Below are positions 1 through 64,000 of a stretch of 64,000 nucleotides of DNA, in pieces. The translations under genes were made by a program, and so were the position numbers. The DNA comes from Cycas panzhihuaensis (taxonomy: Eukaryota; Plantae; Cycadophyta), in assembly GCA_023213395.1 (NCBI GenBank), contig CM041465.1, forward strand, positions 242,055,741 through 242,119,740, in the 5' to 3' direction. How positions within the stretch are numbered: the stretch's first letter is position 1; each line of letters opens with the position of its first letter. Below the pieces are notes generated by a model. That model did no database searches. It saw only the letters and a list, made by a program, of their open reading frames with translations, and was not told the origin of the DNA.

Positions 1-2598
1 CTTGCTTTCAGCACAAAACCTTTAGCCACCAGTCTCACCCTGTATTTATCAACCTTTCTATCAACATCTGTTTCCATTTTGAAAACCCACATACAACCAA
101 TAGTCTTCCTGCCATATGGAAGTTCTACCAAGTCCCATGAATTATTTTTCTTCAAAACATCTATCTCTTCTTGCATAGCCCTTTTCCACTTCTCACCATG
201 GATATCATCTACTGCTTCCTGATAACATGTGGGCTCACCATCATTAGAAACTGAAGTAATAGAAATAGAAGGTCTCTACCTATCAGGTGGATGACTAACT
301 CATGTAGATCTTCTAACTGTTGGAAGAGGAGTATCTGCATACTCCTATGAATCTGCTACTGATTCATCTTCAGAAATATCTCCATGCTCTTCAGATTCCA
401 CAGATGGATGCATTTCAAACTTAACTTGTTGATGTTCGACTGCTCACATTTCATTTAACTTCTCCATCATGCGATTTTATAAGGGGAGATTCATCAAATA
501 CGACATCTCTTTTAATGGTGATTTTATGGGTAGTAGGATCCCACAACCTATATCCCTTCACACCATCCTTATCACCATAACCAACAAAGATATATCTTTT
601 GGATTTTGGGTCTAATTTTGAATGTTTATTTTTGTCAGTCCAGGCATAAACATCACAACCAAAAACTTTTAAATTTGAATAATCACATGGATGTCCAGTC
701 CATACCTCTTCAGGAATCTTGTAATCTATTACAAGTGATGGTGACTTGTTTACCAGATAGCAAGCTGTTTGAATAGCTTCTACCCACAAGCCCTACTCCA
801 CCTCTACATTACTTAGCATGCTTCTTGCTCTTTTCAAGAGTGTCCTATTCATGTGCTCAACAATGCCATTTTGCTACGGAGTATAGCTAGTGGTCTTATA
901 TCTTTCAATCCCAGCTTCTCTGTAATAGTTCTCAAATTCGAAATAGTTAAACTCACCTCCATTGTCAGTTCTTAAACATTTGATTATCTTACTAGTGTTA
1001 TTCTTAACTAGAGCCTTGAACTGATTAAACACACTAAATACTTCCGATTTTCTTTTCAAAAAATAGACCCATACCTTCCTGGAGTAATCATCTATAAATG
1101 TGATAAAATATAATGATCCTCCACAAGATATTTTAGGGGCTGGTCCCCATACATCTGAATGTATGTAATCCAAAACACCTTTACTAGTGTGACTCCCTAC
1201 TTTAAACCTGAGTCTACACTGTTTTCTAAAAACACAATGTTTATAGAAAGCCAAGTCTAAAAGCTACAAGTTAGGAAGCAACTTACAGTTTATTAGCACC
1301 TGAAGTCATCTCTCACTCATGTGCCCAAGTCTCTGATGCCAGAACTGAGCTAGATCTTCTGAAGTCTTTAATGCTGTAGTTGCTTGGCTAACATTTATAC
1401 TTCCTACTAAAATATAAGGATTTCCTTTCTTTAAGGCTTTTATAACAACTGAGGCACCCTTTGACACCTTTAGGACTCCTTCATAACCTGTATGCTTATA
1501 ACCACCTGAATCTAATTCACCCAAGAAAATCAGATTCCTTTTCAGATCAGGTACATGTCTAACCTTAGTTAATGTCCCCACTACCCCATCGAACATCTTA
1601 ATCCACGATGCTCACCGTGCCTTTGTCTTATAAGAAACTTCATTCCCCATAAGCACATCACCACCATCAAGAGGTTGGTATGATGAGAACCAACTCTTGT
1701 GTGGCCACATGTGGTGCAAAGCACTTGAATCTAACAACCAGTCATGGTGATAATGAGAAACATTACAAGCAACCAAGACATCATCATCTATACCTTGATT
1801 TAACTCCACCTGATTCGCCTCCTTGATAGGATCTTCCTTTTTCTGGAACTCTTTCCTTTTGTAGCAATCCTTCTTGAGGTGACCAGTCTTATTACAGTGC
1901 CAACATCTGAGCTTACTCTTTTTGCTCTTTGGCTTGGACCTTAATGTATCCCTGGAGTTTTGTCCTCTCTCAATCATTCTACCCCTTGCCGTCATAGCTT
2001 CTGGTATGGAGGTTTCAAGACTAGACTTCCTCTGCACTTCTTCCGTTAGCAAAGCACTCACAACAGAATCATAATCCAATACATCTATAGTGCTAAATCT
2101 AATTGAGGTGACAATATTATCCCAAGATTCGGGTAATGAGCATAATAAGGTAACAACCTTATCCTCATCCTCAATTTTAACATCGATATTAGTCAACTGA
2201 CAAATAAGAGTATTGAAAATATTTAAATGGTCAACAATTTTTGTGCCTTCCTTCATCTGTAATGAGTATAGTCACCTCTTCAGGTAGATTCAATTCGTTA
2301 CTGATTTGGTCATATACAGGCCTTCCAATTGGGTTAATAATCTTATTATTGTCTCCTCCCCTGCAATGTTAAACAAGACTTCATCTGCCAAGCACAATCG
2401 TATTATGTTAAGTGCCTTTTTGTCTAAGTCATCCCATTCATAATTATCCATCCTTATGGGTTTCTTCAATTTACCTTCAAGGGCTTTGTACAAACCTTGT
2501 TGTGCAAGAGCATCATGGACTTTTAGCTTCCATAACTTGAAGTTGTTCTTGCCATTGAATTTCTCTACTTCGAACTTTGCACCTTCTAGTTTCACCAT
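1..2598 (-). pseudogene. Degenerate copia gag-pol polyprotein (copy 1)
   Basis: Starts MVKLEGAKFEVEKF. Broken by stops and frameshifts into ORF pieces 2290-2709, 1612-2256, 1306-1596, 874-1254 and 451-789. Confidence 0.93.
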
Positions 2599-2658
2599 TT
2601 GGTGTAGAAAAGCTGATGCCAAAACCTTCACAAAATTACTACAAAAAATAAAAGAGTG

Positions 2659-2670
2659 GCTCTGATACCA
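2659..2670 (-). promoter_or_regulatory. Primer-binding site (tRNA-iMet)
   Basis: Minus strand reads TGGTATCAGAGC. Confidence 0.93.
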
Positions 2671-2672
2671 CT

Positions 2673-3319
2673 TATTGAGAATACAAGGTCCCAACCCTTT
2701 AACTACCATGGAGATCTATTGCATTTTTACAACTAGTTATAAAAATTGAAACTTAAAATTACATGCAAGTTCTAAAATCAGAGATTATACAATAATATGA
2801 AAATGAAAGCCAAATATCACATATGCACCCGATATAACATGGTAAAACCCTAGCAGTATGCTATGGAAACATCCACATAGGAAATGTATTGATCTTTATT
2901 GCTGTAGAATGGAGAAACAATACATATCAGTAGCAGAGTGCTCTCAGGAACAACAACTAATCACCGCCCTCATCATAGTATATTACATTACATACAACAT
3001 AATAAGAAAAAGCCCTAAATTAGGCTACATGAGAGGGACATCCAAGGCATGAATCTCAACCATAGAATCTAGGGTATTTGTATCAAACGACCTTGATTCG
3101 CTTTACATTTTAATATAGTTTATAGGGCTAATTTTTTGGGTCAGGGGCTATCACCCCCGAACCCCCTCTTAGTGGGGGATGTTCCATGCCCCCCACACCC
3201 CCCAGCGAAGGGGGCCTCCCACCCACCTTGGAACCCCCTGAGAAAGATTAGGGGTGGAAACCATGCCAAAAACATGCCAAAATTTTAGCCCTAAAATATT
3301 GTTGTCACAATATTACACA
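2673..3319 (-). repeat. 5' LTR of Tork-like copy 1
   Basis: Minus strand starts TGTGTAATATTGTGACAAC (cf. TGTTAGATAATGTGACAAC at 42850) and ends TTCTCAATA, 2 nt before the PBS. Confidence 0.9.
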
Positions 3320-4175
3320 TTCCCAATGGGGATTAGACCTTATCAGAGCTATAACCCCTCCTTCCTCCTTGCAACACAAGTTCATCTTAATTGCAATAGA
3401 GTAGTTCACTAAATGGGCCAAAGTAGTCCCTCTATCATCCATTACTATTAAGACCATAGCCATTTTCATCTACTAACACATTATCTGTTGATTCTGGGTT
3501 TCTTGATGTCCTAATCATAGATAATAGTACTCTCTTTTGTAATAAAGAGATGGATGAACTTTGTGGGAAGTTTAGGATATCCTATAAAACCTCTTCTCCT
3601 TATTATCCATTGGCTAATGGCTAAATTGAATCATTTAATAAAACCCTTATTAGCATCTTAAAGAAAGCAGTCATTTAATCCTAAAAGGATTGGCACCTTT
3701 AACTTCCTTCTACTTTATCGGTATATTGTACTTCTATTTACATAGTTATAGGGATGAACCATTCTCCCTCATGTATGGGATCGAAGTGGTCCTTCTCTTA
3801 GAAGTCAAAATCCCCTCTTTATATGTTTCTCTTCGAGGTCTCATCAATGAGGAATCCTACCACTAGGCATACCTTCTTAACCTCAAAGCCTTGGATGAGA
3901 AACACTTGATGGCTTATGAAGAGAACCTCGCCTATAAGGCCAGGGCATGAAGAATGTATAATAAATATCTCCATCCTTACCCTCTAAATCTTGGGGACCA
4001 TGTCCTTAATCTTGAGTATCTCCATGACCACTTATCCAAATTTAGGCCTAAATGGGTTGGTCCTTTCGTCAATCTCAAGAGCCTTGATAATGGTGCCTAT
4101 AAGATAGCAATTCTAGAGGGTCTTGAATTCAAGAAATCTATGAATAGTAAATTCCTAAATAAGTTCTATGTATGA
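3320..4175 (+). pseudogene. Tat-type integrase core and GPY/F region (T-A)
   Basis: QWGLDLI at about 3324, a degenerate YYP.ANG..E..NK motif and KFRPKWVGPF...LNKFYV*. Homologous to 48750-49565. Confidence 0.9.
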
Positions 4176-4889
4176 CCCTTTCTACTTCTGAGTAGGATAG
4201 ACACACCCCTCCATCACTCTAAAACGAGCCTAAACTACCACTCTAAATGCATCTTCATTTCTCCTAGTCATAGGTGTGATGATAGTTTGGAGTAGCTCTT
4301 TATCCTTTTGACTTTGTTACTTGTATTGCATCTCTTGTCCCCCTCCTTAGGGAGACCTATCCTCTCCTAGTTGGGCAAGAAAACCTCATTCACTTCTGAG
4401 CATGGAGTCACTTCCCAACCAGGGCCTTTTGTTGCTTAGGTATCCATATCCTCTAGTCATCGCTTCCTTTGTATATCCATTATGCTCCCCTAATAGACAT
4501 ACGTGGCACCCCCTCCTAATCTCACATGTAGCTATCATTGATATGTATGGTGATCGTGTGTGCCCATTATGAGTGTGGTATCATATGAAAGGAAGCATGA
4601 GTGTCATATGCATATGATCTAATAACAAAAACCATACTTACCAATCAACTAAAACTATCTAAATGCATGACCCCTTATTCACCCATGCACACATATCCAT
4701 ATGCATATGTTCATCTCTCTATGCATTATATAAATAAATAAGCTACACAACTAAGTAATAACATCACAAACTCATCATAACATCATCATCATGTATCAAA
4801 TGGGGTACCAATTGGCCCCTATCTATATATGTACAAAGTCATATGATATAGCACAAGCATATGGTACATCATCATCTAGGCAATATGCC

Positions 4890-6940
4890 TCAGGAAGTTA
4901 GAATCCATGAAGGGAGGAGTACAATCATATGCCTACATATGGTAAAAACTCCCTGGAGCTCTAAAGCTTTCCTATCTAAAATCCATAGTATATAATCTCC
5001 TAAACACCATGCCCTCAAGGGGTATTGTCCCCTCATTTGTAAGATCTCTTGCTGGGTGATCACATACCTCCTAGGCTCCTGTGATATCATTGTGAGCTCC
5101 CTGCTTTACTCTCCTCATCTTGAGGCCTCCTTTGGGTCATCGTCATGGTGTGTGACCTACTATGTGATGATCTAGTGGTAATCTACTCTACTAGTTGATC
5201 TTATTTAGCCTAGATATGATCCCTCTCTCCCTCTGCTCCACAGAGCCTCTCCTCCAACATAGTGATCTAGATCGTACTCTCTATATCCCTGCTTAATTCT
5301 CCTCTCTAGGCCTCTAGCCCTCGTACCTAGCCCTACAAGGTGTTCCTCCTAACTACCAACTAGTCCCTCTCTGCCTGCAGTCCATCCAGGATGCCTTGGA
5401 GTTTACCAACCCTCTCTTGGAGCTCTTGAGACTCTACCACCTATATATCTCTAGCCTAAATCAATAGGGAGAATGCTGCTATGTGTGGCCTTGCTGATCA
5501 GGACTCCTCACTAGCCAAGATATGAGGATGTCCCTCCATGTAGACTTAGGAGAATAGCTTATATACTATCACCTCTAGTAGCCTCGCCATCTCTACTCCC
5601 CCTACCAAACCATACATACTATATGTTAGTCCAATATATATATATACAAAAATAACAAAATCTAAATAAAATCATCTAAGGGAAGCAATAAATGATCAAA
5701 AGGACATCAAGCCAGGGTAGAATCTCATCTCCTAGGATGGATAGATCCTCTACCTAGATGATCACCTCCTCTATTGCAGCTCCCCCTATTACTACCTCTA
5801 TCTCCTCAACCTCTAGTACTACCTCGCATACCACTTGGGCTGTTAGGGTATCTCCTCCCTCTAATCCTGCCTCTCTTGGGATCTCTCTATCCATGATATC
5901 TATTACCACCTCTACCTCTACCACCATGGCTACCACTACTGTTGGGCCTCTACCTGCTAGTCCTAGTGGTGGCCTATCTCCCCCTACTAGTGCTGATGGA
6001 CATGCCTCATCTCCTGTAGCTCCTAATGGTCCTACTTTATCCCCTCTATCTTCTCCATCGTCATCACTACCCTCATTAGGCTTATTTCCTAAATCTCTAC
6101 CCTTATCATCACTCTCCTAATGGATCACTTAATAGGGATCCACTATGTAGTCATTCAAGGTTAAGAGATCCAATGATATCACTGCCATCAATCGACATAT
6201 GTGGACCTAATCCTCAGTCCCTTTAAACCTCATCTGTAACATGAACCATAGGGCCCTTAGCTAAGATGGGGTGTGGTCCTCTTGGTGGTGCCACCACTCT
6301 GCAATGGTCAAAGAACTAGCACTGGAGTAATGTGTAGTAAGAAAAACCCCCTCTCTTAGCTACTCATATCTAATTAAGCTATGCAATTAGGTTGGTTACT
6401 ATCAAGGTATCCCAGTCAAACCTCTCTCTAGCCTTGCACCTCCTGATAGTGGTCATCTAACCTCCTAAGATGTCCCTGTAGTTCTATTTCTAGGATATCT
6501 AGAATAGAATAACTAGAGTAATGAGTTTCCTAATATAAGAAACTCTAGATAAAGCCATCGCCTAGACTGAGACCCCTCGCTGATCCTATTGGCTCTATCC
6601 TATAAAAAACCTAGCTACCTTCCTATGGGCAGCATTTATGCTGGGTAGTATACCTAGTGATGTTGGTGTCCTTCTTAATGGTGTTCCCAAAATCCTCCCT
6701 ATATCCCTAGGTGTGATAGAGATATCTCCCATCTATGGGAGGCGGAATACATGCCTCTACTGATCCTAGTATTAGATGATGTCAACAAGGAAGCACTAGT
6801 CATATGAATACTTTAGAGTCCTAATGACCTTCATAAGCCCACAACATCATAGAGTTATCTACTCCTACCATGTCATCATCCCAATGAAACTCATCATTGC
6901 CATACCTATGTTCTCACGATTATCAACCGTGAGAACAACC
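4890..6940 (-). pseudogene. Antisense Plant Mobile Domain (aminotransferase-like, MAIN/MAIL1-type) gene, degenerate (T-A); ends approximate
   Basis: Hand translation of 6805-6681 (minus) gives YD*CFLVDII*Y*DQ*RHVFRLP*MGDISITPRDI.RILGTP. This resembles the PMD signature ALVERWxxETHTFHLPxGEMTITLEDVxxILGLP. A homologous copy lies in T-B. Confidence 0.75.
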
Positions 6941-8200
6941 TATAGACATCAAAAAACCAATTAGAGATCTACTAATCCTCTCTACCATGTGCCATGCCCC
7001 CTTTGGGTAGTTGTATCTCTATCAGACTGAGAAAATCCATCCATTAGGGCCTCTTTTCTCTTTTTCTCCTATCTAGCCTCCACCCCACATCAAACTCTGT
7101 GGTATCACAGATATTAATATAGCCCCCATTAAGAAAATCATATTTTCTTGGTGGCCTTACTCCAAACTTCATAGCATCATGATATTTTCTATAAGGCCAT
7201 GGATATCCTTCCTAAGAAGGGAGGGGTGTGGCTTAAAAACTCAAAAAAAAAATCCTATGTAGACCAAACTTGGCCCACTAGGACTAGGGTTGCTTAATGC
7301 CCTAGTCCTGCCCCTTGCTAGGCCTCATTCAAGCTCCAAGAGGTCTTAATTGCCCTTATGGGGCCCAAAATAAACTCTAAAAACTGTAAAATATCCATTA
7401 GATATAGTCGATAAAATGAAATAGCTAGGGGATTATTCAATCATTGGATCAGGACTAATCATTGCCATCTCATCTCTACGATCTTGATGGCTATCCTTGC
7501 TCCTTGATCTAATGGTTGGATCTCTCAATGGGTTCTCTTGAATGCTAGCATAGCCTTACTACATAGAGGGAAGGGCTCCAGATCTCTCATGGGACTCGTG
7601 AAAATGAACCTTATTTTGACCCTTCTCCCCTTTATATATGCAGGGTTGCCTAGGAGTGCCATCTCCTTTCTCCTTTCCATGACAACCCTTAGGATTATCT
7701 CATTGTCCTCACTCACTTTGTCTTCAGGGTCTGACCCTTATTTCACTCCTATAGCCTCTATTTTATTTCCTTTTGGTGAATTTGTGATGACCCCTTTAGC
7801 TTCTTAGAGTCCCCTTCTATCTTATTTTTTGTGCCTTGCTAATATATACCCATGTGTATACTCTTTTGACTTATTTTGATGTCCTAAATACATTTTTTCC
7901 ATCTATTTGAGACTTTGAGGCTCTTAGGGGTACCCCCTCCTCCCTTCTAGGCCTCTATAGGCCCTTTTTTGACACCTGGGGGCCTTGAAAGAGTATAGTC
8001 ACCAATCTTTTCCTGCTCTTTCTCTAGATAAACTTATTTTTTAGCATGGTAGCCTGTTGTTAGGGCTCTCCTATCCTCTCATGACCATTATTTATAGCTT
8101 CTTGAGCTGTTGTAGCCCTATCACTACCCCCCTCTTTTGCATCTTAACTTTACTGTCACCATCTCTTCTATTGCTTGACTCAAACTCTATTCCTTTTACC

Positions 8201-8623
8201 ATGGTATTGCTCATCTTCACTGACAAAGGAAGTTGTGGTAATCCCAGACCTTCCATAACCATATGGATCCTTAGTGACCCCTCTGGATATGACTATATGC
8301 ATTTTAAAATCTTTCTACCTAAGGCTAGGAATAATAAAGTTGAATACACAGCTATTATCGAAGCCCTTGCTGATGCACTTTGCTTTCACCATGGCCCCAT
8401 CATCCTCTATTATGACTCTTAGATCATCATGTCACAACTAACCTAGGTTTACCAGGTGCATTGCCCATGATTAAGAGCCCTTACTTTGACTGCCAAGTCC
8501 CTTCTATCTTACTTCTATTCTATGGTTATTCAACACATTCCTTGAGACCTGAATACTAAGGCTAATGGCCTTGTTTGTTGCATCCTCGAGTCTCATCTGC
8601 TTCTCTTAGATGATCCCCCCTAG
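8201..8623 (+). pseudogene. Stand-alone RNase HI (additional/archaeal-type RNase H, aRH) ORF of T-A, 140 codons with internal stops
   Basis: accATGg start. One frame reads MVLLIFTDKGSCGNP...RNNKVEYTAIIEAL...ILYYDS*IIMSQ...QHIP*DLNTKANGL, matching the DG..GNPG, TNN.AEY, DS and HIPR..N..AD motifs. Confidence 0.88.
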
Positions 8624-9118
8624 ATAGCCTAATGGGATGCCTGATCACCTAGGCTCTAGGATCATCCCTTCTATTATTGTGATCCCTTTACACATCTAAA
8701 AGTAGGCCACTAATAAGGTTAAACTACGATGACCACCAGGTTTATTTCTTCACTCTGTCCTTTATACCATCTGTGGTATGAGGCCCTTGCACTTCAACTC
8801 TCTACATGTATAAATCTTTTGCTCATATTTATTTATCAATTATTCTTATGACATTGTATGGTATCTATCTTTCACAAGGGTGATGGGGGTAATCCCCTCC
8901 TCCCCCCATTCTTTCATACCAGACTCATAGGCGATGCATGGGTAGCCCCCATGTCGCTCCATTCCTTTCCTTGTGCACGTGATCTGCCATGACACCTACC
9001 ACTCTCCTTGGATAACGATACTTTTTGCATTAGTGGATGATAGTAATCTCTTTATATTGACAACATTTTCCATCGCTAGATGCTCTCGAGTGATGAGGCT
9101 CTACTGCCAAGTGGTAAG

Positions 9119-12100
9119 TGTTTCCCAACTATCAGGAATGGACATAGATAGTGCCTCTTAGGTAGGCATAGATATACATCTCTATCCTTTCTTGTCATTT
9201 ACTTTAGGATGTGATGAGATGTTTGATGATTATATTTTATATGACATTATTGCATGTATGGTTGAGATGCTTGGTTTACCTGCCCATTCTTGTGCCTCTT
9301 ATTATGATCCAACCTATGATGACTCAGGACCATCATCCTATGGCACCATACAACCCCTTATGACACCTCCTTAGTACTCTTGGGTACTCATGGGCCCCCA
9401 TATCTCACTTTTTGTTCACTATTAGCATTATACATGATCCCTAATACCTCATTTAAGGCTTTATCACCCTTGTATATGTCATTCATTCCTCATTGAGGCC
9501 TTTATTACCCTCTTTTACACATTTGTGAAGCCCCACCAATGCCTAGAGGTCCTCTAAAGGCCTTACTATTCTAGCATGCCTCTCAGTTGTGCCCTAGGAT
9601 CCTTCTTTTAGGGGTCCCCTAGGCTTCCTTTTTTTCATCTTGTATTTTATTCACACCATGATAATATTCGTGGTACCGCAATAAACTTTATGGTACTGCA
9701 AAGTTTGTCGTAAGGTGACTATCCATTAACTTTTGTGGCCTGGCAACAACCATTTTCATATTTATTGCAAAGTTGACATATGGTAGGACATTATTTCCTA
9801 ACTATAGTGAACCCTAATCACTCAGGAAACCTAATTTGGGCATAAAAACCCAATTCTGAGTTCATTCTACCTCTCTTGGCTCTTATACGAAAGGAAAAAT
9901 GCCTCCCACCTATGCTTATGGTCTCTCCTTCTATTCTTCTATTCTCCAAGGGGAAAACCCTAGAACATAGGTCTATACTAGCTCTTCTCTAGTAGGTCTT
10001 CCTTCCATGGTGCTCACTCTAGTTGCAACAATAAGTTTTGCAAGGTTTTGAGTCTCATTCTTGCCTCCAAAAGGATCCCTTCTCCACCTAGCAAGAGGGA
10101 TCCTCATCCTTTCATTGGTGCATGAGGTAACATCTACTTTACTTCAATTTTTGTGATTGTATTAAGTTTATTTCTTATTGTTCTTTCTTTTGGAAAATAT
10201 ATTTAGTATATATTTCCATTTATTTCAAGTTTTGCATGCATCTTCCTCTCTTTTTGGGTGTCTAAAAGAAGACAAACTCTTCCTTTCTCGTTGATTACAC
10301 CTTCATATCCCTTGGGTTCTTCTTGGGACATAAGTAGGTTGATTGTTATATTCCTTTGAGAGGAGAAGAGGAGTTCATGGCTACGGTTCTAACCCTTACA
10401 ACCATATCCTCCAGGGCAGCCCCCTACCTCTCCTAGTTTTCTTACTCCATATCCATCCTACATACCAAGAAACTCATTAGCTGAGGGCCTCTACTAGGTG
10501 TAGCATTTGTAGCCCCTTGTAATGCCCACAACCATCTCTTATATGCACTATTTGGCAGCAAGTCCCTTCATATGATTAACCATTTTATGAGATTTCTATT
10601 TCCCTTGCATATCTTGCAAAAGTTGCAACATTGCAACTTTTGCAACATTTACACTTTTTTTAGCTTTTACAACTTCTTGATCCTTATAAGTTGCATCACT
10701 TTTATTTGCTTATAATTATAAATCCTCTCCCAACTTATTTCTTAGAGTACCCAAGCACATAGGAGGTAGATTGTTTGAGGGAGGTATCCATTCTAAGGCT
10801 CTCCTTTCTCTTACCTTTAAAACTCTCCCTTTTCCCCCTAAATATTACTTGGAAACATTTAAGTATACAATGGGAAGATTGAGAAGTGTATTGTTTCTTT
10901 TCTTTCAAAACATTAAGCAAGTTTATATTTCATTTTGATGAGCATACACACACATACACATACACACACACACCCATATATGCATGCACATGTATAGTAT
11001 TACTTGTTGGAAGGTTTTATCCACAAGAAAACTCTACCTACTTTGAGTAAGTAAGATCGTGTTGGAAGATACGTATATCTCATTTACATTTGTTTCCCTT
11101 TGAAACTTTCCTTTAAAGTTCTTGCTCTTTTGTAATACATTATAGGGAAGGTAAGGGAGACCCACCTATGGTTTTGTCCACAATGCCAACCATGGCTTGG
11201 AGCATAAGGTGACTAACAAAAGGAAGACAACGAAGGAAAGAGAGGCACTCCATCGACTAGCTTGTTTCTGGGTGCACCTCTTCCAACCTTCCTCTTCTTC
11301 CTTATTCCTTTTTCCTCCTTTTCCCTCAAATAGGAAATTGGTTGCATTTACACATTGCTTGCAATCATTTTTTTTGCTTACTTACATCCATCTAAAGGAA
11401 AGTATAAAGGAATATCATCTATATTTGCTCTCTTGATCTTTGCATTAGTGTGTATTGCTTGGTTCCTCCTTTTCTCTTGCATGAGCATGAAAATGTGTAA
11501 CTTGAACTAGTGCATCCCTCATTTATCTCCTAAAAGGAAAGTGATAGAAGGGGATTTCTTTTCTTTATCACACCCTCCTCTTTTATTCACTTTGCATGTA
11601 TAAGAGTAGTAATGAGAAAGGGAACTTGGGCTTTTGATAGTCATCCTTCTTCCATGCATCATTAAGGAAAGTTACATAGGTCATCCATACTCTTCCTCTC
11701 TTTTACACCCTCTTTCTTCCTTCATTTAATTCTTTTTCTTGTTGATAAAGATAAAAGAGAGAGAGGATAAAAGGAGAGAGAGATAAAGTATCTTTTGAGT
11801 TGCATTTACTTAGCATTGATACTTTATATCTTTATACTTTCTTTAAACAAGACTAAAACACTTCCCAAACCATTTAGTATGATTAGTCAGGTTGCCTTAT
11901 TTAACCTAAACCCTAGAGGCATTCCTTTAGGTGATCTTTGGAAAGACACACCATTAGTCCTATCTTCTTTTTAGATTTGGCTCCCGCATACCAAATCCCT
12001 TTCACATCTTCTAACCAACCATTGCCCTCTCTTATTCCGTAGGTTCCTACCCTATTAGGGCTTGCATCCTCTTTTTCCCTTCTTCCAAGAAGAGAGATTT

Positions 12101-12373
12101 AATCCTCCCTATCCTTCCTTTACTTGTTAGGATAGGAGAGTATGGTACTTAGTGAACTGAGGATGCCCTTTCCTAACTCAAATCTGAGAAGGTACCTACC
12201 AAAAGAGGAAGTCTTGTGTGTTATTTGTGGGTCTCTAAACCTGTATTTTAATGCATAGAAACCTTTTGTGGGTGATCTATCTTCTTACCCTCAAGGACCC
12301 TTAAGCCCTTGGCATAGTGATAGTGTAGGCTTAATATCCTTATCCTTAGTGACCCCCCAGAGGTGTGCTTGCA
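9119..12373 (+). repeat. 3' LTR of T-A (about 3.25 kb)
   Basis: Starts TGTTTCCCAACTATCAGGAATGG after the purine-rich AAGTGGTAAG and ends AGGTGTGCTTGCA. Both termini match the TSD-validated T-B termini (TGTTTCTCACCTACCAGGAATGG and AGGTGTGCTTCCA). Confidence 0.82.
10943..10995. repeat. Imperfect (CA)n/(TA)n microsatellite within the T-A LTR
   Basis: catacacacacatacacatacacacacacacccatatatgcatgcaca. Confidence 0.8.
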
Positions 12374-12566
12374 AAAGCCTATATGCTCTCTTGCTCATGT
12401 GATTGGCGCTGCATAGCCCCATGATCCTTCATAGATCTCTAAACCATTAGCATAATATTTTCTATTTAATTAAGTTTAAGTTGATGAGTAGGTTTTAGGT
12501 TTATTCCAGACCCTAAACATTCCTTAAGATATTGTTACCAGTACAGGCTTAATTTAAGGCAATAAC

Positions 12567-15500
12567 ATGAGAGACCACTTTTGCTTATGCCCATCATAGG
12601 GTCCCTAGGGCCCCTGCCTATGCTATGCCTATTTTGATTCCACTCTATTTTATCTAGCCCCAAGTTACCTCTTAGATAGTCACCCAAGCCATCCCTCCAC
12701 CTATTCAACCCAAGTTGATAGTTGCCTAATCTATGGGTCCTTCATCTAGGATGGTTTCTTAGCTTATCCAAGCCATTTCCTAACCTAGACCCTTTATTCC
12801 CTCTCTTATCACTCCATCAAATAACCTTCATTCCTCTATCCCTCAACTAAGTGTAACTTGGATGCCTCCCCTTGTACTACCAATCCCACCATACCCTTAT
12901 CTCATAAGACTTGGTGGGGTCTCTTGGCCTCCTCCTCACTAGTACCAACTTTATCAATCCATATATATCTCACTTGGTTATGTTACTTAGTAATAGGGGT
13001 AAGGTGTGCCTTATCCTTTACTTACCTATGATGTGTATCCACTTCACTTATATGAGGTTGCCCCTCTAATTAAAGGCCCATATGGCAAAACCCCTTGCCT
13101 CATCCCTTGTTGTACCACACTCCACCTTATCAAGCCATAACACCCTCATTTTCTCCCATTTATCAAGTTCCATGCACCCAAACTTATCAAGCCCAACTTG
13201 GCCTTCTACCTATCCCACCTTATGCATTGATTCCTTAGGGAGTCATTGCATAGAGTAGTGCACCCTACCGACCCTATCCATATGGAGCTTTGGGCTATGT
13301 AAACCCACCTCCTTATGGATCTTTCTCCTATGAATGAGTGATAGCTCCATACTTGGTCATATGCACCCCTCAACTTGCATCTCAGTACTAGACCTACTAG
13401 TAAGGATACATTTATTATGGTGGATTGTAAACCCAACCAACCTATCAGCCCCAAAACTCTTATCCACCCCTTGATCCTTTGTCTCAACCTAGGGCATGTC
13501 CCTTTATTGATTATAGGACTGACTTTCTCTCCTTGGAGGCCCTGAGAATAAATTTATCACCTCACCCTCTTGAAATGCTTAAGTTTGAATGCACTTCATC
13601 CCAGGCCCCTACATATCATGTTTGATCATTTTCCATGGTATGTATTAACTACTAGTCCTATGACTATATCTTGATGAAGTTATTTCCAAGGTCTCTATAA
13701 TGGGACACTCTCAAGTGGTTTTATTATTTATCTACCCATTCTATCTTCTACTTTCAATAGTAGATAGACACCTTCATTAATTATTTTAACATTGCTCATC
13801 CTTTTAAATGTGGGGTTAAAGTTATTCTCTTACTTAAAAAAGACCATGAAGAGCTCAACATAGACTTTGTACACTATTTTCATGACTTTCTCCATTCATC
13901 TAAATCCATTCTTCTTAAATACCTCAAGAGGAATATCTTTATTAGTGCCCTTCATCCTGAAATCCACACTAAAGTACTCAAGATGTGTGCTACTACATGT
14001 GACTTAACCATAGCAAAATGCCTTACTTTGGAGTCCACTGAGATCTAAATAGGCCTTAAAGAGGTCAATAGACCTCCCTTACATCATGAGACATTACCTC
14101 CTCCTTAAGACCAAAGGCCTCAACCATAGGCTCCGAGACCTCTTATTGGCAATGTCTATAAGACAATGGACTTTCTTACTTTTATTATTCACTTATTTAA
14201 ATATGTAGTCAAAGATCTTAAGCTCCAACCATTCCCCAACCAACTTGAGCTACTTATCCCCATGCATAGGTATAGGTCAATTCATTAAGTTGCTTAGATA
14301 ATCTCCTAGCTAAAATAGGTTAATCATACCCCTACTCAAGTTAAAAAGTCCCCATACCCCCCTGAGAAGATGTGGTGTATAGTCTATAAGAGTTGTTCCC
14401 ATGATGATGCCCACTATTAGACCTAATATCTTGAATAGGAACTACCCTGGGACCCCCCTTTACAACTTGAATCTAAGCCCAATATCAAATAGATGGTCTA
14501 TTAGAACCCTTTCCAAAGTAATAATGCTCCCAAATATTTGACCTAACCATATAACTAGGGAGGAAATAGGTGATCCTAACCTCAAAGGAAGCCTCTATCT
14601 AGTCCCACTCTTGATCAACCTAGAGATAAATCCTAACTCACACTAGCTAGCTATTCTCCTTTCAAAACCTAAGACCCACCCTAGGTTGCCCAATGCTATA
14701 ATGCTAAGGGTAAAAGCATGATCCAAATACTTGACACCACCTAAAATTTTCCTATAACTTACACCTGAGTAGTCAAGGAAGCTAGAGAAGCCTCTACTTC
14801 CTAACAACTACCTATTGAGCCCCTTCCCATAGTGATCCCCATCTTTCTAAAGATAATTCTTGATTACCCTAGCTGATGCAACTTTAATAGAGCCCTTTCC
14901 TAACCCATTGTCAAGGGGAAATCCTTTTGTATTATGAAAGAACTCCATATTATTTTTATGGGTATGTCCATGATGGATGCCTTACAAAGATTCCCTAACT
15001 AGTGAAACTTACTTATAAAACCCCTAAGGCATATGGAACTACCCATCCATATTGTAACCACTACTTCCCCTAACCAAACCATCATCTCTTTCAATCCTAA
15101 TGACTTTCCATCTATTAAATAGTATGAGTACTATTGGAATTACCCCTTTGTTATTACCATTGAGACCCCATATTTTACACTAAAATGAATTGTTATTGAT
15201 AATTGATCTTTAAGGAATGCCATGCCTACTCAAATACTTGAGAAACTCAACAATGAGGCCCTTAAGCTAGTCTTGTGGAAGTATTAAGGATATGATGAAA
15301 ATAAAGAGGCACCTCTTAGGACAATTATCCTTCCTCTCAACCTCAAGGATAAAACCATCCTCACTAACATTATTGTCCTTAACATCGATGTCAATTATAA
15401 CCTCCTTTTGGGATGACCATAGTTGGACTAGATGTGGGGTGTCTATTTTTCCTTATGGGGGTAGTTAAAATTTATTTATAATGGAAGAGTCTACATCATA

Positions 15501-15853
15501 ATATGTGAGCCCTCCTTCTGATCTTTCCAACCTATAGTCCAAGACATTTTTGATGTTGATGATGATGAGAGTGAAGAATTAGAGCCTTCCCTTATAGGCT
15601 TTTTTCAAAGTCCAAGCCTCCAACCTGAATATGATCCTCCATCTTCTAGGCCAAACATGGTTCATTTCACCACTATAGAAGTAGGTAGCTATGGGTATTT
15701 GGTTATTCTTAATGACCCTGAATTAGATGATGAAGATCTTGAGCCCCATACATGATAGATGGCTATTATTTCTCAAACCTAAAATGAATAATCATGTGTA
15801 GATAGTCCCCTTTCTTTTGGCCCTTCCCAAAGGACCCCTCACTTACCCTAATC
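12567..15853 (+). pseudogene. T-C gag and protease, degenerate
   Basis: Pro-rich N-terminus, a Retrotrans_gag-like LKFE...P..HV..F...C motif at about 13580 and PR-like VIDN*S..NAMP at about 15190. Homologous to 24240-27000. Start approximate. Confidence 0.78.
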
Positions 15854-16162
15854 TATTATAGGCCAAACCCTATAACCATAATAATAAGAGAGTAAAAGGG
15901 AAGAATACTAGGAGACAAAGTGATCATTAAATAAGAACCAAAAAGTGTACTAAAGCGAACCCAAATAGATTATATCCATAAACATATCAATATGCCTTAC
16001 ATAGGATGGGGGTGTTATATTTATAAGAGGACAATCCTATTATTATATTATTCTATTATTAATCTACCTAATCCCACATTTCTATTATTATTAAATGTTC
16101 CTAACTTATCCTTCTTAACCCTTAACCTTCTAACCTATTACATGTAGTATAGGTTCATTGCA
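15854..16162 (-). repeat. 3' LTR of the non-autonomous element
   Basis: Direct repeat of 18976-19274. Confidence 0.9.
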
Positions 16163-18975
16163 TGCCCTCTACCCTCATATGCTTTTCCCTCTAAGCATCC
16201 TAATACAAAAATATATGTATCCACCACCTGCCACTACTAGTATATCACAGGTAGTGGTTTAATCAAGGTGACAACAAGGAGATACTGTTGTTGTAGATCT
16301 TTTTATTAAGAAAAGATGCATAAAAATAAGAATCCAAATGCTCTTATAATTTGAATGATGATGGAGCCAACTTGATGTTTACACCTTTACGTAAAGAGAT
16401 TTTAACCTACTAATCCAAAGTGAAATTTACCTCATCTTATTTTTCTTCATATTTTCTTTCCTTATGTTTGGCCTCTTCTTCTAGAAGGGTGCTCTAGTTA
16501 GGATTGAGTGCTTCAATATATTGATGAAATACAAAAATGAAGAGGCCCTAATTTGTCTTGTAGGTATTTTAACACCACTCTCATGCCTACGATTGAAAGG
16601 GGCCTTCTAATTATTGAATATCTAAACAAAGCTTATGATATTTTGTTAAATTATGCTCTTTAAAGTATGCAAGCATGGATACAAGCATGTCATAAAATAT
16701 GATAAAATCATTAAGACTTAAATGAAGTAGCTCGATCCTAGTTTCCCCATAATTTTTATCATTTGAGTGATCCTAGTCCTATAAAATTATTTCATCCTAC
16801 AATGCTTCATCTTACTCCTATACGTCTCCTTTTGTAGAATCTTCAATAGCTAGGTAAGCTCTTGTTCCCATTTGAAGTTCCATCTTGAAGGATACCCAAT
16901 CTAGATCTAGGTGTGAGATATACTATTTCCAAGTTATTTAATATAGATCCCATTATAAGAATGCCATAGAAAACATGATTTTGAAATAGTCCTAATTGAT
17001 ACAGTAAACTATAGAATAATCTTCAAAGAATTATTCTAAAGTGGCAACTTGATCATAAAACTCAATGTGACTATCCATTCCAAAGTAAGTGAGGTCAAGG
17101 TCATCATTATACTTAAAAAAGAAGTGTTCATAGTCATAGTACTAATCAAGAAGACCCTATTTTTCATAGGATGTAATTAAATTCCTATAAACCCTTGGGT
17201 CCATTTGGCCTCAAGAATAATAGAAGGCAAGAAAAAATCTGAATGACCAAAAAACTATAAAAAATTATATTTATATAACGATAGGGTTTAATTTCAAACA
17301 TTAATATCTACTACAAGAAAAGTAAAAAATATGTCATATCATAGTGTAAATTGAAGCTCTCGAAGCAAGGAATCTAATGGGTTTGAAATAACTGAATTCT
17401 AAGCATGTATGGAGAAGATATGATTAGAACTATTCAAGTAGATATAAAAATTATGATGAAACCCTTTGAATTATTATTAAGCCTCCTTTTCAATAAGAGC
17501 TTAGTCACTTTAGATGCTCCATATAGCCAATGATAATAGCATAAGAGGTAGATTTCATAATACTTCTCAATATAATTAAATTAAAACCCTACCTTGATAA
17601 AAATATTTACCCATATTAAAATCTATTTCATTCATTAATAGAGCAGTGGTAAATTTTGGATGAGCATTAGAGTGTTTAAGCATCTAAGTGGATCAATCTG
17701 CATTGTTTACCAAGGTTGCTTTAAACAAGGAATAATAGGATGCATCAAGTGTGAAGGGTATTAATATGTTGATAACCTAGTAATAGTTTTCGATGGACTA
17801 TTGTTCATATTGCTAGTGAAAAGATGATTCAACTGCTACAATATCACAAGATTTAAAACCTCAACAACCCAACCACTATAGAGCTACTTGCCTTTCTTTT
17901 TTTTCCCTTTTTGCTTTCTTTTTTTTTCTTAATATATTTTTTGCACTACTCACTCCATGATAAGGATAACTTTATGGGGGTTTGTGGTGATGGCAAGTCT
18001 ACAAGTGCTTGGGGATTACCGTATAAAGGCAAATGTGAACACTTAGTAATTAACACAAAGCTATAGATATGAAGCCATCTCCAAATAACTACTATGATTA
18101 TAAATGAGTATGGTTTTTATGGCACCTCTTAAGATATTAAATTTATTTAAGCTCATTATATACAACTATAGAATGACCACCCTTTTATAAAACTTAGTTG
18201 ATTGATCCTAGGCTTGGATAGAGATCAAACTTAAGCAAAAACCCCAATGTTTGATAGGTGGATTCTTTGCTATGATTCAAAAGTTCAAAGATGTAATGAT
18301 TTCTTCAGGCACATAACTTTAAGCATAGATTAGACCATAAGCACTAGTAAAGAAGAAATATTAATGATTAAGATTCTTAGGAATGGTGTCACGGAATGAG
18401 GAGATGTTGTTTAGAGGCCAACACCTTGGTAAACTTCTCAAAGATATGTAATACATGCTTCCAATAATGGTGCTCAAAATATAAGTGATAATAATCTTAA
18501 GGCTTCAAAATCTCCTAAATTTTAGATGTCCCATAAAAAGGATACCATAGCAGAGATGGTCAATATTAAGAAATTTAGTCTCAAATAGTTGCACACTTAT
18601 AATGGGGGTAGGGAGAGATCATATGCAGATACCCTTCTACCAAAATGCAAAGACACACGATTACATCTAACACAAACTTTGATCCACAATAGTAAAATAA
18701 GGATTCCATTAAAAAAATTCACTATTTCAAAATATATCAATAATAACTTGATAGTTTTCGAACCCTCTCACAAAGAATATGTTAAACTGCAACTACAAAT
18801 GATAAAATAACCCACTCTTAAGGTTTGTACATAAACCTTACTAATTACATCTTTGACTTGGTAAACCCTTCAATAAGGATTGCCAACCCTCTAATAATAT
18901 CGTATCTTCAACACCTATAATAAATAAGGAGGAAGTAAGAAAAATCTTTGCCTTTTCCCTAGCTTTGATACCACT

Positions 18976-19274
18976 TGTTATAGGGCAACCCTTACAACCA
19001 TAATAATATGAGAGCAAAGGGGAAGAAGAGAGTGGTCATGAAATGATAATGAAAAGGGGCATCAAAGTGAACCCAAATAGATCATTTTCATAAATATATC
19101 AAGATGCCTTACATAGGATGGGGGTGTCATATTTATAAGAGGATCACCCCATTATTATATTACTCTACTACTAATGTACCTAATCCCATATTTCCATTAT
19201 TATTGAATACTCCTAACTTATCCTTCTTAATCCTTAACCTTCCAATCTATTACATGTGGTATATGTTCATTACA
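18976..19274 (-). repeat. 5' LTR of the non-autonomous element
   Basis: Direct repeat of 15854-16162, adjacent to the PBS. Confidence 0.9.
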
Positions 19275-19279
19275 CAATC

Positions 19280-21617
19280 CTAGTAAGATCCTATTGAGAA
19301 CCCTTGAGCTGAGCCCATACCCCCTTCACCTTATATGATATCTTTGTTTTAACAAACCTAACTTGCTCACCATTCCAACTAGCTCATTTATAACTGTCAC
19401 CCTAACTTGCCCTAAGAAACCCTTGATCCATAATATTTAACCTTAATAGCCTCTCAACCATCCATCAAAGTAACTTACCATGTGAGAGTCCCCTAGTTAA
19501 TTGTACATTTAGACAATATGCTTAGGGACCTTAATTACCCTACAACCAATATGAGGCCCTCACTAAGTGTTGACAACCCCCCTCTTTACCCATCACAAAC
19601 CATTAATATAATTTATTATGTATGGGACTTTCTAGATTATATTATTAGTTAGTTAGATCTAGACCAAGTCCCTTATATTTACAACTCAGATGAAGAGTCT
19701 AATTTAGTTTTCTCCTATGAGGAGTCTATTATTTATGATTCTCCCCTATCTTATCTTTCTTATAAGTCCGCTAACCCTCTTATCTTTGATCCTGATCTAG
19801 AGCAAGACCAAGTCAACCATACTTTACCCCCCTTGTAACTCTCATACCTATTAAATATTTGCACTTGAATTTTATTTAGAAGTCCTCTCATTATTTTGAG
19901 TGGGAATTTAATTGGTATATGAATCCACCTATTGAAAGGCTTGAGTCTCTCGTTTTATCTAAGACCATTTATAACATTGACTTCTTTGAGAATGATGAGG
20001 CATTGATTAAGCACCTAGTGGGGGATCTCTTAACCTCCCTCCAAACCACCACATGTTTAAGTTATAGAAGTGTCTTTCTATTAGATTGCCTCTTACTAAG
20101 ACTAACACAATGCAATCCCTCCCAAACCTACCTGTTGACCAAGCCCCCCTCATTTTAAGGAGGGAAATGCCCTTCTTCTAGGGAAAACCATTGACATTAT
20201 ATTGGATCCTAGTAAGATCATCAAGATTATAGTAGAATTCTCTCTTGTAAAGGTACTTAAACATACAACTTTATTCCAATAATTCTAGGACATCTTTGTG
20301 TGGGATTATGTTGACATGAAGGGCATAAGTCCTAAGATCATCACCCACAAACTCACTACAACTCTTAAATCCAAGCTTGGTAGAGAGAAATAACACACCA
20401 TCCATCCTAATTTTTTAATAGTCATCAAGATGGAGGTAGAAAAGTTATATAATACTGACTCGATTACCTCAATTAATTACCCTTGATGGGTGTCCAACAT
20501 TGTGCCTATAGCAAAAAGGAATGAGGCCATTCATATTTGTATCGATTTCAGGGACATAAATAAGGCATGCTCTAAAGATAATTTTCCCATCCCATTCATA
20601 GACTAGATTATATATAGGGTGACAAGCTTTGAGGTTATGTCCCTAATGGATGGATTCCTAAGTTACAACCATCCAAAGCTTGCCTAAAGACTATCACAAG
20701 CCCACATTCACCATTCCTTCAAGGACCTTTACTTATGTCATAATACCTTTTGGTCTAAAAAATACTAGTGAAACCTACCAATGGACCATGAATTTTATCT
20801 TTTATGACCTTAATAATAAAATTCTTAGGGTATTCATAGATGATCTCTTAGGCCTTTCACAAAACAAGAGTGACTATCACATTCATCTTAGGGAAATCTT
20901 CATAAGATGTAAAACATTTCACGTCAATTAGAAGCCTCACAAGTGTGTATTTATTATAATGACTAGAAAACTATTAGGATTTCTCATATTTCAAAAGGGG
21001 ATCTAAGTTGATCTTGAGAAAGTGAAAGTGATCCTAGAGATGCCCCTTCCCCCTCCCACCCAAAACTCAAAAGTAGATAAAGTCATTTCTAGGGTATCTA
21101 GGTTTCTTATGGTACTTCTTAGTGAATTTTACTATGAATGCCAAACCATTGATAAATATCCTTAAGAAGAAAGCCTATTTATCTAGACTTTGATAACTAA
21201 AGTTTCCTTTTAATAACTTAAATGGGGCCTCATCTTAACGCCCATTTTGGCTCCCCTAATGTTTGATTGTCCATTCATTCTATACACATCCTCTATAAGT
21301 GAATTGATTAGTTCCATCTTAGCCCAAAAAGATAGTATAAAAGTTGAGTGGGCTATTTATTTCATTAGTCAAACCTTGGTTGCAACCAAAATCAATTACA
21401 CGCTTATTAAGAATGAGTGCTTGGTGTTAGTGTTTATTATAAAAATATTAAGGCACTACCTATTAGGGAACACTACAAACATCATCATCTAATCTGACCT
21501 CTTATACTTCTTAATGACCAAATCATACCTAATAGGATGGATAGAGAAATGAATTATACTTTTATAGGAATATGACATTATGACTACTAGCAATAAGTCC
21601 AAAAAAGGTATGGTTGT
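19280..21617 (+). pseudogene. T-C linker, reverse transcriptase and retro-type RNase H, degenerate
   Basis: IDFRDINKACSKDNFPIP, SLMDGF..YN, IPFGLKNTSETYQ, VFIDDLL, then PFILYT...AIYFISQTL...ECLVLVF..LRHYLLG. Confidence 0.9.
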
Positions 21618-24237
21618 TGTTTCTCACCTACCAGGAATGGATTGGGATCTTATTACATAGGTAAGTTTAGGTATATATTCAATATTACATCTTTTACTAG
21701 CTTTCCTTTACAATCATTATTTTATATGATGTTTGTATAATTTCCTAAGAGCTTGATTGATATGTTTGCATGGCTTGCCTGTGCATATTTTTGCCTATGA
21801 AAACTAGGACTCTAATCCAATGGAATTATTAAGCCCCCATAGTAATCTCTTAATTAGCAAGAGGTCCCTCACATGTCCTTGTAGCTTAGTTTTGGGTGAG
21901 TTTTGGTTTGCTTCTACTCTTGTGTTGCATCTTTTTCTCCTTCTTCCCACTTTGTCTATTACTCAGTCCATCTAGGGTAATCTATTAGGAATTTTAGTGG
22001 ATGGATGTATTCCATCATCCATATATTGCGAGACTTCTTTGTATTTTCATTAGTATTAATTACCTAGTCTCCATCTATACTTTGGCACCCTGATTGCCAT
22101 CATTCTCATGAGGTTTTAACATAGTTTATTGATTTTATCATGTATTTTTGCCAGTTTCCAATGTATGAGATGGCCTAAGACTAATTTTTAGATACTTAAG
22201 GACGAGTTCCAATAGTAGTCAACCCCTCCCCTTGCTTCACTAATATTTATTAGTATTTCCTAGTTTTTATAAACGTTTACAATTTTGTTGCTGCCTCATT
22301 GAGTTTCTACTTACCCCACTATGATTTTTGTGCCCCATGAATATATTTTTAGTGCTGTGAATATATTAATAGCATGACTGTTATGATTTTAAATACAACT
22401 AACAACATCTAAAATCACATTTATTACACCTTTGACAAGATTCCTTGCCTTGAGGCTAGGCTAGATCAAGGCCCAATAGTCATGTAGAGTGTTTGCAACT
22501 CACAAAACTAAATTTGGAGTTATTATTCATCATCATTCTCATATCTAGCGAGCTACTATATTTTCTTTTCAAGCTTTCTCAAGATAACATATGAAAAATT
22601 AGACCTTCAATAGGGAAAAGAAGGTAAAACCAAGATCTAGAAGGTAGGAGGACCTCCTTAAGCTACAACTACAACCAAGGAGTGTATTCTCCCCACCTAT
22701 AATCAAGAATTTCATCTAAAAAGCCCCCTTTTAAGGAATACAAAAGCTTATAATCACCAAAATCTCTTCACCTTTCACCATTATTTCTTCCTTCCAAGTG
22801 TGTAAGCTCCATTCATAGTTTTTTTCCAGTAAAATACTAATGTTTTGCTTCCCATTTCATCAATTTTCTATATGTTTTGCTTGTTTCTTTAGTTTAAAAG
22901 CAATAATACATTTATTTGGTAGGTTTACCTTAAAAATCTTGGAGAAACATCCTCTCATTGGTTGTAAACCCTTTCCAACCCTTAGTGGAGGGTATAAATA
23001 GAATCTTCGCTAGTTAGAGGAGTTTTTGGGAAGGGAAATAGGTCAAAGTTCCAACTTTTGGATCCCATTTCCATTGGATAATTCCCTTCCAGCACCACAA
23101 GGAATTCTACTTCATGGTGCATGCACATCCTTCACTAATGTAACATTTTGCAACCATTCCATGGGAAAAATAACCCATAGCTCACCATTGAGATTTTTTA
23201 TCTCACTTCTACCTCAAATTTTCAAACCAAGAGACCCATAAAACTAGCTGATATCTTTTGATATTTAGGAGATCATAGCCACATAGAAAGGCAACACCAT
23301 TCTGAGGCACCACCCTCTCTTCTTTTTCCATTTTATTTTGCTTCTTGCATATTGAGATCTTGGAAAGGAAGGTAGAAGTGTTTGGTTTCTTTATAAATAA
23401 TAAAAAATATTAGTAACATTTGTATAAGTATATTTGTAGAGTATATGTTACTTGTGGGAAAGTTTCTTTGCTTAATCTTATAGGTAAGAGGCTTACTCAT
23501 ACTTGCAAAGGGGTCTCCATTACAAGGTAATTAGATTTGAGTCCTAGCATCATATTTAGTTTATACTTCCATTTTGTCACTTCTATGCTTTCCTTTCATT
23601 TCCCTTTGCAACTTTGTATTTGAGTTTGGGGAAGGTAAGGAAGCCCCTTCTTGATCTTAACAACATTTGTGGTAATAAAGGAGATCGTGTCATCGGTAAG
23701 AGAGGAATGTGCATGGAAACAACTGTAAGATTAGCATCAAATGTTGCATATTGGGTGCACCCTTTCAAAACCCATATTCCTCTTGCTTATTTCTTCCTAA
23801 ATTCATTTATTAATAAATTGTAACCAAAATGTAAGGGTTAATTCACATATAGCACATTCTTGGTTTTCTTCAAAAAGAAAAGACATACATACATTCTCTC
23901 CCTCTTTCCCCTTTCATAAAAAGAGCATAGTAGGGAGGGATTATTTCTTTTATTTATACATGCATATTGCATATAGAAGTCAAAGTTACAACATTAAGTA
24001 AAAAGTGTTTCTTTCCTCTTCTAAAAGAAAAAACATTGCATAAACTTCATTCCCTCTTTCTCATTTTGCATATAAGCATGCATGTTGGAAAGAAATTGGG
24101 AAACATAATGAATGAGTTTCTTTTTGCATAGACAAGGAACATAACTAAAAAGGGAAATATTGCATGGACTTCACACCATTTTACCATTCTTACATATGCA
24201 CATGGATGTAGAAAATGAAACTAAGGAACATAGTATA
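21618..24237 (+). repeat. 5' LTR of T-B (3' end deleted together with the PBS and leader)
   Basis: Colinear with 39645-42203. Similarity stops at AACTAAGGAACATAGTATA and the sequence jumps into Pro-rich gag. TATAAATA at 22993-23000. Confidence 0.9.
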
Positions 24238-27100
24238 CCTCATCTACAACATGTAGGCTCATCACTGTATGTCCTCCTAGGTTATACATCTCAACCTTGG
24301 AGCCATGGAGGGCCTAACCCTCTTTCGACTGATGGGGTGGATCCACTCCATTCCTATGGGGTTGTGCCTCCTATGGGTAGACCTTATGGACAAAACCTTG
24401 TTCCTTATTCTACACCATCCATATGTATGACCTCATATATAACTCCTTTGTAAGGGGGATCCATTCCCCCTCTTATTCCTTATTCTTATGCGTCAATCCC
24501 TTAGGGAGCACACCCACATGTTGTTGCTACACATGTGGCACACCCTCGAGGTGAGGTGATGCCTTCTTACCTACCTTCATATTTGACCTATCCCAATATT
24601 GGGATGGTCAACCATCTTATCCTTTATATGGTGGGAGCAAGTACCTATGCCCATCTCCATCTATCCCTCAAGTTCATCCCTTAGCTCAACTAGGGGTATG
24701 ACCCTTCGTTGACTACTAATCAACTCCCCTTTCCATTAAGGCCCTCAGGACTAACCTACTGCCTCACCCTCTCGAAGTGCCTAAATTTAATGGCACTTCA
24801 TTACATGACCCTACTAAGCATGTAAAAGGCTTTACCATGGCATGCATAGATTTCTAGGCCTACAATCACATTCTAATAAAGTTGTTTCTAAGGTCCTTAT
24901 AGGGAGATGCCCTAAAGTGGTTTTATCACCTCCCTACCCACTCAATTCATACCTTCCAACAACTAGTAGATGAGTTTGTCAACTATTTTGATATATCTCA
25001 CCCTTTTCAGAGTGGGGTTAAGGCCCTGATTTTCCTTAAATAAGGTCATAATGAACTCAGTTATGATTTTGTCTATTATTTCCATGATCTCCTCCATTCC
25101 TCTAAGGCCATGTTACTTGAGGAGTTGAAGTGAGATCTCTTAGTTAATATCCTTTTCCCTAAATTTCACATTAAAGTCCTTAAGATGGGGTCAATAAATT
25201 ATGACTCTGCCATAGCTAAATGCTTGGTATTAGAGGTAATTGAATTCCAAACTAGTCTCATAAAGCCTCTTAGGCAGTGATAACATTATAAGGTAGTCCG
25301 TCCTTCATGTGACCAAAGAAACTAATAACAACAACCTCCAAAGTTCCTAGCAACATAACTAATAGGACTTTGGACCCCTTGATCTTGGTTGTGCATTCCT
25401 TTAAATGTATGATTAAGGTGCTAAAACTCTAGCCTTCCCAATCCTCTCTAGAATCTCATAGACCCATCCACTAGGGCTCCCTCATCATGCCACTTAAAGG
25501 TGGAAAAGCCCATGCTTCTTAAGGGAAGAAAGCAAGACCTCCTCCTAAGAAGAAATGGTATTTTGTGCATGGGGAGTGACTCTATGGGGACTCACAATGC
25601 TAGACACAACACCATGATCTTACATTGTATCATGATGCTTCCTCCAAAGGGCTTCCAAGCCTAATTTAGACCAACCTGTCCATAGGGATCCCTTCCTTAA
25701 CCATGGGGAATAAGATCAATCTATGCAAAATAGGAGGGTGAGGAATATGGGGCAATCCCTTAACCCTTCTTCTAACCAAATGAAGGGGAAGGGGCCATGG
25801 GAACCATCCTCTATAACAAGCCCTAATGCTTAACACCCCTCATCCTCTCAACCTAAAAATAAGGGGAAGAGACTGATTTATATGCTTGAGACTACCTCCC
25901 TATACCCCATTACAGGGTCTCAAGCAGTGAAGGAAGCTACCGAAGCCTTTACCTCCTAACAAAACCCTTTTGTAGGTAATCTTCGTGTAGAGATCCCTAG
26001 AGTCTTTAAGACCATTCCTATCTGTCTTAGAGACTATGACTTCAAGAGGGCCCTTCCCCAACCCATAGGAAAAGGGAAGGCCTTCTCTATCCTTAAGAAG
26101 TTGCACTATATGTCTATAGGTATGTCTATGATGGATGTCTTGCAGAGTTGCCCTGAGTAATACACTCTTCTTTTACAAACTCTTAGTCAATAAGATGCTC
26201 TCATCCACACTATAAGTACCACTTACCATGGACCTCCTATCATCTCATTTGATCCCTAAGATCTCCCATCTCCTAGTGAATGGGAAAAGTTTTGGCATTA
26301 CCCATTTGTCATTTATATTGACACCCTTAACTTTACCATAAAGAGGACCATCATAGATAATGGTTCCTCAGTTAATGTTATGCCTAAACACATGCTAAAA
26401 TAGTTAGGTATAGTGGCCCTTAAGTTTGTCCCTTAGAAATACCAAGAATATGATGGAAGTGAAAAGTCTTCTTTAGGGACAATCACCCTCTCACTCATAT
26501 TAGGAGAGAAGACCATTTCCATAAATGTTATTATGCTTTATATTGACATCAATTATAACCTCCTATTAGGTTGACCATGGTTCAACCAAATGAGAGCTAT
26601 TTACTCCTCACACTGGGGGTAACTTAAGTTTATCTATAAAGGATAAATTAAGGTTATCACTCATGAGAGTCTACCCTCTTGTATACTTTATCCTACTTAC
26701 TAAGCTATCTTTGATGTTGAAGATAGTGATTCTGATGAGGTTATCCCCTCATTGGGGAATCTGTTTTAGGGGGCCAGGTCTCAATAGGATGATCCTCACA
26801 GGGAATCTATTTTAAGGGGCTAAGTATTAATAGGATGATCCCCTACCTCAATATGAACCTAATCTAGTTAGGTTTACACCTATTGGTAAAGGTATCTATG
26901 GCTATCTAGCTATAATGAGTGACTCTAAGTCAGATGTTGAGGATCATGAGCCTCCTCCTTGACATGTCACTCTAATTTCCCATATACCTAGGAAGGAATT
27001 CCACATGGACCTTCCCTCTCATAATGATTCTTCTACATCTCCTAAGTCATTGGCTTTAAACCAACCACTCTTCTCATTTTCCTGCTCTATGAAGATGACT
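24238..27100 (+). pseudogene. T-B gag and protease, degenerate; end approximate
   Basis: EVPKFNG...DPTKHVKGF, KLF.RSL.GDALKWF, PR IIDNGSSVNVMP at about 26350, YNLLLG*PW. Confidence 0.82.
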
Positions 27101-27544
27101 CCTTATAGGCATACACATTGATATACCACTCATAAGAGTGTCTCACCCTTATGCCTTAGACCCTCATTCAGGACTAGATCCTATTACACCTCTATGAAGC
27201 CTTGCCATGTAATCAGTCATGTGTTAAGCCCCTTGTATAAGTTTGGTTTTGACCAAACTCCTCTTACTTATAGGCCTATCCATGCTAGGCCTACCCTTCA
27301 TGGTTAATTCTTTCTCCTTCTGAGTAGAAACAGAGCTAGTACTTCACTTTGACATGAGCCTAAACTACCTTTCAAATATAATATCAAATTCTCTCACTAG
27401 GGGAATAGTGTATATTCAAGCTTCTAGTGACTCTGTTTGTTATCTAGATGGCTATACTCCTTTCTAAAGGTGTTTTCTGTCCCCTTAACAAATGGATCCC
27501 TTCTTTTAGTTTATGAGTGGTGGTGAATGTGTCACCATTGGGGC

Positions 27545-27842
27545 TGAAAAGGGTTAATGTCATAAGGTCATTACATTAGTTGATTATTTCTAAAAAGGGT
27601 CTTAAGTAAACTTTAAATTAGATCACTTAAGTGAAATACACTTTCATGTGCATTATGTGTAATTTCATTTCACCTAAATCTAATGCTTCCTCTCTCAATA
27701 TAAAAGTAAAAGCTCAATGGAGGAGATTCATTCTTACCTCCCCATTTTGTGAGAGCTACTTTCTTTCTCTCAAGTCTCTCTTGCTCCCATGTTTGCCTTT
27801 GTGTTTAGTATATGGAGATGAAGGATAGATCCACTCTTTTCA
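27545..27842 (+). repeat. 5' LTR of copia B (298 bp)
   Basis: TGAAAAG...CTTTTCA inverted termini; direct repeat of 34877-35174. Confidence 0.95.
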
Positions 27843-29898
27843 TGTGTTATCAGAGCTTACTTCCTTTATATTCCTCACTTACACTTGTAATGGATCCATC
27901 ACTTCCTTCTCCCCCACAATCCATGTGGTGAAGGAGATTATGAAAGTGAATTTAGAAATATTTTCAAGTTATTATGATAGCATATTTTGTATTATTTACT
28001 TTCCATTTATCTTTTACAGGTTTGGAAGCATAATATAAGGAGTTTAAGGCCCAAGGATTCCAATCCTTTGATGGTCATTCATGCTATCTCATTCTTCTTT
28101 TTCTTTCCCCTCTTTTTGTCCATTTAACAAGGGGAAATGCTATCGAAAATTTTCCAACATTTAGAAGAATGATTGTAAGGGGAGGTTTTACCATCTTTTT
28201 TAAAGAATTTCAAGCCATTTAAAATATCCATCATTGTATTCTCTCACCTTGCCCATATTGGGGTCCTGGTGATAAAAAAATAATGGAAATTTCATATGCT
28301 ATCATGTGTTAATGAGATATTAGCAAGCTGAAATTTCTGCAGAAATATAATTTGATTGCTGAACTTCATAGGTATGCAAAATCTTCTACATAGCTCCAAT
28401 TGATGTGATCCTAATTGTCAATGATGAGGCTATGAGTTTGCTTTATATCACAAAAATTAGCACTCAATTTGGATGTCGTATGAGGAAGTTATTGCTATTT
28501 TAGTGAACAATAATTATTTTTAGTAAGAATTTTGGAAAAATATAATTTCCTAACTTTGTGGGGCTGCCAAGAACTTTCTAGAACTTATTTAGACCTGATT
28601 CCACTTCCTGAAGATGAAGCTCTAAGTCTAGTTTGCAGCTCAAAAATTGGCATTCCATTTTGACATCATGGGAGAAATTTATTACTAATTTAGTGAAGAC
28701 TACTTTCTTTTGTATTAAAAAAAAAAAAGAAGTGAAGAAAATTTCTTCCTTCTTTTTATAAGTCTTAAAATCCCATTGTAAAAGTGAGAAAAAAAACACC
28801 TGGATCAAAGCAATATCCAATGTCTTCTCTCACTTATTATCATTGCATTTCAACACTCTAAAATCACTCAAAGTAAGCACTCTAAATACACTTCAAGTAA
28901 ACACTCCAAGCAAGCACTCCAAAAGCACTCCAAGCAAGCATTCTATTTTCAGTTAAATGCACATTTGATGCAATCTGATAATCTTTTCACTCTTCCTAAA
29001 AGGAACGCATCATGTATGTTATTTTCTACCATCTTGTACCTATTCACATACTTTCCAAGATTGAGATACCTTGGTTGGCAGAATGCCATGCCATAAAGGA
29101 GGTGTGGGTTTCAAGTTGGGACTAGACTAATCCGAAATATTGGTGAGGTTTGGTTAGCCATATCATCGTGCCTCAATCAGGGATCATCCTGATAACCAAC
29201 TAGGAAAACTGAAACTTGAATATCAGATAAAAATATACCCAATCTAATATCTATCATAGCCATACGTATGCACGTACCACTCTTTACAAGAGGTATATAG
29301 CTACTCATTGGTAAACTAGGTGAGGATTGGGAGTACCTATGCTCCGTTGTGACTTGGATTTCATCACTAAGAACAATTGCGGGTATCACGAATAAAGGCC
29401 AAATTAATTCTACTAAAAGTCTAGGCATCCCTTCAACAACCTCAACTATATGTTGGACATAAGTTAGAGGTTATTGGGTTAATTATGCATCCTACATTTG
29501 AGTTTCAAGTTGTGTAAACCCAATGATGTCAGTTTCTACATTGACCTATAATCTTGTATATTGATCACTTACTTATTTGTAAAAAGTGATCCATAGTATA
29601 ACCACAATCATAGTGCTTCTCATATTCCTGTTGCATCAAGTTCATATTTGACACAAGTGTTAGTAGCTAATTTTTATTATAGTGCTTATCATATTCCTGC
29701 TGTGTCAGGCTAATATTTGTCACAAGTGTTGGTGACTTTTCTCTAAGTTGCTCCCTTCATCTTTGAGCAACTATTTTCACTTCATCTTCCTTCTACTACA
29801 CTATTTCATTACATTTCTTATTTATAAATAGTGATTGTTCATTTATTGCCATCACTTTTATAGTCTCTTGTTCATTTCTTCCCTTCTAAAAAGTCACC

Positions 29899-32800
29899 AT
29901 GTCTTCACAGTTTAAGCAAAATGTGAACTGCATTCTAAAAAGGAAAGAAAATTAGGACATGTGGTTCACTGGTGTCAGAAATACTATAAAGTATGAAGGT
30001 CTATGGAGAGATCACTTGTAACCTACACCATCTGTTGTAGCTATAGCTACCTACAGGAGGTGCTCCAACTGCTCCCACTGAAGTTGTAGCTAAACAGTAA
30101 TGGGAACTTGATGATGATAAAATCCATGCAGGGATACTACTTGTCACTGATTATTCACTGCATTATCTTATTGATGAAGCTATACATAATATAACATAGA
30201 AAGTTCTTAAAGTTTTTAATAAGAACTTTGACACTAAATAAGACTTAGAATTTGTTCACTTAATGCTAAAGATGAACAAATTAAAAATGCAGAAAGGACA
30301 CACATATGAGACAATCAATCTCCTTCATCCAATTAAGCAAGCCATTGATAAAGATTTTAAAACTCAATGCATTACATGGGATTTCTTAATTTAGTCATGT
30401 CTCCATATCCTAGATTATAAAAATCTATTAGGAAGTCTTTAATCTAGTGGCACTTTGAAGACCCTAAACTTTGAGGCTCTTGCTGATAAGTTCATTGAAT
30501 TTGATAAGACCTTTGATACCAACTTTTCCACTATATCAGATCTAGTTGATGCTGCTTTTGAAGTGGAAGAAGATCTTTGTTATATCAAAAATCAAGGTTA
30601 ATACTCTCTTAGAGGTGGTAATTCTCGTGGAAGGGGAAGAGGTAGACAACAAAGACAATGCCTTCTTAGTCAACAGGCTCCTCAACTCCAACAAAAATAG
30701 TCTCAAGGCCAAGGCTAAAATAATCAACCTGGACCTAGATCCAGTAATGAGAGATAATACAACTAGCCTAATACTTGGACTGGAAATCAAACATTTGTGT
30801 ACCAAAGATGTAATAGAAAAGGATATTATGCTAAAAATTATAGAACTACCACTAATAAACTACCATGTTATCAATAGCGCCATATTACATATAATGTTGA
30901 TAATACTTCTTTTGAAGATGCTTTTGGTGGAACATAATTTGCTCATGAATACCTTTAAAGAATTGGGACCACTTCATCAAATGTTATTGATAGATCCATT
31001 AAGTATATTGAGGCTCATTGTGGCTATGCTTATTAACTTTTTCCTTCACCACTTGGAGTTGCAAATAGTGCCACCTCAAATACTTCATCGTGTATGGATA
31101 CTGGAGAAACACAACACATGACTTATCATTGCCAGTTCTTTTAGGATTTTGAATTTGAAGTTCGTGGTGTTATATACATGGCTGACAAATTATCTCAGCT
31201 AGTCGAAGGACTTGAAATTGTTTACCTGAAACTCCCAGGCCTTCCATATTTTACACTTGTTGATGTTTTATATATTCCTGCTCTAAAGTAGAATCTGCTC
31301 TCCCTGTCTACCTTGTCTCTCGTGGATTTGATCTGAGTGTAACTGCAAACAATCAAACTCTCTATGTCATTCACCCTCCTTCAAATGTTGTGGTTATGAC
31401 CATAATTCTTGATGGAAAACGTTTTTGCCTAACTATCTCACCATCCTCTAAAGCCAACTATGTTGATGATGACTCTACTTTTACCAAAACCTTGACTCCT
31501 CAAAAGTTATCCCAAGTAGCCCTATGGCATGCTCATATGGGCCATATAAAAAATCATTATTTAAGAGAACTACAATCCACTCTTCCTAGTTTACCTAGGC
31601 TCTCCTCTAAGCCCTTTAAATAGGAAGCATATATTATTGCCAAATCTCAAAGACAACCCTTTCCTCATAGTCAGTGGAAATCTTGCCAACCTTTGCAACT
31701 TGTGCACTCAGATATATGCAGTCCTATTCCCATCCCTTCTCTTAAACATAAGTGGTACTATATTACTTTCATTGATGATTTTACCAAGAAAGTATGGGTT
31801 ACTTTTATTGCAAAGAAAGATGAAGTTTTTTTTATGTTTCAAGCTTTCAAGGCCCACATGGAAAATGAATCTAGATTCAAGATCAAAATACTCAAGACTG
31901 ATAATGGTGGTGAGTACACATCCAATGAGTTTGAATTGTACCTATGTCAACATGGAATCAAACAATAGACCACTGTTATAGGTACACCCCAGCAAAATAG
32001 AGTTGCCTGGCATATGAATAGGACCATCATGAATATGGCTCATGCTATGCTTATATATAAGAATGTCCCTATCTATATTTAGGCCGAGGTTATCTAGACT
32101 ATTGTATATTGCATCAACACTATTAATCCCTCTAAGCTTAGCCCCTCTCCACATGAAATGTAATATGGACAAACCCCCTCTATCTCCCACTTCAAAATTT
32201 TTGGCTCTACTTATTATGCTCATATTCTAGAGGAACATAGAAATAAGTTCCAAGATAGAACCATCAAAGGCATCTTTGTCAGATACCCTATGGATAAAAA
32301 GGGATACAAGGTTTTCATACCTTCACAGTGAAAAATCATCATCACTAGAAATGTTATCTTTGCAGAGACTGAAGATCAATTACTCAGACTTGACTCCAAG
32401 ATGCCTTCATATCGATTTAATGATGCTACTGAATTTAATGTCCAGATTCCAAAATTTAGGGAGGGAGATGCTGAACAGTTGCTCAAAATCTTGGAATCTG
32501 ATAATAGAGCCTCGGAGGATACAAGCTGTGACTCCTAACATATGTGTATACATCCAGCACCGTCATTTGTGAACAACCAAGTTGACAAAGGCAAAGCCAT
32601 AGTAGAAGGATCATCTTCTCCAACATCTATGGCTGGCCCATCTTCTCCAGCATCATCAACTTCGTCCATGCCAAATATTTCACATGATCTTTTTCAGGAT
32701 CAAAACAAAGACCAAGAGGCTGTGGAAATGAAAACCTCATTGCCAACTCAAGTTTTTAGTGAAGCCTACCAGCTACACAAGGATATGTGACCAGATAAGA

Positions 32801-34443
32801 TAGGCAAAACTGGCACTAGAAGTGCCCATAGAGCAAGGATACATAAATCACTTTCTGTTGAGCTTGAACCAATAGAACTACACCTTACTCTTAATGAAAA
32901 GCCCCTAATGTACCAAGAAGCTATAAAGTATGCATCTTAGAGAAATGCCATAAATGAAAAGCACCAATCTCTTATTAAGAATAGTACATGGGAGCTTGTT
33001 GATCTATCACTTAGAAGAAAAGTAGTTTAAAATAAATGGGTGTTTAAAAATAAGTACAGATCAGATGGAACCCTAGAAAAACACAAGGTGAGGTTGGTAG
33101 CAAAAGGAGTCATGCAAAGGGAAGGCATCAACTACACTGAAATCTTTGCTCCTACAACCAAGTGGCCTACAATCAAAACTCTTATAGCCTTGGCTACTCA
33201 ACAGGGTTGGAAAATCCACCAACTCAATGTTAAGACTGCATTTCTCAATGGGGACCTTAAAGAAGAAATTTACATGGCTCAACTAGAAGTATACGAGATT
33301 GTCAGTTAGGAGAATAAGGTTTGCAGGCTCAAAAAGTCCTTGAATGGTCTAAAGCAAGCCCTTCGTGCTTGGTTTACCAAGTTGTCTAAAAGAATGAGGC
33401 AACTTGGATATGAGGTTTGTGACTATCAAGATATTGATGCAACATTATTCATCAAGCACCAAAATGATAAAGTCACCTACCTCTTAATCTTTGTAGATGA
33501 TATGCTAATAATCAGGAATAATGAATAGGTAATCAGTTAGTTGAAGAAGGACCTTGCTAAAACTTTTAAATTATTTGACCTTGGGTTAATGAAATATTAC
33601 TTGAGAATTGAAGTAACTCAAAAGAATGGCAAAATCTTTCTCTCTCAAGAAAAATATATCAACGATCTTCTAACAAAGTTTAAGTTGGAAGGTGCTTGAC
33701 TAGTGGATACACATATGGAGCCTAATATTAAACTCTCAGCTAATGGTGACATTAGGGAGGCAGACACAATACTTTATAGGCAACTTGTAGGTAGTCTCAT
33801 CTATACTACCAACATAAGGCTGGATATTACATACTCTATCAACATTCTTGTAAGATTCATAATAAATCCTAAGTAGAATCATTGGTAAATTGTAATATAA
33901 GTGTTAAGGTACCTAAAGATGACCAACAAATATGGTCTATTATATGAACCCAATGCAGAATTTAAACTTCATGCATATATAGACTCAAACTTTTCTAGAG
34001 ATAAAGACACAAGAAGATCTATGTCTAGGTATGTAACATTTCTAAGAATAGCACCAATATCATAGAGATCCAAATAGTAGAAGATAGTTGCAGACTCAAC
34101 TGTCAAAGTTGAGTATATTGTTGCTTCTAAGACAAGCAAGGGGGTGATATGGCTTAGAAAATTATTGAATATATTAAATGCCACCCAAATAAGTTCTACT
34201 AGCTTACATGTAGATAATTAATCTATAATCTAGGTGGATAAAAATCCTATATTTCATGATTGTACCAAACATATAAGTATGAAAGTCCACAGGATTAGAG
34301 AACCAATTCATGATGGCACAATTCAACTAGAGTACTATCCCATAATAGATCAAGTGGTTGATATCTTCACCAAACCACTGAAGAGGGTGAAGTTTGAATA
34401 GTTTTGAAAGCAACTTAGCCTTAGGGCCTCCATCTCTAACTAA
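29899..34443 (+). pseudogene. Copia B gag-pol, degenerate
   Basis: MSSQF start, PR MDTGETQHMT at about 31095, INT LVHSDICSP and KTDNGGEY, RT KVRLVAKG...LNVKTAFLNG...IFVDDML, RH TKHI...DQVVDIFTKPL. Confidence 0.92.
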
Positions 34444-34876
34444 TTGAAGGAGATGACAATAGGACCATCATACTCTATCTCATTCGTGAAAACCCCTTGT
34501 GGGCACAGAAGGACAAGAGTAAGTATCTGCTCTATCCCATTCATGAAAACCCCTTGTGGGCGCGAAAGGATAAGGGTTGTATCATTTTGGAAAATTGAAA
34601 CCTGTGAAAACTTGAAAGGGAATGGGGGATGACCAAATGGTATATGGAGACTTAGTAGATTTTAGCTACAAAATTTATTATACTGATTAGCTATCTAGCT
34701 TTATTTAAAGAGCTACCTAAGCCAGGTTAGTAGATTAGAAAATTTGTGGGTTTTCTTCCCCATGAGGGTTTCCAACAAAAGTGTCATAGTAGTTTGCTTT
34801 GTAAGAGGCTTAAATGAAGACCTCATGGGATAGAATAAAATAGGATGAAATGACCTTCTATGATTAAGGAGGGGAT

Positions 34877-35174
34877 TGAAAAGGATTAGTGTCATAAGCT
34901 TATTACATTAGTTGATTATTTCTAAAAAGGATCTTAAGTGAACTTTAAGTTAGATCACTTAAGTAAAATGCACTTTTATGTGAATTATGTGTAATTTCAT
35001 TTTACCTAACTTTAATTCTCCCTCTCTCAATATAAAAGTAAAATCTCAATGGAGGAGATTCATTCTTACCTCCCCATTTTATGAGAGCTACTTTCTTTCT
35101 CTCAAGTCTCTCTTGCTCCCATGTTTGCCTTTGTGTTTAATGCATGGAGATGAAGGATAAATCCACTCTTTTCA
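34877..35174 (+). repeat. 3' LTR of copia B
   Basis: Direct repeat of 27545-27842. Confidence 0.95.
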
Positions 35175-35629
35175 GGGGCATGTCTCTACACTCACATTTG
35201 GTTCCTTTGCTAGGAGGAAACTCTATCTATTTTTTAGTGTAAGTTTCCACCTAGAGAAGGCTTCTTGATATAGATCCTATCCCCTCTTGATGCTCCTAGG
35301 GTATTCATACTAATTTTTGCTCTCTTATCTATTTGGGTTGCTATTTTTCCTTCTAAGGGAAATGTGATATCCTTGCCTAAGGACCACACGAGATTACCTA
35401 ATATACTAGGTGATCATATGTACCTTATATGAGTTCCATACCATTTAAAGAAGATATTAAAGAAAAAATATATAACATAATAAGATCTATGTATTTGTGC
35501 ATCCATACATCCATAACCATCAAAACAAATCAATAATTTATATCAAAATGGGATACTAATATAGTCCCCACCTCTATATATATACATAATCATCTATAAT
35601 AGTACAAAATATGGTGGAATAATATGTCC

Positions 35630-37563
35630 TAGGAAGCTAAAATCCTTGCAAAGAGGGATGTACAATTGCATATATGTGAGGTGTAGAACCCCCTAGAGGT
35701 CTAAGGCTTTCCTCTCATAAAAACTATGATACAGGAGTCTATGGGATGGGTTATACTCATGGTAAATCTTCCTCAGGTCACCTTACTCTCTCACTCAAGG
35801 ACTAGGCTCCCCCTACATCTATATGAGGTCTTGGCCTTATTCTCTTTATCCCTTAGTCTCCTTTGGGATGGCATGGCTATGTGGGTGTGGGTGCCTGATG
35901 ACCTAGCTAACATCTAGTCAACTAGTCAATCGTATCACATCTAAAGTTGATCTCACTCTCTTTAGATCTCTGAAAGATGCCCCTAAGCCTCCCTAAGCTC
36001 TATCTTCATGACTATAATCCTCACCGTGGCTCTTGGATCTGGCTCCCTATCACCTACGTAGACCTCCAACTCCTGCACCTGAGCTCATAACTAGTCCCTC
36101 TCCCTCTAGAGTTGATCTCTCTCCCCCTACAGGTGATCCTCCTTCATCTAACACTCTTGGGCCTCTATATCCCAAATATCTCTAACTCAGATGATAGGGG
36201 TAAAAGCTACTATATGGGGGCTTGTTGAGCCTAACACTTCATTGTTTATGATGGGAGGTTGCCCCTCCTTATACACTTATAGGAAGAGCTTGGTTATAGC
36301 TCTCTTGATTAATTCCCCTATGCCCTCTCCACCTAGTAATCATGCAAGTCCATGTGTTAATATGGAATATTAATAAAATCCATAAACATAAATGATAACA
36401 TCATAAAGACCTTAATCAAATAACTAAATCAAAATATATAGCTAGGAAAAGAGAGAGAGCTCATCTCTAGGAGAAATTGGCACCTTTACAGTTATTGCCT
36501 CCTCAACTCCCAACTCCTCAAATCCTAGCTTCTCATTTCTTAGAGTAGTTGGTACCTCCACGGCCTCTGCCTCCTTTGCTCTAAGGATCTCTACTCCCAC
36601 TATAGCTATAGTTGCCTCTCCTACAATAGTCAATGCTACCTCTTCCTTTGGATTAATAGCAGTAGGTCCCTGATCCTTGTCCTCTCCTGACTCCACTATT
36701 GGGACCCCTATAATCTCTTTGTCCTCTACATCACAATCCTAATGCATAGTGTGATATAGTTGGCTCATGTAGTCATCTACTATGAATAGGTCTATTAATG
36801 TAGCTACCATAAATCTCCTAATTTGAGCTAGTTCTCTAATGCCTCTAAAATATAATGGCCATTAATGGATGAGAGGAGTACTATGTGGTATCATATGTGG
36901 CCCTGTTGCTAGTCCCACTCCATTGAATTAGTAAAAAAACTAACACTATAGTGGGGATTTGTATGAGAGTTCTCCCCATCTTACCACCCATATTTGGTTG
37001 AGTGGAGATGTGATATTGGCTACTATCAAAGTGGCCTAATCAAATCTTTCTCTTACCTCACATTGTCTAATGTTATCCATCTATCCTCTGGGCATATACC
37101 TATAGTTCTATTTTTAGGAAATCTAGAACATAATGGAAAAAATGATCATCTTCCTTACATAAGAAATCCCAAACATCACTATGGTCCTCAATGAAAGCCC
37201 TTTTCAATCCTAATAACCCTTACCATAAAAATATCTGGCTGCCTCCCTATGTATTATATCCATGTTGGGTAAAGTCCCTAGCACCACTAGTGCTCCACTA
37301 GTAGGTACTCCCATGATCCTTTGGATGTCAGTTGGGGTAATGGTGATATATCCTACCAGTAGGAAATGGAAAACATACCTATGCCAATCCCAATAAGAAA
37401 TAATATCAACTAATAGTGTCTGATCTAAGCCATACTATGGTGTGCAGACTATCTTGATCAAGCCATAATATATTAGTGTCACCTTATCATGGCAATTCAT
37501 CAGCTCTGTGAATCTTATCATCAACAAACTAATGTTATCATAGTTTTCCACCACTATGATAGG
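35630..37563 (-). pseudogene. Antisense PMD gene of T-B, degenerate; ends approximate
   Basis: 37428-37303 (minus) translates LDQTLLVDIISYWDWHRYVFHFLLVGYITITPTDIQRIMGVP. Colinear with 4890-6940. Confidence 0.78.
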
Positions 37564-38735
37564 CTAAAAGACACCAACAAACATTACCGGCTATCCACCT
37601 ACCTCCTTGCAAGGCCAAAGGTCCTCTCAACTAATCAAAATAATCATCAAAATCTGATCAAATCTAAATTTTTTTATAAATTCCTTATATCTATCTTTTC
37701 CCCACTAATATATTCACAACATTGGGAATATATTAGCGGGCCTTGCAGGTCCTTGCTATGCCCCATAGGGATATCTATAGTACCATAGATTCCTCCACCA
37801 AAAATAATAAATAAACAAATAAATAAAGATGGATAATACTTAGTCCATTAGGATTAGGGCCTCCTAGAACCCTAGTCTAGCCTCTTATAGACCCTCAATT
37901 AGGTCCCTTAGGCCTCATAATAATCCTAATAGGCATTACCCAACTAAATAAAAGATATTAATGAAAAATGTAAATAAAAATGTCATGGTTAAGATCTAAG
38001 TACTCGATTTGGCCTGACTACTACCATTTCTGAGTTGTGGTCTCAACGACTACCTCTACACGATGATCCAATGACTGGATCTCCTCCACCAAGCTTATCT
38101 TGGAATGGTAAATCAAGGGTAGTGGGTAGTTCTCTATCCATATCATACAAAGAAGCATAAAAATGAATTCCATTTTTACCCTCATTTCCTTTTTATTCAT
38201 GGGACTCCATGAGGCCCCACGACCTTTTTCCATTTTGATAAAATTATTGGGACCACCTTCTTGAGCTCATTCCTAGTCCCTTCAAGGTCCTAACCCTTTA
38301 AGTGTCTTAGATGCCAATTTTTCTATGCTTTTTCATCATTTATTTCACCCCTTTTGTGTCCTTTTAGAGTCTATTTTGGGCCTATTTTTTGGTCGCTCAA
38401 AACCTTATCCATGTTTATAGTCCATGGACTCATTTTGGCAAGCTAACTTCATTTTTCACATTTGTTTTGGCCCATTTTACTCCCAATGGGATCCAGTCGC
38501 TAGGTTGAGCTCTTAGTTGGCCCCATATGAACCTTAGATCCTTAACATTAAGCCCATTCTCATATTTACTCCTTCCCTTTCATAGGGTAGGTGCTTTGCA
38601 AGCTTAGCAGCTTGGCTATATGTCTCTCCTATCCTCTTATAGTTGGTTGTTTGAGTAATTGCGATCATTAGGACTCTTTGTTCTTTATTTAGCACCTCTC
38701 TTCTTTTCATTAAGATTTGTATTATTATCCTAATT

Positions 38736-39155
38736 ATGGAACTACTCATCTACATAGTTGGTGGTAGTCATGGTAACTGGGGACCCTTTGTTATAGCTTA
38801 GATTATTTCTAATCCCTCTAGGCATGATTTTATGTGTTTTGGTATTTATCTGCCTGAGGCCATGAACAACGAAGTATAATATATGGTTATTATTAAAGCC
38901 TTAACTGATGAACTTCATTTCCATCATGGTCCCATCATTCTATATTATAATTAGATTAGAGTGTCTTCGTTGACCCAAATCTATTAGGTCCTCTACCCTC
39001 GGTTGAGATCCCTTGCTTCAACTACCAGCTCCTTGTTGTCTTACTTCTCCTCGATTAATATTTGATACATCCCTCATGATCAAAATATTAATATTGATAG
39101 TCTAGTTCACCTTATTCTTGAGTGTCATATCTAGATTTTAGATGACTCCTTATAG
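38736..39155 (+). pseudogene. Stand-alone RNase HI (aRH) ORF of T-B
   Basis: MELLIYIVGGSHGNWGP...AMNNEV*YMVIIKAL...HHGPIILYY...IPHDQNINIDSL. Same ATG and stop positions as 8201-8623. Confidence 0.85.
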
Positions 39156-42100
39156 GCTTGGTAAGTCACCCTTTAGAAACCCTTTGATGGTAATATCTCT
39201 ACCTAACCTCTACTCCTTCTTTACCTCTGAATGGTGGCCACTAATGAGGATAAACTATGGTGACCAAAACCCTTCTCTATTTGGTTTTTATTCTATCTTA
39301 GAATGATGAGGTATCCCCTCATTCTCCTAAGTTATCTCTTTGGGTCTTGAACCCATCTCATATTCCAAGGTCATGCTACTTGTTTAGGTGTCCTACTAAG
39401 GGTATTCCCTGAGGCCGCCCTTTCTTTATCTTCAATTGCATGTGCTTTAGGTCTAAGGTCTCACACCTAGAGGTTTAATTGAGCCATGAACCTGTCTCCT
39501 CCCTTGACACATGCCCTCTATCCATGCATCCATTATAACACCTAGAGACCTCCTTAGTTACCTATACACTTGCTTACTAGTTATCACTACTATTAATGAC
39601 GTATGTGTTGACAGCATTCACCATCATCTAGTGCTCTAGAGTAATGTTTCTTGCTTGCTACAAATAGATCAAGATCTTATTTCACATGTAATTTTAGGTA
39701 TATATTCTCTCTTACATATTTTACTAGCTTTCCTTTATAGTCATTATTTTATATGATGTTTGTATGGTTACTTGAATTCTTGATTGATCTATTTGCATGG
39801 CTTGCCTATGTATGTTTTTAACTATGATGACCAAGACTCGAGTCCAATGGCATTATTGAGCCCCCATGGTAATCTCCTAGTTGACAAGAGGTACTCCTAT
39901 ATTGCATCTTTTCCTCCTTCTTCTTGCCTTGTCTATCACTTGATTTGTTTGGGGCAATCTATTGGGGATTTTGGTGGATGGATAAATCCCATCATCTACA
40001 TATTATGAGACTTCTTTATATTTTCATTAGGGTCCATTACCTAGTCTCAATCTATACTCTAGCACCTTGATTACCATCATTCTCATGAGGTTCTGATCCA
40101 ATTTGATGATTTTATCATGTATTTTTGCCAGTTGCTAGTGTATGAGATGGCCTAAGCCTAATTCCTAGGTACTTAGGGAGGAGTTCCAAGCTCTAGTAGT
40201 CAACCCCTCCTCTTGTTTCATTCATATTTATTAATATTTGCTATTTTTATAAATTTTTATAATTCTATTGTTACCCCACTAGGTTTTTTGCTTGCCCTAC
40301 TCTGATTGTTGTGCCCCACAAACATATTCATGGTGTGACTATTATGATTTTAAATAAGAATAACAATGTCTAAAATCACATTTATTGCACCCTTAATATG
40401 ATTCCTTACCTCAAGGCTAGCCCAGATTGAGGCCCAACGGTTGTGTGGAGTGTTTGAAACTTATAAAATTAAATTTGAACTCATTATTCATCATCATTCT
40501 CACATCTAGAGAGCTACTATCTTCTCTTTTTAAGCTTTCTTAAGATAGGATATGAAAAATTAGACTTTTAATAGGGAAAAGAAGGTAAAATAAAGATCTA
40601 AAAGGTAGTAGGACCTCCCCAATTTACAACTACAACTAAGGAGTCTATTCTCTCCATCTACAATCAATAATTTCATCCAAAAAGATCCCTTATAAGGACT
40701 ATAATGGCTTTTAATCACCAAAATCTCTTCACCTTTCACCATCATTTCTTCCTTCTAAGTGGGTAAGCTTCATTCATAGTTTGTTTCTAGTAAAATACTA
40801 TTATTTTACTTCCCTTTTCATCATTTTACTATATGTTTTTATTGCTTCTTTGGTTGATAAGCAACAATACATTTATTAGGTAGGTTTACCCTAAAAATCT
40901 TGAAGAAGCATCCTCTCATAGGTTGCAAAACCTTTCCAATTATTAGTGGAGGGCATGAATAGAATCTCAACTAGTTAGAGTGGTTTTGGGGAGGGGAAAT
41001 AGGTCCAAGTTCTGACTTTTGGATCCCTTTTCCATTGGGTAATCCCCTCCCAATACCATAAGGCATTCTATTTCATGGTACATGCACATCATTCACTAAT
41101 GCAATATTTTATAACCATTCTATGAGACAAACAACCCATACTCACCATTGAGATTTTATATCTCACTTCTACCTCAAATTTTTAGACTAAGAGACCCATA
41201 AAACTAGGTGATAACTTTTCCTATTTGGGAGATCATAGCTATATAGGAGGTCCATGCCATTCTGAGGCTTCACCCTCTCTTCCTTTTCCATTTTATTTTG
41301 CTTCTTACATGTTGAGATCTTGGAAAGGAAGGTAGAAGTATTTGGTTTCTTCATAACTAATAAAATATATTGGTAACATTTGTATAAGTATATTTATAGA
41401 GTATATGTTACTTGTGGGAAAGTTTTTTTTCTTTATCTTGTAGTTAGGAAGCTTTCTCATGCTTGCAAAGGGGTCTCAATCACAAGGTAATTTGATTTGA
41501 GTCTTAGCATCATAGTTGGTTTGTACTTCTGCTTTGTTGATCCTATGTTTTCCTTTCATTTTCTTTTGCAACTTTGTATTTGAGTTTAGGGAAGGTAAGG
41601 AAGCCCCTTCTTGCTCTTAATAACATTTGTAGTAATAAAGGAGCTTGCATCACCAGCAAGAGAGGAATATGGGAGGAAGTAACTATGAGATTGATATCAA
41701 ATGTTGCATATCAGTTGCACCCTTTCTAAACCCATCTTCCCTTGTTTGTTTCTTCCCAAATTTATTTATTGATAAATTGTAATCAAAGTGTAAGGGTTAA
41801 TTCACATATAGCACATTTTTGGTTTTCTTCAAAAAGAAAAGACATACATACATTTTTTCCCTCTTTCTCCCTTCATGAAAAGAGTATAGTAGGGAGGGAT
41901 CATTTCTTTTATTTGTGTATACATATTGTATATACAAGTAAAAACTACAACATTAAGTAAAAAGTGTTTTTTTCCTCTTCTTTTGGATTGATAGAAAAAA
42001 CATTGCATAAACTTCATTTCCTCTTTCTAATTTTGCATATATGTATGTATGTTGGAAAGAAATTAGGAAACATAGTGAATGTGTTCCTTTTTGCATAAAT

Positions 42101-42849
42101 AAGGAACATAACTAAAAAGGGGAATATTACATGGACTTCACACCATTTTGTAATTATCACATATGCACATGCATGTAGAAAATAAACTAAGGAACATAGT
42201 ATAATCAAATTAAATTTTTACTTCTTACATTGGAAAGAAACTTAATTGAGAAGTGATAATTACAATGTTCACTCCCTTTTTCTTCCTTGCATCCCTTAAC
42301 CCCCCAAGTGAAAAGAAAAGGAGAGTGAAAGTGAGTGCTTACAATTCATAAGCTTTGTCAAAACAAACATTTTATTACAAATGAAATAACTTCATTTCAC
42401 ATAATAAACTACACCTTAAAAAACAAGAAGAGACATAACATTACCTCCTCTTGTAACCAAAGGAAACCATAAACAAAGCTTTACACTACAACTCAAGCCC
42501 TAAAGGTACCCCTTTAGGTATAAAGTAAACAACCCCAAACCCTAGTATTATACTTTGTTCTCATCTCATTTCTATTCTTTGAAGGGGGACCTTGATAGCT
42601 TCCCTTCCTTATGACAATAAGAAAGCTTCACCTAAGCTACTCAGTAAACTAAGGATGCCATCCCTTTACCATCTATACTTAGTAGTTCACTCTAACTCTT
42701 AAAGAGTAGATAGGGTAGTGCATGTGTTGCAGGTCCTTGAACCTACATTTTGATGCATAAATGCCCTTTAAGAGTAACCTAATCTTCTTTGATATCTCTA
42801 GACCCTTATTCATTGACCTTAGTACCATTCTAGAGTGCCATATCCTTAG

Positions 42850-43506
42850 TGTTAGATAATGTGACAACAATGTTTTAAAGGCTAAAATTTTGAAAGGTTA
42901 GTAGCACAGTTTCTCTCAAAACTTCCATGGGAGGTTACAAGGGGGGCAAGAGCCCCCCTTGGCTAGGGGAGTACACGGGGGTTGGAATGTCCCTCGCAAA
43001 GAGGAGGTCTGGGGGTGATAGCCCCCGACCCAAAAAGCTATCACTAAAAAGCACACTAAATTGTAAAAAGAATCAGGGTGGTTCACTCAAAATACTATAG
43101 ATTCTATGTTCGAGATTTGTGCCTTGTATAACTCTCTCATATAGCCTGATTTAGGATGTTTTTTCATTATATTGATGGTGTTCGATGTATTGGATGTACT
43201 ATGAAGAGTTGGGCAACTAATTATTATTGCTATGAGCATTCTACTATAGATTATATATATTTCTCCATTCTTTGATAATAAAGATTGATACCTTTACTAT
43301 GTGGATATTTCCCTAGCACACTGCTAGGGTTTTACCATGTTATATTGAGTGTATATGTGATGCTTGACTTTCTTATTCATTTTATTATATTATCTATAGT
43401 TTAAGATTTTACATGTTAAATTTCAGTTTCAATTCCTATAACTACTTGCAAAATAGTTTAGATTTTGGTGGCAGTTTTAGGTTATTGGGACCTTGTCTTC
43501 TCGACA
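42850..43506 (+). repeat. 5' LTR of Tork copy 2
   Basis: TGTTAGA...TCTCGACA. Confidence 0.95.
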
Positions 43507-43578
43507 ACTGGTATTAGAGCCACTTTTATTTTTGCAACATGTTTGTGAAGGTTTTGGTGTTAGTTTTTTCTACACCAA

Positions 43579-46500
43579 ATGGTAAAATTAGAAAATGCAA
43601 AGTTTGAGGTCGAGAAATTCAATGGCAAGAATAACTTTGAGTTGTGGAGGTTGAAAGTGTATGATGTTCTAGTACAACAAGGTTTGTATAAAGCTCTTTC
43701 AGGCAAATCAAAGAAACCCATAAGGATGGACGATGACGAATGGGATGATCTAGACAAAAGGGCTTTTAGCACAATATGATTGTACTTAGTAGATGAAGTT
43801 CTATTTAACATCATAGGGGAGTAGACAATAACAGGATTATGGACCCTGTTGGAAGGCTTATATATGACTAAATCAATGACGAATCAAATCTACTTGAAGA
43901 GGTAATTGTACTCATTATAAATGAAGGAAGGTACAAAAATTACTTACCATTTAAATATTTTAAATACTCTTATTTATCAGTTGGCTAGTATCAATGTTAT
44001 AATTGAGGATGAGGACAAGGATGTTACCTTATTATATTCATTACCAAAATTCCAAGATAATATTGTCATCTCAATTAGTTTTAGCACTATAGATGAAATA
44101 GACTATGATTTTGTTGTGAGTGCTTTACTGATGGATGAAGTGAGGAGGAAGTCTAGTCTTGAAACCTCCATACTAGAAGTTATGATAGCAAGAGGTAGAA
44201 CAATTGAGAGAGGACAAAGCTTCAAGGACACATCGAGGTCAAAGTCAAAAGGCAAGAAGAGTAAGCTCAGATGTTGGTACTATAATAAGATATGTCACCT
44301 TAAGAAGGATTGCTACAAAGGGAAGGAGTTCCAAAAGAAGAAAGATCCTGCCAAGAAGGCTAATCAAGTGGAGTTGAATCAAGGTATAGATGATGATGTC
44401 TTGGTTGCTTATAATGTTTCCTATTATCACCATGTTTGGTTATTAGATTTCGATGCTTCACATCACATGTGTCCACATAAGAGTTAGTTCTCATCATACC
44501 AACCTCTTGATGGTGGTGATGTGCTCATGGGAAATCAAGTTTCTTTTAAGAGAATGGGCATTGGTAGCATTAGAATTAAAATGTTCGATGGTGTAGTGAG
44601 AACATTAATTAAAGTTAGACAAGTACCTAATTTGAAAAAGAATCTGGTTTCCTTAGACGAACTAGATTCTGGTAGTTATAAGTACACATGTCATGAAGGA
44701 GTCTTAAAGGTACCAAATGATGCCTTGGTTATTATGAAATCCTTAAAGAAATGAAACCTTTACATTTTAGTGGGAAGTACATATGTCAGTCATAAAACTA
44801 TAACATCAAAGACTACAAAAGATCCAGCTCAGTTATGGCATCAGAGACTTGGGCACATGAGTGAGAGAGGACTTAAGGTGCTAATGAACTGTAAGTTACT
44901 TCCTAACTTACAACTTTTAGATTTGGCTTTTTGTAAACATTATATTTTTGGAAAGTAGTGTAGACCCAGGTTTAAAGTAGGGAGACACACTAGTGAAGGT
45001 GTTCTAGATTATGTACATTCATATGTATAGGGACCAGCCCCTATAATATCTTATGGAGGATCATTGTCCTTTATCATATTTATAGATGATTACTCCAAAA
45101 AGGTATGGGTCTATTTTTTGAAATGGAAATCTAAAGTTTTTAGTGTGTTTAAGCAGTTCAAGGCTCTAGTTAAGAAGAACACTGGCAAGTCAATCAAATA
45201 TTTAAGAACTGACAATGGAGGTGAGTTCAACTCCTTGGAGTTTGAGAACTATTGTAGAGAAGCTAGGATTAAAAGGCATAAGACCACTAGCTATACTCTA
45301 CAGTAGAATAGTATAACTGAGTGCATGAATAGGACACTATTAGAAAGAGCAAGAAGAATGTTAAGTAATGCAGGAGTGGAGCAGGGCTTATAGGCAGAAG
45401 CTCTTCAAACAACTTGTTATTTGGTAAACAAGTCACCATCACTTGCAATAGATTGCAAGATTCCTAAAGAGGTATAAACTAGACATCTGTGTGAGTATTT
45501 AAATTTGAAAGGTTTTGGTTATGATGCTTATGCCTTGACTGATAAAAGTCAACATTCAAAGTTAAACCCAAAATCTAAGAGATGTATCTTTGTTGGTTAT
45601 GGTGATAGAGATGGTGTGAAGGGATACAGGTTGTGGGATCCTACTACCCATAAAATCACTATTAACAGAGATGTTATATTTAATAAATCTCCCTTTCTAA
45701 AATCAAATAGTGTAGAAGTTGAAGTGAAACAAGAGCAAAAAGTTGAACATCAATAGGTCAAGTTTGAAACCCAGCCATCTTTGCAAATAAAAGAGCAAGA
45801 AGATCTTTCTAAAGATGAATCTACAATAGATATACAAGAGTATATGGAAACTCCTCCACCAACTATTAGAATATCTACATGAGTTAGTCATCCACTTAAT
45901 AGATACAACCCTTCTATTTCTATTGGTTTGGTTTCTAATGATGGGGAGCCTACATGTTATCAATAAGTAGTAGATGATATCTATAGTGAGAAGTGGAAGA
46001 GGGCTATGTAGGAAGAGATAGATGCTTTGAAGAAAAATAATTCACAAGACTTGGTAGAACTTCCACATGGTAGGAAGATTGTTGGTTGTAGGTAGGTTTT
46101 CAAGAAGAAAATAGATGTTAATAGAAAGGTTGACAAATACAGGGCAAGACTCGTGGCTAAAGGATTTGCATAGAAAGCAGCTATTGATTTTCACAAGATC
46201 TTTTCACTAGTTGTTAAACTTGTTTTAATTCAAGTTCTATTAGCATTGGTAGCTTCTCTTAATTTGGAGTTGGAGCAGTTAGATGTAAAAATAGTTTTTC
46301 TACATGGAGATTTAGATGATGGGATCTATATAGATCAGCTAGAAGGGTTTGTACAATATGGTATGAAAAGACTTATTTATAGGCTCAAGAAATCATTATA
46401 TGGCCTAAAGTAATTACCTAGGCAATGGTATAAGAAGTTTGATGCCTTCATTGAGAGCCAAAATTTCAAAAGATGTGAGTATGATCATTGTGTTTACTTT

Positions 46501-47495
46501 AAATTATTAGACAATGGCTTATTTATTATCTTGGTATTATATGTTGATGACATGCTGGTTGCAAGCAAGAGCATGGTAGAAATTAATAAGTTAAAGGCTC
46601 AATTAGCTAGGACTTTTGATATGAAGGATTTAGGAGCTTTAAAATAAATCTTAGGTATGGAGATATATAGAGAGACGAAGAATGGTAAGCTATGGTTATC
46701 ACAACAGAAATATGTGGAAAAGGTGTTAACTAGGTTTGGTATGGCAACTTTGAAATAAGTGAGTATCCTATTGGCTTTCCATTTCAAGCTTTCTTTAAGT
46801 ATGAGTCCTAGTAATGAAGAAGAAAATGATTATATGTCTCATATACCTTATGCTAGTATAGTAGAAAGTTTGATGTATGCCATGGTATGTACACGACCTG
46901 ACATTTCACATGCAGTTAGCAGGTTTATGGCAAACCTAGGAAAGGAACATTGGGTAGCAATGAAATGGGTGCTTCGGTATTTGAGAGGCACAAGTGACTA
47001 TTATATCACCTTTGGAGGTACAGGTAATTAGGTTTGTGGATATGTTGATTCATACTTTATTGGAGATTTAGATAAGAGAAGGTCTACTTTAGGTTATGTA
47101 TTTACTTTTACGAATGGTCTAGTTAGTTGGATGTCAAAATTACATAGCATAATTACATTATCAACTACCAAAGTTGAATATGTTGTTATAGCACATGCTT
47201 GTAAAGAAGTAATCTCGTTACAGGGTCTATTGATTGAGCTTGAAAGGAAACAAAAAAAGGTAAAGTATTTTATGACAGTCAAAGTGTTATTTACTTAACA
47301 AAGAATCTAGCTTATCATAGTAGGACAAAGCATATTACTCTTAAGTACCATTTTATTAGACAGGTTCTGGAAGTAGGTGGAGTGGCACTTGAGAAGGTTA
47401 ATACAAAATAAAATTATGCCAATATGTTCACAAAACCAGTACTATTAGAGAAGTTCAAATGTTATTTGACTTCTCTTGGCTTAACGAAAAGGTGA
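43579..47495 (+). pseudogene. Tork copy 2 gag-pol, degenerate
   Basis: ORF pieces for Gag, PR (WLLDFDASHHM), INT (LRTDNGGEF), RT (LYVDDML; YAMVCTRPDISHAV) and RH. Confidence 0.94.
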
Positions 47496-47543
47496 TGAAT
47501 AGTCCAGGAAAGGTATCGGGTAAATTATTGTCAAGGTAAAGAC

Positions 47544-48200
47544 TGTTAGATAATGTGACAACAATGTCTTAGAGGCTCAAATTTTGACAAGTTGGTACTG
47601 CGATTTCTCCCAAACTTCTGTAGGGGGTTCCAAGGGGGGTTAGATCCCCCTTTGGCTTGCGGGGTATGGGGGGATTTGGAATGCCCCCCGCAAAGAGGGG
47701 GTTCGGGGGTGATAGCCCCCAACCTAAAAATCTAGCACTAAAAAGCATACTAAATTGTAAAGAGAATTAGGGTCATTCACTCAAAATACCCTAGATTCTA
47801 TGGTCAAGATTTGTGCCTTGTATGACTTTTTCATATTGCCTGATTTATGGTGTTTTTTCATTATTTTGATGGTGTTCGATGTACTTGATGTACTGTGAAG
47901 AGTTAGGTGGCCAGTTATTCTTGTTGTGAGCATTTTACTATAGATTATGCATATTTCTCCATTCTTTGATAACAAAGATTGATACATTTCCTATGTGGAT
48001 GTTTTCCTAGAATACTACTAGGATTTTCCCACGTTATATCAGGTGTATATGTGATGTTTGGCTTTCTTATTCATTTTATTATATTATCTCTAGTTTAAGA
48101 ACTTGCATGTTAAATTTCAGTTTTGATTCCTATAACTAGTTGTAAAATAGTTTAGATCTTGGTGGCAGTTTGAGGTTATTGGGATCTTATCTTCTCGACA
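47544..48200 (+). repeat. 3' LTR of Tork copy 2
   Basis: Direct repeat of 42850-43506. Confidence 0.95.
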
Positions 48201-48235
48201 CTTAGTAACCCCCCTAGAGGTGTGCTTCCAGTTGT

Positions 48236-49565
48236 GGTTGAGTAGCTTGCTCATATGCCCCTCCCAATTCTCTTGAATGTAGCTATTAATAATCCATTAC
48301 CCAGTGAAACCATTTTTAATTTATAGAAAATAGAGGGCCAAATACCAAAAGATAACTAGTGGTATGGCAATATTATGTATTATATAGTTTACCAAATTTA
48401 CCATAAGAGTACCAATAACAAGGTTAGATAGTGCATTAGGGATATAACCCACCAATGTTACCTTATCCAAGACATGATATACAAAAGGTCATTTTGAAGG
48501 AGTCCTTCTCAAATGCATTAATCCCAATGAAACTAATCAAGCTCTCTTATCCGTGTCATGATAGTATTTATGGGGTAAACTTTAAGAGGCAATCCATGGC
48601 TCAAAGAGTCTTGTAAATGGATTTCTTTTAGCTAACATTATTAAAGGATGCCCATGCCTATGTATAAAAATATAAAAAATGACAAGAATATTCTAATGTC
48701 ATGCATTAATCTTGTGGCCATGCACACCACCATTTCACCTTGGACTTTCTCCTAATGGGGACTTGATCTAATTGGGCCTATCATACCCCTATCTTCTACC
48801 TAAGAAAATCTCATTCTAATAGTGATAAAGAATTTTACCAAGTAGGTAGAAGTTATTCCCATTTTATCAATTTCCAACAAAATGATCACTACATTCATCT
48901 TCTGGCACATCAATTTTCCCTTTGGATTCCTTAGTATCTTGAATACATATAATGGGACCCCACTCTCTAATAAGGAAGTTATTGAATTGTGCAAAAATTT
49001 TCACATCTCCTATAAGACCTCATCACCTTATTACTCTTAAGCAAATGAATAGATTGAGGCATTCAACAAAACCCTAATTTCTATTTTAAAGAAAATGGTT
49101 ATTAAGTCTTAATGAGATTGACACTTACAATTGTATCTCACCTTGTGGGCTTATCATACACCTATTTGAACCACCACATATATGACACCCCTTTCCTTTA
49201 TCTATGGATCAAAAGATATCCTTCCACTTAAAATAGAGATACCATATCTAAGGGTGTCTTTGAAGGGTTTTACTGATGAGGATTAACATCACCAAGCATG
49301 CCTTATTAACCTAAAAGCTTTAGATAAAAAGTGGCTTACAGCTTATTAGATGAACCTCACATAAAAATCCAAAGCTTAGAAGGCCCATGCTAAATATTCA
49401 TAACCTGGGTAATTCACCCTAGGGAACAAGGTCCTAAAGATCAAATATCTTCATGAGCATCTCCAGAAGTTTGGCCCTAAGTGGGTTGGACCCTTTATTG
49501 TTCTTTAAATTCTAGCTAATGGTGTGTATCACATCGCCATACTAAAGGGCCTCCAGTTTGAGAAG
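48236..49565 (+). pseudogene. T-C RH C-terminus and integrase, degenerate
   Basis: LAHMPLP tether, degenerate Zn-binding region, FS*WGLDLIGP at about 48750 and KFGPKWVGPF at about 49467. No aRH between RH and INT. Confidence 0.88.
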
Positions 49566-49739
49566 AGGGCCTCTAGTATCCATTTCTCTATGTCTATCAT
49601 AATTCTTATCACTCAATCAATAATGATACACTCCTCCCTTAGGCAAACCCCATGGGGGCATCATACTCCCCTATGAGTGTAAACTTGACTTTACTTCATC
49701 ATTCAGATATTCCACAATGACCATAAGATATAATTCCCA

Positions 49740-49908
49740 AAAAGTTATAATCACACTCATCTAAAAAATCATTAGGTAAACTTAAGTATAGACTCATAAA
49801 ATAGCTAATCTAATCTACACTAAGCTATGATAAGTAAGGAGTAAGCATGTACCTTCACTTACCTATTATTGTGATGTTTAGGAGATTCCTAGATTATGAT
49901 AAATAACA
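49740..49908 (-). repeat. Inverted 5'-terminal fragment of the LTR type beginning at 58493 (may extend to about 49570)
   Basis: Reverse complement TGTTATTTATCATAATCTAGGAATCTCCTAAACATCACAATAATAGGTAAGTGA...TTAGATTAGCTATTTT aligns with 58493 onward. Confidence 0.75.
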
Positions 49909-50189
49909 CATAATCAAACTAAGTATTTTTCTCTTTCTATAAAAATAAAGTCTAGTTTACATTTATGGGGAACATAATGCCTATTGTAACTTTTGAGGAG
50001 TACTCACTAAAGAGGATAAACTATGACAATAACCCTAGCTAACCTAGCCCATTACCAAAGGTTAGCTAATTTATCAACTTCTCTGCTACTCTAGTAAGAG
50101 GCTAAACTACCACTCTTTCTAAAAAAATGAGGGTAAATTATCTTGTAAATTTGTATATATACAATATGACTATGTCTCTTTAAAAGGTC

Positions 50190-50583
50190 TGATAGAAGAA
50201 TTAATGTTTCTTTCATTAATTCATAGATCTTTGTATAAATTAATATTGTATATATTTATGATAAGGGCTTCATTTCATATAAATAGTTTATGTTGCGTGG
50301 GGCTGTATTTTATCCTCATATGAAGGTGTCATAGATTAGTGTAATAATGTAAGGTACATTTAGCACCTTACATGACCCTTCAATTTGCCTTCCTTACATT
50401 TGTATAATTGCCTCATTTTATTTAATGTATGAGGCATTCTTCATGTTATATTATACTTTGATTTCTTATGAATGAATGAATACAAGCATTTTGATTTGGA
50501 GCATTAGAGATTAATTCCTATACTTTTGTGCTTACCTTTATTTTAATTTCTATGTAAGCTAGGCAAACATCCATCCTCCTTCA
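50190..50583 (+). repeat. 5' LTR of copia D
   Basis: Direct repeat of 57305-57768, shorter mainly by two internal gaps. Confidence 0.88.
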
Positions 50584-52450
50584 CTTGGCATCAAAGCTAG
50601 TCTCTACCAAGTTTGTTCATCAATCTTCAACGAGTTTATTACTTAATCTTTTCTCTCTAGTGCAACTCGTAGTGGTTGTATTCTTCTATTAAATAAGAAC
50701 TATTTACTAAATACTTTTACTATAGCTTATATGTGTGATAGATCTATTAGTTGTTTAATATTTAACCCCAGTTTGGCCCTCTTCAGATAGTTGATTATCT
50801 AGCTATATTAAATATCAATGTATATGACTATTATGAATTACTAGGCGATCTCTATTTGACCTGTATTCACACTTGCAACAAGTTGTTAATTAGTACTACA
50901 CTGTTTAAGCTACTAACCTTATTAGTAGTGGTTGTTAATTATTGTTATGTCTCTCTATTGGCATGCATTTACTTTTTTGAGGTCCTATTATGAGCTTGGC
51001 ATATTAACTACATTGTTGTCTCTGTTTGGCCAATATATGACCTTTATAGATTTAGTTAAGTATTGACTACTTTGCATGGCTTGTCTCCTACTAATACGGA
51101 TTTTGATGGCATTTTTTAATCTAAAATTTATGTTCCTTTTTATAATGTAGACATACTTCCACTATTATGTGGCTTTCCATTAGTTTATAGAGCTTGGCTA
51201 TACTAGCTTGCATTTGAATCCTGGTAGTTCTCATTGTCTCCTATTATCATTTGGCATCTCTAAGTGGATTGGTTTTAGCCCTACGTGGCATTGATTACCT
51301 TCATTGAAGCTTGACTATACTATTCATGGCCTACATAGTCTTCTACTAAGCTTGACTAGCTTGTGTGGCCCCTTTACATATCTATTATGGTAGTTTTGTG
51401 ATCTCAACATTCCTACATAGCCTCACTTTATTATTATGCCATAAATTGGTATTTTTTTATCTATTTATTGATTTTAAATTGGGTGCAGATAATTTGAGAT
51501 TGATCCAGAGAGATCCATACAATAATATAGAGGTAAACAAACCAGATTCATGCTCTAATTTTATTGATCTAAGGACTGAAAGGATTTTGTTAACTTTACT
51601 ATATTCCTACACACAAGTGGATGGATAGAAGTATGGCTTATGACCCTTTAAATTGGCCTTGGATAAGTCTACTTTATAGTCGAGAAGGTAAATCTAGAAA
51701 CCATTACTTCTATAGAGAGAATTTAGCTCTCATATCCATTCTGTTACTTAGTTTTTTCAAAATCCTTTTGCCCGAATTTGAGTTTTATATAGTTATAAAA
51801 ACTTCAGGTTATATAATTTAGTATATCCTTAGAATATTTTATTTTCAATATATTTCATAACCTAAAGATACCTTTTTAATAGGTTTTAAATCATTTAAAA
51901 GCTTTTTAGATCTTTTAAAATCTATTTTAAGGTAATTTTTAAAGTTTTTTTAAAGGTTTTTTTTTTTTACTTAAAACATTAAAATAAATCTATTAATCAC
52001 TACTTTTTTTAAAATAAACTAAAAATATTAAAATAGATAAAAACCAAAGGAACAACCTAATTATGAGCCTTACAAGGGGAATAATTAGGATCCCTAAAGT
52101 TACCACTCTATACATATTATCAATGCTTCTTAAATTTTGTGGATATTAGAGAGGATCTTTAGTTATCATGTGTAATTAAGGGTAGGTTGAGGTGTTATGC
52201 CCAAAACCTTAGAGTTTAGAAACTACATTAAACCTAGAGAGGGTGAGCACCTTGGTTGAAAGTGTTTCCTTAGACAAGGATCTATCATTTAGGCCATAAA
52301 TCTAGTGCAAGTGGGTCAATGGTGTTAAGGGAGCAATTGAACCTTCTATAGCACTTACAAACCTTTAGGTATATTGGGTCCCCAAGCTACCAATTGTGAG
52401 GATGTATACTATTAAATATGACCATCTCAACTACTAAGGGCTATCTAGGA

Positions 52451-55400
52451 ATGGAGATCACCATTTTTTAGGTAGAGTAAGACATATATTAAACACTATG
52501 GTACTTTAGAATATTTCTTGGCTTGGAAGAAATAAGTCAAGAATATTTTGATCATAAATAAACTTTATCCTTATGTTTTTAGAAAAATTCATAAGCTAGT
52601 TCTTATTGAAGATCTCAATCATCCTAATAACCTTATTCCACTTGATATTAATGTTGTATCTACCTTCCAAGAGTTTGATGAAGTCGTCCTTTCTTTCCTT
52701 TATATATCTTATGAGGATAATATTGACTAGAATATAAAACTTGTCTTTACCTTTACTAAAGCTTGGAACATCATCTGTGCACTATACAAGAGGATGGACA
52801 ATGCTAGGGCAATGATGCTTAAAGCCCAACTTTCTTCTATTATGTTTATAGGATCCATAGTAGCTCACTTGTCCTAGATTAAAGTGATTAAGAACTAATT
52901 GGCAGTTATGGACTAGCCACCAAAGGATAGTGATCTTGTATCATGCATTGTTAATATTTTTCCACCTAGTTATAATGCTCTCATATCCAATCTATCACAT
53001 ATAAGCTAGATTATTACCACTAATTTCAATACATTTAATGGTTTATTACTCCAAGAAGAATGCATTTTAATCCGTTCCGGGAATCTAAAAGCTTCCATTT
53101 CCACACTAGCATTTGTAGCCAAACATAGAGGAAGACCTTAATGTCCATAACTTACACATCAATTTGATTAGATAAATTTGAACTAATAGCCTTATCAATA
53201 GCATAATAAACCATGTTAGCCTTGATCATCTTATAATCCTTAGGTTATTTTTCACTATTATAGAAAAATTGGAGACATAGTACTAGACTATAGAAAAAAG
53301 AGGCTTGACTTTCAATAACAATAATTTTAGAACTACCCTGCTATGTAGGGCAATCAGACTTGTAGATGTGGAAACTATGAGGGACCTCAGAGATAGAATC
53401 ATCCAAACTATTAGGGACTAATAAGACAAAACCAAAATGCTCCTTAGAGAAATTGACAAAATAGAAATCATAACCATAAATAAAGAGACCACATAGCCAA
53501 TTCTTAAAACCTTTTCTTTGTTACTTTGTCATCACATTATTCTGATATCTCCTAGTTGATTGATTCAGGTGCTTCTTAACATATGATGAGTTTGGAGTAA
53601 CTCCTAATTAATACAAGATCAATCAAGGATCAATCTATCACCTTTAGAGATGATAGTACTTTAGAGGTTGCCAAGATTAGTAATGTTCATATCTCATTAA
53701 AGAATTTAAACACTTCTCATCATCTTAGTAATGTATTCTATATACTCAACATGACATGCAACTTACTTTTAGTCAACCAAATAAATAAATAAAACTCTGA
53801 TGTTTTATTCATCCATATTAAAAAATTCTTAATTTCATATCTGAATGGTAACTTAATTACCTTAAGTTATAAAGATCAAGAACTTTATAAACTTAATATG
53901 ATAACCAGACCATTGATCCACACATTTAAAGTTAGTTCTTGTAGCAATTCAACTTCAATTCTTGATCCTTCTACTTTGACATTAAATTTAGATGATTAAT
54001 TTACTTCCGACACATATGTCTCTCTTATAATTTTAAAAGACTAGTTATGGCATCGATTCCTAGGTCACTTGAAAATGGATAGCCTTCATCTACTTTATAA
54101 ATTAAATATGATGCATGGTATACCAAACATCAATGAGACAAAATATACTTGTGAGGGCTATGTAATGGGGAAACACCATTAAGCTCCTTTTAGGTCAAAT
54201 GGGAGAGCCTAACATGCTAAGGAACCTTTAGGCCTAGTACATTTAGATATATGTGGGTCCATGTCTTAGGTATCCATTAGAGGATATTAATTATTTATTA
54301 CTTTCATTGATGATTATTCTAGGAAAGTCTAGGTATATTTCATGAAGTAGAAATTAAAAGTTCTTGATAAATTCAAGGAATTTAAGCATGGCATTGAAAT
54401 TGAATCTAGAAGGCCACTTAAAATAGTTCATTGTGATAATGGAGTTGAATATACATCCAATGCATTCACCTAATTTTGTAAAGATAATGACATCAAATGA
54501 TAGTTTTCTACCCCATATACCCCTTACCAGAATGGTGTTACTTAGAAAATAAATTAGACCTTGGTCAGCAAAGGCAAAACCATGCTTCACCAAGAGTTTA
54601 TGACTTTAATTCTATGCTAAATCCCTTCATACAGATCCATACCTCATAAATAGAAGTTCTACTAAGGCTATATTGAACATTACTCCTAAGGAGGCCTAGT
54701 CAGGTCAAAGACTTATGGTCTCACACTTGGGTACTTTTGGTTATATAACATATATACTTACACATAAATAACAAAGGAAAAAGTTAGATGATAAGAGAAA
54801 GAAATATATTTTCATTAGTTATCAACCTAGTTTCAAAGCATATAAATTATATGATCCTACCACCAACCAAATTCATACATCTCAAGATGTCATACTTTTA
54901 GAAAAGATCTAGGATGTTAATATCAATCAAATTTTATTTTTTGATGATAATTCAAATAAAGCACTAATTGCTTCTCCTACTCTATAAAATGTTCCTCTAG
55001 TATATATGCCTCTAACATCTATATTTACTCCTAGTTCCATGTCTAATCCACTTGCCTCTACTTCCTTATCTTCTCCCATCAATCCTTTAAAGGATATTTA
55101 GGATGAGGCTACATTAAAATGGTTGCCTAAATAGTATATGTAGATGAACTCTTTTGTGCCTTCATCACCATAATAAGCAAACACATAACCAAAATATAGG
55201 TCATCTATTAACTTTGCCTTAATGGCATAAGTTTTGTCAGCTCCTAAACTATCTACTTTTGAGGAAGTTATATTAGATATAAAATTGCAAGAAATAATGA
55301 CTAATGAAATGGATTCATATTAGATATATGACAATAATTATGAGTAGGCTTTAATTTTTGGGATCTTTATTAGTGTGGTTTCTCTATAAATATTTTTCAA

Positions 55401-57290
55401 GGGGATCCAAGAGGGGCAATAACCCTAGAAGTAAAAAGCAAGTAGGGGTTTGGGAGTGATAGCCCCAAAAGTAGAAGGCTAAGGCTTAAAACATATCAAA
55501 TTATAAAGGGAATCTAGGTCATTCATCAAAAAGACCTAGATCTGATGACTACGATTGATCTGCCCTTCTTGTAACCTATTTTTAGGGTAATTATATCATA
55601 GTGTATTGTAATTATATTGCCTTATGAAGGGGTAGCTATTGGTTTTCATTGTTATGGAAATTCTATGGAGACTGCATGTACAATCTTTCATTCCTAACTA
55701 ATAAGATCAATACCTTTCCTATGTGGATGTTTGCCTAACACTCTGCTAGGGTTTTACCACATTAAAATGTATGTATTAGGTAATGTGTATGCTTTATTAT
55801 GTATGTTGAATAATCTATGGTTTTAGAGACTTGCATTTATTGTAGTTTCGAATCCTTATTATTATTACAAAATAGTTAGATCTTGGTGGCTAGTTTTGGT
55901 TAGTTAAACTAAGTTTTCTCAATAATTTAATCTTATAGAATAATACTTAGGAGCTAGTTGAGCTACCTAAAGGGAAGAAACTAATTGATCATAAATGGAT
56001 TTACAAAATAAATTTCATATAGATGGCTTTATGTAGTAATGTAAAGCCTATTTGGTTGCCAAAGGTTTTAAATAAATCGAAGGAATTAACTATGATGGCA
56101 TATTTATACCAGTTGCTAAAATGACCATTATTAAGCTTGTTTAGGAACTTACAACTCAATTCAAATGGCCTGTATACCAAATGGATGTAAAATACATCTT
56201 TTTGAATGGTGACTTGTAGGAGGAAATCTATATAAATCAACCTCTTAACTTTGTGGTTTGTGGAAAAGAACACCTGGTTTATAAACTTAAAAAGGCATTA
56301 TATGGCCTTAAATAATGACTTCATGCTCACTCTGGTCATACTTTATGTCGATAATTTATTGATAATTAGTAATGACATAGAGTGGATTTCATATCTCCAG
56401 GGAGAACTAAAATGTAACTTTGAGATGATTGACCTTGAGTTGCTCCATTACTTTCTTGGCATGGAAGTTTGGAAGGAGTTAGGCCATTTTTTCCTTTTAT
56501 ATTCAAAATACGTAAAGGAAATTCTTCAAAATTGTAAGATAGATGAATGTAAACCATTTCTAACTCCTATGGAGACAAGTTTGAATTAGATATTGATAAG
56601 CATGGAAAACCTATAGATCTAACATTATATAAATAACTTGTGTGGAAACTAATTTAACTCATATATACTCATTGAAATATTACCTGTGTTATTGGGATCT
56701 ATCCTTGGTTTATGACACAACCTAAACTCTCACATTAGAAAGCAACAATGAGGATACTAAAATATCTTCGAGATACTCTTTAGTTTAGACTTGATTACTA
56801 TTATATGTAGAATCCTTTATTGATAGGTTACATAGGTGTAGATTGAGTTGGATGTAAAGATAGTTATAGATCAACCTTATGTTATAGTTTTAACCTAACT
56901 TCTACTTTAGTTTCATGGTCCTATAAAAAGTAGCTTAATATCATACATTCTTCAATTAAAATTGAGTATAAAGATATTGTTAGTTCCACTACTAAGACTA
57001 TTTAGCTTAGGTAGATTATTGAAGAGCTTGGACTCAATGAAACATAAGTTATATCTATGTTTTGGGATAATCAAAGTGTTTTAAAATTGACTAAGAATCG
57101 TGCATTCCATACTAGAATAAAACATATTGAGGTTCACCATCACTTCATCAAGGAGCATATATAGGATGGTAAGATTGATTTGATTTATAAGCCTACCAAA
57201 GCATAGATTATAGATATCTTCACAAAAACACATTCTCATGATAAATTCAAAAGTTTTAGCTTAGCCTAAGTGTTAGAATTAATAAAAACA
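52451..57290 (+). pseudogene. Copia D gag-pol, degenerate, interrupted by a solo LTR
   Basis: PR LIDSGAS*HM at about 53555, INT LVHLDICG and DNGVEY, RT LYVDNLLI, RH RIKHIEVHHHFIKE. Start approximate. Confidence 0.85.
55318..55924 (+). mobile_element. Solo LTR related to the Tork-like family
   Basis: TATTAGATA...TTCTCAATA termini and the shared block CCTTTCCTATGTGGATGTTT...CTGCTAGGGTTTTACCAC. TSD attca/attta. Removal restores EMDSIL*NNT*ELVELP. Confidence 0.9.
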
Positions 57291-57304
57291 GCATTAAGGG
57301 AGGG

Positions 57305-57768
57305 TGATAGAAGAATTAATATTTATTTCATTAATTTATTGATCTTCATATCATTAATATTAATTTTGTAGATATTTCTGATGAGGGTTTCATTTCATAT
57401 AAATGGGTTAAGACACAACTTAATGTTGTGAACCTAGTTGTATAGGGTTATGTTTTGTCCTCATATAAAGGTGTTATAGATTAGTGCAATAATGCAAGGT
57501 ATATCTGACACCTCGCATGACCCTTTGATTCACCTTCCTTACATTTTTGTAATCGCCTCCTTTTATTTAATATAGAAGGCATTCTTCATATTATATTGTG
57601 CTTTGATTTCTTATAAATGAATGAATAGAAGCATTCTGATTTGGAGTATTAAGGATTAATTCCTATGCTTTTATGCTTACCTTTATTTTAATTTCTATTG
57701 AATATCTGTAAGGATGTCATGAATCTTGAACCTTGGTTATAAACTAGGTAGACATCCATCCTCTTTCA
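57305..57768 (+). repeat. 3' LTR of copia D
   Basis: Direct repeat of 50190-50583, following the PPT. Confidence 0.88.
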
Positions 57769-58492
57769 AGGGGTACTACTCCTATAGAGTCTATAACCTT
57801 ATCACTTTTTGTTTATATCATTTTCTTTTTAGTTCATTTATCTTTCAAATAACAACAAAAAAAAAAGAAAAAATTAATAAAACAATCAAAAAATCTAAAA
57901 ACATCACAAATTAACAAAATTAAAAAATTATAAAACCAAAAAATAATTTAAAAACTTAGCTCTAAGATGACCCTAGCAACTCCTCCTCTAAAAGATGACC
58001 ATTAATGAGGCTAAACTATAATGATTATCTTTGACTTTTAAGTCTTCATCTTTTGGCATTTGAGATACCCCCTCTTCTGCCAAAGACCTTTAGCTTCAAA
58101 GCCTAAATCATTGGCCTTTAGTCCCAACCTTTCTAGTTACTAATGCAACCCCTCAACCACTTAAATTTACTTTAAGAAGTAACTTCTAAGGAGGATAAAC
58201 TATAATAGCCTTATTTATATTTATCTAGGTTTGTCATAACCACTAGCTTGTCTTTGTTTAATAAGGTCACTAGCTAGTCTATTGCCCTAGTCAGTACACC
58301 TGTAAGGTGTAAACTTATGAGGCTAAACTAAGGGAAACATTCTTTAAACACCTACTAAGGAGGATAAACTATGGTAGACCAATTTTCCCTTTCATATCTA
58401 TAAGATTATTATTGATCTAATCAGAGCTTTGTTGACAACATTCACCATCTTACAGTCATAACCTAAAGAGGTTCTACTACTAAGAGGGTAAG

Positions 58493-58900
58493 TGTTTTTT
58501 GTAATCTAGGAGTATCTTAGACATCACAATAATAAATAAGTGAGGATAAATAATTACTCCTTAACATAGATTAGTCTAGCTTAGATTAGCTATTTTGTGA
58601 GCATATGCCTAAGGTTTCTTATTGATTTGATGGGTGAGAATAATCATACCTTTGTTGATGATGACTTCAACCATGATTAATGTCTATATAACTATCCCTT
58701 TAAGCTTAATGAGTTGAAAGCAGTCACCTAGTACCTTTGTAAGACATATATTTCCCCTTTCTTATTTTATTTATATCTCTGTCTTTCTCTTATTACTTTA
58801 TTAACCTTGTTTGCATCTATTTTAGTCTATATTCATTTGATTTCTTCTTATCCCATTATGTCTTTTGCTTGTCCTACCTTCTTTTTTATGATATTGTGAT
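58493..58900 (+). repeat. Start of a Tat-type 3' LTR of a different subfamily (probably T-C); interrupted, end approximate
   Basis: Preceded by GTTGACAACATTCACCATC (as at about 9057 and 39607, before the other Tat LTRs) and PPT AAGAGGGTAAG, then TGTTT. Confidence 0.65.
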
Positions 58901-61900
58901 GATTAGTAAAATACCTAATCAATTTTTATATAGAAAAGTCGAATTTGCCAGAGATTCATGATACCACAAAGATCTTCATGGTATTAATTTTTGCACTTAT
59001 AATTTTGTTTAGACTTGTATTTGATCACATATTTATGGCACCCAAATATGGGCCTTATTTATTACCCTATTAATACCATGATTAGCCCATCAATTTTATT
59101 AAAACCATAAGCTATGTCATATCAAATGCCATTTATTCCTATTTTTTTGGGCCAAATCCATGGGCTACTACCTATGGTTTCTCTCAATATAATGGGTTTG
59201 AAGCCATGGGCTAAACCACTCATTCTCATTTATAAAAGCCTTTCATTTTTTAATAGAAAGGGAGATCAAGTGAATAGTATGCTGAATTATTATTATTCTA
59301 CCGAATTCCATCTAGACTTACTAAGTTCATCCATTTTCCATCTTAGCTTACACTTTAGATTTTAAAGTTGAGTGTTAGATGTGTTGGAGCATTCATTGGT
59401 TGGAGCAAATTATCACTTGCATCATTTTCATCCTTTATAATGGGGTAATCCCCCTACTAATTTAGCCTTTTACCTTTGTTCTAAGATGGAAAGTAACTTT
59501 AGTACCACTTGTTAGGTCTCCATAAGAAGGGGTCATATAACCATTTCTGAGGCCCTTTCTTTATCCACCATCAATCATTTTATCATTTTGTTTATTTTGC
59601 TTGTTATAATAGGTTTTTTTAATCCTTTCATTTTATAATAATAGTGCATGCCACTAATAACTTGTAGGTTGAGGAGCTCACTATTTTTCTTGTAAGCTTT
59701 GGGAGTGAGAGGAGTAAATTTTGTTAGTAATAATGTTCATTTAATTTATTATTAAGTATGAAACACAACTTTAGAATGCCATGGGACTACTACTTAGGCA
59801 TTAGGTATGTAGGCTTGCCCAATGTCTTGACTATAAATATAGGGTCTTATGGCCTAATGATGTTCTTTAACACCACCTTTAATATATAAATTTATGTTAT
59901 GTTCTTTATTATGGGATTATAATTATGTTCTTCTTTACCCTCGATCCTTTATTTGGTATCAGAGATTGATATTTTTGATCCATGGAGCATCACAACAACT
60001 TATTATGTAATATATTTTAAATATTTGCTTAATTTTCAATAGTTTTATAACATTTTCATATAATTTCTATTAACTATTTGAGATATTTACTTCATATACT
60101 CTTTGTATTCATATATTTAAAAATTTTCCTCAATATTTACAGGTATATATAACTCAACATCATTTTAGAATAATTCTATATAAGTTTTATTTGATATTTT
60201 ATTATTTTTTAATTAGTTCTCAGCTTTTTGAAGTTTGTTTAAGTTCCTAGACTTTGATAGGCTGGTGCACCTTAACCATTGGATGAAATATTCACAAGTG
60301 ACCACTTATTCTACTCCTCAATAAGTCTACTTTACTCTAGATCAATCAGATCAAAAAATTATCCCCTTTCAACTAAGATATCACATTTAGAAGGTAGCAC
60401 ACTTTGTCTACCTACTGAAACCCTACTTCTCAGTTTAAATCGCATTGTAATATAGTTTATTTTTTCACTTCATCAATATTTATTACATAGTTTATATCCT
60501 ATAGTCTTTTACTATAGTTTTATACCAGATTTTACTTAATAATATATTCTATTTATTCATTTTTATGATTATGCATCGTGCATTTCATATAGCCCAAAGG
60601 GCATCTATTTGATGGCTAAGAATCATGTTTTTGTACATATACTTACTATATACAGCTTTACACTGATTTAAAGTAGATTTACTAAAGTTTCAAAATATTT
60701 CTTCAATTAATTTTCATCATATTTTCTTAATTTTAGGTTTAATCAATTCTTTGAATTTTGATGGACTAGTGCACTTCAATAAGAAGATAAAACTGCATCA
60801 TATGATTGCTTATCTTACTCCTTTATGAGTCTACTTTGTATTGGACAAGATAGTTTGTCAATTGATTGCTCGGTTGAAGAGAAATCTCAATTAGAAGCCC
60901 AATTACTTTATGGGTTTACAAAATCTTTCCATCCATCTATATTTCTCAATATTATTTCAAATTTTTATCATTTTTTCTCAACGTTTTTTTGGAGACTTGG
61001 ATGACTAGTCTCTACACATTTATTTAAGTAATTTATATACTATTTTATGGCCCCTTTTGATCAATCTAATCAATGAAAAAACCACTTTGTGCATCGTGCG
61101 AACTCTATGTATTTTTTAATTTGTTAAAAAAATAATTTTTAATATATTTTTAATATATTTTACAAAAAATTTATCACTTTTGATATTTTTTGGGGTTTAT
61201 GCCCCCTTCACTCTCTAGTAGTGGGCTTATCAAGCCCCCATGTAACTACAATCTTCATGTTTTAGGGGTGTATTTCAAATAATTATAAGTTATTTTTAGT
61301 AATTTTGGTTTTAAAGGGATTAAAGTAGCTTTTATAAATTTTTAGGGTTTGTAGCCCCCTTTGCTAACTAGTAGGAGGTCACATGTACTGACCTAGTGAC
61401 CAGGGGGACAATTTACTAAGGGGCTTAAGTACCCTTCCTTTTATTTTTTTACTTATAAGTAGGTGTCTCTACTATTTTCTAAATATTTTTCAAACTAGGA
61501 GTTTATTTTTTGAATAATTTAAACCATTAGAAAGTTAACTCAGAGACCTATGTACTAGAATCTTTTTATTCTAATTTGAAGTTGTTTTATAGAGTTTCTA
61601 AGCTACTAAACTTAGGCCTCTTATTTGGTCCTAATTTGAGCTTTTCATTTCATTTTCAAAGTAATTTTCTTAAAATAATTAAAGCATATAGATAATATAT
61701 TGGTATACTAACATGTTATAGTAGATTTTGTTTTAAAATTTAAGGCTTATAAATGTTTTTTGACTAAGTTTGTATATGTTTACCCTTTAAGAAGGAAGCA
61801 AATATTTTTGATAATTTTTTACAATAAAATAGCACCATAATCCTTATATATTTTAATTTACTTTATTTAAACTACCAATTTTAATTTTATTTCATTTAAA

Positions 61901-62220
61901 GATCATTTCATTTCATTTATTGCTATATTTTGAAGTTATTTTTACAATTATTATCAAAAGGAATCCTTGTTCGTAAATTGAACCATACTTAAAATTAATT
62001 TTAATATTAATAAGATAATATCCTAATTAAACAACCATATTTTCTAGCCTTATAATGGGAATTGTTAGGACCCTTGAAGTTACCACCGTGTATACATCTT
62101 TGGTGGACTCTTGGTTATTAAGAAAACCATTGACTATTAAGTGTATTTAGTGGTAGGATGAGGTGGAGAACTTTATCCTTTTTAGAGTTTAGAGACTAGG
62201 CTAGACCTGGAGGGGGTAGG
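58900..62220 (+). mobile_element. 5' part (LTR, PBS, long leader) of copia-like element E, related to D; LTR start not resolved
   Basis: PBS TGGTATCAGAG at 59954-59964. Leader block 62055-62220 is homologous to D leader 52075-52250. Interrupted by Tork copy 3. Confidence 0.65.
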
Positions 62221-62878
62221 TGTTAGATAATGTGATAATAGTGTCTTGGAGGCCAGAATTTTGACAGGTTGGCAATGCAGTTTCCTCCTCAAACTTCCTC
62301 AGGGGGATCCAAGTGGGGTGGGAGCCCCCTTTGGCTAGGGGATGTGGGGGGCATTAAAACTCCCCCTACAAAGAGAGGGTTTGGGGGTGACAACCCTTAA
62401 CCTAAAAAGCTAGCACTAAAAAGCATACTAAATTGTAAAGAGAATTAGGGTTGTTCATTCAAAATACCCTAGATTCAATGGTTGAGATTTGTGCCTTATA
62501 TGACTCTCTCATATAGCCTGATTTAGAGTATTTTTTCATTATGTTGATTGTATTTGATGTATTGGATGTACTGTGAGGAGTTAGGTAGTTAGTTATTATT
62601 GTTATGAGGATTCTACTATAGATTATATATATTTCTCCATTCTTTGATAATAAAGATCGATACCTTTACTATGTGGATATTTCCCTAGCACATTGCTAGG
62701 GTTTTACCACATTATATCAGGTGTATATATGATGCTTTGGCTTTCTAATTCATTTATTATATTATCTTTGGTTTAAGAACTTGCATGTTAAATTTTAGTT
62801 TTGATTCCTATAACTAATTACAAAATAGTTTAGAACTTGGTGGTGGTTTATGGTTATTGGGACCAAGTTTTCTCAACA
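62221..62878 (+). repeat. 5' LTR of Tork copy 3
   Basis: TGTTAGATAATGTG...TTCTCAACA, homologous to 42850-43506. Confidence 0.94.
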
Positions 62879-64000
62879 ACTGGTATCAGAGCCACTTTTA
62901 TTTTTATAGTGAGTTTGTGAAGGTTTTGGTATTGACTTTTTCTACACCAAATGGTGAAACTGGAAAATGTAAAGTTCAAGGTGAAGAAATTTAATGGTAA
63001 GAATAACTTCTAGTTGTGGAAGATGAAATCATATAATGTTCAAGTACAATAAGGTTTATACAAGCTCTTGTAGGTAAATTGAAGAAACCCATAGGGATAG
63101 ACGATGGCAAATAGGATGATCTAGACAAAAGAGCTCTTAGCATAATATGATTATGTTTGGCAGATAAATTTCTGTTTAACATCATAGAGGAGCAAATAAT
63201 AGTAGGATTATGGAGCTAGTTGGAAGGCTTGTATATAACCAAATCAGTGACGAATCAAATCTACTTAAAGAGGTAGCTGTACTCATTCTAGATAAAGGAA
63301 TATATAAAAATTATAGATCATTTAAACATTTTTAATACTCTTATTTTTTGATTGGCTAGTATTGATGTCAAGATTGAGGATGAGGATAAGGTTGTTACCT
63401 TGTTATGTTCATTACCAGAATCCTAGGATAATATTGTGACCTCAATTAGTTTTAGCACTATAAATGAATTAGACTATGATTATGTTGTGAGTGCTTTGTT
63501 GATAGAAGAAGTGAGGAGGAAGTCTAGTCTTAAAACCTTCATGCCAAAAGCAAGGGGTAGAACAATTGAGAGAGGATAAAGCTCTAGGGATATATCGAGA
63601 TCAAAGTCAAAAGGCAAGGAGAGTAAGCTCAGATGTTTGAACTACAATAAGACAAGTCACCTTAAGAAGGATTGCTATAAAAGGAAGGAGTTCTAGAAAA
63701 AGGAAGATTCTACCAAGGAGGCTAATCATGTGGAGTTAAATCAAGGAGTGGAGCAAGTCTTATGAGAAGAAGCCATTCAAACAACTTGTTATTTAGTAAA
63801 TATATCACCATCACTTGTAATAGACTACAAGATTCCTAAAGAGGTATGGATTGGACATCTATGTGACTATTTAAATTTGAAAATTTTTGGTTATGATGCT
63901 TATGCCTTAACTAATAAAAGTCAACGTTTAAAGTTAAACCCAAAATCTAAGAGTTGTATCTTTGTTGGTTTTGGTGATAGAGATAGTGTGAAGGGATACA
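62221..64000 (+). mobile_element. Tork-like copy 3 (5' LTR, PBS, gag fused to INT C-terminus; runs off the window end)
   Basis: LTR 62221-62878, PBS TGGTATCAGAGC 62881-62892, gag ATG 62951, and a 990-nt gap at 63745/63746 relative to copy 2. Confidence 0.94.

What the first reader, a model, noticed from the sequence alone, without database searches (positions are those of the whole stretch)
4890..8623. Divergent two-gene cargo cassette 3' of pol: antisense PMD gene head-to-head with a stand-alone RNase HI
Seen: between the INT stop (4175) and the 3' LTR (9119), T-A carries a minus-strand PMD-like gene and a plus-strand 140-codon RNase HI ORF with its own ATG. They are separated by about 1.25 kb containing a minus-strand TATATAAA (7638-7631). 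The same layout recurs in the diverged T-B (35630-39155), so it is an inherited module. Established: Tat elements carry an extra RNase H (between RH and INT in Ogre/Retand; as I recall, after INT in gymnosperm TatIII). PMDs occur in some gypsy and MULE elements, and host PMD proteins MAIN/MAIL1 affect silencing. Inference: the element had an internal, possibly bidirectional promoter driving a chromatin/anti-silencing factor and an RNA:DNA-hybrid nuclease independently of the polyprotein. Each part is known separately. I do not know of the head-to-head cassette being described, but I cannot check.
Basis: partly seen in the sequence, partly recalled or inferred. Interest (0 to 1): 0.78.

Follow-up and report, generated by a model that had tools for sequence, protein, structure and literature searches.

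The report
Retrotransposon with back-to-back accessory genes
This is a decayed copy of a known gymnosperm-type Tat retrotransposon that carries, behind its main enzyme gene, a backward-facing likely plant-mobile-domain gene and a separate RNase H gene; both parts are published, but their back-to-back order suggests a testable way for the separate RNase H to be expressed.

Summary
The layout is real and inherited, but both genes are broken in both copies and most of it is published. After the integrase stop (4175), T-A has a minus-strand gene and then a 140-codon archaeal-type RNase H (8201-8623, four internal stops) before the polypurine tract and LTR. T-B is co-linear at about 55% identity. 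Both genes were under purifying selection (pN/pS 0.42 and 0.37; integrase 0.32-0.37). The RNase H call is firm. The PMD call is probable: Pfam E 0.002-0.008, below cut-off, T-B only.

A separate post-integrase RNase H ORF is structure #3 of Biryukov and Ustyantsev 2023. An antisense PMD gene in this lineage is in Ustyantsev 2015. Not found in the texts I read: PMD lying between integrase and RNase H, intron-like gaps in the PMD gene, and a gag-protease-only family (T-B) that lacks pol but keeps both genes.

A minus-strand core promoter has modest support. A plus-strand promoter has none; splicing is the main rival. Anti-silencing is untested.

The parts
3318..4175 (+). T-A integrase, C-terminal part; pol stop at 4173-4175; cut on the left by a copia element
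   Evidence: Weak Pfam rve/rve_3/SH3_Tf2-1; 52-61% amino-acid identity to the T-C integrase
4890..5601 (-). Likely last exon of the antisense gene, coiled-coil-like; broken; exact end uncertain
   Evidence: pN/pS 0.51 and 0.63; codon periodicity p 0.004; heptad signal p 0.02 in T-A, 0.12 in T-B; weak HALZ in T-B
5602..5728 (-). Intron-like gap (127 nt in T-A, 132 nt in T-B); shared acceptor AG; no canonical donor at the phase-matching place
   Evidence: About 50% U on the coding strand, identity at background, z 1.2; sequences and GT phases
5729..6941 (-). Probable plant mobile domain (about 6936-6241) plus acidic linker; broken; frameshift near 6235 in T-A
   Evidence: 44% amino-acid identity to T-B without gaps over 232 codons, pN/pS 0.42; PF10536 E 0.002-0.008 in T-B only
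6942..7200 (-). Poorly conserved region upstream of the PMD core: intron-like or fast-evolving N-terminus; shared AG at 6942, shared ATGs at 7200 and 7180; start codon not settled
   Evidence: z 1.1, no codon periodicity; no clear protein match in any frame pair; shared motifs
7598..7638 (-). Candidate core promoter of the antisense gene: TATA-like box at 7638-7631, initiator-like TTCATTTT with +1 at 7605
   Evidence: Same 33-nt spacing in both copies; TATA alone at chance level
8066..8079 (+). 14-nt pyrimidine tract identical in both copies, about 120 nt before the RNase H ATG: splice acceptor tract or promoter Y-patch
   Evidence: Longest exact match in the spacer
8201..8623 (+). Archaeal-type RNase HI (aRH), own ATG, 140 codons, stops at codons 74, 82, 90 and 115
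   Evidence: Pfam RVT_3 E 5.9e-10; family profile vs PDB 3U3G E 2.7e-21; pN/pS 0.37
9107..9118 (+). Decayed polypurine tract
   Evidence: Position next to the LTR; most relatives read purines at 9112 and 9115
9119..12373 (+). T-A 3' LTR, about 3.25 kb, TG...CA
   Evidence: Both ends align with the T-B LTR ends
21618..48230 (+). T-B: gag-protease-only relative, 5-bp target-site duplication GTTGT, 13.6 kb without its two nested inserts (27545-35174, 42849-48200)
   Evidence: LTRs 84.9% identical
26960..27350 (+). T-B: gag-protease stop joined within about 350 nt to sequence homologous to T-A just after the pol stop; no RT, RNase H or integrase
   Evidence: bridged by several diverged contigs
35627..37560 (-). 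T-B copy of the antisense gene
38736..39155 (+). T-B copy of aRH; 6 internal stops; keeps one of the four acidic active-site residues

Best explanation
T-A is a decayed post-integrase Tat retrotransposon whose 3' internal region holds two genes outside pol: a likely spliced antisense gene for a probable PMD plus coiled-coil protein, and a sense archaeal-type RNase HI that was likely made as a free protein of about 140 residues and would supply, in trans, the RNase H activity that the element's degenerate native domain lacks during reverse transcription. The antisense gene was likely transcribed from an internal promoter starting near 7605. The RNase H message likely started in the same spacer, running the other way; this is the weakest step. 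Shown: order, strands, homology of the RNase H, selection, decay. Inferred: promoters, introns, action in trans, any role of the PMD protein (likely a nuclear regulator of the element).
For: Pol ends at 4175 and the next 225 nt show no codon periodicity (p 0.28), nor do the three spacer blocks (p 0.26-0.73) or the stretch after the RNase H (p 0.9), while the PMD core (p 5e-10) and RNase H (p 7e-4) do. pN/pS is 0.42 [0.35-0.51] for the PMD minus frame against 0.63-0.97 for the other five frames, and 0.37 [0.28-0.50] for the RNase H. Met sits in the same column in 5 of 5 same-family sequences. The frame upstream of it is not conserved. T-B lacks pol yet keeps both genes, and diverged contigs share that join. 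The spacer is conserved above background (z 3.1-4.5), carries a shared TATA-like plus initiator-like pair on the minus strand, and turns T-rich on the plus strand to the right of about 7500 in both copies. In the related T-C pol no aRH lies between native RNase H and integrase. Literature: separate aRH ORF and degraded native RH in all aRH-bearing Tat structures (PMC10508981); own promoter for the antisense gene of maize Grande (PMC7264820).
Against: No expression evidence was obtained. No plus-strand TATA is shared by the copies. The promoter motifs were found after the fact in two decayed copies; two shared initiator-like sites occur on the minus strand and four on the plus strand. Neither copy has a canonical donor for the intron-like gap. 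Six stop columns are shared in the PMD core, which could mean early death of the gene, although parallel decay is expected: CG observed/expected is 0.13-0.14 and 27 of 30 PMD stops are TAG or TGA. T-B keeps only one of four acidic active-site residues. Two sequences cannot place the selection on either branch. The starts of P0006 and P0013 are a gene caller's choice. PMD is below the Pfam cut-off.
Confidence: 0.5

Rival explanations
1. The RNase H is a free protein but is translated from a spliced, env-like subgenomic RNA that starts in the 5' LTR and lands at an acceptor about 100 nt before the ATG. The spacer promoter then drives only the antisense gene and there is no bidirectional promoter.
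For: The best-conserved spacer motif is a 14-nt pyrimidine tract at 8066-8079, followed by TTATAG directly in T-B and after a short gap in T-A; neither copy has an ATG between that AG and the start codon. Spliced 3' messages are reported for barley Bagy2 (PMC7264820). No shared plus-strand TATA.
Against: The AG does not fall in the same alignment column in both copies. The same motif fits a leader intron or Y-patch of an internal promoter. T-A's 5' end is outside the window and T-B's is partly deleted, so no donor could be examined.
Confidence: 0.3
2. The whole antisense gene is removed as a 4-kb intron and the RNase H is spliced onto the end of Pol, giving the C-terminal aRH drawn for lineage III in 2015.
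For: PMC4408406 places lineage III aRNH at the very C-terminus of the putative Pol. One frame is open for 52 codons before the ATG in T-A.
Against: That upstream frame is not conserved in T-B; the Met is conserved in 5 of 5; the T-B family has no pol; the same group later called it a separate ORF; a search for longer relatives of P0007 gave 3 hits among 289 candidates, none with RT or integrase domains (weak evidence).
Confidence: 0.08
3. The pair is a counter-silencing module: the RNase H clears RNA:DNA hybrids at element loci in the nucleus and the PMD protein interferes with MAIN/MAIL1-type silencing, neither acting in reverse transcription.
For: Host PMD proteins act in silencing, and anti-silencing was speculated for MULE-captured PMDs (PMC5418596). 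A pol-less family keeps both genes.
Against: No direct evidence here. PMD function is called unknown (PMC7156037). Degradation of the native RNase H in aRH-bearing Tat elements points to a role in reverse transcription.
Confidence: 0.12
4. The two genes are an accidental nested insertion or host capture in one copy.
For: The window is a nest of insertions.
Against: Two families about 45% apart share the order from just after the pol stop to the LTR; all 30 bins are covered in 4 of 4 DNA runs by 33,780-38,900 contigs each.
Confidence: 0.01

Closest known systems
Tat structure #3, 'post-integrase' (clusters Tat H and I; TatIII of Neumann 2019; lineage III of Ustyantsev 2015)
   Same: Ty3/gypsy element, archaeal-type RNase H downstream of integrase as a separate ORF, none between native RNase H and integrase, antisense PMD gene in the 3' part, 5-bp target-site duplication.
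   Different: The 2015 text puts aRH at the Pol C-terminus and describes the lineage III extra ORF as PMD without a coiled coil. Here about 4 kb with the antisense gene separates integrase from aRH, a coiled-coil-like exon follows, and T-C and T-B have a stop after gag-protease. The 2023 and 2026 texts do not mention PMD in what I searched or read. Figures were not available, so the order may be drawn there.
Retand/Grande elements with antisense 3' ORFs (GENE23, TRP28)
   Same: Long pol-to-3' LTR region with an antisense gene; in Grande it has its own promoter.
   Different: Their aRH lies inside Pol between RH and integrase; the antisense domain is mostly TRP28; sense ORFs there encode no known domain.
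Archaeal-type RNase HI (PDB 3U3G, 4E19, 3HST)
   Same: Profile match E 2.7e-21 to 4.5e-15 over about 130 residues; the intact relative P0007 has the four acidic residues and the arginine.
   Different: Carried by a retrotransposon; both window copies are broken.
Plant mobile domain PF10536 (Gypsy PMD-A; host MAIN/MAIL1)
   Same: Only Pfam hit of the minus-strand core, at model positions 1-64.
   Different: Below the curated cut-off; clade not testable; no functional link to silencing shown.

Membership tests
TatIII / Tat structure #3 | aRH downstream of integrase | tested here: met
   Integrase ends 4175, aRH 8201-8623, LTR 9119
TatIII / Tat structure #3 | aRH in a separate ORF outside pol | tested here: met
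   Pol stop, 4 kb gap with an opposite-strand gene, own conserved Met. This is shown at DNA level only
TatIII / Tat structure #3 | No aRH between native RNase H and integrase or before RT | tested here: inconclusive
   Met for the related T-C pol; T-A's own RT and RH lie outside the window
TatIII / Tat structure #3 | Placement in Tat H/I by RT phylogeny | not testable with these tools
   No REXdb reference set; the large supplements of PMC6317226 could not be read
TatIII / Tat structure #3 | 5-bp target-site duplication (92% of 39 elements) | tested here: met
   GTTGT on both sides of T-B; figure; T-A's left end is outside the window
TatIII / Tat structure #3 | tRNA-Arg or tRNA-His primer-binding site | not testable with these tools
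   T-A's 5' end is outside the window; T-B's LTR end and primer site are deleted
TatIII / Tat structure #3 | Antisense 3' extra ORF with PMD | tested here: inconclusive
   Antisense coding shown; PMD below cut-off
TatIII / Tat structure #3 | Degraded native RNase H active site | tested here: inconclusive
   T-C lacks the first Asp when read by eye against a recalled motif; the PDB search gave no alignment; the copy is decayed
Archaeal-type RNase HI | Four acidic catalytic residues plus arginine | tested here: inconclusive
   All present in relative P0007; T-A keeps D8, E48, D72, has a stop at the arginine site and Asn at the last; T-B keeps only the last
Ogre / Retand | aRH between RH and integrase inside Pol | tested here: not met
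   aRH lies after integrase in T-A; none in T-C pol
PMD PF10536 | Score at or above the gathering cut-off of 34.9 bits | tested here: not met
   Best 18 bits in T-B, none in T-A, on sequences with stops read as X

The most novel reading that the evidence does not exclude
Post-integrase Tat elements run a self-contained, bidirectionally transcribed accessory operon-like cassette: a spliced PMD-coiled-coil regulator one way and a free RNase HI the other. Non-autonomous gag-protease-only families drop RT, RNase H and integrase but keep the cassette, so reverse transcription in this lineage is split over two separately expressed proteins and the RNase H is supplied in trans.
Probability: 0.2. Interest if true: 0.65.

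Novelty: new member of a known kind. Interest (0 to 1): 0.36.

Why it matters
Biryukov and Ustyantsev 2023 state as an open question how aRH can work from a separate ORF while the native domain still degrades, and a 2026 paper calls the pol-versus-separate-ORF point controversial. This window favours the separate ORF at DNA level and gives concrete places to test expression: a candidate antisense start near 7605 and a conserved pyrimidine tract at 8066-8079. The pol-less family offers a natural test of whether aRH is useful without its own RT. The lineage and both genes are known, so the gain is anatomical detail.

Tried and rejected
No whole genome is held, so genome-wide copy collection was not possible. 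Sequencing runs: no RNA holder listed among 22 runs; this says nothing on expression. Word-indexed protein searches found nothing for the T-A RNase H (0 of 26 candidates) or the two-copy PMD alignment (0 of 3048). The PMD alignment found nothing in PDB at E up to 10 or in viral contigs (0 of 72 stretches). Related-locus scans with RNase H alignments gave one viral contig (L001; no match to the window in what I ran, not examined further) and one metagenome contig (L002), which reads as a bacterial RNase HI locus with one short match to the window. Earlier findings of this scan: none. The TATA box as stand-alone evidence was rejected (chance 0.45). Coding in the spacer or upstream of the ATG was rejected for lack of codon periodicity; spacer frames beat shuffles in several frames at once, which reflects DNA homology. 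dN/dS does not choose the strand for the RNase H: the opposite frame sharing third positions gives 0.44 and 0.41; homology does. The tree (7 element sequences and the 45 best other hits, the remaining hits left out) shows one group (100/97) but held no labelled plant or Ogre aRH, so origin was not tested. No structure or complex prediction was run: two stop-ridden sequences give too shallow an alignment and no intact RT partner was at hand. A language-model look-alike check of the PMD core is missing, so PMD identity rests on the weak Pfam hit.

Full report
Setting. The window is a nest of decayed plant LTR retrotransposons. CG observed/expected is 0.11-0.14 and TAG/CTA are enriched, as methylation-driven decay gives. 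No whole genome is held. Three related Ty3/gypsy pieces matter. T-A shows the end of integrase (stop 4175), a 4.9-kb 3' region and a 3.25-kb LTR (9119-12373). T-B spans 21618-48230 with a GTTGT target-site duplication and two nested inserts. T-C is the element T-B sits in, with RT and native RNase H before 21618 and integrase after 48235.

Observation. The plus-strand gene at 8201-8623 matches Pfam RVT_3 at E 5.9e-10. A search of 1.84 billion representatives gave 2879 hits at E up to 0.001; six of the best eight include the close relatives P0006, P0007, P0008, P0013 and P0015, and the other named hits are ribonuclease HI. The family profile matches solved RNases HI at E 2.7e-21. A profile built from the five relatives alone hits only T-A and T-B in the window. 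The gene has 4 internal stops in T-A and 6 in T-B. The minus-strand core (6936-6241) is 44% identical to T-B over 232 codons without gaps. Its only Pfam match is PMD, in T-B only and below cut-off (E 0.0017-0.0084). The motifs look like PMD to me from recall, which is a lead and no test.

Inheritance and selection. T-A and T-B are co-linear from just after the pol stop to the LTR. Stop-containing codons were dropped before counting. pN/pS is 0.37 for the RNase H, 0.42 for the PMD core in the minus frame (other five frames 0.63-0.97), 0.61 for the acidic linker and 0.51-0.63 for the coiled-coil-like part, against 0.32-0.37 for integrase T-A versus T-C. Synonymous sites are near saturation and two sequences cannot say on which branch selection acted. 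Six stop columns are shared in the PMD core; parallel decay is the likely cause but early loss is not excluded. In 4 of 4 DNA runs, 33,780-38,900 contigs lay on the T-A stretch at 80% or better and all 30 bins were covered; no listed contig spans the whole cassette.

Anatomy of the antisense gene. Two stretches fall to background identity with no codon periodicity: 5602-5728 (z 1.2, about 50% U on the coding strand) and 6942-7150 (z 1.1), against z 4.8 and 8.0 for the flanking coding parts (12 resamplings each). Both end in an AG shared by the copies. The first differs in length by 5 nt between copies and accounts for the frame change in T-A, but neither copy has a canonical donor at the phase-matching place. 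Introns are therefore likely, not shown. The start codon is unsettled.

The spacer. It is conserved above background (z 3.1-4.5) without coding signal. The TATA box alone is at chance level and has a mismatch in T-B. Both copies do have an initiator-like TTCATTTT 33 nt after it on the minus strand, a plausible core promoter found after the fact. On the plus strand no TATA is shared. The longest exact match is a 14-nt pyrimidine tract about 120 nt before the ATG, which fits a splice acceptor as well as a promoter patch. A bidirectional promoter is therefore possible but not supported over splicing.

T-B lacks pol. Its gag-protease frame stops where T-C's does, and homology to T-A's post-integrase sequence begins about 350 nt later. 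In one search, among the 32 pieces listed of more than 5000, records at 81-85% identity bridge the stretch (26880-27184, 26862-27166, 27126-27336, 27147-27522), and 5 of the 15 joints shown link its two sides. This points to a non-autonomous family rather than a one-off deletion. T-B's RNase H keeps only one of four acidic residues, so it may have been relaxed there.

Mechanism. Most likely the RNase H was made as a free protein and complemented the degenerate native domain during reverse transcription, while the antisense gene was transcribed from the spacer. Whether the RNase H message starts in the spacer or is spliced from the LTR is open (0.5 against 0.3). A Pol fusion is unlikely: the Met is in the same column in 5 of 5 family sequences, the upstream frame is not conserved, and T-B has no pol.

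Literature. PMC4408406 (parts 1-4 of 6 read, plus supplement legends): gymnosperm lineage III has aRNH at the C-terminus of the putative Pol and an antisense PMD ORF at the 3' end. PMC6317226 (passages and one supplement row): TatIII has aRH after integrase, 39 elements, 18% with a reverse 3' ORF; its two large supplements could not be read and may give the domain positions. PMC10508981 (whole text and a supplement search): structure #3 has aRH in a separate ORF in Pinaceae, Cycas and Ginkgo, and its function from there is an open question; that text says 'upstream of pol', while PMC13468544 (abstract and passages) describes the same structure as downstream of integrase. Passages only: PMC5418596, PMC11963269, PMC9289625, PMC5348765, PMC7156037, PMC7264820. 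Nine searches gave no text stating the integrase-PMD-aRH order, introns in the PMD gene or a pol-less family with this cassette. Figures are not held and subscription papers are missing, so this absence is weak.

Verdict. A real, inherited, now broken module of a known lineage: a new member of a known kind, with some anatomy that may be unreported. Interest 0.36.

Noticed in passing
window 21618-48230 (T-B), junction 26960-27350: Gag-protease-only Tat relative with RT, RNase H and integrase missing up to the pol stop; several diverged contigs share the join, suggesting a non-autonomous family that keeps the PMD and aRH genes.
   Followed up: partly
window 15790-19900 (T-C) and 26960 (T-B): Gag-protease ends in a stop at the same place in T-B and T-C, and in T-C a spacer of several hundred bases (plus an insert) precedes RT. 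The 2015 paper describes protease fused to Gag only for flowering-plant Tat lineages.
   Followed up: partly
window 15856-19274: A 3.4-kb insert with 307-bp direct repeats (82% identical) and no domain seen on the plus strand by eye, inside T-C; possibly a non-coding LTR element.
   Followed up: no
window 24237: T-B's 5' LTR breaks off about 650 nt short of its end and runs straight into the proline-rich start of gag; the primer-binding site is lost.
   Followed up: no
window 27545-35174: A fairly young copia element (298-bp LTRs, 92.6% identical) with a long leader of about 2 kb before gag, inserted in T-B.
   Followed up: no
window 1-3317, 42849-48200, 55445-55925, 62220-64000: Several copies, LTRs and nested pieces of one copia family at 69-89% identity.
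   Followed up: no
protein P0007: An intact 142-residue stand-alone relative of the element RNase H with the full active site, from a 563-bp public contig; its nearest named hits are prokaryotic RNase HI.
   Followed up: partly
L002:3250-6750: Unrelated bacterial-looking locus with a very long ORF of no examined function upstream of an RNase HI gene.
   Followed up: no
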